Origin: Parcubacteria group bacterium Greene0714_7 | GTDB taxonomy: Bacteria > Patescibacteriota > Minisyncoccia > Phycocordibacterales > Phycocordibacteraceae | Direction: 5' to 3' | NCBI GenBank assembly: GCA_007378985.1 | Contig: VMHB01000001.1 | Coordinates: 252-64,251 of the forward strand | DNA: 64,000 nucleotides | Part shown: positions 1-64,000 of the stretch, piece by piece | How positions within the stretch are numbered: position 1 is the first letter of the stretch | Layout: each line of letters opens with the position of its first letter | The notes under the pieces: model-generated | What the model was told of the DNA's origin: nothing | Database searches by the model: none | Seen by the model: only the letters and a program-made list of their open reading frames with translations | Translations under genes and position numbers: made by a program

Positions 1-443
1 TGAGTGCGGCAGTCGAAGGTATGTCACGATCCATTCGTGTAGGCACCTTATATAATTGTGTTGCTTCTGCCACAACACCTCCATCTCCTCCTCCGTCTTC
101 AACAATCGCAAATCCACAGGACTGCGCTTTAGGTGGGGCCCGCCTTCTTGCGTTTGAATCATCAACGGGCAATTTGACCGATCCGAATGACCAAGTTGTG
201 TACCGTTTAAACGGTACACAACTTGAGCGTTCTCTGCGGGGTGGTGCTAATGGCAGTTGGATTGCGATTACTGCGCCTGAAGTTTCAATTGATAGCTTTG
301 ACTTTTATGTTGTTGGTTCAGCGAAAGGGGATGGCATACAGCCCCGTGTTCTTATGCGCATTAAAGGTTCGGCGGTAGTTCCGGGAGGTACAACTACATT
401 TACCGTACAAGCAAGTGTTGTTCAAAGAGTTCTTGATATATGA
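1..443 (+). CDS. Hypothetical protein, 5' end probably outside the window. The frame is open back to position 3. May be pilus-associated given the neighbouring genes.
   Basis: No in-frame stop between position 3 and the ATG at 21. The stop overlaps the next start (ATGA at 440-443). Confidence 0.3.
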   Translation, partial: SAAVEGMSRSIRVGTLYNCVASATTPPSPPPSSTIANPQDCALGGARLLAFESSTGNLTDPNDQVVYRLNGTQLERSLRGGANGSWIAITAPEVSIDSFDFYVVGSAKGDGIQPRVLMRIKGSAVVPGGTTTFTVQASVVQRVLDI

Positions 444-1129
444 AAACTACACAAAGCACCTATACGAAAGACCACTCCGGGGAACAAAAGCGACCTGCGT
501 CGCGTTTGTTCCGGTCCGCTTTGGCGGATGAGTCGATGACGAGCGGAGCGAGTCAGACTCAAGGAGGAGTCCAAGTCTCAGTCTTTTGTATAGGTGCTTT
601 GCTCCGTAGGGGTGGAAAGGAAACAGCCCGAGCATTCACACTGATTGAGACCTTTGTGGCGATTACAGTTTTGTTGGTCTCGCTTGTCGGGCCACTCTCA
701 ATTGCTGCACAATCTCTTCGTCTCGCATATTACGCACGCGATCAAGTGACCGCTTTTTATCTTGCGCAAGAAGCCGTGGAATATGTGAGAGCTGAGCGCG
801 ATCAAAACTATCTTGCCAATGCGCCGTGGCTTACTAATCTTGGTGATTGTGTCGGGGCATCATGCGTGGTTGATTTTCCTAGTTTTACCCACAGTGCATG
901 TGGTGTTCTCAGCGCATGTCCTCCTATATATATAAGTAATGCAACAAAATTGTACAATCAGGACGCAACGAGTGGGTCTGCATCAGCCTTCACTAGAGTT
1001 CTTTCTATTACGCCAGTTGTAGGCAGTGTCGATGAAGTAATAGTGAAGGTGAGAATCTCTTGGGTGTCGGTTGGAATCAATAGATCATTCGAGGTTACTG
1101 AACATCTTTTTAATTGGGCAGGACCATGA
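440..1129 (+). CDS. Pseudopilin with a prepilin-type N-terminal cleavage/methylation domain. The true start may be internal, for example a TTG near 599.
   Basis: Internal motif ...GKETARA/FTLIETFVAITVLLVSL is a class III signal (FTLIE plus a hydrophobic helix). AAGGAGG sits at 561-567. ATGA overlap with the upstream ORF. Confidence 0.6.
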   Translation: MKTTQSTYTKDHSGEQKRPASRLFRSALADESMTSGASQTQGGVQVSVFCIGALLRRGGKETARAFTLIETFVAITVLLVSLVGPLSIAAQSLRLAYYARDQVTAFYLAQEAVEYVRAERDQNYLANAPWLTNLGDCVGASCVVDFPSFTHSACGVLSACPPIYISNATKLYNQDATSGSASAFTRVLSITPVVGSVDEVIVKVRISWVSVGINRSFEVTEHLFNWAGP

Positions 1130-1695
1130 ATATGAGACCAAACACCAAGAACCAAACATCAATAACCAAAACCACTTCAAGGATTGCTGACTTCCTTGGT
1201 TCTTGGAATTTGAAATTTGGAACTTTTAAGATGTACTCGCAAAGGGGGTTCACCCTTCTGCTCGCGGTGCTAATTAGTAGTATTCTCATTGCTATTGGTT
1301 CGGCAATTTTTAACATTCTTTCGAAAGAAATCATTCTCTCATCATCAGGCCGTGAGTCACAATTTGCTTTTTTTGCGGCTGACACCGGAATTGAGTGCGC
1401 TCTCTATTGGGATACAAAACAGAATGCATTTGCAACAACATCAGCACTCACACAAGTTGCCTGTGGAGGCGGTTTGGCAGACTTAACGCGCACCTCAGGG
1501 GGCACTCTACTCCGACCAACATACACAACAGCGTTTTCCTTTCCCCTTAACGGAGGAATGGCTAACCCATGTATTACCGTAACTGTCACTAAGACTTTTT
1601 ATCCAACCGAAACAGTTATTGCCTCGCAAGGTTACAACACGTGCGTTACGACGAATCCGCTCCGTCTTGAGCGCGCCATCCGAGTACAGTATTAA
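1114..1695 (+). CDS. Type IV pilin-like protein. The probable mature start is M at 1231, giving MYSQRG/FTLLLAV.
   Basis: Short basic leader ending in G, then FTLLLAVLISSILIAIG. Position +5 is L instead of the usual E. Confidence 0.6.
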   Translation: MGRTMNMRPNTKNQTSITKTTSRIADFLGSWNLKFGTFKMYSQRGFTLLLAVLISSILIAIGSAIFNILSKEIILSSSGRESQFAFFAADTGIECALYWDTKQNAFATTSALTQVACGGGLADLTRTSGGTLLRPTYTTAFSFPLNGGMANPCITVTVTKTFYPTETVIASQGYNTCVTTNPLRLERAIRVQY

Positions 1696-1814
1696 TTTTG
1701 GAAACTATGGAGTGGAACAAAGTTACAAAATTTTCACAGGTGGTAGCTATTATTTTATTTGTCGGAGTATTTTTTCTTGGTTTTTATCTTGGGAGAATGT
1801 CGGTAACTGTTTAG

Positions 1815-2072
1815 ATGCCTCACTTTGTTTATATTTTAGAGTGCGCTGATACAAGTCTTTATATTGGATCTACTGTTGATTTGGAAAAACGAGTCCATCA
1901 GCATAATTACGCAAAAGCAGGTGCCCACTATACAAAAATTAGGAGGCCTGTTGTGCTGAAATACACAGAAATATGCACAGGCTTTGCAGAGGCTCGTGCT
2001 CGTGAAGCAGAACTGAAAAGACTAACTCGAAAAGAAAAAATTACACTTATACACAGGAGTATTCAGAAATGA
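1815..2072 (+). CDS. GIY-YIG nuclease family protein (small URI-domain endonuclease)
   Basis: N-terminal FVYILECADTSLYIGST matches the GIY-YIG motif. Size is about 85 aa. Confidence 0.75.
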   Translation: MPHFVYILECADTSLYIGSTVDLEKRVHQHNYAKAGAHYTKIRRPVVLKYTEICTGFAEARAREAELKRLTRKEKITLIHRSIQK

Positions 2073-2114
2073 TTGCATAAACGGAAAGATTTTTAGGTAC
2101 AGCAAAATGGTATT

Positions 2115-3800
2115 TTGCGGTACCCTGTGTCGATGACGCAAAGCGATGCACTCACGATTTTGAAGACGGGCGCTAATGTTTTTTTGACGGGTGAACCTGG
2201 AAGCGGAAAGACTCATACAGTAAATGAATATGTAGCATGGCTTAGGGATAAAGGAATTGAACCTGCAATCACCGCATCAACGGGCATTGCGGCGACACAC
2301 ATTGGAGGCATTACATTACACTCTTGGAGTGGTATCGGTATTGCAGAGCGTTTATCAGAGCAGGATATTGATGCCATTGCGGGGAAAGAACATGTGGCGA
2401 GGCGAATAACAAAATCGCGCATCCTGATCATTGATGAAATTTCTATGCTATCGGGAGAAACCTTAGCGCTAGCAGAAGCGGTGGTACGAGAAGTACATCG
2501 AAGTCAGGAAGTGTTTGGTGGTATTCAGGTGATTTTTGTTGGTGATTTTTTTCAACTCCCACCAGTTTCTAAACGAGGTGCTTCGCGGGCATCGTTTGCT
2601 TTTGAGTCTGCCGTCTGGAAGGCAGTAAATCCAATTATTTGCTATCTCACTGAGCAACATAGGCAAGAAGATGAAACATTTCTTTCTGCGCTTGCTTCCA
2701 TTAGGTCGGGTGTTGCTGATGAAGAGACTTTGCTGTGTTTTCAAGATAGAGCGGTGTTTCAGAACGATGTCTCACATAAAATTCCGCGTCTCTTTGCGCA
2801 TAATATGGATGTCGATCGTATTAATGCGGACGCACTTGCCAAACTGAAGGGTCTGCCGACGGAATTTGCGATGACTGCACAAGGAAGTGACAACCTCGTC
2901 CTTGGCCTCAAGCGAGGATGTTTGTCTCCTGAGAAGCTTTTTCTTAAGAAGGATGCTGTAGTTATGTGTACGAAGAACAATCCGAACATTGGTTTTGCAA
3001 ATGGTACGCTCGGGGTGGTTGTTGGATTTAATGAAGAAAATACGTATCCAATTATAAAAACAAAAGACGGGCATGTATTTACTGTAGAACCTATGGAATG
3101 GGCTGTGGAGCAGGATGGAAAAGTGCGCGCACGAATTACTCAAGTACCACTCAGACTTGCATGGGCAATGACCATACATAAGAGTCAGGGGATGAGCATG
3201 GATGCTGCTGCTATAGACCTTTCTGGAGTATTTGAACATGGACATGGGTATGTCGCACTCTCTAGGGTGCGCACTCTCCAAGGACTCCATCTTCTGGGAT
3301 GGAGTGAGCGGGCACTCTTAGTGCACCCGCGAGTGGCAGAGCAGGATGCACAATTTCGTATTAAGTCTGAGGATGCAAGGGCAGTTTTCGAGGAGATGAG
3401 TGATGCAGAGCATTCGGGTATGGAAGAAAATTTTATTCGTGCATGCGGGGGAACACTTGAAGCAGGGAAGAATATTCACAGTAAAAAAGAAAAATCTAGC
3501 ACACTCTCTAAAACACTTATCTTGATACAGGAAGGTCACTCCATCTCCGATATTGCTAAGATACGATCGCTGAAAGTAGGGACACTTATTGATCATGTTG
3601 AAAAAATAGTAGAGCGGGGCTTATGTGAAGTGAATGATATAAAAAATATTTTTTCGTTGAGTATTATAGAGGCCTTGCCGGTTATTCACGAGGTATTTGA
3701 GCGGGAAGGATCGGAACGACTTTCTCCGGTATTTGAGCATTTTGAGGGCATGTATTCGTATGAAGATCTTCGTATTGCCCGTCTATTTTTTAAGCAATAG
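2115..3800 (+). CDS. PIF1/RecD-like ATP-dependent DNA helicase with a C-terminal HTH domain
   Basis: Walker A GEPGSGKT. Motifs ILIIDEISM and FVGDFFQLPPV. C-terminal region contains a helix-turn-helix. Confidence 0.8.
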   Translation: MRYPVSMTQSDALTILKTGANVFLTGEPGSGKTHTVNEYVAWLRDKGIEPAITASTGIAATHIGGITLHSWSGIGIAERLSEQDIDAIAGKEHVARRITKSRILIIDEISMLSGETLALAEAVVREVHRSQEVFGGIQVIFVGDFFQLPPVSKRGASRASFAFESAVWKAVNPIICYLTEQHRQEDETFLSALASIRSGVADEETLLCFQDRAVFQNDVSHKIPRLFAHNMDVDRINADALAKLKGLPTEFAMTAQGSDNLVLGLKRGCLSPEKLFLKKDAVVMCTKNNPNIGFANGTLGVVVGFNEENTYPIIKTKDGHVFTVEPMEWAVEQDGKVRARITQVPLRLAWAMTIHKSQGMSMDAAAIDLSGVFEHGHGYVALSRVRTLQGLHLLGWSERALLVHPRVAEQDAQFRIKSEDARAVFEEMSDAEHSGMEENFIRACGGTLEAGKNIHSKKEKSSTLSKTLILIQEGHSISDIAKIRSLKVGTLIDHVEKIVERGLCEVNDIKNIFSLSIIEALPVIHEVFEREGSERLSPVFEHFEGMYSYEDLRIARLFFKQ

Positions 3801-3852
3801 GCTTCTGTAAGAGGTTTTTTCTATGTAGTAGGCGGTATGTTACGCTAGAGAA

Positions 3853-4365
3853 ATGATGAAAATAGGACTCATAGCTACTATCGGAGTAGGAATAGTTGTT
3901 ATTGGTACAGGATTTCTTTTCTTAGAGCCGCAAGCAAAGCCACAGGGAGTAGTATGTACTATGGAGGCTAAAATCTGCCCAGATGGAAGCGCAGTTGGGC
4001 GAGTCGGTCCACAGTGCGAATTTACAGCGTGCCCTACTCCAGCAATGACTTGGAATTTTGTTGATGTTGGTGAAGATACAGTGCAGGGAATACCACATAC
4101 TGAGGTAATTTTTGCGATGAATGACAAGAAATATAGTGCGGGTACCTATGAAGGTAACTGTACGGATATTAAGAATTCAAGCTGGCAACTTGTGGCAGGT
4201 GAGCAGGCAGGCGCCATTTGTTGGTGGGCAGGCGGAGGCACGGAGCTCGGTGTATTTGAGGAAGGTGGTCAGTTGGTTATCAAAAAGGGACTGTTGGATG
4301 AGGGTGGTGCTGAAACGCCAGGTATTCGTGGTAATTTCGAAACGCTCTTAAAGCTCGTGCCGTAG
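3853..4365 (+). CDS. Hypothetical membrane-anchored or secreted Cys-containing protein
   Basis: N-terminal transmembrane helix. No recognisable catalytic motif. Confidence 0.45.
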   Translation: MMKIGLIATIGVGIVVIGTGFLFLEPQAKPQGVVCTMEAKICPDGSAVGRVGPQCEFTACPTPAMTWNFVDVGEDTVQGIPHTEVIFAMNDKKYSAGTYEGNCTDIKNSSWQLVAGEQAGAICWWAGGGTELGVFEEGGQLVIKKGLLDEGGAETPGIRGNFETLLKLVP

Positions 4366-4373
4366 TTATTTTT

Positions 4374-5951
4374 TTGTACCATGGGTTTTTCTATAGTTTT
4401 CCAAGTGCACGTTTGAATATGAGACATCATCATTACTATTCAGATGGTTTCGCTATTTTTTTTATTGTGACGCTCTTGGCGTTGATTATGTACTCTGCAT
4501 TTTCAAATCCGTATGGTCGAATGAGTCGCGTTAAGAATCCATTTGAAACAAGGCGACAAGGGAGAACCATTGCTCTTTTGAAGCATTTCAATCTTAAAGT
4601 ATGTAAGTCCTTCTTTTGGCATGGTTTTGCATACGCGAAATGTGCGTGGCATATCGTTTCCAATGTGTGTGCTGGTGAGAAGGCAAGAAGTCGAAGTTTA
4701 GAGGGTGTTATACGCGATATTCATAAGGTACGATTTAATCCAAAGAGGCCGTATTTGATTTCAGGAGATCATTTTAATGTTTTTTATCCAAGGAATCTTG
4801 GTGTGTTTTATTATGCAACTCTTGATCCGAGAACTGCACTAGGAAAAAGTGATTGGGAAAATAGACAGAGAATCTACCTTCAAACAGTTGCCTATGCAAT
4901 CGCTGCATTTACAAAAAATGGCGATTGCACTACCACCATTGTGCCAGTAGGACCTCGAGCAGTGAGTTGTATAAATATCTACCATTACCCATCCGATGCT
5001 CTTTATGGTGTTCTTTTTGGTCTATCTACGCTTATCGACAACTCTTTTTTTGTGAAGCGTTATCCCTTTGAATCAGAAAATAGTTTTGGGCTTGAGACAA
5101 AGACTGCTGCTGGAAATCTTCTCGAGGAGAATCGTGATGCACTAGCGCTTCTTGTTACGAAATACTACAACCGAGTTTTCGATACGGAAACAGGCTTAAT
5201 TAAAAGGGATATTCATATTTCATCAGCAAAAGACATCACGGTGCGTACGAGTGCGTTTTATGACAATGTTATTTTTTGGAAAACATTTATGTTGGCGCGG
5301 ACACTAGGTATAGAAAATATACCTGCAGTTGACCTCCCTAAGTTAAAGACCCGCATTCTCGAAACCTATTGGCAAGAGACGGAAGGGTACTTTTTAGAAG
5401 ATAGTTCTTCTGAGGGGGTAGCAGGAAAATATTACTCCGCAGATTGGCTAGTTGCATACTTTACTGGGTTCTTGGATGTCACAAAGTCTGATGAGAGGCG
5501 ATATCTTGAGCGCGCAACTCTCTACACGATACAGGAAGGGATTGATATGCCATTTCCTTTGCGGTATCAACAAACCAATAGGGCGTCACGCCAAGTACCC
5601 ATTGTCCGTCTTTTTGTTGCGTCCTATGGAGGTACCGCTATATGGAGCTTCTGGGGGGCGGAGTTTATAAAAGTTCTTGTTGCATTATCTGAATATGATA
5701 ATCAACATCTATTCTTAGAGCGTGCTGCACGGCATATTGGTGCATATTCAAAAAATATGGTTCGTTACTATGGATATCCTGAAACCTACGATACGGCAGG
5801 GAATATGCTCCGCACTCCTTTTTATAATAGTGTTCGACAGACTGGCTGGGTAGTTGGGTATGAGCAGGCAGTCGCAATGTTTAAATCAATGTCGACCCGA
5901 TTAGAAGTTGCTAGATCAGATTCTATTCTTGAGAGTATATGTACAGTGTGA
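4374..5951 (+). CDS. Hypothetical membrane-anchored protein. May be an alpha/alpha-toroid glycoside-hydrolase-like fold, but this is a low-confidence guess.
   Basis: One N-terminal transmembrane helix and a long soluble domain. Family not recognised. Confidence 0.4.
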   Translation: MYHGFFYSFPSARLNMRHHHYYSDGFAIFFIVTLLALIMYSAFSNPYGRMSRVKNPFETRRQGRTIALLKHFNLKVCKSFFWHGFAYAKCAWHIVSNVCAGEKARSRSLEGVIRDIHKVRFNPKRPYLISGDHFNVFYPRNLGVFYYATLDPRTALGKSDWENRQRIYLQTVAYAIAAFTKNGDCTTTIVPVGPRAVSCINIYHYPSDALYGVLFGLSTLIDNSFFVKRYPFESENSFGLETKTAAGNLLEENRDALALLVTKYYNRVFDTETGLIKRDIHISSAKDITVRTSAFYDNVIFWKTFMLARTLGIENIPAVDLPKLKTRILETYWQETEGYFLEDSSSEGVAGKYYSADWLVAYFTGFLDVTKSDERRYLERATLYTIQEGIDMPFPLRYQQTNRASRQVPIVRLFVASYGGTAIWSFWGAEFIKVLVALSEYDNQHLFLERAARHIGAYSKNMVRYYGYPETYDTAGNMLRTPFYNSVRQTGWVVGYEQAVAMFKSMSTRLEVARSDSILESICTV

Positions 5952-6006
5952 TACCGCCTTATAAAAAGGAGAACAGGAACCCGTGTTTTAGTCTGTATGG
6001 CATGAT

Positions 6007-6681
6007 GTGTGTATGTTTCTTATGGAAAATATGCGAAGGCGGGTGAATCGCGGGAACATCGAAGGGTGGTTAATTCTTATCTTAACAGTGTTACTTTTCG
6101 TGTCTCTCTGGCTCTTTCCTAGCTCTTTTTCACTTCCATCAATTTTTAATAATATAACGCTTATTGCAAACGCAAGCATTCCCGAAGGTTGGCGTGAGTT
6201 TGATTCTACAAAACTTGGTATTTCTATTTTATATCCACCAGGATATGTCGTTGATTCTTCATCTGTACATACGGAGCTTGGTTCGCGTCAGGGCAGTAAA
6301 GGAGTGCAATTTAAGATTCCTAAATCATATACAGAGGGAAACAATCTCTCGCATATCGATACCGGCGTTTCTGTAGAGATACTTCCTCGTGTAGCGCCAT
6401 GCACTGGCACCAGTTTTGTTGAAGAAGGTTTGGTATCGAAGACATTAAAAGAAAAAGGTACCACCTACTTAATGACAAAAACTGCTGGTGCTGGCGCAGG
6501 TAATTTCTATGAAGAAACCGTGTATGTGATTTCAGGAAGTGTGCCTTGCACCGCAGTGCGCTACTTTTTCCATTCTACGAACATTGGCAACTATAGTCCC
6601 GGCACAGTAGAGGCGTTCGATAAGCAGGCGCTACTGAAAGAATTTGACGCGATTCGCTATTCACTCGTACTAACCCGATAA
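6007..6681 (+). CDS. Hypothetical secreted protein
   Basis: Signal-anchor-like N-terminus. Confidence 0.4.
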   Translation: MCMFLMENMRRRVNRGNIEGWLILILTVLLFVSLWLFPSSFSLPSIFNNITLIANASIPEGWREFDSTKLGISILYPPGYVVDSSSVHTELGSRQGSKGVQFKIPKSYTEGNNLSHIDTGVSVEILPRVAPCTGTSFVEEGLVSKTLKEKGTTYLMTKTAGAGAGNFYEETVYVISGSVPCTAVRYFFHSTNIGNYSPGTVEAFDKQALLKEFDAIRYSLVLTR

Positions 6682-6700
6682 TTTAAAATTGATTCAACTT

Positions 6701-7192
6701 TTATTTCTTTAGGTCGCTAAACTCTCCTTGCTCTGGTAAATGTCCAACTTGTTTCAAAAGCATGGCGCGGAGTGTTTTTACGGCAAAATAGAGTGAAAAG
6801 AGGAAGAGGATTGCTGTCGTTTCTCGTATTGCGAATAGCAAGAATGACTGCGAGTGATAGAAATCAATTGCTGCCATTTCAAGGAGTAGTGCTCCCGTAG
6901 CAGACACTAGGGTATTAATTACCGCTACAGTTGGGCTGTGTGGGTTTGTAAGGCCAGCGAGGAGTACGAGAAGGAGTGCGCTTAAAAGTTCAAAGAATGT
7001 GCCAAAAGGAAGGAGGTTTCCCCAGAGAGGAATAACCAGAACAGAGATTACTGCAATGGCAACAAAGATTCTACGAAGCGGGTCACCGTAGTAGTGTGCG
7101 ACAATTATTTTTACTTTTCCCATTTGTCCAGATTGAACACCCGTATCCTTAGAATCTTTCTCAATATTGTTCATACATAACAATGGTATCAC
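6701..7192 (-). CDS. Hypothetical integral membrane protein
   Basis: About four predicted transmembrane helices. Confidence 0.45.
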   Translation of the reverse strand: MIPLLCMNNIEKDSKDTGVQSGQMGKVKIIVAHYYGDPLRRIFVAIAVISVLVIPLWGNLLPFGTFFELLSALLLVLLAGLTNPHSPTVAVINTLVSATGALLLEMAAIDFYHSQSFLLFAIRETTAILFLFSLYFAVKTLRAMLLKQVGHLPEQGEFSDLKK

Positions 7193-7454
7193 TGGTAGAG
7201 ACTTTAAATATCGCCAATCCTCGGTGTGGTGGGAGTATCTGCATTAAAGGAGTTAATAGGGGAAATCGAAGTGTTTTTTACTATATGCGTCTTCGTCGAA
7301 GTAAATCATCTCACAGGGTATACCCCGTCACTAGAACTTGACGTTACTCCTCGTAGCGAAGTGCAAGAGTTTTTAAACACCTGTCGTATAATCGTGAGCA
7401 TTATAGTGTGAAATACCCGATACATCGGAGCACAAGCCACTACGCCAAGTTTCA

Positions 7455-8699
7455 GTGCGGGGTATACTTATCGTAATGCAGTCAAAAAATGTATTTGCAG
7501 TGTGCGCTATTTTCGTTCTCTTACTGACCTTTGGTGGCATGGCAGTTTCTGTAGATGCTGCATCAAAGCCAAAAGCTCAGAAACTTGAAGTTTCAGGATG
7601 GCTCCCATATTGGCGTAAGGCTACATCAACAGCAGATACACTTTTACATATAGATGCATTTACTGAAATCAATCCTTTTGGTTATTCGGTAAAAAATGAC
7701 GGAACATTGTCCGACACTATGAAAATAGATGAGGCTCCGTGGCCTGAACTTATTGCCGTTGCGAAAGCAAAAAAAGTGCGAGTTATTCCTACGGTGATGT
7801 GGTCAAACGGCGAAGCGATACATCGAATACTCAGCAATACTAAAACTCGCATCGCACTTGAGGATGAAATAGCTGCTCTTGTGAAGACAAAAGGTTTTGA
7901 TGGTATTGATATTGATTTTGAAGGAAAGAAGGCAGAGACAAAAGAATACTTCGCTCTGTTTCTTAAGGGGCTGTATCAAAGAATGGGGAACAAATGGGTT
8001 ACCTGCGATATTGAAGCACGCACTCCCGTATCATCACGTTACGACAGCACCCCACCAGCAGACGCCACTCTCTATGCGAACGATTATGTTGCCATCAATA
8101 AATACTGTGACCGCGTGCACATCATGACGTATGATCAGGGTGCGATAGATGTAAAGTTAAATAAAGTTGCAAACGGCTCTCCCTATGTTCCAGTTGCTGA
8201 TCCAAAATGGGTGGAAAAAGTAATTACACTTGCATCAAAGACCATTTCAAAAAAGAAGATTGTTATAGGTGTCGCAACATACGGCTATGAGTACAAAGTG
8301 ACCCCACTTTCTGAATATGGTTATAGGTACGATTTACAATGGGCTTTTAATCAAAAGTACGCATACGACCTTATTGCGGAGTATCAACCTAAAGTAGAAA
8401 GGAATAGTGCAGGGGAGATGAGCTTCACATATGTTCCAAATGTATTACCGAGCACAACCACCAATTCAAACATTGACCCTCTGTTGAACCTTATTCCTAT
8501 TGCCACTACCTCGTATTCAGACGGTGTTACGACTCCAGTGGCTAGTGTCCCGTCTTACAATATCGTGTGGTGGAGTGATGCAAATGCCATCGCAGACAAG
8601 ATAGCTCTCGCAAAGAAGTTGGGAGTTAGGGGTATTGCTATATTCAAAATTGACGGCGGGGAAGACCCAAGCCTTTGGGATGTCCTCAAGAAAATCTAA
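7455..8699 (+). CDS. Secreted glycoside hydrolase family 18 (chitinase or peptidoglycan-hydrolase-like) protein
   Basis: Signal peptide. GFDGIDIDFEG matches the GH18 DxxDxDxE catalytic motif. Confidence 0.7.
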   Translation: MRGILIVMQSKNVFAVCAIFVLLLTFGGMAVSVDAASKPKAQKLEVSGWLPYWRKATSTADTLLHIDAFTEINPFGYSVKNDGTLSDTMKIDEAPWPELIAVAKAKKVRVIPTVMWSNGEAIHRILSNTKTRIALEDEIAALVKTKGFDGIDIDFEGKKAETKEYFALFLKGLYQRMGNKWVTCDIEARTPVSSRYDSTPPADATLYANDYVAINKYCDRVHIMTYDQGAIDVKLNKVANGSPYVPVADPKWVEKVITLASKTISKKKIVIGVATYGYEYKVTPLSEYGYRYDLQWAFNQKYAYDLIAEYQPKVERNSAGEMSFTYVPNVLPSTTTNSNIDPLLNLIPIATTSYSDGVTTPVASVPSYNIVWWSDANAIADKIALAKKLGVRGIAIFKIDGGEDPSLWDVLKKI

Positions 8700-8753
8700 G
8701 TCTCATCATTGGGATTTTGAGCACGGGCATTTTCGCTTTATTATAAGGGGTAC

Positions 8754-11699
8754 ATGGTTATCCGGATTGATGTCACACCTACAATTCTGGATGCGCGCGC
8801 CGAAGTGAAGTTGAAAGCATTTCGAGCACTTACAGGTTCAGCGGTTACAAAAGTGCACATTGTTGATTCGTATCTTATTGATGCGAAACTCTCGCCGAGA
8901 CAGGTGTCGCAGGTAGCCCACGCGCTTACTAACAGTGTGACTGAAGCGTCAACGGTGGGGCGCTCAGTCCCGCAGAAATTTGACTGGGCTATTGAGGTAG
9001 GATTTCTTCCTGGGGTTACTGATAATGTTGGCACCACTACCGAGCAAACAGTTGAAGACATTACCAAGCGTTCTTTTAAGGCAGGGGAGAAAGTGTACTC
9101 ACTACAGGTATTTTTTATTGAAGGAGAGTTGTCACGAGCACATGTAGAAAAAATTGTAGCAAGTCTGCATAACCCCCTCATTCAATCTGCACGAGTATAT
9201 GATGCATCACTCAAAGGTAGGAAAACACTAACGAGCATCCCTCGTGTGGAGCTCACAAGTTCATCTCGGGTACTCGAAGTGGATCTTGAGGTTAGCGATG
9301 AAGAGCTTCTCACCATAGGTACTCATGGAATCAAAAATGAGGATGGTACACATCGCGGTCCTTTAGCGCTTGATTTGGATGCACTGCATGCAATCCGCAA
9401 TTATTTTCGCCGACTTCGACGTAGCCCAACTGATGTTGAGCTTGAAGCATTGGCACAAACATGGTCAGAGCATTGCAAGCACACTATTTTTGCAAATCCG
9501 ATTGATTCTATTTCAGAAGGAATCTATAAGAAATATATTAAAGGAGCTACTGCAAAAATTCGCGCAAAGAAGGGAAAGAAAGATTTTTGTGTCTCAGTGT
9601 TTAAAGATAACGCAGGAGGAATTATATTTGATGAGAAATATGTGGTGACACATAAAGTAGAAACACATAACAGTCCATCTGCATTGGATCCTTTTGGTGG
9701 CGCCATTACTGGCATTGTTGGTGTGAATCGCGACACGCTTGGGTTTGGTCTTGGTGCAAAACCCGTTGCAAATGTATATGGTTTTTGTTTCGCGTTCCCT
9801 GAAGACACACGAAAATTGTATAGGGATAAAAATCTGACACAGGAAATGCTTCCACCAAAGCGCATAGCAGAGGGAGTTATTCAGGGAATCAATGCGGGTG
9901 GGAATCAGAGCGGTATTCCAACGCCAAACGGATTCATGCTATTTGACGATTCTTACAGAGGGAAGCCGTTGGTATTTGCAGGCACTGTGGGACTTATTCC
10001 AAAGAAAAACGGTAAACGAATTCTCTATGAGAAGAAGGCAAAATCAGGGGATTACATTGTTATGGTGGGTGGGCGAGTAGGCTTGGATGGTATTCACGGC
10101 GCAACGTTTTCGTCGGTGAGTTTAGATTCAGGAAGTCCTGCAACAGCAGTACAGATTGGAGATGCTATCACTCAAAAGAAATTCTCAGATGCTATTTGCA
10201 AGGAGGCAAGAGATTTGAATTTATATAACAGTATTACCGACAATGGTGCTGGCGGTTTATCTTCTTCGGTTGCTGAAATGGCTCGAGAATCAAATGGGTG
10301 CAGGGTGGATCTTGAAAAGGTTCCGTTGAAATATCCAGGACTTCAGCCGTGGCAGATATGGATTTCAGAATCACAGGAACGCATGACACTCTCGGTTCCT
10401 AAAGGAAAATGGAAGGCTTTTTCAAATTTGATGAAACGGCGAGGTGTTGAGGCAACCATTATAGGAGAGTTCACACACTCTGGCAGGTGTGTGGTTACGT
10501 ACCAAAAAAAGAGCGTGATGGATTTGAAGCTCGAATTTTTGCATGATGGTTTGCCTAAAAAACAAATGCAGAGCAAAAAGCCCGAATGGGTTTTTGAAGA
10601 GCCTAAGCTCACTGAACCTCAAGATTTTTCCAACCAAGTGCTTTCACTCTTGTCTCGCCACAATATTGCTTCGCATGAGTTTTTGGCACGACAATTCGAT
10701 CATGAGGTGCAAGGTGGTTCCGTCATAAAACCAGTACAAGGCGCTGGTCGTGTTACGGGAGACGCGGGCGTGTTTCGTCCACTCCTCTCCTCTAATCGAG
10801 GCGTTGTCTTGTCAAATGGAATTACGCCGTACTATGCAAATCTTGACCCTTACAAGATGGCTACGGCATCAATTGACACTGCTATTCGAGATGCAATCGC
10901 GGTAGGAGCAACATTAGATCACCTAGCGATTCTCGACAACTTCTGTTGGGCATCATCAAACGAGCCTGAGCGCTTGTGGCAACTCAAAGAATCTGCACGA
11001 GCCTGCTACGATTTGGCTACTCTGTATGGAACCCCGTTCATTTCGGGTAAGGACAGCATGTTCAACGATTTCAAGGGGTATGACGAAGATGGAGACTTTT
11101 TGAAAATTTCTATTCTGCCAACACTCTTGGTTTCCACTCTCGGTGTTATACAGAATGTTGGAAAGGCTATTTCAATCGATGTAAAAAATGCTGGTGACAG
11201 TGTGTATGTTTTAGGAGAGACACATGATGAGCTTGGAGGCTCTGAATACTACCGCATGCTTGGAAGTAAGATTGGTGGGGAGGTGCCAGTTGTTGATGGT
11301 AAGAAAAACATGAAGCTCTACCGTGCATTTACAAAGGCCGGCGAGCTTGGGTTAGTAGCTTCAGCTATTTCTGTAGGAAGGGGAGGCTTGGCCGTTGCTC
11401 TTGCTCGTATGAGTATGGCGGGCAAGCAGGGGCTTGATGTAAATCTTTCAGACATTGGAGGTGATGCGAAGCGCGTTGACTCAATTCTTTTTTCTGAATC
11501 GCAAGGACGCATCGCTCTAACAGTTGCTCCTGAAAATGTTGAAAAATTCGAGCATATTTTTGCAGGTATTGTCTTTCATAACGTTGGTACAGTTACGGAT
11601 ACTGGGAAGATTGCTATTGCGTGTTCCAAGCACCATTCGGTACATTTTTCTGTCGAGCGAGCGTTGCAGTCCTATCGTTCAACCTTTAAAAAATGGTAA
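8754..11699 (+). CDS. purL: Phosphoribosylformylglycinamidine synthase PurL carrying an N-terminal PurS-like duplication
   Basis: PurL motifs (NFCWASSNEPE..GKDSMFNDF, AIR-synthase-like domains). The first roughly 200 aa resemble two PurS units. Confidence 0.9.
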   Translation: MVIRIDVTPTILDARAEVKLKAFRALTGSAVTKVHIVDSYLIDAKLSPRQVSQVAHALTNSVTEASTVGRSVPQKFDWAIEVGFLPGVTDNVGTTTEQTVEDITKRSFKAGEKVYSLQVFFIEGELSRAHVEKIVASLHNPLIQSARVYDASLKGRKTLTSIPRVELTSSSRVLEVDLEVSDEELLTIGTHGIKNEDGTHRGPLALDLDALHAIRNYFRRLRRSPTDVELEALAQTWSEHCKHTIFANPIDSISEGIYKKYIKGATAKIRAKKGKKDFCVSVFKDNAGGIIFDEKYVVTHKVETHNSPSALDPFGGAITGIVGVNRDTLGFGLGAKPVANVYGFCFAFPEDTRKLYRDKNLTQEMLPPKRIAEGVIQGINAGGNQSGIPTPNGFMLFDDSYRGKPLVFAGTVGLIPKKNGKRILYEKKAKSGDYIVMVGGRVGLDGIHGATFSSVSLDSGSPATAVQIGDAITQKKFSDAICKEARDLNLYNSITDNGAGGLSSSVAEMARESNGCRVDLEKVPLKYPGLQPWQIWISESQERMTLSVPKGKWKAFSNLMKRRGVEATIIGEFTHSGRCVVTYQKKSVMDLKLEFLHDGLPKKQMQSKKPEWVFEEPKLTEPQDFSNQVLSLLSRHNIASHEFLARQFDHEVQGGSVIKPVQGAGRVTGDAGVFRPLLSSNRGVVLSNGITPYYANLDPYKMATASIDTAIRDAIAVGATLDHLAILDNFCWASSNEPERLWQLKESARACYDLATLYGTPFISGKDSMFNDFKGYDEDGDFLKISILPTLLVSTLGVIQNVGKAISIDVKNAGDSVYVLGETHDELGGSEYYRMLGSKIGGEVPVVDGKKNMKLYRAFTKAGELGLVASAISVGRGGLAVALARMSMAGKQGLDVNLSDIGGDAKRVDSILFSESQGRIALTVAPENVEKFEHIFAGIVFHNVGTVTDTGKIAIACSKHHSVHFSVERALQSYRSTFKKW

Positions 11700-12304
11700 T
11701 TATGGATGATAAAAAGTTCTGGAAAGGAAGATGGAGAGGGAGTTTTATTCTGACACCCAATCCTTTTGCTAAACGTGCATATGTATTAATGAAAAAGAAA
11801 CATGTAAAACGAGTTCTCGATCTTGGATGTGGAGACGGTAGGGACTCAATATATTTTGCTCGTAAAGGAGTCGCCGTTGAGGCATTTGATTTTTCTGAAA
11901 GCGGTATTGAATCCTTAAAAAAGAAGAATCCCAGCATCAAGGCGCACATTGGGGATATTCGGAAATTGCCATTTAAGAAAAATTCATTTGATGCTGTCTA
12001 CGCACACCTTAGCTTGCATTATTTTTCTGATTCAGAAACTGAGAAGATATTTTCTAAACTACATGCCGTGTTAAAGAAAGGCGGATTACTTTTTGTTAAG
12101 TGCAAATCAACTGACGACCTTCTGTTTGGAAAAGGAAAGAAGGTAGCTGAAAATACCTATCGAAGTGGCCATGTTCGGCATTTCTTCACTAAAGACTATA
12201 TGGCAAAACAGCTCAATACTTTTAAGGTTCTTCGGCTTAAGAAGAACTCTTCTTCATATGCATCCTCGAAGTCATCTTTTATAGAAGCGATTGCACAAAA
12301 ATAA
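11693..12304 (+). CDS. Class I SAM-dependent methyltransferase
   Basis: VLDLGCGDGRD matches methyltransferase motif I. Overlaps the purL end by 7 nt and the purQ start by 14 nt. Confidence 0.75.
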   Translation: MVIMDDKKFWKGRWRGSFILTPNPFAKRAYVLMKKKHVKRVLDLGCGDGRDSIYFARKGVAVEAFDFSESGIESLKKKNPSIKAHIGDIRKLPFKKNSFDAVYAHLSLHYFSDSETEKIFSKLHAVLKKGGLLFVKCKSTDDLLFGKGKKVAENTYRSGHVRHFFTKDYMAKQLNTFKVLRLKKNSSSYASSKSSFIEAIAQK

Positions 12305-13094
12305 TATGAAAACTACTCTCTCAAAAAAGGTTCGCGTTCTTGTCTTTTCCGGCTATGGCCTCAACTGTGAAGAGGAGGCGCGCTATGGTTTCGAGCTTGC
12401 AGGGGCAGATGCTGAAATTGTGCACATTAATGACGTCATTGATGGGAAGGTTAAGCTCGAAAAATATCAAATTCTTGCATTCCCTGGAGGCTTTGCATAT
12501 GGGGATGACACTGGTTCGGGTAAGGCATATGCAAACCGTGTAAAAAATCATCTCTCGAAGCCTTTGCAGAAATTTATCAAAGAAAAGAAGCTGATCATAG
12601 GAATCTGTAATGGTTTTCAAATCCTTACACAAATAGGACTTTTGCCAGGCGCACTTACATTCAATGAGTCCAATCGCTATTCTGATAGATGGGTTGATAT
12701 GGAAGTTGAAGGTACGAGCCCTTGGCTAAAAGGGATCAAGAAACTATCAGCACCTATTGGACACGGAGAGGGGAGGTATGTGGCTGATGCAGATACTCTT
12801 CTCAATCTAAAGAAAAAAAATGAAGTAGCACTTCGTTATGTGAAAGGTGAGACGGCAAACTATCAAGACTTGCCTGCAAACCCGAATGGCGCAACAGAAA
12901 ATATTGCTGGCGTACTTTCCCATGAGGGAAGAGTGTTTGGTTTGATGCCACATCCCGACCGTGCACTTTTTACAACAAATCTTCCACACTGGCCGATTCT
13001 TAAGGATCGTTCAAAGCGTTCTGGGGAAATTTTTCCTCAGTATGGTGCAGGTCTCCAGATATTTAAAAATGGAGTGGACTACTTCAATAATTGA
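12291..13094 (+). CDS. purQ: Phosphoribosylformylglycinamidine synthase subunit PurQ (glutaminase)
   Basis: GICNGFQIL with catalytic Cys. HPDR/HPE region. Confidence 0.9.
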   Translation: MHKNNMKTTLSKKVRVLVFSGYGLNCEEEARYGFELAGADAEIVHINDVIDGKVKLEKYQILAFPGGFAYGDDTGSGKAYANRVKNHLSKPLQKFIKEKKLIIGICNGFQILTQIGLLPGALTFNESNRYSDRWVDMEVEGTSPWLKGIKKLSAPIGHGEGRYVADADTLLNLKKKNEVALRYVKGETANYQDLPANPNGATENIAGVLSHEGRVFGLMPHPDRALFTTNLPHWPILKDRSKRSGEIFPQYGAGLQIFKNGVDYFNN

Positions 13095-13282
13095 CTTACC
13101 CGAAGCTGTTGATACCATTACTGTATGATCTTGTATTTTGTAGCAACCAGCGGAGTAATGATGGTAATGATGTTCTCAATGAGAAGGCTGGTTTTGCGCA
13201 CGGTACACATTTAGTTCACAAAGCTCTCGGACAAAACCAGCCTTCGACCCACGAGGGCTTTTTTAAATCAAAACAAAATATG

Positions 13283-13474
13283 TCGAATCTTGAATCAAGA
13301 AATATTACTCACCCTCACCTCGAGTCAGTTTGTGAAATATGTAATGGCACAGGCTACAAAAGTAAAAGCCACAGAGAATATTACATACTCGGCAACCCGG
13401 CATGCCATTTAGAGATACGAAATGTGCCGTGCCCAAAGGGTTGCTTAGGAAAAATTCTTTACCCTAACGGATAG
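13283..13474 (+). CDS. Small Cys-rich hypothetical protein (two CxxC-like pairs). Alternative long start at 13091.
   Basis: CEICNG..CPKGC pattern. Lies downstream of a terminator-like hairpin at 13248-13275. Confidence 0.25.
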   Translation, partial: SNLESRNITHPHLESVCEICNGTGYKSKSHREYYILGNPACHLEIRNVPCPKGCLGKILYPNG

Positions 13475-13742
13475 ATTAGTCACGCGTGATATTCACTTGG
13501 CTAGACTTTTTGTCGACGTCTATCACGCTCGTCACGAATGCGTCTTTTGAATTCTCCAAAATTCTCAGCAAGTCTTTCTGCTTGATCTAAAAGCGCTTCG
13601 AGTGCTGGTATCTCTATACCGCTGAATAGTGGGTCAGGATCCCCAAGGTCTTTGTGTTCTGTTCGTTCACCCATAGTCTGCCGATACTACGGTATAGCCT
13701 TTATTGGGTCAAATAGTGAAGCCTGCTATAATAAAAAAAGAT

Positions 13743-14267
13743 ATGGCACACGCACAAGTTGGCATCATTATGGGATCGGATTCGGACTTGCCGATAATGA
13801 AGGTAGCCCTTGAAGTACTCCATGATTTAGGAATTGAATCTGAAATAACTGCGCTTTCTGCCCATCGTGCCCCCGAAGCTGTTGCGGAATATGCAAAGAC
13901 CGCGGTTGAAAGAGGGTTGAAAGTGATTATTGCAGGAGCAGGCGTTGCTGCACACCTCCCAGGAGTTATTGCTGCTTTCACCCCACTCCCTGTGATTGGT
14001 GTTCCAATAAAAAGCTCTGGTACCGCAGGCATTGATTCACTGTTTGCAATCGCACAAATGCCCCCAGGAGTACCCGTTGCAACTGTTGCAATAAACGGAG
14101 CAAAGAACGCAGGTATTCTTGCCGCACAGATGATTGGCACTGGCGACTCCGCCACCCGTGAAAAAATAGTTGCATTTAAAGCAAAGCTGGAAAAAGAAGT
14201 TTTGGACAAGGCTCAAAAATTGGAAGAAAAAGGATTCGAACGTTACATCAAAGAAAACCTCTCGTAG
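13743..14267 (+). CDS. purE: N5-carboxyaminoimidazole ribonucleotide mutase PurE
   Basis: GIIMGSDSD..SAHR..AGGAAHLPG motifs. TATAAT at 13726-13731 lies just upstream. Confidence 0.9.
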   Translation: MAHAQVGIIMGSDSDLPIMKVALEVLHDLGIESEITALSAHRAPEAVAEYAKTAVERGLKVIIAGAGVAAHLPGVIAAFTPLPVIGVPIKSSGTAGIDSLFAIAQMPPGVPVATVAINGAKNAGILAAQMIGTGDSATREKIVAFKAKLEKEVLDKAQKLEEKGFERYIKENLS

Positions 14268-14366
14268 ACGCCAGCTCCCATTAGCTCCTTTTCCCGTTCG
14301 CTTTTATTTTCCCCATTTTTTCTTTTTCTTAACTTGTCTAATTCGCGCGAATGGTAGAATAATTTT

Positions 14367-14633
14367 ATGAATGAGAAGGAGTTGGAGAGGGTATTGAAAG
14401 CATCGGCAAATCGGCGACGGCTTGCGATCATTAAATTTCTTAAAAAACAGAAAGAAGCCTCAGTTGGAGATATAGCGACAGAAATAAAACTTTCCTTCCG
14501 TGCAACCTCAAAACATTTAGCCCTTCTTACTCACGCAGGGATTATTGATCGGGAGCAGAGGGGGCTCCAGATGTATTACTCGATTATATCCAATCTTCCC
14601 GAAGTAGCTCGACGCATTATTGCTCTCTTGTAG
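14367..14633 (+). CDS. ArsR/SmtB-family HTH transcriptional regulator
   Basis: Winged-HTH signature (VGDIATEIKLSFRATSKHLALL). Confidence 0.8.
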   Translation: MNEKELERVLKASANRRRLAIIKFLKKQKEASVGDIATEIKLSFRATSKHLALLTHAGIIDREQRGLQMYYSIISNLPEVARRIIALL

Positions 14634-14636
14634 TTT

Positions 14637-14676
14637 CAAACTATTCGCTTATTCGCACGAATAAGCGAATAGTTTG
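14637..14676. repeat. Perfect 19-bp inverted repeat with a 2-nt centre (CAAACTATTCGCTTATTCG ca CGAATAAGCGAATAGTTTG). Could be an operator or a terminator.
   Basis: Read directly. Starts 3 nt after the arsR stop. No T-run follows. Confidence 0.6.
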
Positions 14677-14748
14677 GTGAGGGTGTGCGTGTGCGGTGAT
14701 TGAGTGTAAGGGTTTAAGTTAGAGCATTTTTTCGGGTATAGTATCCCT

Positions 14749-15876
14749 ATGACTTCCGACCAATCAGCGTATGCGAAAGCAGGGGTGGACTATACGAAGC
14801 TAGAGCCGTTCAAGCAGGCGATGATTGCGGCGGGGAAGCGCACGACTAGTTTCCCAAACAAGAGAAATGTATTTATTGCAGAAGATGTGATGCATGCGCA
14901 TGGCGCAGTGTATGAATATAGAGGCAAGGAAGAGCATATTTGGTGTACGACGCAGGAAGGACTTGGAAACAAAAACTGGATTGCTGAGTGGATGTATCAG
15001 CATGAGGGCACGGGCAAAACTTATTACGACGCCATTGCTATCGACACAGCTTTGATGATTGTGAACGATGTTATTGCACAAGGGGCGATGCCAGTGGTTT
15101 TTTGTGATCACATTGATGTAGGTACAAGCGAGTGGTTTGCAGACGATAAGAGGAACAAAGATTTAGCGGATGGTTTTTATAAAATATGTGAAGAGGTAGG
15201 CATGGCGCTTCCAGCAGGGGAGTCAGCACCTTTGAAATATTTGTTGAAATCAGAACCCCCAGTAACGTCGGCACCTTCTCTTTCAGGCTCGGTGACGGGC
15301 ATCATTTCTCCAAAGAGTCGTCTTATTACAGGGAAAAAACTTGGAGTAGGTGATCACATCATTGCGGTTGCATCGTCGGGGTTGCACTCTAACGGCGTTT
15401 CATTAGTTATTCAAAAGGCACTTGAATTGCCAGAAAAGTTTTTAACAAAACTTCCAAACGGCAACACACTTGGAGCTGAGGCACTCATTCCTACACGCTC
15501 GTACGTTGCACTCATTGAAGCTTTGCTTGAAGCAGGTATTGATATTCATGCGCTCCTCCCTGGAACGGGGGACGGCGTAGGGAAGCTGGCATTTGATAAG
15601 CGTTCTTTTACCTACCGTGTTCATTCTTGGCTCAAGGTTCCAGATCTGTTTATGTACTTTAAAGATGTGCTCAATGTGCCTTTGAAAGATTGCCTCAAAA
15701 CATTCAACTGGGGCGCAGGGTATTACATTTTTGCATCAGCTTCAGAGGTGGAAAAAATAATTTCAATTGGTACTAAGGCTGGCTATACACTTGCAGATGT
15801 TGGCATCGTGGAGGAAGGCAAACGAGAAGTTATTTTCGAGCCTGAAAATATAACCCTTCCTCCTCCGGGGGAATAG
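14749..15876 (+). CDS. purM: Phosphoribosylformylglycinamidine cyclo-ligase (AIR synthetase) PurM
   Basis: AYAKAGVDYTK N-terminus and a PurM-type AIRS domain. Confidence 0.85.
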   Translation: MTSDQSAYAKAGVDYTKLEPFKQAMIAAGKRTTSFPNKRNVFIAEDVMHAHGAVYEYRGKEEHIWCTTQEGLGNKNWIAEWMYQHEGTGKTYYDAIAIDTALMIVNDVIAQGAMPVVFCDHIDVGTSEWFADDKRNKDLADGFYKICEEVGMALPAGESAPLKYLLKSEPPVTSAPSLSGSVTGIISPKSRLITGKKLGVGDHIIAVASSGLHSNGVSLVIQKALELPEKFLTKLPNGNTLGAEALIPTRSYVALIEALLEAGIDIHALLPGTGDGVGKLAFDKRSFTYRVHSWLKVPDLFMYFKDVLNVPLKDCLKTFNWGAGYYIFASASEVEKIISIGTKAGYTLADVGIVEEGKREVIFEPENITLPPPGE

Positions 15877-15885
15877 CTTCTTCTT

Positions 15886-16647
15886 ATGTTTGAAAAAATT
15901 ATTAGCACTATGAAAGAAATTTTTGGAGAGACTAATGAATTTGTGCGCTCTACACAAATGGCACTGGAAGAACGCATAACTTCTCCGTTCTATGGGTATT
16001 TTTTTGTATCTTGGTTTTTGTGGAACTGGCAATTATTCTATGTCGCTCTTTTTTTAGACCAGAAAAATATTTTTGAAAAAACTGGTTTATTACGAAATGA
16101 ATATCTAATATCTTTATTTCCAACTTCTTACAGTTTTGAATTCTGGCTACGTTTTTTTATTGGCCCTTTACTACTTACTGTTTTTTTCTTTTGGCTTTTT
16201 CCTTATGGGACAAGGTTGTTTTTTAGAAAAAGTATTAAAAATCAAAACGCCCTTAAAATAATTGAATTACAGGAAAGTCAAAAAGAAACACGGGAAGAAA
16301 AAGGCTTAGTGAAAGAAGAGACCGCTCTCATAAAAGAGAAAATTGAAAAAGCCAAAGAAGAAAAAAAGGCTGAAATTGAAACTCCTGAAGTTTTATGGGA
16401 AAAAGAGTTTGTGAGTTTATTTGAGAATAATTCTGATGAATTTAGTAAATTAGAACAATTACAAGAACATGCTTATGGTAATTCCTATCTTGCTGATTGG
16501 CAGATTAAGGCGATTTCGTTTTTCCATGTTATTGGTCTTTTTACATTTGAAAGCGGGAAACAACTGATAAATTTAACAGATAAAGGAAAATTCTTTTTAA
16601 AAAGATTTATTGAAACAAGAAAGGGAGGTAATCTTATTCCATTTTAG
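15886..16647 (+). CDS. Hypothetical membrane protein with a Lys/Glu-rich coiled-coil segment
   Basis: Transmembrane helices followed by KEEK-rich repeats. Inserted between purM and purC. Confidence 0.45.
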   Translation: MFEKIISTMKEIFGETNEFVRSTQMALEERITSPFYGYFFVSWFLWNWQLFYVALFLDQKNIFEKTGLLRNEYLISLFPTSYSFEFWLRFFIGPLLLTVFFFWLFPYGTRLFFRKSIKNQNALKIIELQESQKETREEKGLVKEETALIKEKIEKAKEEKKAEIETPEVLWEKEFVSLFENNSDEFSKLEQLQEHAYGNSYLADWQIKAISFFHVIGLFTFESGKQLINLTDKGKFFLKRFIETRKGGNLIPF

Positions 16648-16655
16648 AAATATCC

Positions 16656-17585
16656 ATGAATGTCATTAAAGAAACAAATTTCGAAGGTTTAGGAAAGAGA
16701 ACACAGGGGAAGGTGCGGGATATTTATGAGCAACCGGCACAACTTCTTTTGGTGACGACGGACAGGCATTCATCTTTTGACAGGATCATTGCGCACATTC
16801 CACATAAAGGTGCGGTCTTGAACCTCATCAGTGCATTTTGGTTTGAGCTTACGAAAGATATTGTTCCTAATCAGCTCATTGAAGTGCCTGACTCGAATGT
16901 GATTGTTGCAAAACGAGCACAGCCTTTCTTGGTAGAGGTAGTGGTGCGAGGATATTTGACGGGTGTTACCGACACCTCTATATGGACCAACTACCAGAAA
17001 GGGAAGCGAGACTTCGGAGGAATTACCTTGCCCGACGGAATGACAAAGAACATGCCACTTCCTCGTGCGATCATTACGCCAACAACAAAAGCTGGGCACG
17101 ATGAAAACTTAGATCTTTCGGAAGTGGTACCGCGAGGACTTGCAACTGCAGAGCAGTGGGCTGAGATGCAACGTGCTGCACTTGCCTTGTTTGCTCGTGG
17201 ACAAGAGCACGCATCCTCAAAAGGATTTATTCTTGTTGATACAAAATATGAGTTCGGTCTTCATGATGGGAAAGTCATTCTTATCGACGAAGTGCACACG
17301 CCTGATAATTCACGCTACTGGCTCAAGAGTTCTTTTGAAGAGCGTATAGCGAAAGGGGAGGAGCCAATGGCGTTTGATAAAGAGTTTTTGCGTATTTGGT
17401 TTAAAGAAAACTGCGACCCATACAACGATGCCACTCTTCCAGAAGCTCCAGAGGAGATGGTGACGGAGCTTTCTCGCAGGTACATTGAGATATACGAAAC
17501 TCTCACGGGAGCTAAGTTTTCGGTAGACGAGAGCATGCCCCCACTAGAGAGGATGCAAAAGAATCTTGAGAAGTATATGCTGTAA
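16656..17585 (+). CDS. purC: Phosphoribosylaminoimidazole-succinocarboxamide synthase PurC
   Basis: GKVRDIY, LLLVTTDRHSSFD and VVRGYLTG motifs. Confidence 0.9.
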   Translation: MNVIKETNFEGLGKRTQGKVRDIYEQPAQLLLVTTDRHSSFDRIIAHIPHKGAVLNLISAFWFELTKDIVPNQLIEVPDSNVIVAKRAQPFLVEVVVRGYLTGVTDTSIWTNYQKGKRDFGGITLPDGMTKNMPLPRAIITPTTKAGHDENLDLSEVVPRGLATAEQWAEMQRAALALFARGQEHASSKGFILVDTKYEFGLHDGKVILIDEVHTPDNSRYWLKSSFEERIAKGEEPMAFDKEFLRIWFKENCDPYNDATLPEAPEEMVTELSRRYIEIYETLTGAKFSVDESMPPLERMQKNLEKYML

Positions 17586-17792
17586 GAAGTATGTCGTTTT
17601 CGCCTGAAGTATGGCGAGAGGGTTTGGCTCCAGCTGTTGTTCTTGGGGGTGTAGCGGGTGCATCCTTCTTACTCTATCTGTTAGGAGGGGAGAAGGTCTC
17701 CAAGTGGCTTGAAAAGAGAGGAAAAAAGCAAAAAATGAAGGATTGACGAGTACTGTAAAAGCTATATATAGTGTCATTGTGGCGATTCAAAG

Positions 17793-18107
17793 ATGGTATG
17801 GAAGACTCTTGACAAAAGACTGCTAAACTGCTACTATAAACATATGATAGAAAATCTAAGTTCACCAGACGCTGTTGAGGGAGCCTTTGTGGTTTCGGCT
17901 GGTTTGGCTGGAATTGCACTTGCAGGCCTAGCTTCACAGTTTCCTTTTCTTGCACGCTTTGCGAAGGCAGCTCGAGATATTAAGCGAGAACAGCAAGTTG
18001 AGCGATTTCAGGATGCCGCTCGCGTACGACGCACCCAAGAACAGCGTGCAGACGCTGGTGTTAGGCTCATTGCTTGGCAGAAGGAGAACGGAATTGATGT
18101 AAATTAA
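17793..18107 (+). CDS. Hypothetical small protein
   Basis: ORF only. Confidence 0.3.
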   Translation: MVWKTLDKRLLNCYYKHMIENLSSPDAVEGAFVVSAGLAGIALAGLASQFPFLARFAKAARDIKREQQVERFQDAARVRRTQEQRADAGVRLIAWQKENGIDVN

Positions 18108-18205
18108 AAGTTTACTTAGTATCGATTGCACTTCATCCATTCTCGAGGTATTCTCTAAAAAGCTCCGTGCGGAGCTTTTTTCTTAGACGAACTTTCAATA
18201 AAAAT

Positions 18206-19987
18206 ATGGAAATACGAAACATCGCCATCATTGCCCATGTTGACCATGGCAAGACCACTCTTACTGACGCCCTTTTGAAACAAACAGGTGTGGGTGAAGA
18301 GGGTGTATCGATGGACTCCAACAAGCTCGAACTCGAGAGAGGAATCACTATTTATGCAAAGAATGCGGCGGTTCCATATAAGGATACAAAGATAAACATT
18401 GTTGATACTCCAGGACACGCCGACTTCGGCTCTGAAGTTGAGCGCGTGCTTCGTTCTATCGACTCCGTACTTCTCGTAGTTGACGCTCAGGAAGGCCCAA
18501 TGCCACAGACACGCTTTGTGTTGAAAAAGTCTTTGGAGCTCGGACTAAAGCCTATTGTTGTTTTAAATAAAATTGATAAACCAGCGGCAGATCCTGCACG
18601 TGCTGAAGAGCAGGTATTGGAACTTTTCTTGGAACTTGGTGCAAATGATGAACAAGCAGACTTTCCTGTGGTCTATGCCATTGGCAAGCAGGGTATTGCA
18701 AAAAATAAACTTGAAGACGATTCAAAAGATTTGATGCCACTTCTCGACACTATTTTGAAGTATGTACCACCAGCACCTGCAACTGCAGCTGAGGGCACAC
18801 TGATGATTCAGCCATTCAACCTTGCATATGACAACTTCCTTGGTCGCATTGCAATTTGTCGCGTCTACCACGGCACCGTAACTACCGGTCAGTCAGTATT
18901 TGTGAAGAAGCCCGATGGCGAAACACGCACTGGAAAAATTGTAAAAATGTTTACCTTTAAAGGTCTCCAGAGGGTTGAAGCAGAGTCAGTGGGCGCAGGG
19001 GACATCTGTATGATTGCAGGCCTTTCTGATATCTACATTGGCGAAACAGTAACGAATGACAAGGATGCACAGCCACTTCCTGCAATTACCGTTGATGAAC
19101 CAACCATTCAACTCAATTTCTATCCGAACTCTTCACCATTTGCAGGTAAAGAAGGGAAGTTTGTAACCACTCGCCAAATTAGAGACAGACTTGAGAGAGA
19201 GCTTGAAGTGAACGTGGGACTTAAAGTTGATTTCTCTTCAGGCGAAACATTTTTGGTGTCTGGCCGTGGAGAACTCCACATCGCAATCCTACTTGAAAAC
19301 ATGCGTCGTGAAGGCTTCGAACTCCAAGTTTCTCAACCCAAAGTTATTATCCGAGAAGAAAATGGTCAGAAGATGGAACCGTTTGAAGAGGTTACCGTTG
19401 ACTCTCCGTCAGAATTTCAAGGCCCTATTATTGAACGCCTTGGTGTTCGTGCATTCGTAATGCAAAACATGGTGACGCACGGCAACTCAGTTCGTCTTAC
19501 GTTTGAAGGTCCTACTCGTGGCCTTCTTGGATTCCGTAACCAGTTCATCATTGATACAAAAGGTGAGGGAATACTTTCGTCACGCTTTATTGGCTTCAAA
19601 CCATATGCAGGTGAAATTAAGAAGCGTTCAGTTGGCTCTATGATTTCTATGGCAGCAGGAAAGGCTCTTGGGTTTTCACTTTGGAACTTGCAGGATCGTG
19701 GCACGCTCTACATTGGTCCTACTACGGAAGTGTATGAAGGTATGGTTGTGGGCAATACTTCAAAGGGCGAGGAGATGTCGGTGAACCCAACAAAAGGAAA
19801 ACAGCTCACCAACATGCGTGCATCAGGCTCCGACGAAGCAATCAACATCACTCCTCCCTTCACGCTTTCTATTGAGCGCGGTCTTGAAATAATGTCTGAC
19901 GATGAATTTTTGGAAATCACCCCTCTCAATATTCGTCTTCGCAAGCAATTTTTGTCTGAGAGTGAACGAGCAAAAGCTAAACGATAA
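18206..19987 (+). CDS. typA: Translational GTPase TypA/BipA
   Basis: [17 protein letters not shown] and DTPGHADF. Domain order matches TypA. Confidence 0.9.
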
Positions 19988-20017
19988 AGGGACGCTCACT
20001 TCCATATCGGAGAAACA

Positions 20018-20045
20018 GAAAGCCCATCCAGCGATGGGCTTTCTT
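20018..20045 (+). terminator. Rho-independent terminator for typA
   Basis: AGCCCATC-cagc-GATGGGCT followed by TTCTT. Confidence 0.55.
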
Positions 20046-20083
20046 CGTACTCGGTGTGCATATTGAATTGGTATACTGTTTCT

Positions 20084-20647
20084 ATGAAAAAACTTTTAAT
20101 ACTAGTCATTCTTGTAGGCATTTTTGTCGCTGGATTTTTTATGTGGAATCAGCGTTCTTCTTTTTTACCAGTAGCAGAGGGTATGCGTGTATACACGAAT
20201 CATGGTGTTTCTTTTTCATATCCAACGCATTATTTCCTAGAAGAGAAAGTTAGTGAAAATGCCAAGCGTACCCACTACTCAATAATTCTTACTGAGGATA
20301 CAGAAGAAAATAAAGCCGTGCGAGAGGGGAGGGCGCCGGGACGTGAAGGTCCAACTGCTATCACAATTGATGTATTTCAAAACGATCTCGATCATTTGAC
20401 GGCGGAAGAATGGATTAAGCACGTGAGTAGTTCAAATTACTCTTTGTCAGTTGACTCTATTTTGACACCACGGCGTGTTGGCACTATTTCAGGTTTTGCA
20501 TACCGTTGGTCAGGTCTCTATGAAGCCAAAGCGGTTGTTGTAGCAAATGATTCATTTCTCTACGCGTTTACCGCAACCTATCTCACACCAAATGATGTAA
20601 TTCTTAAAGATTTTGAGGGAATACTTGAGAGCGTGAAGTTCAATTAA
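20084..20647 (+). CDS. Hypothetical membrane-anchored protein
   Basis: MKKLLILVILVGIFVAGFF signal anchor. Confidence 0.45.
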   Translation: MKKLLILVILVGIFVAGFFMWNQRSSFLPVAEGMRVYTNHGVSFSYPTHYFLEEKVSENAKRTHYSIILTEDTEENKAVREGRAPGREGPTAITIDVFQNDLDHLTAEEWIKHVSSSNYSLSVDSILTPRRVGTISGFAYRWSGLYEAKAVVVANDSFLYAFTATYLTPNDVILKDFEGILESVKFN

Positions 20648-20663
20648 TTGAGGGGTATACTGT

Positions 20664-21065
20664 TTGTATATGAAAAAGAAAACTATCCTTATTATTGTCG
20701 CCGTCGTTATTGTTTTGGTACTCGGAGGGCTAGTTTCATATCAATCATACAACTCCGCTGGTCCAGCACTATCTAGTGAACTCGATGGCTTCGCAACATG
20801 CTTGAAAGATAAAGGCGCAATTTTTTATGGTGCATTTTGGTGCCCTCACTGCCAAGCGACGAAGAAAATGTTTGGCGCATCAGCAAAGTTGCTCCCGTAT
20901 GTTGAGTGTTCTACTCCAGATGGAGAAAGGCAAACACAGGAGTGTATCGACAAGGGAATCAAACAATATCCAACATGGGTTTTTGCAGACGGTAGTCAGC
21001 TCACTGGCGAAAGGCAACTTTCTGAGCTTGCTGAAAAAACAAGTTGTGAACTTCCAGTCAAATAA
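20664..21065 (+). CDS. Thioredoxin-fold thiol-disulfide oxidoreductase (DsbA-like), membrane-anchored
   Basis: Transmembrane anchor plus the WCPHC active-site motif. Confidence 0.65.
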   Translation: MYMKKKTILIIVAVVIVLVLGGLVSYQSYNSAGPALSSELDGFATCLKDKGAIFYGAFWCPHCQATKKMFGASAKLLPYVECSTPDGERQTQECIDKGIKQYPTWVFADGSQLTGERQLSELAEKTSCELPVK

Positions 21066-21068
21066 TTT

Positions 21069-21608
21069 ATGGCTACTTTAGAGACGCTCAACTACTTGAT
21101 TGCACTTGGTACCATTGGGATGCAAGTGGCAACGGTTGCGCTTCTAGTTATTTTTTTCTTTAGAAAAAGTGCGTGGGCGCTACGTATTACAAAAATCGTT
21201 AGCGATTCAGGGCTTTGGTTTTCGCTACTCCTAGTCATAGCAGGTACGGCATTAAGTCTTGTATATTCAGAGTATTTTGGCATTCTTCCGTGCGGTTTAT
21301 GCTGGCTTCAGAGGGTGTTTCTCTATCCGCAGTTAGTGTTGTTTGCACTCTCCGCACCAAAGAAAGATCATTACATTGCAGATTACTCAATTGTGCTTTC
21401 GGTGTTAGGTGGGGTAGTTGCTCTCTATCAACATTACTTGCAAATGGGTGGAACGAGCACATTGCCATGCCCAGCATCTGGCGTTGCGGATTGCGCAAAG
21501 AGATTCCTCTTTGAATTTGATTACATTACATTTCCTCTTGTTGCATTTTCTTCGTTTGCGCTTCTCTTCGTCATAATGCTCTTTGTACGACAAAGGCGCT
21601 CTTCATAG
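21069..21608 (+). CDS. Disulfide bond formation protein B (DsbB/BdbC family)
   Basis: Four transmembrane helices. CGLCWLQR and a second Cys pair (PCPASGVADC). Confidence 0.7.
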   Translation: MATLETLNYLIALGTIGMQVATVALLVIFFFRKSAWALRITKIVSDSGLWFSLLLVIAGTALSLVYSEYFGILPCGLCWLQRVFLYPQLVLFALSAPKKDHYIADYSIVLSVLGGVVALYQHYLQMGGTSTLPCPASGVADCAKRFLFEFDYITFPLVAFSSFALLFVIMLFVRQRRSS

Positions 21609-21648
21609 GCGCACTCCTAGACACACAAAAATGTGATCATTGGTCGCC

Positions 21649-21683
21649 TTGACGAAAATGCTTTTCTAGGATATAGTAAATGG
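21649..21683 (+). promoter_or_regulatory. Sigma70-like promoter (TTGACG, 17-nt spacer, TATAGT) upstream of the DEAD-box helicase
   Basis: Read directly. Implies a leader of about 190 nt. Confidence 0.45.
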
Positions 21684-21877
21684 GTACTCATTTTCTCCAT
21701 TCGCTTTTAGAGGTTTTCCTCTCACAGAGCCTTTGGAAATAAGGATCTGTTTCGGCAGACTCCAAGGGCGCTGTATTGATTTTTATTTCAATAGTAATGC
21801 GCATGTATGAGGCACGCGCTTTTTTATTACACCAAAGCGCGCGGCGAATTCACGCTGTTAGTATTGAAATAAATCAT

Positions 21878-23353
21878 ATGTATAACTCAGATAGTAGTAG
21901 TAAAGGTAAATTTTCACGCGCTCCGCGAACTCCTCGAGGAGACTCTTCTCATGCGCCAAGTGGAGGGCGGAGCGCATCGCGTGCTCCGTATAGTGGTGCT
22001 TCTGGTCCTAGTAGATCTTCTTTTGCACCAAGTGCTCGTCCATATCAAGGAGGAGGCCGTTCAAGTGGAGGAAGTGGCGCGCGTCCATATCAAGGCGGAG
22101 GCTCTCGTCCCTATCAGGGCGGTGGTAGCCGACCACCATACAGAGGCGGTGGCGGATCGCGTTTTGGTGGCGGAGGTGGCAGTCGTTACGGCGGAGGCGG
22201 TGGAGGTAGAGGAGGAGGTCGCTCATTCGATAAATACATTGATGCATCTCGCTTCGTAAACAAGGCAGTTATTACAGAAAAAGTAGAACACTTCGTTCCT
22301 GAACACGCATTTGCAGACTTTAAAGTAGATGAGCGATTGAAGACGGCTATTAGTAAGAAAGGATATGTTCTTCCTACGCCGATTCAAGACAAAGCAATTC
22401 CTCATATTCTTCGCGGTGAAGATGTGGTTGGTATTGCAAACACTGGTACCGGAAAAACGGCGGCATTTTTGATTCCGCTCATCGACAAGATGCTGAAAAA
22501 TCCTGAAGAAGAAATACTCATTATGGTTCCTACGCGTGAACTCGCACTTCAAATTGAACAAGAGTTTCGTGGATTTGCTCCAGGACTTCGTTTGTACTCA
22601 GCGTGTTTCGTAGGAGGTGTCTACATTGGCAAAGACTTGCAGAAGCTTCGTCAGAGAAATAACCTCATCATTGGTACACCAGGTAGATTGAAAGATTTGG
22701 TAGAGAGACGTGCGCTCAATCTTTCAAAATTTAAAACAGTTGTACTCGATGAAGCAGATCGCATGCTCGACATGGGCTTCATTGCTGATATGCGTTTCAT
22801 GCTTTCAAAGATGGAGCCAGTACGTCACACGCTCTTCTTCTCGGCAACTTTGACTAAAGAAATTGAAAAACTGATTAAGGATTTCTTGACGAATCCAGTT
22901 ACTATTTCAGTGAAAACACAAGAAACAGCTGAGTCTATCGATCAAGATGTCGTTAAAGTGAGCTCTGATGAGACAAAAATAGATGTCTTGCTTAATCTTT
23001 TGAAGCAACCTGAATTCGACAAAGTGCTTGTCTTCGGAAAGACGAAGCATGGAGTTGAAAAACTTGCGAAAGCACTCGTTGCTATGGGGGTGAAGGCTGA
23101 ATCTATTCACGGAAACAAGACTCACGGAAAGCGACAGAAGGCGCTTGACCTCTTTAAGCGTGACCAAGTGCAAGTGCTTGTGGCAACTGATGTTGCTGCG
23201 CGAGGCTTGGACATTGTTGGTGTCTCACATGTTATCAACTTCGACATTCCTTCAACATATGAAGATTATGTGCACCGTATTGGACGCACAGGAAGAGGTG
23301 GTAAGAAAGGGAAGGCGCTCACTTTTGTTGAACAAAGAGGAGGACGCCGTTAA
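21878..23353 (+). CDS. DEAD-box ATP-dependent RNA helicase with an N-terminal RGG/Gly-Arg-rich low-complexity region. Alternative upstream ATG at 21776.
   Basis: DEAD (VVLDEADRMLDMGF), SAT (FFSATLT) and GTGKT motifs. HRIGRTGR. Confidence 0.9.
   Translation: MYNSDSSSKGKFSRAPRTPRGDSSHAPSGGRSASRAPYSGASGPSRSSFAPSARPYQGGGRSSGGSGARPYQGGGSRPYQGGGSRPPYRGGGGSRFGGGGGSRYGGGGGGRGGGRSFDKYIDASRFVNKAVITEKVEHFVPEHAFADFKVDERLKTAISKKGYVLPTPIQDKAIPHILRGEDVVGIANTGTGKTAAFLIPLIDKMLKNPEEEILIMVPTRELALQIEQEFRGFAPGLRLYSACFVGGVYIGKDLQKLRQRNNLIIGTPGRLKDLVERRALNLSKFKTVVLDEADRMLDMGFIADMRFMLSKMEPVRHTLFFSATLTKEIEKLIKDFLTNPVTISVKTQETAESIDQDVVKVSSDETKIDVLLNLLKQPEFDKVLVFGKTKHGVEKLAKALVAMGVKAESIHGNKTHGKRQKALDLFKRDQVQVLVATDVAARGLDIVGVSHVINFDIPSTYEDYVHRIGRTGRGGKKGKALTFVEQRGGRR
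22038..22140 (+). repeat. Tandem, imperfect coding repeats encoding RPYQGGG(S)
   Basis: The peptide repeats three times in the translation of the helicase N-terminus. Confidence 0.6.
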
Positions 23354-23573
23354 TTTTTTCTTTGACTTACGAGTTGTTGACGCGTATGATGAAAAAAGTC
23401 GCGCGCTCTTAGCAGTCTGACAAAATAATCTATCTACAAGTATGGATACAGATACACCAGTAGTGCCAGATGTTCCTATGGAACCTGCGCACGAAGTACC
23501 AGCTCCTGCAATGCCGGAAGCTATGCCAGAGGGCATGCCTTCAGCACCAGAAGGTACGGTAGCCTAAATCTTT

Positions 23574-23611
23574 AAAAAGCGAGGCTGGGGAAACCCAGCC
23601 TCGCTTTTTTT
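23574..23611 (+). terminator. Rho-independent terminator
   Basis: AAAAAGCGAGGCTGGG-gaaa-CCCAGCCTCGC followed by T7. Confidence 0.7.
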
Positions 23612-23684
23612 GTGTACGCTATTGCTCTTTCGATTGCATAATTGTTTTCACCGTTAAGGCAGTGTATCCTTTAGTGAAAGGTAT

Positions 23685-23846
23685 ATGGCTGAAACTCGTG
23701 GTACATTAGAAAAACTGAAAGTACCCCAACGCCCACGCTTTGTTTGTGAGGGATGTGAGACGGCTGTGTATTTGGAAGACCCATGTCCACAATGCGATTT
23801 TGAAGAATACAGGAAAACATTACAAGCTTCAGGCAATAAGGAATAA
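23685..23846 (+). CDS. Small zinc-ribbon protein (CxxC..CxxC), 53 aa
   Basis: Translated by hand: ..FVCEGCE..DPCPQCDF... A more plausible gene than the antisense 60-aa track ORF. Confidence 0.35.
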   Translation: MAETRGTLEKLKVPQRPRFVCEGCETAVYLEDPCPQCDFEEYRKTLQASGNKE

Positions 23847-23856
23847 CTAATTTTTT

Positions 23857-24309
23857 ATGAAAAAATATATTTTTGCCTTCTTACTACTCGCACTTCTCGG
23901 AGTAGGCGCTTATTTTCTTTATCCACTTCTAGCACATGCTCCCGCTACTTCTGTGCAAACAAGTGTTCCAACATATGTACGCGCTTCTCTTAACGACATA
24001 GTTGTTGCCTCACCAAAACCAGATGAAACCCTAGGTTCCATCATTGATGTTTCGGGGCGAGCTCGAGGACTCTGGTACTTTGAAGCCAGCTTTCCTGTTG
24101 AGGTTGTCGATAGTAGAGGGGCAGTATTGGGCAAGAGTATAGCGACTGCACAAGAAGATTGGATGACAGAAGAGTTTGTTCCGTTCACTGCAACCATTAC
24201 ACTCACTACCCCGTATGCTGGCCCTGCAACGCTTATCCTTAGAAAAGATAACCCATCAGGTGAGTCATCTCGCGACGCTTCTATTTCTATACCGATACTC
24301 ATTCAATAG
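23857..24309 (+). CDS. Secreted protein, possibly with a Gmad2-like immunoglobulin fold
   Basis: Signal peptide. Weak resemblance to the Gmad2 Ig-like domain. Confidence 0.45.
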   Translation: MKKYIFAFLLLALLGVGAYFLYPLLAHAPATSVQTSVPTYVRASLNDIVVASPKPDETLGSIIDVSGRARGLWYFEASFPVEVVDSRGAVLGKSIATAQEDWMTEEFVPFTATITLTTPYAGPATLILRKDNPSGESSRDASISIPILIQ

Positions 24310-24318
24310 GATTTTTCT

Positions 24319-24693
24319 ATGCACGACATTGCACACACAAAGTACCGAGCAATAATCGTTGCCTTTATTATTCTTTTTGTTGCAATTCTAATTCTCGCTG
24401 TGTGGCCTGATGTAAGACGAACACAAAGTGAAGCTGAAAAGGAGAGTGCCACTATCCTTGCAAAAGAAATGTATCAATGTGCAGAAGGGAAAAGTGTGTA
24501 CGCTGTGTATGTTGAAGGCGCGGTACGGCTTGAGCTCAGTGATTTGCGTGCTCGTACGCTTCCTCAGACCGTTGCGGGGTCTGGAGCCCGTTATGCTACC
24601 TTAAATGGAAGCTTTGTGTTCTGGAGTAAGGGGGACACTGCATTTATACAGGAAAATAATGTTTTAACATTTACTGATTGCGTACGCGTATGA
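24319..24693 (+). CDS. MliC/PliC-like lysozyme-inhibitor family protein, membrane-anchored
   Basis: GSGARYAT..NGSFVFWSKGDTAFI resembles the MliC core. Confidence 0.45.
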   Translation: MHDIAHTKYRAIIVAFIILFVAILILAVWPDVRRTQSEAEKESATILAKEMYQCAEGKSVYAVYVEGAVRLELSDLRARTLPQTVAGSGARYATLNGSFVFWSKGDTAFIQENNVLTFTDCVRV

Positions 24694-25142
24694 TGATCCA
24701 CCCTGCATTCGTTCACTTTCCGCTCGCACTACTTACACTGTATGTACTTTTGGAGCTTGTACCCTTCTCAAAATTTTTTCCGAAAGTTTCGTGGGATCAG
24801 GTGAAGTATTTTCTTTTATATATCGGAACGCTTTCTATTTTCCCCGCTATACTAACAGGGCTCATAGCTGAAGATATAGTGGGGGAGAATGTTGTTCTCT
24901 CTGCCCATAAGGCGGGAGCAATGGCAATACTTTTGATTTTCTTGGTTGCCTCTCTTCTTGCACTGTGGAATCAGTTCTATTCTTTTCCTCGTCCAGAACT
25001 CTTTAGGGTAGTACAAAAGTTACTCGCAATCTTTGGGATGATTGCTCTTGTGGTGCAGGGAGTACTCGGTGCTGCAATGGTATATGGTTATAGTGCCGAC
25101 CCCATTACAAGTTTTATAAGTTCGCTCTTCGGATTTCATTAG
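24678..25142 (+). CDS. Hypothetical four-helix membrane protein (DUF2231-like)
   Basis: HPAFVHFPLAL motif and four predicted transmembrane helices. Confidence 0.45.
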   Translation: MRTRMMIHPAFVHFPLALLTLYVLLELVPFSKFFPKVSWDQVKYFLLYIGTLSIFPAILTGLIAEDIVGENVVLSAHKAGAMAILLIFLVASLLALWNQFYSFPRPELFRVVQKLLAIFGMIALVVQGVLGAAMVYGYSADPITSFISSLFGFH

Positions 25143-25164
25143 TCACTCTGCATATTTTAGACAA

Positions 25165-25196
25165 TAAAAAACGCCTCACTTGAGGCGTTTTTTATT
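25165..25196. terminator. Bidirectional rho-independent terminator between convergent genes
   Basis: AAAAAACGCCTCA-ct-TGAGGCGTTTTTT. Confidence 0.7.
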
Positions 25197-25210
25197 CTGC
25201 AATTTTTACC

Positions 25211-25681
25211 TTATTCTGTTACTACGAGTGTGCCCCACATACCCATAGCTCGATGGTTGCCGACGGAACAGTAGTACTCGAATGCGCCTGCCTTGTCTGC
25301 AACAAACTCAACGGTGGCATTTTGACCAGCACTCAGTTTAGCTGTTGCAACACTAAATTCGTCTATTTTAAAATCATGAGTGCCTGCGGGATTCGAAAAT
25401 GTAATTTTTACACGGTCGCCCTTTTTCACCTGCATTGAATTAGGAACAAATGAGAAATGGTCGCTCGCAATGGTGAACTCCTTAACTTCTGGAGCGGTAG
25501 TATCACTTGCTGAGAGTTCTCCTGTCTCCATACCCCCAGCAGGAAGAGAGGGCGTGTCTCCTGTTACTTGAGTTTCGGTAGTTTCTAGAGAATCGGTCGA
25601 TGATTTTTGTGAGAAGTAGTACCAACTGCCTAGAGCGAGTAAAAGAACAACTGCAAAAATGATGATTGGTTTATTTTTCAT
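25211..25681 (-). CDS. Cupredoxin (plastocyanin/azurin-like blue copper protein), secreted or anchored
   Basis: Type-1 Cu ligands H..C..H..M (THDF.., YYCSVGNHRAMGM). Confidence 0.8.
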   Translation of the reverse strand: MKNKPIIIFAVVLLLALGSWYYFSQKSSTDSLETTETQVTGDTPSLPAGGMETGELSASDTTAPEVKEFTIASDHFSFVPNSMQVKKGDRVKITFSNPAGTHDFKIDEFSVATAKLSAGQNATVEFVADKAGAFEYYCSVGNHRAMGMWGTLVVTE

Positions 25682-25834
25682 ATAGATAAAGTATATCGCA
25701 TCACTCGCATGTATCCCTATTCGCTAAGGAGAATTTTAGTTTCTATTGCGCCTGTACACAGGTATGTTATACTTTTCCTACTTGTATGATTCTAGTATCT
25801 ACAGAATAATAATTACTACTATAAAAATATCGCC

Positions 25835-26449
25835 ATGGCATACGACACTATTCCGTCAGCAGAAGTTATTGAAAAGACAATTGGAGCTATAACTCTACGC
25901 AATGTATCTGTGCACCTTGTGAATACCAAGGAAGAGGCGTTAGAGAAAGTAAAATCACTTATCCCTGACGGTGTAGAAGTTATGACGGGAAGTTCAACAA
26001 CATTGCAGCAGATTGGCTTTGTGGACTTATTAAAATCAGGAAGTCATCCGTGGAAGAATGTGAAAGAGGCTATTGTTGCCGAAAAAGATCCAGTAAAGCA
26101 AACGGAACTCAGGAAGTTAAGTGTGTCGGCTGATTATTTCCTCGGGAGCGTGCACGCTATCACTGAAAACGGACAAACGGTCACGGCTTCCGCCTCGGGG
26201 TCTCAGATTCCTTCGTATGCTTTTACTAGCGATACTGTGATATGGGTAGCTGGTGCGCAGAAAATAGTGCCAAATCTTGAATCTGCCTTCGCACGCATTC
26301 ACGACTATGTATATCCACTAGAAGACGCCCGCATGAAGTCGGTAGATATGGGCGGAAGTGTTATCGCAAAGATGTTTATATTTGAGCGTGAAGTAATGCC
26401 AAACCGTCATGTGCATCTTGTGCTCGTGAAAGAAGTTTTAGGTTTTTAA
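25835..26449 (+). CDS. LUD (lactate-utilisation, LutC-like, DUF162) domain protein
   Basis: Overall similarity to LutC/YkgG-type proteins. Confidence 0.55.
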   Translation: MAYDTIPSAEVIEKTIGAITLRNVSVHLVNTKEEALEKVKSLIPDGVEVMTGSSTTLQQIGFVDLLKSGSHPWKNVKEAIVAEKDPVKQTELRKLSVSADYFLGSVHAITENGQTVTASASGSQIPSYAFTSDTVIWVAGAQKIVPNLESAFARIHDYVYPLEDARMKSVDMGGSVIAKMFIFEREVMPNRHVHLVLVKEVLGF

Positions 26450-26508
26450 CAAACCCTTTGAGTATCTAAAAACATATACGCACATTCTTGTGTGCATATG
26501 TTTCCAAA

Positions 26509-26558
26509 CCCCCTGTATAGTATAAAATAGCGGTCGCTATTTTATCCTATACAGGGGG
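26509..26558. repeat. Palindromic repeat element, family 2, copy 1. Roughly 24-bp arms with one mismatch (CCCCCTGTATAGTATAAAATAGCG gt CGCTATTTTATCCTATACAGGGGG).
   Basis: Read directly. Flanked by CTGAGATAC. Confidence 0.7.
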
Positions 26559-26666
26559 TTTGCCTGAGATACCAGTATGGGTATATGGGGGAGGCGGGTA
26601 TGCTCAGGTAAAACAGAATTGATATTGTCTTTTGCAGTATTAAATTCATGAGACAATGTCTTTTGC

Positions 26667-28490
26667 ATGCGAGTAAAAATAAAATATCCACCAGTTGGTG
26701 TTTTGGATGTACTTCGTGTCATGTGGCAGGGGTTACGACCCGATGGCTCTCTTGCAGTCGTCACTCTTTTTTTATTTCTTATTGCCAGTATTGCAGAAGT
26801 CTTTGTCCCGCTCTTGTATAAGCATTTCTTTGACACCCTTACGGCACCTCTTGAAAAGAGTGTTGCTGTCGTCACACTACTCTCTATCATCACGGGAGTA
26901 TTGGCCCTGAGGGCGCTCCGATGGGCTTCGAGAAATATCGGTCTTTTGGGTTTACAAAAACTTGAGCCAGATACTATGGCTCGCCTACGGCAGATGTCTT
27001 TTGAATATCTTGCACAGCATTCCCTCGGTTTCTTTTCGAATAATTTTAGCGGAAGCCTCATTCAACGAGTGAGTCGGTTTGCTCGCTCCTTTGAACGACT
27101 TGCCGATACTATTGCTTTCAATTTCATACCGCTTGGCGTCACCATTATTGGTGCCGTCATTGTTACATGGAGAGATACACCACTTTTGTCGCTTATTATT
27201 GTTGGTTGGATTACTGTATTTTTTGCTTTCAATTATGTGTTTGCACTGTGGCGTGTGAAATACAACATCCGCATGGCCGAGGCAGATTCAAAAACAACTG
27301 GCATGCTTGCTGATTTGTTGGCCAACCAAAGCTCAATCACTTTGTTTGCAAGCCTTAAAAATGAAGTAAAGCGTTTTACGGCTGTCACGAGTGCTCAAGC
27401 AAAAATTACACGCACCACATGGAATATCAATTCCTCTTTTGATGCAGTGCAGGCGGCTATAATTTTTATAGCAGAATTTCTCATTTTCTATTTCAGTATT
27501 CAACTGTGGCAGGAGGGTGCAATAACGGTAGGTACTTTTGTGTTGGTGCAGGTGTACATTATTGCTCTTGCAGGACAGCTCTGGGACTTCGGACGCATTA
27601 TCCGCACCGTCTTTGAAGTGTTTGCTGATTCAAAAGAAATGGTGGAGATGTTGAAGTTGCCTCATGAAATAAAAGATGTGGTAGATGCCAAAGAGCTCTC
27701 GGTTTCGAAAGGGGAAATAGTTTTTGAAAAGCTCACTTTTAATTTTGGTGAAAATAGGAAAGTATTAGAGGATGTTGATCTTTTAATTTCTGGCGGTCAA
27801 AAGGTCGGCTTGGTGGGGCCATCTGGCGCAGGAAAGACCACCATCCTCCGACTTCTCTTTAGGCTCTACAACATCACGGAAGGTCGTATTCTCATTGACG
27901 GACAAGATATAGGGTTGGTAACACAGGAAAGTTTGCGCCGTGCTATTGCGGTGGTGCCCCAAGAGCCCGTGCTTTTCCACAGAACACTTATGGAGAACAT
28001 TCGCTATGGCAGGTTGAATGCAGCCGATGCAGAAGTAAAAGAGGCGGCACGCCTTGCCAACTGCGCACAGTTTATTGATGGACTTCCTCTCGGCTATGAC
28101 ACCTATGTGGGCGAGAGGGGTGTAAAAATTTCTGGCGGCGAACGCCAGAGAATCGCCATAGCGCGGGCTATTTTGAAGGATGCACCAATACTTATTCTTG
28201 ATGAGGCGACCTCGAGTCTTGATTCTCATTCAGAAGTGCTTATTCAGGAGGCGCTCAATAGACTCATGAAGGGTAAAACTACAATTGCTGTTGCACACCG
28301 ACTTTCAACAATTCGCCAAATGGACCGTATTCTTGTTCTGGAGAATGGCCGCATAAAAGAAGATGGTACGCATGATTCGCTTCTAGCAAAACCAAGTTTG
28401 TATCGTGATTTGTGGAATCTTCAAGCCGGTGGATTCATTACAGAGGATGACGCTACCTCTGAGGACAAAGAGTCAGAAGAAGTTGTATGA
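26667..28490 (+). CDS. ABC transporter, fused permease/ATP-binding protein (exporter, MsbA-like)
   Basis: Six transmembrane helices, then Walker A GPSGAGKTT, signature ISGGERQR and Walker B ILILDEATS. Confidence 0.9.
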   Translation: MRVKIKYPPVGVLDVLRVMWQGLRPDGSLAVVTLFLFLIASIAEVFVPLLYKHFFDTLTAPLEKSVAVVTLLSIITGVLALRALRWASRNIGLLGLQKLEPDTMARLRQMSFEYLAQHSLGFFSNNFSGSLIQRVSRFARSFERLADTIAFNFIPLGVTIIGAVIVTWRDTPLLSLIIVGWITVFFAFNYVFALWRVKYNIRMAEADSKTTGMLADLLANQSSITLFASLKNEVKRFTAVTSAQAKITRTTWNINSSFDAVQAAIIFIAEFLIFYFSIQLWQEGAITVGTFVLVQVYIIALAGQLWDFGRIIRTVFEVFADSKEMVEMLKLPHEIKDVVDAKELSVSKGEIVFEKLTFNFGENRKVLEDVDLLISGGQKVGLVGPSGAGKTTILRLLFRLYNITEGRILIDGQDIGLVTQESLRRAIAVVPQEPVLFHRTLMENIRYGRLNAADAEVKEAARLANCAQFIDGLPLGYDTYVGERGVKISGGERQRIAIARAILKDAPILILDEATSSLDSHSEVLIQEALNRLMKGKTTIAVAHRLSTIRQMDRILVLENGRIKEDGTHDSLLAKPSLYRDLWNLQAGGFITEDDATSEDKESEEVV

Positions 28491-29029
28491 TCTTAGGCAT
28501 CACGGGAACGATTGGTGCCGGTAAAGGGACTGTCGCAACATATCTTGAGGAAAAAGGATTTCGACATATTTCTGTTTCAGCTTTCTTAGAAAATGAGGCG
28601 TTACGCCGCGGGCTCGTTCCAACGCGGATTGTGTGTCGTGAGATTGCAAATGAATATCGTGCAAAGCATTCAACCGCACTCGTGGGGGCAGTGCTTGGTG
28701 AAATTAACTCGGTGAAAGAAAATGTTGTCGTTGAATCATTACACTCAGTTCCTGAAGTTTTGTATATTCGCAATCTTGGTGGGAAGGTTCTTTCTGTTGA
28801 TGCGCCACTATCTGTTCGCTATGAACGAATACAAAGGCGCGGTGAAGAAAAAGACGCTGTATCTTTTGATGATTTCCTAAAAGAGCAAAATAGGCAAATG
28901 GTTTCTGAAAACAGAGATGAAAATAATTTGAAGGAAGCCATTGCTATGGCAGATTTTCATATTGATAATGCTGAAATTTCCGAAGGGCTTTTTATGCAGA
29001 TTGATGATATTCTTCAAAAGATTTCATGA
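28487..29029 (+). CDS. P-loop nucleotide/nucleoside kinase family protein (CoaE-like Walker A)
   Basis: ILGITGTIGAGKGTV. Overlaps the ABC gene by 4 nt. Confidence 0.5.
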   Translation: MILGITGTIGAGKGTVATYLEEKGFRHISVSAFLENEALRRGLVPTRIVCREIANEYRAKHSTALVGAVLGEINSVKENVVVESLHSVPEVLYIRNLGGKVLSVDAPLSVRYERIQRRGEEKDAVSFDDFLKEQNRQMVSENRDENNLKEAIAMADFHIDNAEISEGLFMQIDDILQKIS

Positions 29030-29748
29030 ACCCATTCGATTCCCTCAAGGCAAGTCCTCTTCAATTTCGCTACCCTGGCCGTTTTCTGATCATTGGCAAA
29101 GATGCTGATTCGTATGTGGTTGTGTATGGCGCAACAGGGCGGAGCCCATCGAGCTTAGCGAGACGATTTGTACAAAAAGGGAATGGTATTTTTATGGGCG
29201 GAATAGATGATACGGTCAAGCAGGGTAATCAGGATCTCCTTGAATACCCAGCGGTACGCATATTTGATAACGGTATCGTGGTTGCAAATGGTAAGCATAT
29301 CGAACAGATTACCGAGCTTCAGTCGCGTGATGCTCGTCAACAACTTTCGTATGCGTTAGCTGAAGAAGCATATGAGCCGGATGAGTATCGGACACCGCGC
29401 ATTACCGGATGCATTATTGAGTCTTCAAAAGGAATGGATGGTGCACTTCACATTGTGCGCTCTGCATCCGATGGTATCGACCATGCATCATGGAGTGTGT
29501 CTTTTGAGAGTGGAAAGGGTGAGTATGTTGGCACCTATATAGGAGAGGATGTGAAACCAACTCCTTCATTTGCGGGCGTTCCGCTTTCCGTACCTCTTCA
29601 ATTTGGTTCTGCAAAGAGTACTGCGCAGGCGATATTTGATTCGTACACTCCACCTCAAGGAGGAATTGATTATCGTGTTGGTGTTATTGCCGTTTATAAG
29701 AAACTTGGAGAACAAGCAGAAATTGCTATAGTAAATCGTATCTCATGA
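29026..29748 (+). CDS. purO: Archaeal-type IMP cyclohydrolase PurO
   Basis: GRFLIIGKDADSYVVVYGATGRS and YEPDEYRTPRITGCI resemble the PurO family (MYLGRIL..G.. / TPRIA). Confidence 0.6.
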   Translation: MNPFDSLKASPLQFRYPGRFLIIGKDADSYVVVYGATGRSPSSLARRFVQKGNGIFMGGIDDTVKQGNQDLLEYPAVRIFDNGIVVANGKHIEQITELQSRDARQQLSYALAEEAYEPDEYRTPRITGCIIESSKGMDGALHIVRSASDGIDHASWSVSFESGKGEYVGTYIGEDVKPTPSFAGVPLSVPLQFGSAKSTAQAIFDSYTPPQGGIDYRVGVIAVYKKLGEQAEIAIVNRIS

Positions 29749-30221
29749 GTGACGACTTCGATGATATTCAGATGCCCGCAATGAATCCTGGCGGTAAATC
29801 GGCGGTTCTTCAAGAGGATGGCCTCTCGGCAAAAGAATTTGAAAAAATAGTCGCTGATGCTTTTCTGTTAGTTCCAGAAAAATTTAGCTCAAAAGTGAGT
29901 GCGAGCGCTATTACTGTTGAAGATACACCGAGTGATGCTTTGCTTCGTGAGCAAAATGTCCCAGAGAATTATACGCTTTTCGGTTTATATAAGGACACAG
30001 AAGCTGGCGGGGGAGTGGTGATATTTCGTAATCCCGTTTTACATGCTGCCGCTCACGAAGCCGGAGTTGAAGTGGAATGGGGCGCTCCGACTGAACCAAT
30101 GAAGCGGCGCTTGCGTACCATTGTGCGCGACATCATCTGGCATGAAATTGCACGCCACTTTGATATGGAAGAATTTGAAATAGATGCACGCGAGGAGACA
30201 GGTACTAGCGAGTTTAAGTAA
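29745..30221 (+). CDS. Putative zincin-like metallopeptidase family protein
   Basis: WHEIARHF resembles the HEIGHHF of zincin-like small proteins. Confidence 0.45.
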   Translation: MSDDFDDIQMPAMNPGGKSAVLQEDGLSAKEFEKIVADAFLLVPEKFSSKVSASAITVEDTPSDALLREQNVPENYTLFGLYKDTEAGGGVVIFRNPVLHAAAHEAGVEVEWGAPTEPMKRRLRTIVRDIIWHEIARHFDMEEFEIDAREETGTSEFK

Positions 30222-30375
30222 AAAACTTCCAGCTTTTAGGTGTCGGGTGTCAGATTTCAGGCGATACCTCATCGTGTCCGTAAGTGATGTTTCATCGCCT
30301 CCGTAGGGAACAGGCTTCGTTAAGTCCATAGGGATCATAGGAAAATATTCTTTATTTTTCTCTGAGATACGAAAA

Positions 30376-30424
30376 ACCCACTGTATAGTATAAAATCACG
30401 ACCGTGATTTTATACTATACAGGG
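30376..30424. repeat. Palindromic repeat element, family 2, copy 2. About 88% identical to the reverse complement of copy 1.
   Basis: CCCACTGTATAGTATAAAATCACG accg TGATTTTATACTATACAGGGG, with CTGAGATAC adjacent. Confidence 0.7.
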
Positions 30425-30508
30425 GTGATAGGCAGGGGTGAGAGAAGCGGGTGGCTTTACATATTTAAAATTCAAAATCTTCTTAACCTCTCTAATTTCT
30501 CTAAACAC

Positions 30509-31069
30509 TTAGGAGGAGGTGCTCTGGGTTTTTAAGAGTTCTGCGAATTTTTCCTGCACTTTCTGAAGTTTTGGTTCAATGATTACTTGGCAGTATCCTT
30601 GGTTTTTGTTTCTTGCGTAGTAGTCGAGATGCTCTTTTTCCGCCGGGTAGAATTTTGTAAGAGGCACTGTATCAGTTGCTATAGGCCTTCCTTCTTTTGA
30701 TGAATCATTGAGTTCCTGTATAAACGCTTCAGCTTCTTTCTTTTGCGTTTCATCAGTATAGAGAATGATGGAGCGGTACTGTGTACCTATATCATTACCC
30801 TGACGGTTTACTTGTGTTGCATCGTGTGTGCCAAAAAAGACAGTGAGTAAGCCATTGTAGGTAATTTCTGATGGGTCGAATTCTATTTTTATTACTTCAG
30901 CGTGCCCTGTGTTTCCGTTTGAGACTGCATAGTAGGTTGGATTTTCTGTTGTGCCACCAGCGTATCCAGGTTCCACCGAAATGACTCCGCGGAGCATCTT
31001 AAATACTGCCTCCGTGCACCAGAAGCAACCCCCACCGAATACTGCAATAGAATTTGAAGTAGGATTCAT
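30509..31069 (-). CDS. msrA: Peptide methionine sulfoxide reductase MsrA
   Basis: GGGCFWC active site. Confidence 0.9.
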   Translation of the reverse strand: MNPTSNSIAVFGGGCFWCTEAVFKMLRGVISVEPGYAGGTTENPTYYAVSNGNTGHAEVIKIEFDPSEITYNGLLTVFFGTHDATQVNRQGNDIGTQYRSIILYTDETQKKEAEAFIQELNDSSKEGRPIATDTVPLTKFYPAEKEHLDYYARNKNQGYCQVIIEPKLQKVQEKFAELLKTQSTSS

Positions 31070-31072
31070 GAA

Positions 31073-31717
31073 TTAGCAATTATTAGGTTCTCGAATGTGT
31101 TTACGGATAGGCAAAAAGAGAAGTGCGCCAGCAAATTCGAGACATGCGACCGCTATAACTACCGTATGAAAACCTAAGGTAGTTGCAAGGTACCCACCAA
31201 TAGCTGCTGTTGCAGCCGATGCTAGGTCGAGCATGGTGAAATACAGACCCCACATGGTTGCTTCTTTGTTATCCGGAATATATTTAGTAAAGAGTGCCAT
31301 GAATGACGGGAACTGAAACGCATAGGCAAGCCCAATAAGGAATTGCGCGAAGTAGAGTTCAATGGGAGTTGAAATAAAGAGAAATGAGAGTGGTATGAAA
31401 CTTGCAAAAATGAGACTTCCAAAAATAAACCAAAAATCGTCTTTATCACCGCAGATTTTATCAATAATAGCGGCAGCGGGAATTTGAGCAATGCTTTTTG
31501 TAAGGAGGTAAACGGCAATAGCAATACCAGCCACCTCGGCACTTCCACCGTCTATGAAGCCAACCACGAACAATGAAAATATTGGACCTAAGAGCCCTGC
31601 AGCGGAAAAGAACACCACATCTCCGAAGATGAGAAATTTTATGACTGGGTTTGCTCGCAAGAGCTCTCCAAACGGGAAGAAAGAGTACCGTTTCATTTTT
31701 CTTCCAGATTCAAGCAC
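31073..31717 (-). CDS. Six-transmembrane half-MFS-like membrane protein, either truncated or genuinely half-size
   Basis: Six predicted transmembrane helices. An MFS motif-A-like segment (AAAIIDKICGDK). No N-terminal half is encoded. Confidence 0.55.
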   Translation of the reverse strand: MLESGRKMKRYSFFPFGELLRANPVIKFLIFGDVVFFSAAGLLGPIFSLFVVGFIDGGSAEVAGIAIAVYLLTKSIAQIPAAAIIDKICGDKDDFWFIFGSLIFASFIPLSFLFISTPIELYFAQFLIGLAYAFQFPSFMALFTKYIPDNKEATMWGLYFTMLDLASAATAAIGGYLATTLGFHTVVIAVACLEFAGALLFLPIRKHIREPNNC

Positions 31718-32076
31718 ACGGAGTTGATGCAGTACCTTTTCCCAGTTTCAGTGGGGCCATCTTCAAACATGTGTCCTAAGTGAGATCCACATTTTGCGCA
31801 GACCACCTCTGTGCGTGTCATACCGTGAGATGTGTCTGTTTTCATTTCGACCGAGCCAGGAATGGCATCATCGAATGATGGCCATCCGGTTCCAGAATCA
31901 AACTTCTTCTCGGAAGTGAAGAGGGGGTTTGCGCAGACCTTACAATTAAAGGTTCCTTGTGTGTCTGTATGTACAAATTCACCACTAAATGGAGCTTCGG
32001 TAGCTCCTGCCCGCAGAACTGCATACTCTTCAGGAGTGAGGCGTTTTTTTAACTCTTCTTCGTTCGGCATATCCAT
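31693..32076 (-). CDS. msrB: Peptide-methionine (R)-S-oxide reductase MsrB
   Basis: CKVC..CAKCGSHLGHMF zinc and catalytic motifs. Confidence 0.9.
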   Translation of the reverse strand: MDMPNEEELKKRLTPEEYAVLRAGATEAPFSGEFVHTDTQGTFNCKVCANPLFTSEKKFDSGTGWPSFDDAIPGSVEMKTDTSHGMTRTEVVCAKCGSHLGHMFEDGPTETGKRYCINSVCLNLEEK

Positions 32077-32111
32077 TGCCTATATTCTAACAGGAGTATA
32101 ATAAACAGCAT

Positions 32112-33260
32112 ATGAAAAAACTCTCGTTTCTAGCTTTTCTTGCAGTAGTAGCTTTGGTGACTCCTCTTGGTGCTGTGTATGCAGCACAAACACAAGTAGG
32201 TAAAACGGTCACTATTTCACAGGCGCTTCCCGAAAATGCCTATATTGCTGGACAAGAGGTGTATATATCCTCTACGGCGGAGAAGGATCTACTTGGTGCC
32301 GGAGGAAAGGTGACAGTGAATGCTCCTGTGATTGGTGATCTTATGCTTGCTGCAGGTAGTATCAATATCCTCGACTCCGTAGGAGGGGATGTTCGGGTAG
32401 CAGGAGGGGATGTAACGATTGCGAAATCTGTTGGTGGGGACTTGTTGGTATTTGGGGGTGTCGTTACCATACTTCCGTCAGCAACCATTGGCGGAGATGT
32501 CATTGTTTTTGGAGGAGCCGTTGACATACAGGGCGCTGTAGAGGGGAGTTTGAAAATGCACACAGAAAGTGTGATGGTTAATGGTGTTGTTATGGGGCCG
32601 GCTTCAGTAAAGACCTCCGACTCAGTTTCTTTTGGAGAAAAAGCAGATTTTCGATCTTCGCTTTCGTATTCTGCTCCAATTGATGCAACGGTAGCCGAAG
32701 GGGCAAAGCTAGGGGGCGAAGTTGTGTTTACGAAAGAAGAAGGCAGATCTTCCAATGATAAGAACATAATTGCAGGAATTCTTGCTGCTCTAGGCATCAT
32801 GATGCTTATTAAATTTATAGGAATGCTTTCTGTTGCATTGTTGATTACCTACGCATTTAAAAATGCTTCGCTCGCTCTATCTAGGGAAATGATTCAAAGG
32901 TTTTGGCAAACGCTCGGTGTCGGTTTCGTTGCGACAATTGCTACCCCTGTAGCTGTCATTCTGTTGCTCCTGAGTGTAGTGGGCATGTATGTGGGTTTTA
33001 TACTTCTTGCGTTGTACCTGTTTGCACTCCTCGTTGCCGGTGTCTTTATGTGCATTACTACTGGAGCCATTCTCTCAAAGTTGATTCGTAAAGAAATTCA
33101 GATTGGTTGGAAGTGGACAATTCTTGGTACTGTGGTAGTATTCGTACTGCCATTTATTCCGATTCTAGGCTGGGTGGCATTAGTAGTTCTTTTCTTTGCT
33201 TCCATGGGAGCCGTAGCAATGAGCCTCTGGCGAGATGCGAAGGTAAAGATGGAAGGGTAG
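32112..33260 (+). CDS. Membrane protein with a signal peptide, a bactofilin-like beta-helical repeat region and C-terminal transmembrane helices
   Basis: Repeats of the type GGDVRVAGGDVTI.. and four or five C-terminal transmembrane helices. Confidence 0.5.
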   Translation: MKKLSFLAFLAVVALVTPLGAVYAAQTQVGKTVTISQALPENAYIAGQEVYISSTAEKDLLGAGGKVTVNAPVIGDLMLAAGSINILDSVGGDVRVAGGDVTIAKSVGGDLLVFGGVVTILPSATIGGDVIVFGGAVDIQGAVEGSLKMHTESVMVNGVVMGPASVKTSDSVSFGEKADFRSSLSYSAPIDATVAEGAKLGGEVVFTKEEGRSSNDKNIIAGILAALGIMMLIKFIGMLSVALLITYAFKNASLALSREMIQRFWQTLGVGFVATIATPVAVILLLLSVVGMYVGFILLALYLFALLVAGVFMCITTGAILSKLIRKEIQIGWKWTILGTVVVFVLPFIPILGWVALVVLFFASMGAVAMSLWRDAKVKMEG

Positions 33261-33430
33261 AGCATTAGAATCATTATTAAATTTAAATTTTATATTTATG
33301 GCATTTGAAGCACTAGGAAATTTATGGAATCGAGTAGTTGATGGGTTAAAAACTACGAAACCAGGCCTCGAAACGACAGCAGAAGCACTGGCTAAAAAGT
33401 ATTCTAAACCAGGGACAGACGGGGATTAAT

Positions 33431-33910
33431 ATGCCCCCACTTGGTGAAATTGCACCTGATTTCACACTTTCTGATCAGGACGGGAAAGAACACAGGCTCT
33501 CAAGCTACCGTGGTAGATGGGTGCTTTTGTATTTCTACCCAAAGGACGACACTAGTGGTTGCACCAAGGAGGCTTGCATGATTCGAGACGCATTTCCTCG
33601 TTTTGAAGGTGTGCATGCACACGTGTTCGGCATCTCAACTGATTCAGTGGAAAGTCATAAGAAATTTGCTGAAAAATATCAATTACCATTTTCACTTCTT
33701 GCTGACGAACAAAAAGAAGTTGTGGCGAAATATGGCGTGTGGGGAGAGAAGAAAATGATGGGGCGCACCTATATGGGAACTAAGCGTACCTCATTTCTTA
33801 TAGACCCGAATGGTGTGATTAAGAAAGTGTACGAGGGTGTGAAACCTGAAGTGCATGCAGAGGAAGTCCTTGCTGACCTCGATAGCTTTATGGCAGAGTC
33901 TAATGTCTAA
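33431..33910 (+). CDS. bcp: Thiol peroxidase Bcp (peroxiredoxin)
   Basis: FYPKDDTSGCTKEAC peroxidatic Cys motif. Confidence 0.9.
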   Translation: MPPLGEIAPDFTLSDQDGKEHRLSSYRGRWVLLYFYPKDDTSGCTKEACMIRDAFPRFEGVHAHVFGISTDSVESHKKFAEKYQLPFSLLADEQKEVVAKYGVWGEKKMMGRTYMGTKRTSFLIDPNGVIKKVYEGVKPEVHAEEVLADLDSFMAESNV

Positions 33911-34568
33911 GCAGACTGTCCGCCGTGCTCGGGCGAAAAGAATAGTTGCACATCTGAAAAAAGTGTATCCAGAGCCCAAGAGTGAGCTTGTGCACAAGAC
34001 ACCATTTCAGTTTCTTGTGGCAGTAGTGATGTCTGCGCAATGTACTGACAAGGTGGTGAATAGGGTGACTGCTCCACTGTTTAAGAAATATAAAACTGCA
34101 TCTGACTTCGCTCAGGCTAAAGCTTCTGTATTTGAGAAAGAAATTTCTTCGGTAACGTTTTTTAGAAATAAGGCACGACATATTATTGAAAGCGCGAAGA
34201 AGGTAGTAACTGAATATGGAGGTAGGGTGCCGGAGACAGAAAAAGAGCTGGTCGCTCTTCCAGGAGTGGGGTACAAAACTGCACATGTGATTTTAAATGA
34301 ACTCTACGGCGTGTCAGAAGGCATCCCTACCGACACTCATGTGAAGCGTTTTGCAAAACGCTTTGACTTGGTAGATTCAAGTGATTTGAAAAAGATATCA
34401 AAAGAGCTTGAAGCGCTAATTCCAAAGAAGGATTGGAAGTATGTGAATAACGGTCTGGTACTCTATGGGCGATATGTTTGCAAAGCTCAAAAGCATGATT
34501 GCACCTCGCATCCTCTCACGAAACTCTGGCCTGAAGCTAACAAAAGATGGACAAAGACGGGAGCATAA
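33903..34568 (+). CDS. nth: Endonuclease III (Nth), an HhH-GPD glycosylase that lacks the usual 4-Cys cluster
   Basis: QFLVAVVMSAQCTD, LPGVGYKTAHVIL and THVKR. The C-terminus has only two Cys. Confidence 0.85.
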   Translation: MSKQTVRRARAKRIVAHLKKVYPEPKSELVHKTPFQFLVAVVMSAQCTDKVVNRVTAPLFKKYKTASDFAQAKASVFEKEISSVTFFRNKARHIIESAKKVVTEYGGRVPETEKELVALPGVGYKTAHVILNELYGVSEGIPTDTHVKRFAKRFDLVDSSDLKKISKELEALIPKKDWKYVNNGLVLYGRYVCKAQKHDCTSHPLTKLWPEANKRWTKTGA

Positions 34569-34588
34569 GCAGTGCTTGACCGTTTGGT

Positions 34589-34864
34589 TTGAAATTGTAC
34601 GATACGTTTATGACAGAGGCCTATTCAGCACACGAATCAAAACCTAAAGTCGCATCTCGAATTTCTCGAGCTATTTCTGGTAAGTATTCTGCTGGTCTGG
34701 CAAGTTTCTTAACTGAGGTTGGTGTTGCGTCGGGGACTGGGGCAATGTTTGGGGCTGGCTTAGGGTTTTTTGTTGGTCAACCTGCGCTAGGCGCAGTGAT
34801 TGGGGGTATTGGTGGTGCACTAGTAGGACTTAGCGCTCATTTTTTAAGGTATAGAGATCCATAA
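34589..34864 (+). CDS. Small glycine-zipper membrane protein
   Basis: GxxxG-rich hydrophobic C-terminus. Confidence 0.4.
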   Translation: MKLYDTFMTEAYSAHESKPKVASRISRAISGKYSAGLASFLTEVGVASGTGAMFGAGLGFFVGQPALGAVIGGIGGALVGLSAHFLRYRDP

Positions 34865-34923
34865 ATTGAGTATCTTTCAATTCCTCGGGTACACTCGGGG
34901 GATTTTTATATACAATTGAGTAT

Positions 34924-35748
34924 ATGCCTGCTTCAGTTGAAACAAAATCTTTCAGAGCCTTTCAGAGGGATGTTTATTCTTTTTTCAAGAGCAAAGGAAG
35001 ACATGCTTTGCCGTGGCGAAAAACCAAAAATCCGTATCGGATTCTTGTTTCTGAAATAATGCTTCAGCAGACACAAGTCGATAGAGTTATTCCAAAGTAC
35101 AGGTTATTTTTAAAAAAGTTCAAAACGGTACAGGTGCTTGCTGAGGCATCTCTTGGTGAAGTACTGCGGGAATGGCAGGGTTTAGGCTACAATCGCAGGG
35201 CAAAGATGCTCCATGAGGCTGCCAAAGTAATAGTCACAAACTATGGCGGGGAAGTGCCCACTCTTTACAGTGAGCTTGTTTCACTTCCCGGCATTGGTGA
35301 CTACACAGCAAAAGCAGTTCGCGTATTTGCGTGGAATGAACCGGAGGTACTTATTGAAACTAATATCCGCAGTGTTTTTATTCATCATTTCTTTTCGAAG
35401 CGACATGATGTCTCCGATAAAAAATTATTTCCATATATGGAAATAATGCTCGATATAAAAAATTCGCGAGAATGGTATTGGGCTTTGATGGACTACGGAA
35501 GTTATTTAAAGAAAACCATTCCGAATCCATCACGAAAAAGTGCGCACCACACTAAGCAGAAGTCTTTCAAAGGTTCTAACAGGGAAGTGCGTGGCGCGGT
35601 ACTTCGCGCACTTGTTTCGCGGTCGAAATCTTTGCCAGCTCTCTTAAAAGAGCTTAATTTTTCGGAGGAGAGAATAGAAAAACAAATTACGGCACTCAGG
35701 AAAGAGGGCTTAGTTGTGATCAGAAAAAATAAAGTACAGTTACCATAA
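34924..35748 (+). CDS. MutY-like HhH-GPD DNA glycosylase without an Fe-S cluster and without a NUDIX domain
   Basis: ILVSEIMLQQTQV.. and LPGIGDYTA. The protein contains no Cys. Confidence 0.7.
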   Translation: MPASVETKSFRAFQRDVYSFFKSKGRHALPWRKTKNPYRILVSEIMLQQTQVDRVIPKYRLFLKKFKTVQVLAEASLGEVLREWQGLGYNRRAKMLHEAAKVIVTNYGGEVPTLYSELVSLPGIGDYTAKAVRVFAWNEPEVLIETNIRSVFIHHFFSKRHDVSDKKLFPYMEIMLDIKNSREWYWALMDYGSYLKKTIPNPSRKSAHHTKQKSFKGSNREVRGAVLRALVSRSKSLPALLKELNFSEERIEKQITALRKEGLVVIRKNKVQLP

Positions 35749-35806
35749 CTACCCCGATTAATCGGGGTAGTTATGGATTGATCGAACTAAGTAGGAAGTA
35801 TGCTCA

Positions 35807-36964
35807 CTAGAGTGTGTCTTTGATACGAAATGCAAGAGGAACACCGAGTAGAATTACTGCACCGAAGACAGCGAAAGCATATTCGAACGGAGTGTAAAAA
35901 AGCATAATGCTTCCAAGAACCGGACCTATAATCGTGGCGCCTTGCCGAAGCGCACGGAAGACACTAATGAGTTCACTGTCTTTTGCCCCAACTTTTTTGA
36001 AGAAGTATGTTTCAGTTGCAATTTCAAGTAGCGCTCCACCAATGTGTATGCTAAGCACCAGAAGTGCGAGCGCAATAAGACCTGCCCCTTGGGCTAACGA
36101 AAGGCCAAGAAAACCTATTCCCGCTATAATAAATCCCCCAATAATAAATTCTTTTTCACCGAATTTTCTGTCAGCCAAATATCCTATAGGAACTTGAAGA
36201 AAGATATACGGCGTTGTAGCGAGTGCAATTATCATTCCAATAGCTGCCCACGAGAGTCCTGCGTGGTTATGTAAGTAGAGGGGGATATAAATGTTGCTCC
36301 ACACGAATAGAAATTGAAGAAGTACATGTGCACCCATAACAGCGGTCAGTGATGAATTTTTCAATACCAATGTGACTGCATCCCATACTTTTACATTCGT
36401 GTGCTCTACATGTGTAATGCCGGAGAAGAATCTAAACGAAAGATAGGCACACGCAATGAATGCTCCTGCGCTAATTATAAAAACACGCCAATAATCACCA
36501 TTTGTTAACGCACCCGCAATTATGAGGGATGCTATTGCGACCGCAACATTACTTGCTGTTAAAAATATTGCGCGCGATGAGCCAGTACCTTCTTCGTTTG
36601 AACCGACGATTTTTTCTAGAATGACATCAAGAGCAAGTGCCACTATCCAGCCCGCAACCCATGCGACCATAAACAATCCGAGAATGAGGGGAGTGGGAAG
36701 CTTGAAGGAAAGACCAATGAGGGCGAACGCTGCAAAGCATGCGGAAACAATGAGTACTCGATGGGTTCGAAATTTTCTGAACAAATGTGGAGTTGTTAGC
36801 ACGGCAAAACCCGCCAAGATTGATCCAAAGGCAAACACAAGTCCGACAGCCGACTCAGGAATATGCGTTGCGAGAAAAGTGGAATAAACAAGATAGGGGA
36901 GATACACACCCATCGCACGGAGGAAGTTTCCTAGGTTTATGGCATTACCCGAAAGATATTTCAT
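35807..36964 (-). CDS. MFS transporter
   Basis: Twelve predicted transmembrane helices and MFS motifs. Confidence 0.8.
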   Translation of the reverse strand: MKYLSGNAINLGNFLRAMGVYLPYLVYSTFLATHIPESAVGLVFAFGSILAGFAVLTTPHLFRKFRTHRVLIVSACFAAFALIGLSFKLPTPLILGLFMVAWVAGWIVALALDVILEKIVGSNEEGTGSSRAIFLTASNVAVAIASLIIAGALTNGDYWRVFIISAGAFIACAYLSFRFFSGITHVEHTNVKVWDAVTLVLKNSSLTAVMGAHVLLQFLFVWSNIYIPLYLHNHAGLSWAAIGMIIALATTPYIFLQVPIGYLADRKFGEKEFIIGGFIIAGIGFLGLSLAQGAGLIALALLVLSIHIGGALLEIATETYFFKKVGAKDSELISVFRALRQGATIIGPVLGSIMLFYTPFEYAFAVFGAVILLGVPLAFRIKDTL

Positions 36965-37272
36965 TCAAGGAGTATACCTCGTGAGATATGTTCTCGGCAC
37001 GCACTTTAGCTTTCAGGTCTGGGTAATGGGTAATAAAAATGTGCTAAATCCAGGTTTAGCACAAAAAGTGTTTGTCTGTCAGATAGAGAGAGGGTTATTT
37101 GGGATATTTTTTGCGTTTGAGCTCTATAACCTCTGCTCCTTCAGGCCACTGTGCTCCCGAGCAGTATACGCACACATAGGTGACGGACCCCTTATAGAGA
37201 ACTTTATGAGAAGGAAGTTTATTGGGATGGTTAACGCAACGCTTAATTCCCTCTAATTTCCATGGCATATAT

Positions 37273-46215: not shown

Positions 46216-46724
46216 AGAAGTTTTAAAATTTATTTTTTTATAAAATATCGACCTTTCACTTATATAACTTTTGATACTGGATAGAAGTTACACAAAAGTA
46301 ACTTGCGGGACATTTTCTCTATATTGGAAAGAGCTTCTCGTGCGCCCTTCCGAAATAAGTTCTATTTCATGTACGATACGGAGTTCAATAAAATATCTAT
46401 CTCGGCGCTTTTTTCGATTTGAGAGCAGTGTGTAGGAATATCCTGTTGCTTCAGGTACTGATTTTAGTAGTTGTTTTTCTACAGTATTTGGCTTCATGTT
46501 TTACAAGTGCTTTTAGCAAAACACTTCCTCTTGTAGTACTCAGGATTCTGCGTTCAAGTTCCGAATATGGTATACAAGGAAGCACGGGCCCTCTAAGAGG
46601 ACTGCGTTTTGTATCTAATCGCTTAGCTCTTAGACAAAACGGGAGCATTCGACAGTGTGATGAGGCACCAGGCGTCATATAGTTGTTTTGTTAGAGTGGT
46701 AGTTCTTTCCCGTGATTGAAAAAT

Positions 46725-46809
46725 GGAGGCGTCGGATAGCGGTTTATTCCACCACCTTGGAAAGGTGGCGTACCGAAAGGTACCGAGAGTTCGAATCTCT
46801 CCGCCTCCG
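46725..46809 (+). tRNA. tRNA-Ser (anticodon GGA), type II with a long variable arm
   Basis: Acceptor GGAGGCG/CGCCTCC, anticodon loop TTGGAAA, variable-arm stem GTACC/GGTAC, T-loop TTCGAAT. No encoded CCA. Confidence 0.8.
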
Positions 46810-46815
46810 CAATCG

Positions 46816-46846
46816 GCCAAAAAAGACGCGTATGCGTCTTTTTTGT
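46816..46846 (+). terminator. Rho-independent terminator after tRNA-Ser
   Basis: AAAAAAGACGC-gtat-GCGTCTTTTTT. Confidence 0.65.
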
Positions 46847-46854
46847 TTGCCGTT

Positions 46855-46986
46855 GCGCGAGGCGGAGAGATTCGAAGTGAGCATCGGGACCCGCGCTAGC
46901 AAGCGTGGGTGATGCGAGGTGGCTAGGCGGAGATCCGAGCGACGGCGAGGACCGAGCGCTTAGCCGAATCTCTCCGCCTCCGCCAA
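46855..46986. repeat. tRNA-Ser 3'-end-derived structured repeat, unit A. A 16-bp terminal stem (GAGGCGGAGAGATTCG / CGAATCTCTCCGCCTC) ending in ..CCGCCA.
   Basis: The last 20 nt match the tRNA-Ser T-stem and acceptor 3' strand. Confidence 0.5.
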
Positions 46987-47020
46987 TTAGAAAATACGCC
47001 CCGAAAGGGGCAATTTTCTT

Positions 47021-47168
47021 TGGCGGAGGCGAGCAATGCATCTGCATGCATTGCGTGAGAGATTCGAATGCCGGAACCATGTCGCTTGCGACAGGTGAGG
47101 CCGGGCTGGCGCACTTAGCGAGTCCCCGAGCTTAGTGACGGGAGCCGAATCTCTCCGCCTCCGCCAAA
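47021..47168. repeat. tRNA-Ser 3'-end-derived structured repeat, unit B. Terminal helices GGCGGAGGCG/CGCCTCCGCC and GAGAGATTCG/CGAATCTCTC, with an internal hairpin GCAATGCAT-ctg-CATGCATTGC.
   Basis: The 3' 25 nt are identical to unit A. Confidence 0.5.
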
Positions 47169-47231
47169 ATTCGGAATTTAAATTTCCGTCAAAAATATGG
47201 TTAGCACGAAATCTAAGTTAGAATAGGGCAC

Positions 47232-47642
47232 ATGAATCTTGAATACATCAATGGAATAATTTTTCTAGCATCTCTCTGTGGTCTTGCGGTTGCAGTGTAC
47301 ATTCGCTATAAGAAAACGCGTAAAGAAATACTCGTGTGTCCGATACATTTTAATTGTGAGGATGTGATACACAGCAAGTATGCGTCTGTACTCGGTGTCC
47401 CTATCGAGATTATTGGTCTTTTCTACTATGGATTTCTTGCGCTCATATATGGGACAGCGGTAATGGTTCCGGAAATTATAACCGCCCCGATAAGCACAGG
47501 GCTAACTTTTGTCACCTCTCTCGCGATGGCGTTCAGTATATATTTATTATTTGTCCAAGTGATACTGAAGCAGTGGTGTGCGTGGTGCCTCCTATCTTTC
47601 GTATCATCTGTCGTCATTTTTTATTGTGTTGTCTTCTTCTAA
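47232..47642 (+). CDS. Vitamin K epoxide reductase (VKOR) family membrane protein
   Basis: Four transmembrane helices. A loop Cys pair (CP..FNC) and a membrane CAWC motif. Confidence 0.65.
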   Translation: MNLEYINGIIFLASLCGLAVAVYIRYKKTRKEILVCPIHFNCEDVIHSKYASVLGVPIEIIGLFYYGFLALIYGTAVMVPEIITAPISTGLTFVTSLAMAFSIYLLFVQVILKQWCAWCLLSFVSSVVIFYCVVFF

Positions 47643-47653
47643 CCACTTCGCCT

Positions 47654-49093
47654 CTAAAGCTCTATTTTCCTAAATTGAGAAGATTGTGCGCACGACACGC
47701 ATCCAGTTTGAGACATATCGTGTTTGGTTGCATTGGTAATCCATTCCGCAAGATTGTTTGTATCTTGAATTTGGTCGCTTGAACCCAATACTATTATTGC
47801 CATTCGACGAGTTGCATCACCGACTTTGAGTGAAAGTACAGAGACTATTGTGTCTTCGGCGGCTCTCGTGTGGCCTACCTTGCCACCTTGAAAGGGGGCA
47901 CTACTGGCTGGCGCATTTACATTTTTAATAGTGTATTTTGAGCCATCTTCTGCCATGACGGTTTTTGTTTGTGTGCGTGTAATGTTGAGTACAAATGATT
48001 TTTTATTTGCTAGGTACACTGCAAGACGGAATAAGTCTTCAGGGGTAGAAATATTTTCTGGTGAAATGCCACTGGTGTCCGCATATGTCGTTGAGGTCAT
48101 ATCAAGAGCGGTTGCGGTAGTGTTCATCCATCCTACAAAACCTTTTGACCCATAATAAGAGGCAAGTGAATCGGCTACACCGTTACTTGATTGCATAAGT
48201 AGGGGATAGAGTAGATCGCCAACCGAAAATACCTTCTCGTTTACATCATCCAGATTTGGTGGGTTTACGAGGCTACCTTGGGGTACAGAGAGTTTTTTAT
48301 CGAAGCTTATAATTTCGTTTGCAACAAGGGCAGTCATTAATTTAGTCACAGATGCTATGGGTCGCTTTTCCGTTGCATTTCTCTCAGCATATACGCTCCC
48401 TGTATCCATATCAGCAATGAGGTATGCATCCGCATCTATGTGAGGCTCGGGGAGGGTATAGAGCGCAAGTGGCGGTAAGGGGTCTGATTGTTTCGCATCG
48501 TACACAAATATTTTTGTTCCTCGATCGGCAAACGCAAAAACTTTTTTTGCATCCTCTGTTTCAAGCTTGATACACCCACCAGAGAATGTTGCTGATGTGG
48601 GTGTGCCGTCTGGATAATATGTTTGTCCGTGTATAAAATAATTGCCATAGAATTGCATACTAAAAGGCATGTACACTTTGCCAATCGTTGAGAAGTGGTT
48701 TTCTTCTTTAGTTTGGATATTATAAAAACCACTCGGTGTTTCCCATGGCGTACCTTGTTTGCCTTTCATCACAATCGGATATTTGGCTGTCGCTGTTCCA
48801 TTCTCGTATAAATAGAGTTTCATGTTCGTCAAATCAGCTGCGATAAATTTTCCTATCTGCGGAACCGTTTCAGGGATAGTGAGTGCATTAATTGTTCTTT
48901 CTGAAGTGGTACTCGCGAGTGCTAGTGTTACATTTGATACACCTTGCTCTCGCACCAAAGATTTAGAGGCGCTCTCGGATTGAATATAAAGGAATGCGTA
49001 GTGTGCTCCAGCTCCAATTGCGAGACACAGCGTCATTACTTTGAGAGTAAAAGTAATCCCTCTCCAATCAAAAGAATGATCAATATCGTTCAT
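47654..49093 (-). CDS. Bifunctional-looking cell-wall enzyme: an L,D-transpeptidase (YkuD) domain fused to a D-alanyl-D-alanine carboxypeptidase (S11) domain
   Basis: N-terminal half has HGQ..SGGCIKL. C-terminal half has SVTK (SxxK), SSN and KVGHT. Confidence 0.75.
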   Translation of the reverse strand: MNDIDHSFDWRGITFTLKVMTLCLAIGAGAHYAFLYIQSESASKSLVREQGVSNVTLALASTTSERTINALTIPETVPQIGKFIAADLTNMKLYLYENGTATAKYPIVMKGKQGTPWETPSGFYNIQTKEENHFSTIGKVYMPFSMQFYGNYFIHGQTYYPDGTPTSATFSGGCIKLETEDAKKVFAFADRGTKIFVYDAKQSDPLPPLALYTLPEPHIDADAYLIADMDTGSVYAERNATEKRPIASVTKLMTALVANEIISFDKKLSVPQGSLVNPPNLDDVNEKVFSVGDLLYPLLMQSSNGVADSLASYYGSKGFVGWMNTTATALDMTSTTYADTSGISPENISTPEDLFRLAVYLANKKSFVLNITRTQTKTVMAEDGSKYTIKNVNAPASSAPFQGGKVGHTRAAEDTIVSVLSLKVGDATRRMAIIVLGSSDQIQDTNNLAEWITNATKHDMSQTGCVSCAQSSQFRKIEL

Positions 49094-49205
49094 TTATAGT
49101 TGGTATTGTACGGTATTTTAGATAAGGACATGAGTCATTGGATGAAATACCTCATGTGTCCATGCGCTATACTTTACGAAGGCTATTACGTAACTAATTT
49201 TTTAT

Positions 49206-49622
49206 ATGGAAGATGTCACCATTAATTATTTTTCACTTTTTGCTGCCGCTATTACCGCTGTTGTATTGGGAGTAATCTGGTATTCACCGCTCGTCTTTGG
49301 TAGGCAATGGATGGCAGCATCAGGAATGACTCCTGAAAAAATGGAGGCGCGGAAGAATCGCGCGTCTTTTGGTCTTATTGGTGGATTTCTTTGTCAGATT
49401 ATTACTGCGTATGTTTTGGTGCATTTCGCGATTTTGTTTGATGTTGCGACAGTACCTCAAGCTCTCGCGTTTGCATTCTGGGCGTGGCTTGGGTTTACCG
49501 CAGCCACCTCACTCCACTCAGTTTTTTGGGAAGGGAAGCCAGCGCTATACTGGGCGATAAACGCAGGCTATCAACTTGCAACATTTGGGGCGATGTCTTT
49601 GATACTCGCACTGTGGCGTTAA
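49206..49622 (+). CDS. Hypothetical membrane protein (DUF1761-like)
   Basis: Three or four predicted transmembrane helices. Confidence 0.45.
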   Translation: MEDVTINYFSLFAAAITAVVLGVIWYSPLVFGRQWMAASGMTPEKMEARKNRASFGLIGGFLCQIITAYVLVHFAILFDVATVPQALAFAFWAWLGFTAATSLHSVFWEGKPALYWAINAGYQLATFGAMSLILALWR

Positions 49623-49635
49623 CATAAAACACGTG

Positions 49636-49644
49636 GTATAATAT
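49636..49644 (+). promoter_or_regulatory. Extended -10 element (TGGTATAAT) for rnpB
   Basis: Read directly. Confidence 0.45.
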
Positions 49645-49651
49645 AGGTAGC

Positions 49652-50030
49652 ACTAGGTAATCGCTCTTTCATAAGAGAGGAAAGTCCGAACACTTACCAT
49701 TACTGTTTTGCAGTAATGGAATGGTAGTGGGTAACGCCCGCACGTTTCCTTGACGCAAGGAACGAGTGCTGCGAACAGAAACGCCGGAGGCGAAAGCCAA
49801 AGGCTCCGTGTTGATTTGAAAAAATCACTACGGATGAGATTCGCCGTAAGGTGAGTATGCAACGGCTAAATGCGTACCAGAGTGCAAGGCCGTGCCTCGC
49901 GAAAGCGAGGAGTGCCGCTAGATTCCGACGGTAACGTCGGAACCAGATAAATGGTTGCCGTCACTATTGTATGCCTTCGGGTAACATAATAGCGATACAG
50001 AATTCGGCTTATCGGTGCGATGCGTCAAAA
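49652..50030 (+). ncRNA. rnpB: RNase P RNA (rnpB), bacterial type. Ends are approximate.
   Basis: Conserved P4 strands GAGGAAAGUCCG and ACAGAAUUCGGCUUAUCGG. A GGGUAACGCC segment. A terminator follows. Confidence 0.65.
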
Positions 50031-50034
50031 GTTG

Positions 50035-50075
50035 AAACACCCTCGGTGAAAGCCGGGGGTGTTTCTCTATTTCGT
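50035..50075 (+). terminator. Rho-independent terminator after rnpB
   Basis: ACACCCTCGG-tgaaag-CCGGGGGTGT followed by a T-rich tract. Confidence 0.55.
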
Positions 50076-50189
50076 TGAATCCAAATATGTGCGCTAGAAA
50101 ATAGGGTTTTTCTATATCTGAACTCATAATTTTTATGTGATACACTTTTTACATACACATTTATTATTAGTGTTATATCTAAAGAATGT

Positions 50190-52520
50190 ATGCAGGATTC
50201 TACAAATAGCATTACTCAATCTCAGTCTATTTTTGGCAAACTCTCAGGGTATATTGTTGTCGGCCTTGCATTTCTAATTCCAGTTTTCTTTATTCCGAAC
50301 GCTTCGTTCCCATTTCAATTCTCAAAAGTGTTTCTTGTTCTTGTGGCTCTCGTTGTTCTCTGGCTACTTTTTTCTGTACAGATACTTCGGAGGGGTGTGC
50401 TCTCGTTTACATGGTCACGCTTCATGTTTGCACTACTGTTAGTACCCGCGGCGTATCTCATTGCATCAATTTTTTCTCCCGTTCCATCCGTATCATTCTT
50501 CGGATACCAACTTGATCAGGATACTTTCAGTTTCGCCGCGCTCGCAGCAATTCTAGCAATCGTTACTGCGCTAGTAATAAAATCAGAAAAGCAAATCTTT
50601 TCTGTCTTGTTTGGCTTCTTGATTGCCGGGTGGGTTGTATTGATATTCCAATCAATACAATTGTTTTTTAAGAGTCCAATTTTGCCAGCTCTATTTACAT
50701 CACCAGCAGTGAACACTGTGGGTAGTTGGAGTGATTTTGCACTCTTTATAGCACTTCTTGCATCACTCATACTCCTTGCTATGGAAGCGCTGACACTTTC
50801 CGCTCTTGCGCTTATTGTGCTGTCCGTAACTCTAGTCCTCGCGTTGTTTGTTCTTGCAATTGCTAATTTTTCTCTCGCGTGGCTCATCCTTGGCGGGGTA
50901 GCGTTTGTAATGCTTATTCTTACCTTTACGCGTAATCGTGGAAGGGCATTGGGAAACACTCTTCGTGCAAGTGGTATTGCAGCATTCCTCACCTTCGTCA
51001 TTGCAGTTTTCTTTGTCTTCTTTGGTGTCGAATTAGGAAATAATCTACAGAACTATTTCCAAGTGCAATCTTTGGAAGTGAGACCTTCAATGCAAGGTAC
51101 TCTTGGTATTTTGGAGCATGTGTATGAGAAGAATGCATTTCTAGGTTCCGGACCAAATACATTCTCTCAAACATGGCTTGTTGCTCGTGCACCAGAGATT
51201 GTTGCTACGCCATTTTGGAATGTTGACTTCGCCGCAGGCTTTGGATCTATCCCAACCTCCTTTATTACTGGGGGGATTGTAGTTGGTCTTGCATGGCTCA
51301 TCTTCATTTTGTGGTTCTTGTATACTGCTGCTCGCGCACTTTTCACAGTGCCGGCAGGTGAAGATAGATCGTACTTCTTAATTGCTGCGACATCTCTTGC
51401 TTCAGTGTTCCTCATGCTTGCGCATATTTTCTATGTACCAAGTGCGGGACTCAGCTTGCTTATGTTCCTTTTCATCGGTTTGTTTATTGCGTCCCTGAAA
51501 GGCACCGCATTTGCACGCCCAATTAATATTGTTTTCTCGGAGAGTCCGCGTTTCGGCTTTCTATCGGTGTTAGTTGTTGCAGTAACTCTCGTACTCTCTT
51601 TAGTGTCTCTTTATGGTGCCGGTGAAGTGTATGCCAGTGCACTTCAAGAAGGGAAAACGGTTTTGCGTTCAAATGCAGGCGACCTTGCTGGTGCAACGGC
51701 CGCAGCTACTCAAGCTGCAGCACTTTCCCCACAAGATCGTTATTACCGCATGTTAACCACTCTGGCTCTTGCACGCTTGAATGAAATCGTTCAGAAAGGT
51801 GGATCAGATAAAGTTGCTCAAGATGCGTTTCAAGCAGGACTTTCTGATGCAGTTGCTGCAAGTACTGCGGCTATAAATGCAAATCCTACGCGTTTCAGCA
51901 ACTGGATGTCACGGGCGTCAGTGTATGAGACTGTTGTTCCGTTGAAGATTGATGGAGCCTATGAAAAGGCAGTTGAAACTCTCGAAGAAGCACGAAAGTA
52001 CAATCCTAGTAGTCCGGAAGTTGATTACCACCTCGCTAACTTGAAAGCATTCAAAAATGATACTGCTGGTGCACGCGCATCTGCGCTCGCTGCTCTCGCA
52101 AAGAAGGCAGACTATACACCAGCGATTCTTTTGCTCGCCCAGCTGTCTTTGAACGAAGGGAAAATTGACGATGCGATTGCTGCAGTAAATGCTGCTATTG
52201 TCTTTACTCCTCAAGATTCATCGCTGAAGTATCAGCTTGGGTTATTAGAGCTTTCAGCAAAGCGTTACGAGAAGGCGGCGACTGCATTCATGGCGGCACT
52301 TGCTATTACTCCTGACTTTGCAAATGCATCATTTTTCCTAGGGCAAGCTGATGTATTCTTGGGTAAAAATGAGGAAGCCCTCGCCATCTTCAAGGCTCTT
52401 CAGGAAAAGAATGCTGATAATGCAACCTTAAAAGGCGTTATAGATGCTCTTGAAAAAGGTGAGAACCCATTCGAAAGTGGCACCGTTGCACCTACTGAAG
52501 AAACTCCAGCTGGTGTATAA
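50190..52520 (+). CDS. O-antigen ligase/Wzy-like polytopic membrane protein with C-terminal TPR repeats
   Basis: More than ten transmembrane helices, then TPR-like repeats (AALAITPDFANASFFLGQADVFLGKNEEALAIF). Confidence 0.6.
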   Translation: MQDSTNSITQSQSIFGKLSGYIVVGLAFLIPVFFIPNASFPFQFSKVFLVLVALVVLWLLFSVQILRRGVLSFTWSRFMFALLLVPAAYLIASIFSPVPSVSFFGYQLDQDTFSFAALAAILAIVTALVIKSEKQIFSVLFGFLIAGWVVLIFQSIQLFFKSPILPALFTSPAVNTVGSWSDFALFIALLASLILLAMEALTLSALALIVLSVTLVLALFVLAIANFSLAWLILGGVAFVMLILTFTRNRGRALGNTLRASGIAAFLTFVIAVFFVFFGVELGNNLQNYFQVQSLEVRPSMQGTLGILEHVYEKNAFLGSGPNTFSQTWLVARAPEIVATPFWNVDFAAGFGSIPTSFITGGIVVGLAWLIFILWFLYTAARALFTVPAGEDRSYFLIAATSLASVFLMLAHIFYVPSAGLSLLMFLFIGLFIASLKGTAFARPINIVFSESPRFGFLSVLVVAVTLVLSLVSLYGAGEVYASALQEGKTVLRSNAGDLAGATAAATQAAALSPQDRYYRMLTTLALARLNEIVQKGGSDKVAQDAFQAGLSDAVAASTAAINANPTRFSNWMSRASVYETVVPLKIDGAYEKAVETLEEARKYNPSSPEVDYHLANLKAFKNDTAGARASALAALAKKADYTPAILLLAQLSLNEGKIDDAIAAVNAAIVFTPQDSSLKYQLGLLELSAKRYEKAATAFMAALAITPDFANASFFLGQADVFLGKNEEALAIFKALQEKNADNATLKGVIDALEKGENPFESGTVAPTEETPAGV

Positions 52521-52651
52521 GGTACATCTCGGAAATACTACCAGTAGAATTGCTCAAGCTTTTTCCGCTTCGAGAAGTGTGTCTTATACAGATACTATGG
52601 ATGAAATACAATTAACACCAAGAGCGAAAGCTTCCGTATAGCCCCCTTGAT

Positions 52652-54298
52652 ATGGTGCGTGCTGTTTTTGAAGCGATGACGAGACCTATTCGGGGTCTTC
52701 ATGAAGCAGCATATGTGCTGGCTGGATTTTCTGTTCTCTCGCAGGTATTAGCACTTGTTCGCGATAGAACGTTTGCACATCTTTTTGGTGCAGGGCCAAT
52801 ACTAGACGCATACTTTGCGGCGTTTCGTATTCCAGATCTTTTGTTTGCCTTCCTAACCCTGTTTGTATCGTCCTTCGCTTTAGTGCCACTTCTCTCAGGT
52901 AAAGATAAAGATGCTCAGGGGGTTATTGTTGGCAATGTACTCTTTGCTTTTGGCGTGAGTGCGATTGTGATTTCTGGCTTACTGTTCTTCGCAATGCCAT
53001 TTATTATTCCATTCCTCTTTCCTGGTTTTTCTCCCGAAATTACTGCGAACACAATTCTTTTGTCGCGCATCATGTTGATCCAGCCGATATTGCTGGGTCT
53101 CTCGTCGATTGCCACATCAGTGGTGCAGGTGCTCCGTCAATTCATGATATTTGCACTTGCACCAATTCTTTACAATGTCGGCATCATCATTGGCGCAGTA
53201 TTCTTTTATCCAGAATTTGGTATTGCTGGTCTTGCGTGGGGTGTTGCTCTCGGGGCATTGTTACACATGTCTGCACAAGTGATTCCGATACTTGGGCATG
53301 CTCGGCATATTGTGCGCCCTTCATGGAGTTCTATCCGAGCTTCTATTGTGGAAGTCGCTCTGCCTTCAATGCCTCGCGCGCTCGCGTTGTCTGCACAACA
53401 AATTTTACTTCTGGTGTTTGCAAGTATCGCGTCATTGACTGCGGTAGGCACCGTTTCGGCACTCGCATTTGGGTTCAACTTACAGTCCGTGCCTCTTACC
53501 ATTGTTGGTGTTTCATACGCAGCTGCAATTTTCCCCGCACTCTCCGCTCTTATTGCAAAAGGGGAAAGAGAATTATTTATGCGTGAAGTGTGGGCAAGTG
53601 TTCGTCACATTATATTTTGGACATTTCCCGCAATAACATTCATTGTTGTTTTGCGTGCACACATTGTTCGTACCATTCTCGGCACGGGTGCATTTTCATG
53701 GGATAACACACGGCTTACTGCGGCAGTGCTTGCGTGTTTCGCAATCTCCTTGATTGCGCAGTCCGTCATACTTATTTTTTCTAGAAGTTATTATGCAGCA
53801 CACTCAACACTTGTTCCCATTGTGGTGAATGTTGGTGGCGCAATTGTGGCAGGTATAGGTGCGTACGGCGCGGTTGTGTGGATTGCTTCTGCCGAAACAC
53901 CGCGGTTTTTCATAGAAGCACTCCTCCGAGTTAGTGATGTTCCAGGGACATCGGTTTTGGTGATCCCGATAGTGTATTCACTAGCGATGCTTGGTGTAGC
54001 TGGTGTCTTTGGATATCTTTTTGCTCGTCGATTTGGTTTCGAAAAAGGAGTGCTTCATACTCTCGGGTCATCTTTTGCTGCGTCTATAATTGCTGCTACT
54101 GGAGCATACGCAGTATTGCAGGTTTCTGCTCCGCTATTGCCCACAACCACATTCTTCGGTATCTTCACACAAGGTGTGAGTGCAAGTCTCTTTGGAGGTA
54201 TATTGTGGCTTCTTGTTCTCTTTGTTCTAAAGAGTCAGGAATTGAAAGAAATTCATGCTGCCACATTGCATCTTCTTAAGAGAGGACTGAAAGCATGA
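52652..54298 (+). CDS. murJ: Lipid II flippase MurJ (MviN)
   Basis: MurJ N-terminal signature (LSQVLALVRDRTFAHLFGAGPILDAYFAAFRIPDLLF). Fourteen transmembrane helices. Confidence 0.85.
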   Translation: MVRAVFEAMTRPIRGLHEAAYVLAGFSVLSQVLALVRDRTFAHLFGAGPILDAYFAAFRIPDLLFAFLTLFVSSFALVPLLSGKDKDAQGVIVGNVLFAFGVSAIVISGLLFFAMPFIIPFLFPGFSPEITANTILLSRIMLIQPILLGLSSIATSVVQVLRQFMIFALAPILYNVGIIIGAVFFYPEFGIAGLAWGVALGALLHMSAQVIPILGHARHIVRPSWSSIRASIVEVALPSMPRALALSAQQILLLVFASIASLTAVGTVSALAFGFNLQSVPLTIVGVSYAAAIFPALSALIAKGERELFMREVWASVRHIIFWTFPAITFIVVLRAHIVRTILGTGAFSWDNTRLTAAVLACFAISLIAQSVILIFSRSYYAAHSTLVPIVVNVGGAIVAGIGAYGAVVWIASAETPRFFIEALLRVSDVPGTSVLVIPIVYSLAMLGVAGVFGYLFARRFGFEKGVLHTLGSSFAASIIAATGAYAVLQVSAPLLPTTTFFGIFTQGVSASLFGGILWLLVLFVLKSQELKEIHAATLHLLKRGLKA

Positions 54299-54436
54299 TG
54301 AAATTTGTACCGACTGCACTGCACGCCGAATTAATTGCTCTATGAAACACATTCGTAACTTTTCTATTATTGCTCACATTGATCACCCCAGTTGTAAAGC
54401 CGGAACGGCTTACAACGGGGCAGGTGGCAAATCACT

Positions 54437-56251
54437 ATGAAAAATATCCGTAATTTTTCTATCATTGCTCATATAGACCACGGGAAGTCTACTCTGGCTG
54501 ATCGCATGCTTGAGGTGACTAACACCGTACCTACTCGTAAGATGCGTGAGCAGGTTTTGGATCAAATGGATTTGGAGCGAGAGCGTGGCATTACTATCAA
54601 GATGCAACCCGTTCGAATGAACTACACTCTGAACGCTACAAACTACGTTCTTAATCTTATCGACACTCCAGGGCACATAGATTTTGCGTATGAAGTATCG
54701 CGCGCGCTTACTGCTGTCGAAGGCGTCCTTCTCTTAGTTGATTCGACACAAGGTATTCAAGCGCAGACACTCGCAACACTTGCCATGGCCAGAGACGCTG
54801 GGTGTGTCATTATTCCCGTTTTGTCTAAAATCGATATGCCAGCATCGAGAGTGCCTGAGGTTCGCGGAGCTCTGGCGCGACTTTTGAATGTTGAGGAATC
54901 GGAAGTCTTATCAGTCTCAGGAAAAACAGGAGAGGGGGTGGCAGAATTACTTGTCGCCATTGTTGAGCGTGTGCCACCTCCTACCACTTCATATCCTAGG
55001 GCAGGGCAGGGAGGGAGAGCGCTTGTGTTTGATTTTTCATATTCAGAACATCGAGGGGTGGTGGCGTATGTGCGTGTGACTGATGGGGAGCTCCGTACTA
55101 AAGACACAATCTCTTTCATGGCAGTGGGAAAGAAAATGACTGCACTTGAGACGGGATGGTTAGTGCCAGCGGAATTTCCTACCCCATTTCTTTCAGCGGG
55201 CGACATAGGATATGTGGTGACGGGAATAAAGGAGCCTGGAGTTGCGCTGGTGGGTGACACTATTAAGGCAGGAAACTCTACCTTGCCCGCCTACGAGGGC
55301 TACAGTACTCCTAAGGCTGTGGTGTGGGCCTCTTTGTACCCTGACAGCCAAGATGGATTTACGCTTCTTAAGCAGGCACTTTTACGACTTAAACTCTCGG
55401 ACGCAGCACTTTCCTTTGAAGAAGACGGCTCTTCAGTACTTGGAAAGGGTTTTCGGTGTGGTTTCTTGGGTATGCTCCATATGGAAATTGTGACTGAACG
55501 TCTAACACGCGAATTTTCTATTACCCCAGTCATCACTACGCCCTCAATTATGTATGAGGTAACTGATACAAGGGGTAAGACAGAACAAATTTACACACCA
55601 ACACAATTTCCTCCGCACGGCATGATTGCGTCAGTTCGTGAGCAGTGGGTGAATATCGCAATTATTATTCCACCTTCCTACCTGTCACCGATGACACAAT
55701 TGCTCTATGAATACGAAGCAACAATACATTCCGCCGATCTTTTTGGTTTATCAGGATATGGAGATGACAGACTTCTCATTAAAGCTGAGATGCCACTTCG
55801 TGAATTAATGCGTGGATTTTTTGACCGTTTGAAAAGCGTGTCTTCTGGTTTTGCATCGCTCTCGTATGAGTTTGGAGAGTTTCGTCCCGCAACCGTTACA
55901 AGGCTCGATGTCCTAGTGGCAGAAGAGCTAGTGCCTGCATTTTCACGCATTATTTCGGAGCGTCGGGTTGAAGAAGAGGCTCGTGCACTTGTTGAAAAAC
56001 TTGCAAATACTTTACCTCGTCAGCAATTTGTTCTTAAAATACAATCACAGGCGAACGGTCGTATTATTGCATCACGCTCTCTCTCGGCTATGCGTAAAGA
56101 TGTGACGAGTGGTTTGTACGGTGGAGATGTTTCAAGAAAAAAGAAGGTGCTTGAAAAACAGAAAAGAGGAAAGGAGCGACGAGGAGGGCATGCAAAAGTA
56201 CAAATACCACCAGAGGTATTTTTGAAAATGATAAAACCAGACAGTAACTAG
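54437..56251 (+). CDS. lepA: Elongation factor 4 (LepA)
   Basis: IRNFSIIAHIDHGKSTL and DTPGHIDF. LepA C-terminal domain. Confidence 0.95.
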   Translation: MKNIRNFSIIAHIDHGKSTLADRMLEVTNTVPTRKMREQVLDQMDLERERGITIKMQPVRMNYTLNATNYVLNLIDTPGHIDFAYEVSRALTAVEGVLLLVDSTQGIQAQTLATLAMARDAGCVIIPVLSKIDMPASRVPEVRGALARLLNVEESEVLSVSGKTGEGVAELLVAIVERVPPPTTSYPRAGQGGRALVFDFSYSEHRGVVAYVRVTDGELRTKDTISFMAVGKKMTALETGWLVPAEFPTPFLSAGDIGYVVTGIKEPGVALVGDTIKAGNSTLPAYEGYSTPKAVVWASLYPDSQDGFTLLKQALLRLKLSDAALSFEEDGSSVLGKGFRCGFLGMLHMEIVTERLTREFSITPVITTPSIMYEVTDTRGKTEQIYTPTQFPPHGMIASVREQWVNIAIIIPPSYLSPMTQLLYEYEATIHSADLFGLSGYGDDRLLIKAEMPLRELMRGFFDRLKSVSSGFASLSYEFGEFRPATVTRLDVLVAEELVPAFSRIISERRVEEEARALVEKLANTLPRQQFVLKIQSQANGRIIASRSLSAMRKDVTSGLYGGDVSRKKKVLEKQKRGKERRGGHAKVQIPPEVFLKMIKPDSN

Positions 56252-56281
56252 GGTTTAGGGTATAGCGTTTAGTGTTTAGGG
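56248..56281. repeat. Family 1 repeat copy R4 (CTAGGGTTTAGGGTATAGCGTTTAGTGTTTAGGG)
   Basis: Supplies the lepA TAG stop codon. Confidence 0.7.
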
Positions 56282-56308
56282 AAGCACACCTTCAATACAA
56301 TACGAAAT

Positions 56309-56938
56309 TCAAAATTGTTTTGCGCGAGCAAGCATTTCCGGATAGATTTTACGCAAGATGTTCATAGTGTCTGAATTATTTGCATACTCTCCACTCTTTT
56401 TTCTTATAGCTTCAACAAGTTCATCTCCTATTCCAAATCGTCGCCACATTTCACAGGCATCATTGATTCCATACCGAGAGGGCTCTCGATGGGTCTCTGA
56501 GAAAATTTTATTATATTGCCTCACTTCTTTTTCTAACTCACCGTTTGGTGTTTCAACATATTCAAGAGCAGGCAGGTAATCTGTGAAATTAAATTTTCTT
56601 ATGTCATCAATATCCTGTAAGACTTTAAGCGCACTTCTTTTGATCCAAGTCTCGCTATTTTGACCTTTAATTCCCTTAAAGGCATCGGGAATCCATTCTG
56701 TCGTTATCTGATATTGCATATTGTCACAGACGAGGTGTACGAACCAGCCTTTTTTAAAGTCATCTAATTTAAAAAATGCATCATCTAAATCGGTAGGATG
56801 CGTGACTGTACGATCAATACCTGTTACATATCTACTATCAGGATAGAGAGTCCCAGCTATATATTTCTGCGTATCAGAAACACCGTACTTTTCTTTCAAA
56901 TCTAATGCGAACCGGATATGTGTAGCGGCGAGTGCCAT
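56309..56938 (-). CDS. Hypothetical protein
   Basis: ORF flanked by the inverted family 1 copies R4 and R5. Confidence 0.5.
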   Translation of the reverse strand: MALAATHIRFALDLKEKYGVSDTQKYIAGTLYPDSRYVTGIDRTVTHPTDLDDAFFKLDDFKKGWFVHLVCDNMQYQITTEWIPDAFKGIKGQNSETWIKRSALKVLQDIDDIRKFNFTDYLPALEYVETPNGELEKEVRQYNKIFSETHREPSRYGINDACEMWRRFGIGDELVEAIRKKSGEYANNSDTMNILRKIYPEMLARAKQF

Positions 56939-56983
56939 ATAAACATTGTATCAGGGGCAGTAAGTAGCTTTAGAGTCAGATTT

Positions 56984-57020
56984 CCTCTAAACGCTAAACC
57001 CTAGTGGCTACCCGCTAATT
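56984..57020. repeat. Family 1 repeat copy R5 (CCTCTAAACGCTAAACCCTAGTGGCTACCCGCTAATT)
   Basis: Inverted orientation relative to R4. Confidence 0.65.
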
Positions 57021-57141
57021 AAAGACTGGAAAGTAGAGCAAGATCATACTTGCAATGACCAAGACCGCTACAACGCTCCAGACTATTTGGACCTTTCCTT
57101 TGTGTTTTTTATCGAACAACATAGAGGCAGTATACAATGCG

Positions 57142-57212
57142 TTAGCCAATAGCCACTAGGGTATAGGGTCTAGGCTCTCCCTAATAACTAGTGGCTATAC
57201 CCTAATGGCTAA
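57142..57212. repeat. Family 1 repeat copy R6 (TTAGCCAATAGCCACTAGGGTATAGGGTCTAGG...ACTAGTGGCTATACCCTAATGGCTAATTC)
   Basis: Nearly identical to R1 in its first 30 nt. Confidence 0.7.
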
Positions 57213-57215
57213 TTC

Positions 57216-57590
57216 ATGACTCCCAAACAATGGAAACGGCTCTTTGCTCGCACTCTGCTCTGGGCAGGTTTTTTGGTTGGTGGGGCAATTTTGATTGTGT
57301 TTGCCTTTACTACATGGAATGTGTACATAAAAGAACGAGAGGCTCGGATTCAGCATAAAAATGAGGTGCATGCACTATCTGAGCTTTCAAATCGGAAAGC
57401 CACACTCACTGAAAATCTACAAAAATTTGATACTCCACGAGGAATTGAAGAAGAAGTGCGAAAACGCTTTCCTGTAGCAAAACCAGGAGAAGAGGAGATT
57501 ATGCTTATTGCTCCAAAACCCACTCCCAAAGCAACAAGCACTTCCAGCGCTACTTTTTGGAAAGGGTTGCTAGGCTGGTGGCCATGGTAA
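57216..57590 (+). CDS. Hypothetical single-pass membrane protein (FtsL/DivIC-like topology)
   Basis: N-terminal transmembrane helix and a coiled-coil-like region. Confidence 0.4.
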   Translation: MTPKQWKRLFARTLLWAGFLVGGAILIVFAFTTWNVYIKEREARIQHKNEVHALSELSNRKATLTENLQKFDTPRGIEEEVRKRFPVAKPGEEEIMLIAPKPTPKATSTSSATFWKGLLGWWPW

Positions 57591-57592
57591 TT

Positions 57593-57663
57593 GTGCGGGA
57601 TGGGAGAATCGAACTCCCGCCCGATGCTTGGGAAGCACCAGTTCTGCCACTAAACTAATCCCG
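57593..57663 (-). tRNA. tRNA-Gly (anticodon CCC)
   Basis: Acceptor GCGGGAT/ATCCCGC, anticodon loop TTCCCAA, T-loop TTCGATT. Confidence 0.8.
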
Positions 57664-57760
57664 CTCTATGGAGAATAATAGGATACCAAAGACTCTGGAG
57701 CAATAAGTGACTAGTTTTTTCGAGGGTGATATACTATCCAAACTAATAAATTAAAACTCT

Positions 57761-58018
57761 ATGGATCAGCCAACACAGCAAAAAACAGTCGCTATATACT
57801 CAACGCCTACTTGCCATTTCTGCCAAATGACAAAGGAGTTTTTTACAGAAAAGGGTATCGAGTTTACCAACTATGATGTCTCAAAGGATCTTGAGCGTCG
57901 CCAAGAAATGTTCAACATAACGAGTCAAATGGGTGTTCCAGTAACAGTTATCGGAGATGATGTAGTTATCGGTTTTGACAAGGAAAAGCTTTCAGAGCTT
58001 CTCAATATCACCGCCTAA
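57761..58018 (+). CDS. Glutaredoxin-like protein (NrdH/Grx family)
   Basis: VAIYSTPTCHFCQ active site at the N-terminus of a Trx fold. Confidence 0.75.
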   Translation: MDQPTQQKTVAIYSTPTCHFCQMTKEFFTEKGIEFTNYDVSKDLERRQEMFNITSQMGVPVTVIGDDVVIGFDKEKLSELLNITA

Positions 58019-58020
58019 TA

Positions 58021-58050
58021 AAAAACCCGCCAATTGGCGGGTTTTTTATT
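58021..58050 (+). terminator. Rho-independent terminator
   Basis: AAAAACCCGCCAATTGGCGGGTTTTTTATT. Confidence 0.75.
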
Positions 58051-58201
58051 GTGTGGTCACGAATATTTTTCCTGACGGAAAAATTTCTCGACCTCCTCTC
58101 GGTACGATTTTCTAATCGCCGGCTCACGGTCGCTTTGCGACATCGCTCCACCTGGCACAAAAGCAGAAAATCTCCCGCAGGGGAGATGTTTCTGTCTTCT
58201 G

Positions 58202-58273
58202 TGCCCTCAGCCAGAATCGAACTGACATCCTCTCCTTAGGACGGAGTAGCTCTATCCATTGAGCTATGAGGGC
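58202..58273 (-). tRNA. tRNA-Arg (anticodon CCT)
   Basis: Acceptor GCCCTCA/TGAGGGC, D-arm GCTCAATGGATAGAGC, anticodon loop GTCCTAA, T-loop TTCGATT. Confidence 0.7.
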
Positions 58274-58325
58274 GTTTGGGCAAATGTTGCGTGCCCTAGT
58301 CTAACACGATGCTATACTTTTTTGC

Positions 58326-58616
58326 ATGGATGAACAAAAATTAAGCGAGATGTACGAGTTTACAAAGGAGAATAACCATATGCTCAAAGCAATGCGCCGT
58401 GATGCATTTATTGGAGGCATTATAAAGTTCGTAATTTGGGTTGCTTTGTTTATTGTATTGCCTTATATAGCATGGCTCTTCATTCAACCGTATTTGCAAG
58501 GAGTAGTGGATACCTATCAGAATGTTCAAAAAACGACGAGTGCCGTGAGTAACACTACAACCGCTAATCTTTCTAAAATAGATGAGCTTTTAAAGAAGTT
58601 TGGGGGTGGGCAGTAG
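58326..58616 (+). CDS. Hypothetical small membrane protein
   Basis: One transmembrane helix. Confidence 0.4.
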   Translation: MDEQKLSEMYEFTKENNHMLKAMRRDAFIGGIIKFVIWVALFIVLPYIAWLFIQPYLQGVVDTYQNVQKTTSAVSNTTTANLSKIDELLKKFGGGQ

Positions 58617-58658
58617 AACCTAGATTTTAGCCATAAATTCGGCTAGAATATGCAGATT

Positions 58659-58731
58659 GCTGGGATAGCTCAGTTGGTAGAGCGCGCCCCTGAAGAGGGT
58701 GAGGTCCCCGGTTCGAACCCGGGTCCCAGCA
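58659..58731 (+). tRNA. tRNA-Phe (anticodon GAA)
   Basis: GCTGGGATAGCTCAGTTGGTAGAGC.., anticodon loop CTGAAGA, T-loop TTCGAAC. Confidence 0.85.
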
Positions 58732-58764
58732 CATTTAAAAGTTTGTTATAATTTCTTAAACACT

Positions 58765-59367
58765 ATGGATTTTAAGGATGTCCCTAAGCACTACGCATCG
58801 CGAACGCATGAAAAAATGCAAGAGGTTTTAATGAATCCAAGCGCTCCAGGGCCTGCAATTCATTACTACATGATCCGAGGGGGCTCTGATCAGCGTAACG
58901 TTACCGTTTGGGAACCAGGGCTTGTGAACGGTGAATATATCAAGACCTATGGCCATTACCATGTTGGCGATCTTGATGAAAACTACTGGATTATTCTTGG
59001 AGAAGGTATTGCGCTTCTTCAGAAGCGCGCACTTGATGCATCGGGGAATCCGCAAGCAGATGTTATAGAAGAGTTTCGTGCACTCTCTGTAAAAGCAGGG
59101 GATACGGTATACATGCCAAAAGATTTTGGGCACTTGGTAGTTAACACGGGGAAAACATATTTCGTAACAGCTGATGATAGTCCTGTCGATTTTGAAGAGC
59201 GCGACCCAGTGTCCTTACCAGGGCATGCTGATTACAAGCCAGTACAACAGATGCAAGGTTTTGCCTATTATGTAATCGAAAAAGATGGCAAGCCTGCGCT
59301 CGTGAAAAATCCAAAATACAAAGAAGTTCAGAAAACTGATTTTGGCGATCTACCTGTTGTGGGTTAA
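58765..59367 (+). CDS. pgiA: Cupin-type (archaeal-type) glucose-6-phosphate isomerase
   Basis: TYGHYH..ENYWIILGEG and GDTVYMPKDFGHLVVNTG match the cupin PGI metal-binding motifs. TGTTATAAT lies 12 nt upstream. Confidence 0.55.
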   Translation: MDFKDVPKHYASRTHEKMQEVLMNPSAPGPAIHYYMIRGGSDQRNVTVWEPGLVNGEYIKTYGHYHVGDLDENYWIILGEGIALLQKRALDASGNPQADVIEEFRALSVKAGDTVYMPKDFGHLVVNTGKTYFVTADDSPVDFEERDPVSLPGHADYKPVQQMQGFAYYVIEKDGKPALVKNPKYKEVQKTDFGDLPVVG

Positions 59368-59377
59368 GACACAAATA

Positions 59378-59470
59378 AAAAACCGCCCCTAAAACATTCG
59401 CGAAGCGAATGTTCGGGCGAACAAATCCTGACATACAAATGTCGAGATTTGTTTTAGCCGGGTTTTTTTT
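59378..59470. terminator. Convergent terminator region with nested hairpins (CATTCGC-gaa-GCGAATG inside an outer AAAACCG.CCCTAAAAC/GTTTTAG.CCGGGTTTT stem)
   Basis: Read directly. T8 lies at 59461-59468. Confidence 0.5.
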
Positions 59471-59472
59471 AT

Positions 59473-59949
59473 TTAACCTTTAACTTTGAGTTTTGTTTGT
59501 CGATTCTTATTTATTTTTGGAAGTTTGAGCGTGAGGAGGCCGTGTTTTTCACTCGCTTCAGCTGAATCAACATCAATTTCTGCAGGAAGCACGATTGTTC
59601 TCGCAAATGCTCCCCAATACAGCTCTCGGTATACATATCCATCCTCACTCACTTCTTTTTGGTCAACTCTCTTTCCCTGTATTGTCACCATATCTCTCGT
59701 GATAGCAATATCGAGGTCTTCTGGGCGTACTCCTGCCACGAGTGCACGAATCATAATGTCTGAATCATTTTGGTACACATCGACGGTAAGTTGTGCGGCA
59801 CCTGGCTCTTCACGCTCCGGAATGCTAGCGAGCGTAACATCTTCATCGTATGAAGAGCTTTGTGCAGGTGTTTTTTCTTCAAAGGTATCAAAGTCGTTGT
59901 CAAAGTTAGCACCAGTAAGTCGATCGAAGAATGAGGGTTTTTTTGCCAT
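59473..59949 (-). CDS. Hsp20/alpha-crystallin family small heat-shock protein
   Basis: ACD core (VDVYQNDSDIMIRALVAGV..GLLTLKLPK). Confidence 0.85.
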   Translation of the reverse strand: MAKKPSFFDRLTGANFDNDFDTFEEKTPAQSSSYDEDVTLASIPEREEPGAAQLTVDVYQNDSDIMIRALVAGVRPEDLDIAITRDMVTIQGKRVDQKEVSEDGYVYRELYWGAFARTIVLPAEIDVDSAEASEKHGLLTLKLPKINKNRQTKLKVKG

Positions 59950-59962
59950 GGTACTAAAATTA

Positions 59963-60700
59963 TTATTTTTTTCTTCTTCTCATAAATATCTTTTCCCACC
60001 AAAGTGGACGGGTCAGACTTTTGATACGTTCAAGTGCAAGTAGTACGAAAATGATACCAAACCACACGCCCAAGAAAACCGTGAGTGTAGCACCTGATCC
60101 ACTAGTGATTATAAGGAAATTAAAGAATGCATGCAACAGAATTGCGAGGATAACTCCTATGATGCCGTACCAAATTTTTTGTATTCGTTCTCGATAGTAT
60201 GCAAATGCGAGTGCTCCACCAATCACCGATGATGAGAGGACGTGTACTAATGTTGCTCCGATAAAACGAAGATTTCCAGACACTAAGCTTTCAAAGAATT
60301 GTCCATTTGCGAGAGGAGTGAAAATAAAAAGCGTGTTTTCGAGAGCAGCGAAGCCCAAAGAAACGGTGATGAGGTACATTGGAAAATCAATAGGTTCATC
60401 GGCATCGCGCTTTCGGAGAATCATTACATATGCAATTAAGAATTTTGTAACTTCTTCAATGCCTGCCCATATGAGGATGAGTGGAAAGCTCATATCGAAA
60501 TACATCGCAGCGACTTGCTGGAAGGGAAGAACAATGAGGACTCCCACCATACCCGACGTAAATGCTAGGAAGATGAGTTTTCTAGGTTCTGGGCGTTTAG
60601 AGTCTTCAAAGAGCCAAAAGGTAAGCCAAATGAGTGTTGGTATTAAGCTCAAGAGAAATGCCACGATAGCTGATTCAGTTCCTGAAAGGATGGGGAGCAT
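59963..60700 (-). CDS. PrsW-family intramembrane protease
   Basis: Polytopic membrane protein with EE..K and FAALEN..H motifs, as in PrsW/CPBP-like proteins. Confidence 0.65.
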   Translation of the reverse strand: MLPILSGTESAIVAFLLSLIPTLIWLTFWLFEDSKRPEPRKLIFLAFTSGMVGVLIVLPFQQVAAMYFDMSFPLILIWAGIEEVTKFLIAYVMILRKRDADEPIDFPMYLITVSLGFAALENTLFIFTPLANGQFFESLVSGNLRFIGATLVHVLSSSVIGGALAFAYYRERIQKIWYGIIGVILAILLHAFFNFLIITSGSGATLTVFLGVWFGIIFVLLALERIKSLTRPLWWEKIFMRRRKK

Positions 60701-60720
60701 ACGGATATTCTAACGCATTG

Positions 60721-60803
60721 ATTAGCCACTAAGTGTTAGCCACTAGCCATTAGGGAAGTATGCGATAGTTTCAGAACCCTAAACCCTAATGGCTATACCC
60801 TAG
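60721..60803. repeat. Family 1 repeat copy R7 (ATTAGCCACTAAGTGTTAGCCACTAGCCATTAGGG...CCCTAAACCCTAATGGCTATACCCTAG)
   Basis: Overlaps the last codons and the stop codon of valS. Confidence 0.7.
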
Positions 60804-62964
60804 TTTTTGGCCAGGGAGCAACCATTAATAGCTTGGTCTCCTTTTGAGGAAGATATGTCCATATCTCTTCAGTTACGAATGGCATGAATGGATGGAGGAG
60901 CCTTAGGAAGTGGTTCAGTGTCTCGTAGAGGAGTTTTTGCCTGGAGGCTTTCTCTTTTTCATTAGCTCCCTTGAGTATTGGTTTTGATGCTTCAATTATT
61001 TCGTCCGCAAATCTGTGCCAGATGAAGTGGTAAAGAATATCAAACGCAAGGTCGATTCTGAATTTTTCAATGTTTTCAGAAACACTCTTTGCCATGTCAG
61101 CTACTTCTATAGCTATCTGCGTATCTTCTCTTGTATACGGAGCATCTTGGGTATTACCACCACCATTCTCAAGGACAAACCGAGCTATGTTCCAAATTTT
61201 ATTTGCGAAGTTTTTATATCCCCGTATTTTTTCTTCAGAAATTTTACTATCGGTTCCTGGTGCCATGCCCGCAATTAAAGAAACACGCACTGCATCCATA
61301 CCGTACTTTGCCGCCATATCCAATGGGTCAATGTTGTTGCCTAAGGATTTTGAAATCTTTCGGCCTTGTCCGTCACGAACTAATCCATGAAGATAGACTT
61401 TTTTGAACGGCACCTCATCGAGGAGGAATCCACTCATGAGAATCATGCGGGCTACCCAGAAGAAGAGAATATCGTATCCAGTTTCAAGGATTGATGTCGG
61501 GTGGAATGTTTTTAAATCTTTTGTTGTGTTAGGCCAGCCCAAGGTCGAGAATGTCCATAATCCAGCAGAGAACCACGTGTCCAAAGTATCTGGGTCTTGT
61601 TCCCACCCGGCGCCTTCTGGTGCAACTGCCCCAACATATGTCTCTTCACCTCGATACCATACTGGTATACGATGCCCGAACCATATTTGGCGTGAAATAC
61701 ACCAATCACGAAGGTTGTCTATCCAGTGGAAGTATGTTTTTTCGTATCTCTCAGGTGTAATGTCTACTGCCTTACTCTCGACGGTCTCCCGCATCATTTT
61801 TCTTAGGGTTGTTTTCTTTCCATTTTTTTCAAACTCAGCATTAACCCCCACAAACCATTGACGCTTTACTTGAGGTTCTATAGTGCCTCCACCACGACTG
61901 TTTGTTGCAATGTTGTGGACATATTTCTCATCAATTTTATCAATGAGCCCTTTTGCTTTGAGCTTCTCAATGATTAGTGGACGAGCTTTTTTGATATGGC
62001 TCCCTTGAAATTCTCCTGCTATAGGGAGGAGAAGTCCGCGGTCGTCTATGACTTGCTCTATATCAAGCCCGTGGCGTTTCGCAATCTCGAAGTCCACCAC
62101 CGAGTGCGCTGGTGTAATGGTCATTACACCCGAACCCATTTCCATGTCAGCTGCTTTGTCTTTAATGATTGTTGCAGTGATGGGTCCGTTTATCCACTCA
62201 AGATCAAATGTCTGTCCATGTTTCCATTCGCTGTACCTCGTATCATCTGGATGCATCACAACATATTTATCACCGAACTTTGTTTCAGGGCGTACAGTGC
62301 CGATGACAAATGGTCCGTATTTGAAATAGTAGAATGGAACGGATTCTTCTACGTAGTCCATTTCATCATCCGAAACGGTAGTTTGGAGTTTTGGGTCCCA
62401 GTTTACGATTCGGTATCCGCGATAAATGAGACCAGCATTGTACATTCGTACAAAGGCCTCCATGACGGCATGGTATCTCGCGCTATCCATAGTGTAGGCG
62501 TAGCGAGAAAAATCTAGTGAAGCGCCGACACGTTTCATCTGTTCAATAATAGTTTTTTCGCTCTCTTTCACGAATACATCTATTCGTTTCAAAAGCTCAT
62601 CTCGTCCAAGGTCATGACGGGTTTTTTTCTCTTTCTTATAGATTTCTCCCTCCACCTTTGACTGGGTAGCGATTGCAGCAGAGTCGGCGCCAGGAATCCA
62701 GAGTGTTTTTTTGCCACTCATGCGAGCATGGCGAATGAGTATGTCTTCAATAACGAGCATCAATGCTGAGCCCATATGGAGAATGCCGGTAACATTTGGT
62801 GGGGGAAGTATCATTGAAAATGACTCCGCGCGTTCTTCCGTACCTTGTGGTGTAACAATAGGTGGGAGGTTGTCGGGATTGAAATAGCCACTTTCTTCCC
62901 AGCGTGTATAGATGGCCTCTTCCGTTTCTTTTGAATTATATGGTTGTAGAAATTTTGGATCCAT
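60793..62964 (-). CDS. valS: Valine--tRNA ligase (compact form)
   Basis: PPPNVTGILHMG (HIGH region) and KISKSLGN (KMSKS region). Confidence 0.85.
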   Translation of the reverse strand: MDPKFLQPYNSKETEEAIYTRWEESGYFNPDNLPPIVTPQGTEERAESFSMILPPPNVTGILHMGSALMLVIEDILIRHARMSGKKTLWIPGADSAAIATQSKVEGEIYKKEKKTRHDLGRDELLKRIDVFVKESEKTIIEQMKRVGASLDFSRYAYTMDSARYHAVMEAFVRMYNAGLIYRGYRIVNWDPKLQTTVSDDEMDYVEESVPFYYFKYGPFVIGTVRPETKFGDKYVVMHPDDTRYSEWKHGQTFDLEWINGPITATIIKDKAADMEMGSGVMTITPAHSVVDFEIAKRHGLDIEQVIDDRGLLLPIAGEFQGSHIKKARPLIIEKLKAKGLIDKIDEKYVHNIATNSRGGGTIEPQVKRQWFVGVNAEFEKNGKKTTLRKMMRETVESKAVDITPERYEKTYFHWIDNLRDWCISRQIWFGHRIPVWYRGEETYVGAVAPEGAGWEQDPDTLDTWFSAGLWTFSTLGWPNTTKDLKTFHPTSILETGYDILFFWVARMILMSGFLLDEVPFKKVYLHGLVRDGQGRKISKSLGNNIDPLDMAAKYGMDAVRVSLIAGMAPGTDSKISEEKIRGYKNFANKIWNIARFVLENGGGNTQDAPYTREDTQIAIEVADMAKSVSENIEKFRIDLAFDILYHFIWHRFADEIIEASKPILKGANEKEKASRQKLLYETLNHFLRLLHPFMPFVTEEIWTYLPQKETKLLMVAPWPKTRV

Positions 62965-62975
62965 AATAGAGAATG

Positions 62976-64000: not shown

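Follow-up and report, generated by a model that had tools for sequence, protein, structure and literature searches.

Integrative elements that target tRNA genes, among them phages, islands and ICEs, insert into the 3′ part of the gene and supply a replacement 3′ end, leaving the tRNA intact. The original end is displaced and persists as a direct repeat, insertions can be tandem, and the empty site is found in relatives. For integrases that target tRNA genes, the classic identity block is a direct repeat reaching from the T-loop as far as the 3′ end. These traits recur at a tRNA-Ser(GGA) gene in the window, the 64-kb stretch of DNA analyzed here, where the tRNA is followed by two structured units, A and B, of 130–150 nt each. 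Unit B belongs to a large, conserved and apparently undescribed family of folded elements found after tRNA genes of every kind in Patescibacteria, organisms with very small genomes and few recognized mobile elements. The favored reading, held at somewhat better than even confidence, is that the units are non-autonomous structured insertion cassettes targeting tRNA 3′ ends.

The tRNA-Ser(GGA) gene is intact and lies on the forward strand at 46725–46809 (Rfam RF00005, 51.5 bits; the ARAGORN call ends at 46809/10). The bases after its discriminator G (46809) are CAA, and the gene therefore does not encode CCA. The locus holds three copies of CGAATCTCTCCGCCTCCG, which reaches from C56 of the T-loop to the discriminator. 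The proximal copy, T0 (46792–46809, forward strand; repeat family D1 and pattern search), lacks the CCA that the empty site has and was presumably brought in by cassette A. An intrinsic-terminator-like hairpin, CAAAAAAGACGC-GTAT-GCGTCTTTTTTG (46818–46845; inverted repeats I8 and I1), forms the tip of a longer hairpin made by T0 and the inverted copy of the tRNA 3′ end, T′(A) (GCGAGGCGGAGAGATTCGAA, 46857–46876, forward strand; 16/16 in I2, and pairing with the tRNA 3′ end in I1). Core A (46877–46964, forward strand) is followed by the middle repeat copy, CGAATCTCTCCGCCTCCGCCA (46965–46985, forward strand; repeat and pattern searches), which serves both as the 3′ arm of unit A and as the left end of cassette B. 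A second terminator-like hairpin (46989–47019; terminator scan) has a GCCCC-GAAA-GGGGC stem at 46998–47011 and an A/T-rich arm extension. The inverted arm of unit B is split on the forward strand into T′a(B) (TTTGGCGGAGGCG, 47019–47031; 13/13 in I5, also I7), the complement of the acceptor 3′ strand plus GCCAAA, and T′b(B) (GAGAGATTCGAA, 47057–47068; I4, I6 and I10), the complement of the T-loop and T-stem 3′ strand, whose motif GCGTGAGRGATTCGAA is shared with two other loci (L030 and L014). The interruption falls precisely at the acceptor/T-stem boundary and consists of a forward-strand CTGC-loop hairpin (47033–47054; CTGC-hairpin scan), a signature module of the family.

An earlier note on this DNA had described the tRNA, its terminator and two units sharing a repeat of the tRNA 3′ end and opening with inverted arms, and both repeats and arms are borne out. 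Each unit begins with the reverse complement of a shared 25-nt end, AGCCGAATCTCTCCGCCTCCGCCAA, which covers the T-loop through the 3′ end, CCA included, and is identical at 46962–46986 and 47143–47167, with an 80% match at the tRNA 3′ end. A 21-mer search allowing up to 3 mismatches returned four sites, all at the tRNA-Ser locus, and none in 100 shuffles. The arms of unit A are complementary at 16 of 16 positions (46859–46874 with 46965–46980) and those of unit B at 13/13 (47019–47031 with 47156–47168) and 10/10 (47057–47066 with 47146–47155). Minimum free energies of −80.8 and −80.5 kcal/mol for units A and B (z = −6.8 and −6.4; 0/200 shuffles as stable) agree with the long terminal helix and structured core that had been proposed. 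This helix can reach 16–23 bp and corresponds to the acceptor and T arms of tRNA-Ser, ending in GCCA. Each 5′ arm also pairs with the repeat copy upstream, across the terminator hairpin, at least as well as with the one downstream (I1, 35 nt, 80%; I7); thus the arms are real while the unit boundaries first drawn are one of two equivalent cuts of the array. The extra hairpin reported in unit B is likewise present, as GCAATGCAT-CTGC-ATGCATTGC with a 9-bp stem, its loop being the 4-nt CTGC rather than CTG.

Two close relatives (L157 and L158; VKOR 95% identical) carry the locus without the units. Their gene order is HtpX, small ORFs, tRNA-Ser with CCA, then the GAATTCGGAATTTAAATTTCC flank and VKOR, which in the window is the gene just downstream of the units. 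The window tRNA-Ser is identical to that of L157 up to the discriminator. Since the L157 tRNA-Ser-CCA abuts the flank that here follows unit B, ∼355 nt have been inserted into the tRNA 3′ end. The distal repeat copy (47146–47166, forward strand), with its encoded CCA, runs directly into (A/G)AATTCGGAATTTAAATTTCC as the tRNA 3′ end does in L157 and L158, and the flank between tRNA and VKOR (47167–47231, forward strand) aligns to positions 2936–3000 of L157 and to a further relative, L155. This junction is that of the empty site, and the last repeat is therefore the displaced ancestral tRNA-Ser end. L155 itself holds an orthologous unit-A-like cassette with compensated stem changes, a hairpin of unrelated sequence at the position matching 46818–46845, and a 1.2-kb block with a FIST-domain gene flanked by a 33-nt repeat. 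In L172 (VKOR 99% identical) a different core adjoins the distal copy, and in L159 the distal copy stands alone, the tRNA being absent. The locus thus varies between empty and filled states among relatives and is not part of a longer conserved gene.

Core B (47069–47145, forward strand) is a type I core of the family. Its P2 helix (GCC/GGC) encloses a GGA/GA internal loop and is followed by P2a and by P3, GGCT...AGCC with a CACTTAGC/GCTTAGTG hairpin. A scan of metagenomes with a core-derived pattern, which inflates conservation at the pattern positions, located >120 loci with a core of this type. The covariance model built here, R1, comprises the P2, P2a and P3 helices, the GGA/GA loop and GGTCG...GTGACC. 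In the R1 alignment of 102 copies, drawn from metagenome loci, genome loci and the window, 97.4% of cells are paired and 7 of 11 pairs have changed on both sides, values attained by none of 500 shuffles. Against R1, unit B reaches 61.1 bits (E = 1e-12 to 1e-15), which places it within the family. Core A, by comparison, scores only 8.5 bits and lacks the outer P2 stem; it is a degenerate candidate member that has the family loop motifs TAGCAA (46897–46902) and GAGCGACGGCGA (46937–46948). One P3 pair is G·U in 89 of 98 distinct sequences, which identifies the folded strand as the tRNA strand.

Across the family, the P2 internal loop is constant (GGA/GA), and two tandem G·A motifs occur together with conserved terminal loops (nAGCAn, GAGCGACGGCGA and CUGC). 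A K-turn in P2 was considered and, judging from the sequence, is not called, as the tandem G·A motif is accompanied by a 1-nt rather than a 3-nt bulge. The CUGC loop is constant while the P2b loop varies (AGCA, AGUA, ACUU), giving no covariation for a kissing interaction between them. CTGC hairpins follow 37 of the 68 tRNAs with a downstream core and 5 of the 87 without one, and the only two in the window with stems of at least 7 bp both lie inside elements; a generic terminator form of the genome is rejected on that account. Synteny around a downstream 479-aa penicillin-binding-type protein mostly comprised unrelated contexts and exposed the same architecture behind other tRNAs.

The position of the elements relative to their neighbors is regular. 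Among matches with enough upstream sequence, 83 of 104 (∼80%) have a tRNA on the same strand no more than 130 nt upstream, and these tRNAs cover 18 amino-acid types. The element invariably shares the strand of the tRNA, beginning at the discriminator or a few nucleotides later. It follows ∼10 of 38 tRNAs in loci that were not selected for it, and 2 of the 4 in the window. The core is conserved whereas the arms follow the locus, presenting the upstream gene's 3′ end first as its complement and then as a direct copy. Duplex energies for T0:T′ have a median of −17.1 kcal/mol, compared to −12.1 kcal/mol for mismatched loci (p = 8e-12), and the longest string shared by T0 and the 3′ arm averages 8.8 nt versus 4.5 in controls. 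The duplicated target measures ∼4 to 27 nt. There are 23 long-arm copies, in which the CTGC hairpin occupies the place of tRNA nucleotides 8–48, and 45 of 68 members have only a short 3′ arm; in the latter, T′ and T pair no more strongly than they do in controls (p = 0.08), leaving T0:T′ complementarity as the sole locus-specific pairing seen in both types. The arm rule also extends to non-tRNA sites, protein-coding genes included (L088/L100, L097, L116 and L085). At four loci (the window, L043, L080 and L095), CCA is present on the distal copy and absent from the functional tRNA, as expected if a cassette supplies a new tRNA 3′ end. Upstream of most copies stands a strong terminator-like hairpin, and no promoter follows that hairpin. 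Elements at L066, L093 and L106 sit between tRNA genes only 8–120 nt apart and are probably co-transcribed with them.

A third family member in the window lies on the reverse strand at 58049–58200, directly after tRNA-Arg(cct) (58201–58273, reverse strand). It matches R1 partially (58048–58120; 18.5 bits, E = 0.035) and consists of a CTGC hairpin, a short arm TTGTGCC and a core with one extra hairpin, ending in ...GTGACCACACAA. Orthologous copies follow this tRNA-Arg in L162 and L163, while L166 and L168 have a different core behind the same tRNA; different cores occur even in strains with an identical adjacent glutaredoxin-like gene (Grx). Cores that are 98.7% identical carry different arms behind tRNA-Ile and tRNA-Arg, and the closely related scaffolds of L075 and L093 bear different target-matching segments. 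Cassette number differs between orthologous tRNA-Lys loci, and the initiator tRNA-Met is empty in L013 and filled in L006. Near-identical strains thus differ in copy number, core type and the hypervariable CTGC-loop hairpin. Hairpin arms change in fully compensated blocks between strains otherwise ∼3% different. Tandem arrays, of up to three copies, are found in L047 and L133 as well as in the window, L101 and L155, with some tandem copies 100% identical. Larger ORF-bearing blocks lie inside such arrays in L019, L027, L101 and L155.

Searches for coding content and known families gave negative results throughout. Units A and B hold no real ORF and no coding signal. A 129-aa ORF on the reverse strand (46691–47080) overlaps the tRNA and both units and was judged spurious, and the public annotation of the contig calls a 118-aa ‘gene’ across the same features. 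More generally, assemblies break at these elements and gene callers annotate units as proteins. A small peptide starting at a conserved ATG after GGAG was rejected, given spacings of 45, 25 and 13 that are not multiples of 3 and early in-frame stops. No integrase, transposase, recombinase or reverse-transcriptase family was matched by any of 36 window ORFs scanned against Pfam, no intI-like gene or integrase domain was found within the window, and clustering of 318 ORFs within 4 kb of elements produced no recurrent family except the protein used to fetch loci. No excised or circular form was seen. Rfam 15 at gathering thresholds detected three tRNAs only in the whole window, and cmscan at E ≤ 10 over 46600–47300 gave only noise for the units (MIR7510, 15.5 bits; IRES_Hsp70, 10 bits). 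In line with the earlier note, which had failed to fold the units as tRNA-Sec or an intron-containing tRNA, ARAGORN is blank in 46855–47168, no tRNA-clan match falls in the units and no known RNA family covers either; a plain tRNA is rejected on the same grounds. A standard or permuted tmRNA was likewise not found in the window by ARAGORN or Rfam. A phage or plasmid origin was rejected, as blastn against INPHARED phages and PLSDB plasmids returned no match and pattern scans of IMG/VR returned 0 and 2, neither of the two being recognized by R1. A degenerate tRNA copy with a T-loop insertion was also discarded: at non-Watson–Crick stem positions T′ equals the complement of the 3′ strand in four cases and a copy of the 5′ strand in none. 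The 5′ arm being the complement of the tRNA 3′ strand and not a copy of a 5′ half, the suggestion of a tRNA-derived SINE falls as well, and the companion suggestions of a MITE-like element or a structured ncRNA fit better, as a conserved covarying structure lies between the repeats. Text searches of the literature on tRNA-like RNAs, ribozymes, RNA motifs and integron/attC in Patescibacteria/CPR yielded no description of such elements.

The absence of an ORF, of a recombinase in the window and of a recurrent neighboring family fits a non-autonomous element. Two ORF-less cassettes of ∼175–180 nt each would then have integrated successively into the 3′ end of tRNA-Ser(GGA). Each would be ordered as a replacement tRNA 3′ end (T), a terminator-like hairpin, the inverted copy T′, and core hairpins P2 and P3, with T′ interrupted by the CTGC-loop hairpin in cassette B; in the long-arm type, T would span C56 of the T-loop to the 3′ end. 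By supplying a new 3′ end, each cassette would keep the tRNA intact and push the original CCA end downstream. The mobilizing enzyme is presumably encoded elsewhere. In the free form, T and T′ may anneal into a duplex that replicates the target site and is closed by the hairpin on one side and by the core on the other. The recombination substrate would be a folded single strand, either ssDNA or RNA copied to cDNA, and the crossover would fall inside the shared T segment. Several observations weigh against this reading. No enzyme appears among the searched ORFs and no excised or circular form was seen, and it is difficult to see how a protein recombinase could accept targets as diverse as those of 18 tRNA types and some ORF ends unless base pairing guided it. 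The tandem G·A motifs and conserved loops resemble a functional RNA or RNP more than a DNA site, and copies between close tRNA genes are probably co-transcribed, which leaves room for a host function in cis. Strain turnover could also partly reflect recombination between copies instead of transposition.

A bolder extension, possible at about half the confidence given to the cassettes themselves, is that they constitute a self-specifying, nucleic-acid-guided integration system or, in a second version, that the core represents a novel RNA, either catalytic or RNP-forming, which acts on tRNA transcripts at their 3′ ends. In the first version the scaffold, composed of the core and the CUGC hairpin, would bring in an enzyme, either of the host or encoded in trans, while the paired T/T′ arms would act as a programmable folded replica that chooses the site by homology or base pairing. 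A few arm substitutions could then allow one family to colonize any tRNA or other gene 3′ end.

Two readings that place the elements in host RNA biology are both unlikely. One holds that they are cis-acting RNAs, co-transcribed with the tRNA, in which T′ pairs with the tRNA 3′ end or trailer and directs or controls 3′-end formation through termination, endonucleolytic release, exonuclease protection or self-cleavage by the core, with the 3′ arm as a competitor that releases the tRNA. The invariable tRNA strand, the start at or just after the discriminator, T0:T′ complementarity in long- and short-arm types alike, the covarying fold with strand-specific G·U, the high frequency among unselected tRNAs, and copies inside tight tRNA clusters, which must be transcribed, all speak for it. 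Yet the element is dispensable, since near-identical strains have the same tRNA without it. Arrays of up to three copies, displaced 3′ ends and unrelated cores that replace one another at a single tRNA are unexpected for a housekeeping processing signal, a strong terminator-like hairpin precedes most copies with no promoter beyond, and elements are found after protein-coding genes too. The other reading, held to be just as improbable, makes the units independent genes for trans-acting small RNAs shaped like a tRNA minihelix, which would be substrates for RNase P, RNase Z, the CCA-adding enzyme or an aminoacyl-tRNA synthetase and serve as decoy, primer or RNP component, the core binding a protein partner. 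The terminal helix with its GCCA end, the CTGC hairpin in place of nucleotides 8–48, and 23 long-arm copies behind many tRNA types are consistent with this, and the conserved loops and G·A motifs suggest, from sequence, protein binding. However, 45 of 68 members carry only a short 3′ arm, so a tRNA-like helix does not characterize the family. The ancestral tRNA end fully accounts for the CCA on the distal copy, no site resembling a promoter was detected, and the arms match the neighbor even when it is a protein gene.

That the units are ordinary scars, attL/attP leftovers of decayed integrase-encoding prophages or islands in tRNA-Ser, is very improbable. Their repeats do match the identity block of tRNA-targeting integrases, and larger ORF-bearing blocks share the same arrays; the earlier note, which offered tandem attachment-site scars, was right that the repeats are copies of the tRNA end at an insertion, as the empty site in L157 attests. 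The units are not mere scars, however, as decay would not give one covarying core at >100 loci and 18 tRNA types, nor arms that track the locus or 100%-identical tandem copies, and searches of IMG/VR, INPHARED and PLSDB gave no real match. Neutral palindrome growth, whereby terminator hairpins behind tRNAs extend by template switching that copies the tRNA end into an inverted arm devoid of function or mobility, deserves scarcely any credence: compensated block changes such as those in the arms are a signature of templated (quasi-palindrome) mutation, but the conserved core, the constant CTGC loop, the direct copy with a displaced CCA end and the near-identical cores at different tRNAs go unexplained.

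On the insertion-cassette reading, Patescibacteria would possess a class of miniature elements that is abundant and, it appears, undescribed. A large share of their tRNA genes would have ends reshaped by these elements, with encoded CCA replaced, terminators added and cassette arrays built up, some of them bearing genes. A conserved scaffold joined to sense and antisense arms that match the target points to programmable site selection, which would be relevant to biology and genome engineering. Annotation of CPR (Candidate Phyla Radiation) genomes would benefit from a covariance model of the family.

Among known systems, tRNA-like RNAs (tmRNA TLD, YrlA, mascRNA, viral TLS and the CCA-ended 3′ structure of the Mauriceville retroplasmid) share with the units an acceptor and T-arm minihelix with discriminator-CCA. 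The units, in contrast, have no T-loop, D-loop or anticodon arm and match no model; most family members have no acceptor mimic, and the source of the CCA here is the tRNA gene that was interrupted. The bridge RNA/seekRNA of IS110/IS1111 and the EBS–IBS pairings of group II introns likewise combine a structured scaffold with target-complementary segments. Here, however, no DEDD recombinase or intron-encoded protein is adjacent, the neighbors being tRNA, terminators and VKOR. Bridge RNA and seekRNA are encoded in the non-coding end of an IS and hold target and donor guides in two internal loops; in the cassettes no donor-binding loop is identifiable, the P2 internal loop is constant rather than variable, and the arms extend up to 21–25 nt and pair with each other. 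The cassettes are flanked by a target duplication, whereas bridge RNA and group II intron systems make none.

MITEs, Correia/CREE, RUP, REP/BIME and IS200/IS605 PATEs are, like the cassettes, small, non-coding, multicopy and non-autonomous, fold into long hairpins and vary in presence between strains. The terminal inverted repeats of MITEs are constant because they are transposase binding sites, and the target duplication is short and fixed. The arms of the cassettes differ at every locus and change with the site while the interior is constant, and the cassettes keep strictly to one orientation and one position with respect to the target gene.

Integron cassettes with their attC sites, as well as the folded attP of CTX phage, offer a parallel in that the arms of an imperfect inverted repeat pair within a single strand, as in the arrayed T′-core-T modules. 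Integron arrays are also anchored at one site, with a 3′ arm that repeats the anchor, a mixture of ORF-less and ORF-carrying cassettes and a strand-specific fold. The integron R″/R′ consensus is RYYYAAC/GTTRRRY, and the attC center is variable and branched. By direct reading, the arms here are tRNA-derived (GAGAGATTCGAA ... CGAATCTCTC) without this consensus and are locus-specific instead of universal, the anchor is a tRNA gene end rather than attI, and the center is conserved.

The architecture also resembles that of the tRNA-targeting integrative elements, with which the locus shares direct repeats, a regenerated tRNA, a long-arm identity block from the T-loop to the 3′ end and an empty site whose junction lies at the repeat. 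There are differences as well. The cassette insert measures only 130–180 nt and has no integrase of its own or other ORF, it additionally contains the att segment in inverted form and a folded core that is conserved and covaries, and one family serves at least 18 tRNA types, where a given integrase normally serves one.

The tRNA-Ser(GGA) gene at 46725-46809 (an ARAGORN call scoring 51.5 bits with the Rfam tRNA model) ends in a discriminator G followed by CAA, does not encode CCA, and is followed by a strong terminator-like hairpin (46818-45). As described in the earlier note, two units stand behind it, unit A (46855-46986) and unit B (47021-47168), each ending in an extra copy of the tRNA from the T-loop to the 3′ end (46962-86 and 47143-67) and opening with the reverse complement of that end, 79-124 nt upstream. 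Both copies carry CCA and are mutually identical over 25 nt. The inverted arm matches at 16/16 positions in unit A and at 13/13 plus 10/10 in unit B, where it is split by the extra hairpin that the note had also reported, GCAATGCAT-CTGC-ATGCATTGC. A 21-mer of the tRNA-Ser end matches at four sites with at most three mismatches, all within the locus; 100 shuffled sequences give no such site. The terminal helix enclosing a core, likewise proposed earlier, is recovered by folding of both units (-80.8 and -80.5 kcal/mol; z = -6.8 and -6.4), and in both the inverted arm pairs just as well with the upstream repeat copy, across the terminator hairpin (pairings I1 and I7).

The units do not correspond to known RNAs. 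ARAGORN detects no tRNA or tmRNA in either, in agreement with the earlier failure to fold them as tRNA-Sec or as an intron-containing tRNA, and the search of Rfam 15 that the note had suggested returns no match to the units at gathering thresholds, nor at E <= 10 on a 700-nt region. They encode nothing. An antisense 129-aa ORF over the tRNA and both units (46691-47080, minus strand), whose counterpart on a public contig is called as a 118-aa gene (L001, 2460-2816), is almost certainly a gene-calling artefact of GC-rich structured elements, and a conserved ATG in the family core was rejected as a start codon on account of early stops and spacing that is not in threes. Where tRNA stems contain non-Watson-Crick pairs, the inverted arm (T′) tracks the complement of the 3′ strand in four cases and the 5′ strand in none, so T′ is a genuine inversion of the 3′ end; a tRNA pseudogene, of which T′ would be the 5′ half, does not account for it.

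Homologs of VKOR, the gene just downstream of the tRNA-Ser array, gave access to the corresponding locus in close relatives. In L157 and L158, two loci whose VKOR is 95% identical, HtpX and the small ORFs seen in the window likewise precede tRNA-Ser(GGA), with VKOR after it, and the tRNA ends ...CGCCTCCGCCA, continuing straight into GAATTCGGAATTTAAATTTCC, the sequence that follows unit B in the window. Their sequence identifies these loci as the empty sites that the earlier note had proposed to look for, so that the window holds about 355 inserted nt and the units are insertions into the 3′ end of a tRNA gene. The junction implies that the distal repeat with CCA (47146-66) is the ancestral tRNA end, and the comparison that the present 3′ end of the window tRNA, with its own terminator and no CCA, arrived with the insert. 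Redrawn in this way, cassette A (46792-46964) consists of a direct tRNA-end copy (T), terminator, T′ and core A, and cassette B (46965-47145) of T, terminator, T′a, the CTGC hairpin, T′b and core B. Besides a conserved single-strand fold, each brings a replacement for the tRNA end, a terminator-like hairpin and the target in inverted copy. Three other loci (L043, L080 and L095) have the same polarity, with CCA on the distal copy and absent from the functional tRNA. Across the window and loci L006-L114, CCA-less tRNAs, in which CA-N follows the discriminator, are the majority (about 60% N73-CA, about 22% N73-CCA), with or without a downstream element; the CCA-less end came with the cassette at the one locus having an empty-site comparison.

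Other relatives show the tRNA-Ser site to be a hot spot. In L155 the terminator hairpin of a unit-A-like cassette is wholly different and the distal copy is decayed, L172 (VKOR 99% identical) has a distal copy adjoined by a different core, and L159 retains a lone distal copy only. Within the L155 array, a 1.2-kb FIST/FIST_C-domain gene block (1620-2860) is flanked by a 33-nt direct repeat, TCGAGCGCTTAGCCGAATCTCTCCGCCTCCGC, made up of the 3′ ends of core A and the tRNA, and protein-coding cargo can thus occupy the same array. In L002 (JAGORV010000022.1; locus end at 8113) the downstream penicillin-binding-type protein, PBP, is 99% identical, yet the gene beside it is not VKOR but an unrelated ORF that L159 has upstream of its VKOR; even very close relatives thus differ by rearrangement of the PBP/VKOR/tRNA-Ser region. 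Between HtpX and tRNA-Ser lie three small ORFs of about 40-69 aa (45790-46500, minus strand), conserved in L155 and L157. A motif of about 30 nt, AAAA(T)ATCGACCTTTCAC(C/T)TATA(A/T)AAC, stands in near-identical form before two of them (45940-45969 and 46240-46269), and the ORFs could represent a family of small-peptide genes that share a 5′ element.

Neighbouring genes mark the window as DNA of a Patescibacteria (Paceibacteria-like) genome. Further loci were fetched via one neighbouring gene, and the DNA behind their tRNA genes was inspected. The same layout, an inverted 3′-end copy with a direct copy 120-260 nt downstream, occurs behind tRNA-Thr, Met, Ser, Asp and Glu. The shared core comprises P2 (GCC...GGC with an internal loop 5′-GGA/3′-GA), the hairpin P2a, and P3 (GGTCG...(U/C)GUGACC, bearing its own hairpin). 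A covariance model of this type I core, R1, built from eight copies, gives unit B 61 bits and matches a third, short-arm member at 58049-58200 (minus strand), directly after tRNA-Arg(cct) (58201-58273, minus strand), with a CTGC hairpin at about 58166-58194 and one additional hairpin in its core. Unit A scores only 8.5 bits because its outer P2 stem is missing; it has both family loop motifs (46897-902 and 46937-48), stem changes in its L155 ortholog are compensated, and on this basis it is classed as degenerate within the family. The same outer architecture also encloses at least two further core types (II and III), for example in L030 behind another tRNA-Ser(GGA). CTGC-loop hairpins are restricted to the elements; they number two in the 64-kb window, both within elements, and stand behind 37 of 68 tRNAs with a downstream core versus 5 of 87 without one.

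A core-derived pattern occurs in at least 120 metagenome contigs among the matches listed, a set in which conservation of the pattern positions is inflated and type I over-represented. It has no match in IMG/VR (a looser pattern has two, neither supported by R1), and the elements have none in phage and plasmid collections. In 102 copies aligned by fitting to R1, paired cells amount to 97.4% and 7 of 11 core pairs show double changes, with shuffle and slid controls far below; one P2 pair appears as CG 39, GC 38, AU 14 and UA 4 times. Of 98 distinct sequences, 89 have G.U at one particular P3 pair, which indicates that the folded strand is the tRNA-sense strand, as RNA or single-stranded DNA. 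The conserved loops are nAGCAn on P2b, GAGCGACGGCGA on P3b and CUGC on the upstream hairpin.

Upstream sequence sufficed to judge 104 pattern matches: a tRNA gene on the same strand ends no more than 130 nt before 83 of them (modal distance 49-52 nt), and 10 more are later array members; the upstream tRNAs represent 18 amino-acid types. T′, 5′ of the core, complements the terminal nucleotides of the gene upstream (T0) in long-arm and short-arm copies, with a median duplex energy of -17.1 versus -12.1 kcal/mol at mismatched loci (p = 8e-12), and T, 3′ of the core, is a direct copy of T0 (longest shared string 8.8 nt on average, 4.5 in controls). The arm rule also holds behind protein-coding genes (L088/L100, L097, L116 and L085). 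Pairing of T′ with T, the terminal helix, is locus-specific in the 23 long-arm copies only (p = 3e-4) and not in the 45 short-arm copies (p = 0.08), so units A and B share their tRNA-like minihelix with a subclass and not with the family as a whole. A trans-acting tRNA-minihelix RNA would suit units A and B, but the short-arm majority is unsuited to such a role, which is also at odds with the origin of the CCA, and we consider it improbable.

The units are members of a multicopy family whose arms match their locus and whose copies are rapidly gained, lost and replaced. At tRNA-Arg(cct), among strains whose adjoining glutaredoxin-like gene encodes a 100% identical Grx protein, the window and L162 have a common core two substitutions apart; their CTGC hairpins differ at 9/20 positions per arm, fully compensated, and intergenic DNA in the flanks is about 3% divergent. 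At this tRNA, L166 and L168 have another core, of canonical type. Cassette number and type vary at orthologous tRNA-Lys loci, the initiator tRNA-Met site is filled in L006 and empty in L013, and 98.7%-identical cores stand behind tRNA-Ile (L075) and tRNA-Arg (L093) with different arms and hairpin tops. Three identical tandem copies occur in L047 and likewise in L133. The universal T0:T′ pairing, the strand of the element and the copies inside tight tRNA clusters fit a host cis-acting RNA for tRNA 3′-end formation; such a role is nevertheless unlikely, as the element is dispensable in near-identical strains, occurs in arrays and has interchangeable core types. 

Further kinds of rearrangement at tRNA ends in the lineage are found in L013, where a partial duplicate of the tRNA-Thr 3′ half, from anticodon stem to 3′ end, lies downstream of tRNA-Thr(cgt) (8860-8950) and tRNA-Thr(ggt) is followed by a tRNA-like 5′ fragment broken by a CTGC hairpin. 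ARAGORN calls a divergent tRNA-Ser with the unusual anticodon ACT about 210 nt from tRNA-Ser(GCT) in L018 (10915-11002) and L019 (7802-7889). In L019, tRNA-Ser(GCT) is separated from its element by an insertion of about 600 nt that contains a zinc-ribbon-like small ORF and has a degenerate tRNA 3′-end copy at its boundary.

The earlier suggestion of attachment-site scars holds for the direct tRNA-end repeats, but as decayed scars of conventional islands the units are very unlikely, since a conserved core at more than 100 loci is left unexplained. Neutral palindrome growth, which leaves the same core unexplained, is scarcely credible.

We lean towards reading the units as mobile insertion cassettes, presumably non-autonomous: no recombinase, transposase or reverse transcriptase is found in the 36 window ORFs scanned, the search of this genome covering 64 kb, and none is recurrent near the elements. 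A PIF1/RecD-like helicase with a C-terminal HTH_40 domain (2115-3800, plus strand) is the only DNA-transaction protein noticed among the scanned ORFs, and nothing ties it to the elements. Such a cassette may also make a functional RNA, the readings being not fully exclusive. In the proposed mechanism, a circle of T, hairpin, T′ and core would cross over with the chromosome at any point within T, giving tRNA(T), hairpin, T′, core, original T and flank, exactly the order observed. In the free form, T and T′ would pair and so rebuild the target as a duplex, closed at its two ends by the hairpin and the core respectively. This would account for the inverted copy of the element's own att segment and for the strand-specific fold; the intermediate would be single-stranded DNA, or RNA copied back to DNA. 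This folded-single-strand route is put forward tentatively, and there is an appreciable, though lesser, chance that the arm/scaffold design amounts to a new programmable mechanism or functional RNA class.

The family is absent from Rfam 15 and no description was found in the literature searched, coverage of which was incomplete, so that a prior report may exist. The tRNA-derived SINE raised earlier is not supported, as T′ is an inverted 3′-end copy, and the elements are no MITEs, since their terminal arms differ from copy to copy around an unvarying interior. The guide-carrying logic recalls IS110 bridge RNAs and the EBS-IBS pairing of group II introns, but the elements have neither an adjacent enzyme nor variable internal loops. 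In behaviour they are tRNA-targeting integrative elements, as seen from the direct repeats, the regeneration of the tRNA and the existence of an empty site, although they lack an integrase of their own. Closest in architecture are integron cassettes and their attC sites, which share the arrays and the single-strand inverted-repeat fold, whereas the elements have no R-box consensus and no intI is seen among the window ORFs. Integron attC sites and the CTX-phage attP are recombined as folded single strands, and by analogy would be the nearest precedents for the proposed mechanism.

Follow-up and report, generated by a model that had tools for sequence, protein, structure and literature searches.

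A single-gene segment inside a palindromic heptamer element downstream of lepA in a Parcubacteria bacterium

In the groundwater Parcubacteria (CPR) bacterium Greene0714_7, a small gene lies between two inverted copies of a short repeat. Are these copies the ends of a mobile cassette, or do they belong to the spacer in which the gene now resides? The question has a wider bearing since, to our knowledge, little is known of how small, streamlined CPR/Patescibacteria genomes gain accessory genes. We examined the locus in a stretch of 64,000 nucleotides (hereafter the window) and compared it with the corresponding sites of close relatives.

A single older element split into R4 and R5

The lepA gene (EF4; 54437-56251, plus strand; Pfam GTP_EFTU and LepA_C) ends with a TAG stop codon (56249-56251) which, as read directly from the sequence, is also the first unit of the left repeat, R4. 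This repeat (56249-56283, plus strand) is composed of five TAG-phased heptamers: TAGGGTT, TAGGGTA, TAGCGTT, TAGTGTT and TAGGGAA. Its inverted counterpart R5 (56983-57017, minus strand) is also composed of five (TAGCGGG, TAGCCAC, TAGGGTT, TAGCGTT and TAGAGGA), the first of which contains the TAG stop codon of a conserved hydrophobic mini-ORF of 35 aa (57015-57122, minus strand; translation MLFDKKHKGKVQIVWSVVAVLVIASMILLYFPVFN). The mini-ORF is called as a 34-aa gene in relatives L181-L184 and can be aligned in L185. As originally predicted, a minus-strand ORF of 209 aa (ORF209; 56309-56938, starting MALAATHIRFALD) is located between R4 and R5.

Neither R4 (z +0.9) nor R5 (z -0.3) folds alone. 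R4 is homologous to the left arm of an intact element in L181/L090, and an apical mini-hairpin of the original element (TTAGAG...CTCTAA; 56970-56990, in the DNA fold of 56960-57025) is kept to the right of the insert, its counterpart TTAGGAGTTTATTTCCTAA being the apex of the intact L181 element. R4 and R5 thus once formed a single intergenic palindrome, older than the insert and built of 5+5 degenerate heptamers with TAG in phase. It was originally placed where lepA and the conserved 35-aa mini-gene converge, between their stop codons. Since ORF209 sits inside this pre-existing hairpin-forming repeat, the ‘inverted repeats’ are halves of a split repeat rather than the ends of a mobile cassette. 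The repeat some 120 bp further on, R6 (57143-57211), is indeed present; it had been counted as a third copy, but comprises two arms (57143-57177, plus; 57177-57211, minus) that fold together into one complete hairpin (-35.6 kcal/mol, z -4.66 for 57135-57218). R6 has the mini-ORF on one side and a divIC-like septum protein gene on the other (57216-57590, plus strand; Pfam DivIC, E 5.5e-5, below cut-off), and the same site in L181 holds another heptamer element, made of CAGCTKT units.

Close relatives (LepA 92-100% identical at the amino acid level; at least four lineages, 10 contigs) were gathered through cluster members and exact-protein look-ups; a LepA scan of genome contigs gave nothing nearer than 60-62% identity, useless for strain comparison. 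ORF209 was missing from every close relative recovered: L090/L091, L181-L184, L178-L180 and L185. The cassette is thus not present everywhere in the same orientation with the repeats missing from other genomes, the outcome named beforehand as speaking against it. BLAST alignment of the window with L090/L091 covered 55635-56282 (96.9% identical) and resumed at 56980, and alignment with L181 likewise ended at 56282 and restarted at 56980, the junctions then being aligned by eye. The same empty-site pattern was observed for all of L181-L184 (lepA 98.1-98.5% identical in nucleotides) and for L178-L180. In these nearer relatives the arms stand head-to-head as one palindromic element directly 3′ of the lepA stop codon, and these elements fold as hairpins (z -2.9 in L181, -4.3 in L178). 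In the outgroup L185 (77% nucleotide identity) the lepA TAG abuts the stop codon of the mini-ORF, with neither element nor ORF209. At 90% identity or more, ORF209 forms a cluster of 1 member, LepA of 11 and the DivIC-like protein of 12; in three relatives the GenBank accession numbers of LepA and the DivIC-like protein are consecutive.

Because the arms are adjacent in the nearer relatives devoid of ORF209, we conclude that a low-GC segment of ~685 nt (56285-56969, minus strand; boundaries approximate, ~5 nt) was inserted at the centre of an element that was already there. Both arms, already joined at the empty site as one palindromic element, are therefore features of the host spacer rather than of the insert. 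Insertion took place in the unpaired central part, ~10-15 nt left of the apex, and pushed the arms 700 nt apart. The segment carries ORF209 as its single gene, is absent from all close relatives and, among the lineages recovered, is found in that of Greene0714_7 only. Its GC content is 38.2% versus 43.8% for the window (ORF209: 38.4%, GC3 31.9%; lepA: 46.4% and 39.5%). Read directly, the insert begins CACACCTTC... and finishes ...GTAAGTAGCT, two ends that do not form an inverted pair. Divergence of the arms between filled and empty alleles obscures the exact junction and any target-site duplication.

Repeats are classic sites of mis-assembly, and contigs of several relatives (e.g. L089) end at these elements; a metagenome contig mis-joined there, with an unrelated gene placed between the arms, would give the same picture. 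This is hardly credible, since three assemblies agree on the filled allele: the NCBI MAG contig of the window, Logan SRR8863435 (L088/L096) and ENA ERZ27284378 (L097). The last one spans the right junction with 100% identity over 978 nt.

A presence/absence polymorphism bounded by inverted repeats is also what a mobile cassette would produce, with R4 and R5 as inverted repeats at its own ends, or as sites of recombination, and with repeats of this family mobilising or inverting modules such as ORF209 and lemA. In an unrelated genome (L003), moreover, an ORF209 homologue lies between copies of a perfect 29-nt direct repeat. The occurrence of both arms at the empty site largely refutes this explanation, since they were not carried by the insert. 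The lemA gene, which had been presented as a second repeat-delimited module, is conserved backbone, with unchanged position and orientation in relatives (15-member cluster at ≥90%; L186), and the repeats around it vary though lemA itself is conserved. Of 74 loci with ORF209 homologues, about 69 lack direct or inverted repeats in their flanks beyond background level; in two of the roughly five others, the repeats are tRNA fragments. Other strain-specific genes nearby, a 194-aa ORF in L178 and an island after the VKOR gene, are not associated with repeats. Furthermore, the window holds no second copy of ORF209, and no integrase, recombinase or transposase was found in the insert or called in a ~11-kb contig from the same sample, which reaches ~9 kb upstream and ~1.1 kb downstream of ORF209 (genes: VKOR, YkuD, DUF1761, TPR, MurJ, LepA, DivIC-like, Grx). 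Thus, of the cassette proposed in the original prediction, a presence/absence unit with boundaries at R4 and R5 stands, but not the repeats as its recombination sites nor their general role in delimiting cassettes; a mobile cassette is very improbable here.

Heptamer repeats in the window and in relatives

The motif TAGGGTWTAGSG occurs 38 times in the window with at most two mismatches versus 9.2 expected, a count reached in none of 100 shuffles. Similarly, seven segments with a periodicity of lag 7 were detected versus 0-1 at lags 5, 6, 8 and 9, and in the close relatives eight versus none. The likeness between arms is one of architecture (five units of 7 nt, phased on TAG and with a G/C core) rather than of high identity, with a complementarity of 73-81%; copies of the unit are far from perfect (TAGGGTT, TAGCCAC, TAGCGTT, TAGTGTT and others). 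Between 41.9 and 63.7 kb we counted 8 sites with about 11 arms in total, a census that covers the 64-kb window of a 256-kb contig. Elsewhere in the window, a palindrome built of different heptamers lies at 1135-1230 and, at 30226-30260, one segment counted for its lag-7 periodicity alone. Other hairpins lie at 60725-60810 (z -3.1) and 41925-42005 (z -2.8). One copy is found in-frame within tsaD (63623-63655), so that copies are not limited to gene boundaries, and an element also lies inside an operon, between groES and groEL.

At the lepA, divIC and tsaD sites, the elements of the window, L090, L181 and L178 share their location but differ in length and sequence. We consider these repeats a lineage-specific ‘dialect’ of heptamer-periodic REP/BIME-like intergenic elements with rapid turnover. 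Rfam searches of the whole window and of the locus returned only tRNAs and one chance miRNA match, and a promoter/terminator scan of the locus gave nothing exceeding the shuffled background. A G-quadruplex reading was ruled out by too few G-tracts. HutP- or TRAP-like proteins bind arrays of UAG triplets; this idea was considered for the repeats and dropped. Several relatives' contigs, L089 for example, stop at heptamer elements.

With TAG in phase, every reading frame meets a stop codon. The TAG-phased palindromes could form an undescribed functional class of CPR intergenic element, a reading we hold to be doubtful. With a stop codon in all frames of both strands together with a hairpin, they would act as bidirectional insulators of translation and transcription; they would furnish genes with their actual stop codons; their dialects would be rewritten at orthologous sites even where flanks are 99% identical; an in-frame stay in an essential gene (tsaD) would be tolerated; and they would serve as landing pads that let accessory genes such as ORF209 into otherwise streamlined genomes.

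The ORF209 protein and its family

ORF209 belongs to a conserved, single-domain, single-copy CPR protein family, for which we found 123 homologous clusters and, at 50% identity, 224 clusters at E≤1e-30, 342 at 1e-10 and 874 at 1e-3. Its nearest homologue among 15 billion proteins searched is 71% identical and lies in an unrelated context. Seven residues are invariant in the family (H7, D34, H47, H68, D72, K105 and E134). The AF2 model is all-alpha with a pLDDT of 95.4.

That no function could be assigned from motifs was borne out: Pfam, NCBIfam and PADLOC gave no match to ORF209 and PHROGs a single non-significant one (E 0.23), with no transposase or integrase domain in any of the four. Sequence searches of PDB, run both with ORF209 alone and as a profile, returned only chance coiled-coil matches, and Foldseek of the model retrieved no neighbour in PDB (best E 0.83, TM at most 0.25) or BFVD and no likeness to any PLC or P1-nuclease structure. 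No match to the family was found in phage, plasmid and IMG/VR collections.

The spacing of H7, D34, H47, H68-x3-D72 and E134 appears to resemble that of the metal ligands in zinc-dependent phospholipase C (PF00882). Weak N-terminal matches to PF00882 were obtained for 16 of 43 family members (E<1; best E 1.8e-5), all below threshold (best scorer P0120, 25.2 bits versus a gathering score of 26.8) and none for ORF209 itself. The family thus differs from this enzyme in its sub-threshold scores, without profile or fold match; hhalign against an approximate B. cereus PLC sequence gave a probability of 0.3. These residues point faintly to ORF209 as possibly a metal-dependent hydrolase.

A metal-dependent enzyme inserted in the unpaired centre of a hairpin element could be a selfish nuclease, S1/P1- or PLC-like, that cuts hairpin or cruciform loops and is copied into the break like a free-standing homing endonuclease gene. 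The invariant His/Asp/Glu residues, the weak PF00882 similarity and the genomic context, which is highly variable over 77 loci with no recurrent neighbour, would fit such a scheme. However, inverted-repeat scores are at background in about 70 of 74 homologue loci, so other family members do not lie within palindromes; the family is single-copy and resembles no known homing-endonuclease or nuclease fold; and a divergent block of 1.8 kb at the locus points to ordinary homologous recombination. We judge this explanation even a little less probable than the mobile cassette, if better than mis-assembly.

Proposed history of the locus and comparison with known systems

The insert forms the left end of a block of ~1.8 kb (56256 to ~58040) that is ~90% identical to the nearest strain, with flanks at 98-99%. 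Identity to L181 is 98-99% in lepA (98.5% in nucleotides up to the stop codon), falls to about 72-91% from 56980 to ~58040 and returns to 97-99% beyond. Accordingly, the divIC-like gene, inside the block, is 92% identical to L181 in nucleotides, and 58250-58650 is 98.5-99% identical. The mini-ORF of the window is nearer to the outgroup L185 (85%) than to the near relatives. This mosaic suggests that the block is a recombination import, the donor allele being found in no lineage except Greene0714_7 itself; locally faster evolution, or an independent recombination unrelated to the insertion, could also give such a block.

We infer that the event was a gain of ORF209, since the outgroup and at least three nearer lineages lack the gene, its GC content is lower and its nearest homologue is 71% identical in an unrelated context. 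This polarity is a parsimony argument over a handful of metagenome-derived, clearly recombining lineages. Conversely, ORF209 might be ancestral inside the element and have been precisely deleted in the other lineages, possibly once with subsequent spread by recombination. The mosaic identity of the strains would allow one deletion allele to spread, and the filled allele persists stably within its own population, as seen in L097 and L088. Such a deletion, however, cannot arise by recombination between inverted arms and would need to leave a well-formed palindrome behind; the outgroup has neither element nor gene, no relative carries a homologue above 71% identity among the 15 billion proteins, and the gene is lower in GC than its surroundings. 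Ancestral presence followed by loss is thus unlikely, albeit the least improbable of the alternatives weighed here.

We favour a gain, in which a gene inserted in a pre-existing palindrome was acquired through a recombination tract and the repeats had the role of a landing site (probability about 0.72 for this explanation as a whole). ORF209 would have entered Greene0714_7 by homologous recombination with DNA of a more divergent relative, within a tract of ~1.8 kb (56256 to ~58040) that probably starts at the stop codon of lepA and ends at the terminator of grx. Primary integration may have occurred in the donor lineage, through break and repair or illegitimate recombination, at the centre of the palindrome, which is prone to form hairpins; this step is purely conjectural. 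With primary integration placed at this centre, the repeats would be a fragile or permissive landing site, not recombinase sites, and the ORF209 product a stand-alone all-alpha protein, probably a metal-dependent hydrolase, without a role in its own mobility. Three spots in the region vary between strains, and a heptamer element is found at only one of them, so that a ‘hot spot’ cannot be claimed.

The locus provides a clean example, at near-base resolution, of a gene that one lineage carries and all its sampled sisters lack, in which the centre of a hairpin repeat is paired with a recombination tract without mobility genes. It also documents heptamer-based REP-like elements in Parcubacteria, which evolve much faster than their flanks, supply stop codons and can occupy coding sequence; they bear on MAG assembly breaks, on strain typing and on how such repeats spread. 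The ORF209 family, with several hundred clusters, a confident model and no structural neighbour, is a reasonable structural and biochemical target.

Two classes of element were considered and rejected. Integron cassettes carry RYYYAAC...GTTRRRY attC cores, whereas the units here are NTAGSSN; the insertion is near the centre of the palindrome and not at its base or R' core; and, whereas integron cassettes lie in same-orientation arrays next to IntI and attI, the gene lists of the ~11-kb same-sample contig contain no integrase. As for an IS, MITE or transposon, the segment has no terminal inverted repeats of its own, the arms being present at empty sites, and it encodes no transposase, ORF209 being a member of a conserved single-domain family.

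The ‘minimal mobile elements’ reportedly first described in Neisseria are closer. Like them, the locus varies in gene content, in filled and empty alleles, while its flanking genes are conserved, bears a recombination tract in the flanks and has no mobility genes; in contrast to them, a single filled allele was observed. We know of no natural competence or DNA uptake in Greene0714_7, in contrast to the Neisseria comparison. In Neisseria, homologous recombination drives the variation in gene content (Kong et al. 2013, PMC3787668).

Heptameric intergenic repeats have been described as GGGAATC in Xanthomonas, GGGGA(T/C)T in Nostoc and STRR in Calothrix, and occupy orthologous intergenic sites in related strains with variable length and sequence (Rehm et al. 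2015, PMC4692102). Shared features are the tandem 7-nt unit, the intergenic position, inverted arrangements and variability in length and sequence between related strains at one site. Their units are perfect or near-perfect, whereas those found here are strongly degenerate, only TAG and the G/C core being kept; the arms have a fixed length of ~5 units, offer no potential for G-quadruplexes and carry TAG in phase, and one copy lies in-frame within an essential gene.

REP/BIME/REPIN elements of proteobacteria, which serve as insertion targets (Tobes & Pareja 2006, PMC1525189), are likewise short extragenic repeats dispersed in many copies per genome, often as inverted doublets that form stable hairpins between genes, also inside operons, and a possible landing site for foreign DNA. 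Each REP unit is an imperfect palindrome, whereas the individual arms here are non-palindromic and consist of five tandem degenerate TAG-phased heptamers. REP elements also have a cognate RAYT, an IS200/IS605-like Y1 transposase, in the genome. Finally, the REP-targeting insertions described so far are IS elements, whereas the element downstream of lepA has received a cargo gene without transposase.

ORF209 and the repeat arms around it

The minus-strand 209-aa ORF (ORF209) was confirmed at 56309-56938, between the inverted arms R4 (56249-56283, plus strand) and R5 (56983-57017, minus strand), each made up of five heptamers that have a G/C-rich core and keep TAG at a constant phase. "R6", originally taken for a third copy, does belong to the same family but consists of two head-to-head arms (57143-57177, plus; 57177-57211, minus) located between a mini-ORF and divIC. 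These two arms pair as a stable hairpin (-35.6 kcal/mol, z -4.7), unlike R4 alone or R5 alone, for which no folding was observed. The family exceeds chance: the repeat pattern occurred 38 times versus 9.2 expected, and the window holds 7 lag-7 periodic segments versus 0-1 at neighbouring lags.

Further heptamer elements are found in the groES/groEL spacer (41933-41997), 3′ of groEL (43653-43687), and in the lemA/htpX (44816-44827) and prsW/valS (60723-60802) spacers. A short three-unit arm (TAGAACC TAGATTT TAGCCAT, 58614-58634) lies 3′ of a 96-aa ORF (58326-58616), just upstream of tRNA-Phe, and its first unit starts with the TAG stop codon of this ORF. Direct reading of the sequence showed that the first or second arm unit likewise contains the TAG stop of lepA, groES, the mini-ORF and valS. 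Another arm (63623-63655) is located inside tsaD (62976-63965, minus strand), in-frame and antisense to the gene, encoding ..VPLNPKRYTLNAM... In L178, a close relative, a different run of heptamers (CTGAAAG units) occupies the same codon position of tsaD; it is 14 aa shorter, and the two proteins are identical over more than 50 aa on either side. We also observed a lag-7 palindromic pair with ACCAAGA units (1135-1230) and a single lag-7 segment with CAGSTKT units (30226-30260).

A second repeat family, TAGGCGACGCTTCGTCGGATCCGAAGGGATCAT, flanks two small ORFs and lemA with 33-nt arms (43681-43713 and 44829-44861) that are 97% complementary. Further copies occur at 30255-30340 and in L178 (16345-16378). 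Its copies are fused to heptamer arms in a mosaic arrangement reminiscent of BIMEs.

Filled and empty lepA sites

ORF209 matches, at 100% identity, a protein encoded on a 256-kb contig of Parcubacteria group bacterium Greene0714_7. At 90% identity or more, the protein clusters of LepA, DivIC-like and Grx contain 11-17 proteins of other assemblies, that of ORF209 a single member; LepA and the DivIC-like protein carry consecutive GenBank accession numbers in three relatives. DNA comparison confirmed the absence of ORF209 from the lepA site in the close relatives L090/L091, L181-L184 (lepA 98.1-98.5% identical to the window) and L178-L180 (about 90%), and in the outgroup L185. Alignments of the close relatives to the window end at 56265-56282 and restart at 56980 for L090/L091 and L181, and at 57043 for L178-L180, 3′ of their own, differently built element. 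At the empty sites of these close relatives the arms lie side by side, as in L181 (CTAGGGTTTAGCCAATAGGGGGTTAGGGTATAGGGAG AAAGAA TTAGGAGTTTATTTCCTAACGACTAAACCCTAATGGCTAGTGGCTAAC), and on folding they form a single hairpin. The insertion point lies within the unpaired stretch just 5′ of an apical mini-hairpin, which the window has kept at 56970-56990. The window, L088/L096 and L097 are three assemblies that all have the filled allele, which rules out a mis-join of the contig.

In L185 (77% nt identical), the element is missing and the TAG of lepA directly adjoins the stop codon of the mini-ORF. Because the outgroup lacks the element, the relatives carry it intact and the window has it split, the site probably began without an element and then gained a palindromic one, which ORF209 later split. 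At this locus, an accessory gene has been inserted into a palindromic heptamer element that was already there.

The mini-ORF itself (MLFDKKHKGKVQIVWSVVAVLVIASMILLYFPVFN, 57015-57122, minus strand; 35 aa, hydrophobic) is conserved, with gene calls in L181-L184 and a recognisable counterpart in L185; it probably encodes a real small membrane protein.

Origin and family of ORF209

The insert (about 56285-56969) has 38.2% GC versus 43.8% for the window. Compared with the nearest strain, L181, lepA is 98-99% identical; directly after the first repeat unit identity falls to about 90%, stays there across the mini-ORF, divIC, tRNA-Gly and grx, and returns to 98-100% at about 58040. Given this block between near-identical flanks, and a window mini-ORF closer to that of the outgroup than to those of near relatives, we infer that ORF209 was carried in by homologous recombination on an imported tract of about 1.8 kb from a donor lineage. 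Homologous recombination has been documented to change gene content in Neisseria (PMC3787668). As for the first entry of ORF209 in the donor lineage, break and repair at the hairpin-prone palindrome centre would be the most parsimonious guess; insertion into REP elements has been documented (PMC1525189).

The ORF209 family is conserved and single-domain (about 210 aa), with members in Parcubacteria, Uhrbacteria and other Patescibacteria. It comprises 123 clusters at 90% identity; clusters at 50% identity number 224 at E<=1e-30, 342 at 1e-10 and 874 at 1e-3. Invariant positions are H7, A11, G29, Y32-P33-D34-S35, R43, H47, G64, H68, D72, K105 and E134. The nearest homologue (71% identical) lies in an unrelated, repeat-free context (L007), and no conserved gene neighbourhood was found across homologue loci. 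The AlphaFold model is all-alpha and confident (pLDDT 95.4, pTM 0.91), yet Foldseek returned no neighbour in PDB or BFVD, and Pfam Zn_dep_PLPC matched 16 of 43 members weakly, always below cut-off. Profile comparison with B. cereus PLC, using an approximate sequence of that protein, was negative. A putative metal-dependent hydrolase is our low-confidence working assignment.

Cassette hypothesis, element turnover and known repeats

The original prediction was right in its observation and partly supported in its interpretation, in which the repeats delimit small gene cassettes. Such a system was rejected: arms exist at empty sites without ORF209, and lemA, proposed as a second module, keeps its position and orientation in relatives, where different repeats surround it (the relative L186 has no second-family copies there). 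Among 74 ORF209-homologue loci examined, few had notable flanking repeats (L003, L005, L156 and two tRNA-fragment cases). Also against it, no recombinase was found near ORF209, no family members were found in phage, plasmid and IMG/VR collections, and two other strain-variable spots of the region are unassociated with heptamer elements. At one spot, L178 carries a different strain-specific single gene (12478-13262, minus strand; 194 aa, no match in Pfam and PADLOC), inserted precisely between the stop codon of divIC and the tRNA-Gly 3′ end, which are 2 nt apart in the window. The other is an island between the VKOR and DUF1761 genes (window 47643-49197, L178 1084-4854, L181 2199-4783), with a 479-aa YkuD/Peptidase_S11 gene in the window, and a sigma-70 factor, DUF5670, YggT and other genes in relatives, L181 also having a cytochrome-domain protein. 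In L003, from an unrelated CPR genome, a perfect direct repeat of 29 nt, GGTTTTTTATTACGTAATACATTACGTAA (5855-5883 and 6659-6687), lies on either side of the ORF209 homologue. This repeat contains all four TTACGTAA palindromes present in 12.6 kb and may represent a shared operator or an att-like duplication.

At the sites of the window elements, relatives also have heptamer elements, made of different units (TAGGTTC, TAGCTTT and CAGCTKT in L178). In the mini-ORF/divIC spacer, L181 has a CAGCTKT-type palindrome (12013-12100) versus a TAGCCA/TAGGGT type in L090 (830-885). That entirely different elements lie beside a 99.2% identical divIC implies whole-element replacement rather than point divergence. 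Of the 186 loci retrieved, those of this strain group alone had the four-unit TAGGGT-type pattern. Other CPR loci commonly have degenerate palindromic lag-7 elements built of other units, as directly 3′ of lepA in L010 (AAAAGTG units, 9788-9878), and further lag-7 elements, often palindromic, occur in L126, L147, L172, L020 and L026. With such elements in both the window and other loci, heptamer elements appear widespread in CPR genomes, with lineage-specific units. In Xanthomonas and Nostoc, heptameric intergenic repeats vary among close relatives (PMC4692102), a between-strain variation shared with the window repeats. The latter therefore belong with known kinds, REP/BIME-like elements and heptameric SSRs, and do not form a new category.

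Follow-up and report, generated by a model that had tools for sequence, protein, structure and literature searches.

Heptad array at the valS 3′ end

The window, i.e., the whole stretch of DNA analysed here, comprises 64,000 nucleotides of the genome of the uncultured Parcubacteria group bacterium Greene0714_7 (CPR/Patescibacteria). Its minus strand carries valS (60793..62964), a 723-aa ORF that matches the NCBIfam valS equivalogs at E 7e-253 and whose product (ValRS) is 100% identical to [quoted passage not shown] The next gene downstream, also on the minus strand, encodes a PrsW-like intramembrane protease (59963..60700; NCBIfam PrsW and Pfam PF13367). Positions 60721-60803 hold the whole valS-prsW element, which consists of a 5-unit arm, a loop, and a 4-unit arm of 7-nt repeat units (heptads).

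On its coding strand, valS ends TGG CCA AAA ACT AGG GTA TAG and the protein ends ...APWPKTRV*, four residues past a conserved WP (ORF list and NCBIfam). The array begins at the second base of the ACT codon and so provides two of the three bases of Thr, all of Arg and Val, and the TAG at 60795-60793 that ends the gene. The first-pass annotation had placed the last two codons (R, V) and the stop of valS within a repeat copy, and the sequence confirms this (heptads at 60803-60790): read from valS, the units are CTAGGGT (60803-60797), ATAGCCA (60796-60790), TTAGGGT, and TTAGGGT. These four heptads form the valS-side arm (60776..60803, minus strand; pattern match at 60777-60795), which codes for (T)RV and the TAG at 60793-60795. 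Its TAG triplets start at 60802, 60795, 60788, and 60781 and thereby cover all three residues modulo 3. A 19-nt non-repeat loop (60757..60775, no strand assigned; delimited by sequence and RNA fold) separates it from the second arm (60721..60756, plus strand), in which five heptads (TTAGCCA, CTAAGTG, TTAGCCA, CTAGCCA, and TTAGGGA; sequence and array scans) are inverted with respect to the first.

On the prsW side, the variable array is bounded by the block GCGTTAGAATA, which is invariant in 6/6 genomes of a spacer alignment (A1). The TAGAAT in this block (60707..60712, minus strand), 6 nt before the prsW ATG, is a putative −10 box and would thus be a promoter element of prsW. Two independent assemblies, ENA and Logan, give the same spacer sequence (L001 = L002), which is therefore not an assembly artefact.

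A family of heptad arrays

The repeat at valS belongs to a family of tandem heptads, of the form N-TAG-S-S-N in this genome, and is not a fixed sequence. Its copies have in common a 7-nt period and an invariant TAG followed by two G/C bases (25/25 units in 7 arrays), while no common loop, termini, or length is apparent among the array copies in the window. Each of the 7 arrays contains 3-5 in-phase units, with a TAG every 7 nt. The pattern TAGCCNNTAGSSNNTAGSS occurs 6 times in the window versus 0.00 times expected from 100 dinucleotide-preserving shuffles. In total, the analysis covered ∼64 kb of this genome and ∼250 kb of clade sequence. Most array loci in the window (n = 8) are intergenic (7/8), five start −7 to +1 nt from a stop codon, and four hold inverted pairs. 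In all four pairs the TAG-type arm comes first, on the plus strand and, by symmetry, on the minus strand. Head-to-tail arrangement of at least 3 units, unit variation, and a mostly noncoding location near ORF ends are the defining features of intergenic heptanucleotide tandem repeats, and the present arrays display all of them.

Inverted arrays fill the groES-groEL spacer (41932..41999, plus strand), where the TAG of the first unit (TTAGCCA) is the groES stop (41933-41935). Similarly, the five-unit array TAGGGTT TAGGGTA TAGCGTT TAGTGTT TAGGGAA (56249..56282, plus strand) starts from the lepA stop, whose TAG (56249-56251) is the first of its units. For both genes, the earlier observation that the stop codon lies inside a repeat copy is thus correct. 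A single five-unit array starts 1 nt past the groEL TGA (43652..43686, plus strand; array scans); it is orthologous in three genomes, with 5, 3, and 5 units, and the groEL stops there are TGA, TAG, and TAA. The lemA-M48 spacer (44816..44858, plus strand) contains the opposite-orientation heptads CCCTAAA CGCTAAA, followed by the second copy of a 29-nt element described below.

Convergent with lepA lies an unannotated, membrane-type ORF of 35 aa (MLFDKKHKGKVQIVWSVVAVLVIASMILLYFPVFN*; 57015..57122, minus strand) that is kept beside lepA in many Parcubacteria and returned no Pfam family match. Its stop (TAG, 57015-57017) is the first TAG of a further five-unit array, TTAGCGG GTAGCCA CTAGGGT TTAGCGT TTAGAGG (56984..57018, minus strand). 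The strongest inverted pair of the window (57141..57212, plus strand; −35.6 kcal/mol, z = −5.2) separates the start of the 35-aa ORF from that of a divergent, DivIC-like ORF of 124 aa and is hence at no gene's 3′ end. Finally, an in-frame heptad element inside tsaD (63624..63698, minus strand) codes for ...QEVDSQQSTEQSEVPLNPKRYTLNA...; its clearest units are at 63622-63649, and its possible in-frame TAGs are CAG or CAA.

Folding of the arrays

Two arrays in inverted orientation often adjoin each other, and such neighbours can form an imperfect hairpin. The valS arms pair on the transcript (−29.4 kcal/mol, z = −2.6; RNA fold versus shuffles), as do those of groES-groEL (−19.3 kcal/mol, z = −2.8). 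Together with the pair at 57141-57212, these are the three inverted pairs of the window that fold better than shuffles (z from −2.6 to −5.2). No folding was seen for the pair at the stop of the 35-aa ORF or for the single arrays after lepA and groEL. Five genomes retain the potential to form a hairpin at the valS site (−29 to −52 kcal/mol) even though both arms differ, and the array-free valS site of the relative L011 has no structure. Sense and antisense strands fold equally well; thus, there is no G-U signature of selection at the RNA level.

Established classes of structured elements do not accommodate the arrays. Intrinsic terminators can be dismissed, as no T-run follows the arrays and no terminator-scan match falls on any of them; for groEL, a separate hairpin beyond its array (43724-43767) forms a perfect terminator. 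A search of Rfam 15 gave nothing credible at the arrays (E <= 1), and only three tRNAs pass the gathering score in the window. The G-quadruplex subclass of heptamer repeats, defined by at least four G3+ tracts per array, also does not apply, with GGG units mixed with GCC, GCG, and GTG; by inspection, few arrays reach four G3 tracts, and there are three GGG tracts in 56249-56282 and one in 60721-60756.

ValRS length and C-terminal tail in relatives

ValRS aligns to positions 3-698 of the 860-position NCBIfam valS profile, and the canonical form of ∼860-950 aa with a Val_tRNA-synt_C coiled-coil domain is not the form encountered here. Among the best 120 homologues, 117 are 760 aa or shorter and none (0/120) has a C-terminal coiled-coil Pfam domain. 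The short (∼720 aa), coiled-coil-less form is thus clade-wide, which rules out truncation of ValRS by the repeat: the annotation at 723 aa is correct and no domain has been lost. Most homologues (111/118) end 1-5 residues past the conserved WP, and these tail residues are unconserved. With four residues, the KTRV tail is of ordinary length for the clade.

We compared valS 3′ ends in nine relatives. After the WP codons, the window (ValRS 100%) reads AAA ACT AGG GTA TAG (tail KTRV), L003 (97%) reads GGA ACT AGC CAC TAG (GTSH), and L005 and L216 (94%) read GAA GCT AGC CAC TAG (EASH). The tail shortens to EG in L007 (94%; GAG GGT TAG) and to KE in L214 (92%; AAA GAA TAG, then in-phase CAG-type units). 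It is longest in L215 (87%), at ENKVIGDR (GAA AAT AAG GTG ATA GGT GAT AGG TGA), where 2.5 units of (TAGGTGA)n are read through and the stop is the unit's own TGA. At 83% identity, L010 has GAA GCT AGG GGT TAG (EARG) and L011 has AAG AGT TAA (KS); the latter site lacks the left arm, keeps only a decayed right arm, and uses TAA as its stop. Apart from L011, all relatives with a ValRS identity of 83% or more carry an array where valS ends; the units differ, and the tail follows the array. In more distant relatives there is no valS array; ValRS tails measure 1-6 residues, the stop is mostly TAA, and valS and prsW lie ∼0-25 nt apart.

Alignment A1 covers six spacers; the upstream PWP and the downstream GCGTTAGAATA...ATG do not vary in it, and the sequence enclosed by them consists entirely of array. 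At the 5′ edge of the array, exactly one 7-nt unit sets the window apart from L003. As read from these comparisons, the array supplies from zero to six residues of ValRS plus the stop, and one-heptad indels switch the in-frame TAG. The suggestion that insertion has remodelled C-termini accordingly holds for the last 1-6, nonconserved residues of ValRS, the tail tracking the array in eight genomes; with respect to orthologs, this tail has been rewritten and ValRS has not been truncated. It does not extend to GroES and LepA, whose length and TAG position are unchanged in array-free relatives.

Stop codons of groES and lepA

GroES is of the same length in all close relatives and ends ...ILAV(L/I)(N/S). 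In FW305_bin.14 (L088), groES ends TCT TAG and the next 137 nt are unrelated and free of any array, and in L092 the TAG occupies the same codon with only the opposite-orientation arm before groEL. LepA ends ...KPD(S/N)N TAG in every close relative, the array-bearing ones having ...KPDSN TAG. CAYNOO01 (L011) reads ...KPDNN TAG GGA CTA, with no array between the convergent stops; in this empty site (AAC TAG GGA CTA), three bases separate the lepA stop from that of the 35-aa ORF. Because the TAG of both genes is found at the same codon in array-free relatives, both are native stops that the repeat did not supply. The proposal that the repeat provides them therefore falls with groES of L088 and lepA of L011. 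The TAGGGAC of the empty L011 site is already unit-like, and a TAG stop followed by G/C may seed an array.

Coincidence of arrays and stop codons

Since 7 equals 1 modulo 3, three TAG units put a stop in every frame and an encroaching array closes the ORF. An array in the orientation of the valS arm can consequently occur only at or beyond an ORF end, and an ORF that it invades is closed within 21 nt. Moreover, an array-free valS-prsW spacer measures ∼0-25 nt; thus, any DNA that persists between the two genes must touch the stop. Tiny spacers, stops in three frames, and unconstrained end residues suffice to explain the coincidence of array and stop. Preferential insertion at TAG stops, the other possibility raised in the first-pass annotation, is not demonstrated, given a native valS-prsW spacer of only ∼0-25 nt. 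TAG ends 23/69 long ORFs of the window (33%); among the five genes that run directly into an array it ends four, which is weakly unusual (binomial estimate, p ∼0.04). In metagenome contigs, 62/143 TAG-heptad arrays start where an ORF of 80 or more codons ends, versus 5.7% of random positions. These arrays come from many unrelated organisms (GC 27-70%), and the statistic only shows that the juxtaposition is general, as native ends and truncated genes would give the same figure.

Variation between genomes and origin of the arrays

The array family is restricted to a narrow Parcubacteria clade; ∼75 loci of more distant Parcubacteria lack it. Across eight genomes, the valS and lepA sites carry different units. 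Within a genome, the type of unit is uniform across loci; between genomes, it differs at orthologous loci. The window and L005 have TAGGGTT, TAGGGTA, TAGCCAC, and TAGCGTT, with TAG in 25/25 and 16/18 units, respectively. In L007, L010, and L214, the units are TAGGTTC, CAGCTTT, and CAGGTTC, and TAG is present in about half of them or fewer; the unit of the sister genomes is thus N-NAG-S-N-N. Given the CAG-type units of the sisters, a stop in every unit is peculiar to the lineage of the window, and the deeper constant is NAG plus S at a 7-nt period. Uniformity of the units within a genome points to concerted evolution, which may proceed by exchange between arrays or by repeated reseeding.

We consider it probable that the arrays are a slippage-prone, lineage-specific heptamer simple-sequence repeat and that the stop overlap and the array-coded residues are by-products. 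In a compact Parcubacteria genome, the arrays would fill spacers that formerly had near-zero length. Relatives carry them at the same loci, and their units would be gained, lost, and replaced fast; slipped-strand mispairing and exchange between arrays would be the cause. Wherever the edge of an array enters dispensable last codons, the ORF would be closed again within two or three units. Native ValRS would have ended 1-3 residues past the WP, so that the present (T)RV and stop would be array, rewritten with each heptad indel, and in groES and lepA the native TAG would merely coincide with the first array unit. The anatomy of the array, the ortholog comparison, and the one-unit indel on which this account builds can be read directly from the DNA. 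The effect on ValRS, GroES, and LepA is presumably negligible, and the tails are presumably neutral.

Counting against slippage, orthologous sites retain arrays and the ability to form hairpins down to a ValRS identity of 83% while both arms change, and this persistence could mean selection for a function. The arrays might then be functional cis-elements, either a site for a multimeric protein or an mRNA 3′-end stabiliser or terminator without a U-tract, with the stop overlap incidental. We regard this as unlikely, although it would fit the long positional conservation, the hairpins kept while both arms change, the leading TAG-type arm of all four inverted pairs, and the NAG period, which is retained in sister genomes even with CAG or AAG units. 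The arrays are not intrinsic terminators (that of groEL lies beyond its array), they match no Rfam family, those after lepA and groEL do not fold, and both strands of the hairpins fold alike. Furthermore, one pair lies in a divergent promoter region and one array inside a coding sequence; thus, the arrays fit no single RNA role. In the protein-site version, NAG triplets spaced by 4 nt would be recognised as in HutP (UAG-N4-UAG-N4-UAG), or heptads as in the pSM19035 omega repressor. The unit of UAG plus 4 nt in 3-5 copies fits the published HutP motif UAGNNNNUAGNNNNUAG, and HutP also accepts XAG (PMC2425495). All arrays fit UAG-N4-UAG-N4-UAG, which is a resemblance in sequence only. A tblastn search of ∼250 kb of clade DNA gave no ORF match to HutP better than E = 0.2, a weak result obtained with an approximate query, and Pfam detected no HutP, RHH, or TRAP among the scanned window ORFs. 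That the NAG-heptad arrays are recognition sites of a putative multimeric RNA- or DNA-binding protein (HutP/TRAP-like or RHH omega-like) is highly improbable. If true, the candidate protein would exert genome-wide control of read-through or mRNA stability at gene boundaries in a reduced-genome CPR lineage, and the uniformity of units within genomes and their difference between genomes would reflect co-evolution with that protein.

Alternatively, the copies could be a MITE-like, nonautonomous element with inverted arms that inserts at TAG/TTAG (or TA) and replaces stops, which strikes us as quite unlikely. Inverted pairs at 4/8 array loci agree with this idea, as do an empty lepA site in L011, an empty groES site in L088, a tsaD insert that is polymorphic between the near-identical strains L005 and L216, an array that arose de novo together with the 29-nt element inside L010 valS, and the excess of TAG in array-abutting genes (4/5 versus 33% of 69 ORFs, p ∼0.04). 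Indeed, the new arrays inside ORFs (tsaD loop and L010 valS) look more like insertion than slippage. Nevertheless, the copies have no common internal sequence, defined termini, or length; groEL and lepA carry single, noninverted arrays; and orthologous copies differ by whole-heptad indels and unit substitutions. Filled and empty lepA sites (L011 versus the window, L005, and L007) show no target-site duplications, the flanking TAG...CTA being two native convergent stop codons, and the TAG stops of groES and lepA also occur in relatives that have no array there. Pfam searches of most of the ∼69 long ORFs in the window found no transposase, integrase, or Y1 (RAYT) gene, and PADLOC and PHROGs returned nothing for a strain-specific 209-aa ORF or its neighbours. 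The REP/REPIN definition likewise does not apply, with no conserved palindrome and no PF01797-type match among the scanned window ORFs. Integron attC-like core sites have the consensus GTTRRRY. The GTTAGCC and GTTAGGG of the arrays violate it, and no integrase was found among the scanned window ORFs, which excludes attC sites. A last alternative is that the juxtaposition at valS, groES, and lepA is due to chance or to a low-complexity assembly artefact. Repeat-rich spacers of metagenomic origin are prone to misassembly, but the two independent assemblies agree exactly, the same loci hold arrays in eight further genomes obtained by different studies, and 6 pattern matches stand against 0 expected. 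The probability of this alternative is therefore vanishingly small, and the independent assemblies refute it.

Relation to known repeats

The element is an intergenic heptanucleotide tandem repeat and falls outside the definitions of a MITE, a REP, an intrinsic terminator, and an Rfam family. Heptamer repeats that overlap stops are already known from Xanthomonas/Nostoc and Beggiatoaceae, and the Parcubacteria case adds to that class. Xanthomonas (GGGAATC)n and Nostoc (GGGGAYT)n are G-rich heptamer simple-sequence repeats that overlap stop codons or are found no more than 50 bp from them, sometimes form inverted pairs, and occur at the same loci with other lengths between species (Rehm et al. 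2015, PMC4692102). They share with the arrays described here tandem, heterogeneous 7-nt units, mostly ∼4 per array, and stem-loop-capable inverted pairs, and they are likewise not associated with IS elements (PMC4692102). In contrast to them, the present units contain TAG, are not consistently capable of forming G-quadruplexes, occur in a CPR host, and in some copies stand in frame in essential genes.

The direct heptamers TAACTGA of marine Beggiatoaceae, some Cyanobacteria, and Bacteroidetes provide stops in all three frames when in tandem, and they overlap the stop of the upstream gene in 13 cases (MacGregor 2015, PMC4679880). Insertions of TAACTGA are tolerated only at protein ends, or in reverse orientation inside ORFs, and a protein that binds them has been suggested (PMC4679880). 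TAACTGA repeats are near-invariant, almost exclusively direct (one indirect set), and mostly just upstream of starts (PMC4679880). The Parcubacteria units, by comparison, are degenerate except for TAG plus SS and are often arranged in inverted pairs. Cyanobacterial STRR heptanucleotide repeats, and SDR nested in such heptamer arrays, were reportedly described by Mazel (1990) and Elhai (2008). Like these, the present arrays are noncoding tandem heptamers of one lineage with a smaller structured repeat (the 29-nt element) nested in phase; they differ in unit sequence and phylum. Rickettsia palindromic elements (RPE) were reportedly described by Ogata (2000) as in-frame palindromic repeats in essential genes, tolerated in surface loops. 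The inserts in tsaD and L010 valS parallel them, although an RPE is a conserved sequence of 100-150 bp and the inserts here are heptad arrays without conserved sequence.

REP/REPIN sequences, which are mobilised by RAYT transposases (Bertels and Rainey 2011, PMC3116915), resemble the arrays as short, extragenic, imperfect palindromes at gene ends, often in inverted doublets. REPs, however, have a conserved family sequence and a cognate RAYT, neither of which was found here among the copies compared and the scanned window ORFs. The HutP site of the Bacillus subtilis hut terminator consists of two sets of UAG-N4-UAG-N4-UAG around the terminator hairpin (PMC2425495). It is a single regulated locus with a known protein, whereas the heptads are present at many loci and not in canonical terminators.

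The literature that was searched contained no description of heptamer repeat families in CPR/Patescibacteria. With the present arrays, a class of bacterial repeats that is still poorly understood is extended to this group; they may serve as hypervariable strain markers and involve no new mechanism. By these comparisons, ValRS, GroES, and LepA are neither truncated nor, presumably, altered in function. The valS locus illustrates that one-unit indels in an array of heptamers with stops can rewrite the final few residues of an essential protein, the ORF never being open. Arrays and the nested 29-nt element can even sit in frame in essential genes of a genome that would usually be deemed streamlined.

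Nested 29-nt element, in-frame inserts, and the lepA site

Directly after the TAG of a heptad at groEL lies a 29-nt, double-hairpin small dispersed repeat (GCGACGCTTCGTCGGATCCGAAGGGATCA; 43684..43712, plus strand). Its second copy is in the lemA-M48 spacer (44830-44858, minus strand), and the stems of the copies differ by compensatory changes. The differing locations of the element in different genomes suggest that it may be mobile. In L010, the array and the 29-nt element occur together in a 26-aa insert within valS. The heptad element in tsaD is likewise in frame, and its insert is polymorphic between L005 and L216.

The site between lepA and the 35-aa ORF carries different cargo in different genomes: orf209 in the window, a gene with a tRNA_edit domain in L005, and LysE in L215. 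We considered the arrays as gene-cassette boundaries and rejected this, the cargo of L215 having no flanking arrays. As this cargo is unflanked, the lepA/35-aa-ORF site is a hotspot of gene gain and loss between convergent genes.

An in-frame heptad element within tsaD

Within tsaD, the window carries an in-frame heptad element (63624-63698, minus strand) that occupies the same site in three related Parcubacteria loci (L003, L005, and L010). The segment from HMEGH to SGGHT measures 33 aa in Parcubacteria that lack arrays, 38 aa in L007, L214, L215, and L216, and 44 aa in L011; it reaches 52 to 53 aa in L003, L005, L010, and the window. At the DNA level, the insert consists of an NAG arm, a loop, and the opposite arm (CCTAAACGCTATACCCTAAAC), with CAG or CAA standing where an in-frame TAG would be possible. 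It is polymorphic between near-identical strains (segment length, 52 aa in L005 versus 38 aa in L216).

Heptad arrays in unrelated organisms

Dispersed arrays of TAG-containing heptads are also present in six metagenome contigs from unrelated hosts (L171, L170, L122, L112, L176, and L136; GC content, 37 to 63%), where they frequently form inverted pairs around a loop. The units of L122 are identical to those of the window (TTAGCCA CTAGCCA ... CCCTAAA) and surround a canonical terminator. In L136, a conserved 30-nt tail is joined to (GGCTAAA)n at four sites.

Other repeats

A 29-nt double-hairpin repeat (GCGAYSCNTSRTCG-GATCCGMAGGGATC-A) is dispersed in two copies in the window (43684-43712, plus strand; 44830-44858, minus strand) and recurs in L007 (about 12231-12262) and L010 (about 11347-11378). 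A heptad NAG immediately precedes every copy in these three genomes, and the loci occupied differ from genome to genome. The first stem displays compensatory changes (CGACG/CGTCG, CGATG/CATCG, and CGACC/GGTCG). In L010, a copy contributes to a 26-aa insert within the valS open reading frame (ORF).

A 52-nt perfect-stem palindrome (AAACCCCCTGTATAGTATAAAAT...ATTTTATCCTATACAGGGG) constitutes a repeat family distinct from the heptads. Its two copies (26506-26557 and 30374-30425) are 85% identical, lie 3.9 kb apart, and flank a block running from an ABC transporter to a Zincin. Downstream of tRNA-Ser(GGA) (46725-46810) are two extra copies of the tRNA 3' end (AGCCGAATCTCTCCGCCTCCGCCAA; 46962-46986 and 47143-47167, within region 46725-47167), which could be att-site-like integration remnants or decayed tRNA duplicates.

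Gene turnover beside lepA and putative leaderless genes

Convergent with lepA lies an unannotated ORF encoding a hydrophobic 35-aa product (MLFDKKHKGKVQIVWSVVAVLVIASMILLYFPVFN; 57015..57122, minus strand). Because a recognizable counterpart adjoins lepA in many Parcubacteria loci, this ORF probably encodes a real small membrane protein overlooked by gene callers. The gap between the two convergent stop codons is a hotspot of gene gain and loss. In the window, it holds orf209, a 209-aa ORF (56309..56938, minus strand) that has no homologue at the corresponding locus of any relative and no match in Pfam, PADLOC, or PHROGs. The same gap contains a tRNA_edit-domain gene in L005 (16371-16925) and L006 and a LysE gene in L215 (18619-19245), and it is empty of genes in L007, L214, L010, and L011.

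Boxes resembling the -10 element are found before prsW, the downstream neighbor of valS (TAGAAT; 60701-60716), the 35-aa ORF (TATACT; 57123-57140), and orf209 (TGATACAAT; 56939-56960). All three boxes lie just 6 to 7 nt 5' of the ATG, and a Shine-Dalgarno sequence is absent before each of these genes in the window. Array-free relatives have a TACAAT box at the equivalent position upstream of prsW. Taken together, these sequence features suggest that leaderless mRNAs are common in this Parcubacteria group.

Other gene content

CPR bacteria normally lack nucleotide biosynthesis, and a purine synthesis cluster is unusual for them. The window contains a de novo purine synthesis gene cluster (about 8754-17585 and 29026-29748), whose members include FGAM synthase (AIRS/AIRS_C plus GATase_5), AIR carboxylase, an AIRS-like protein, SAICAR synthetase, and an IMP cyclohydrolase-like protein. 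Elsewhere, a stand-alone GIY-YIG nuclease ORF (1815..2072) adjoins the gene for a Pif1-family helicase that carries an HTH_40 domain at its C terminus (2115..3800). GIY-YIG ORFs occur at varying positions in relatives (L005, 14222-14476; L215, 14988-15242), which suggests that they are mobile homing-type endonuclease genes.
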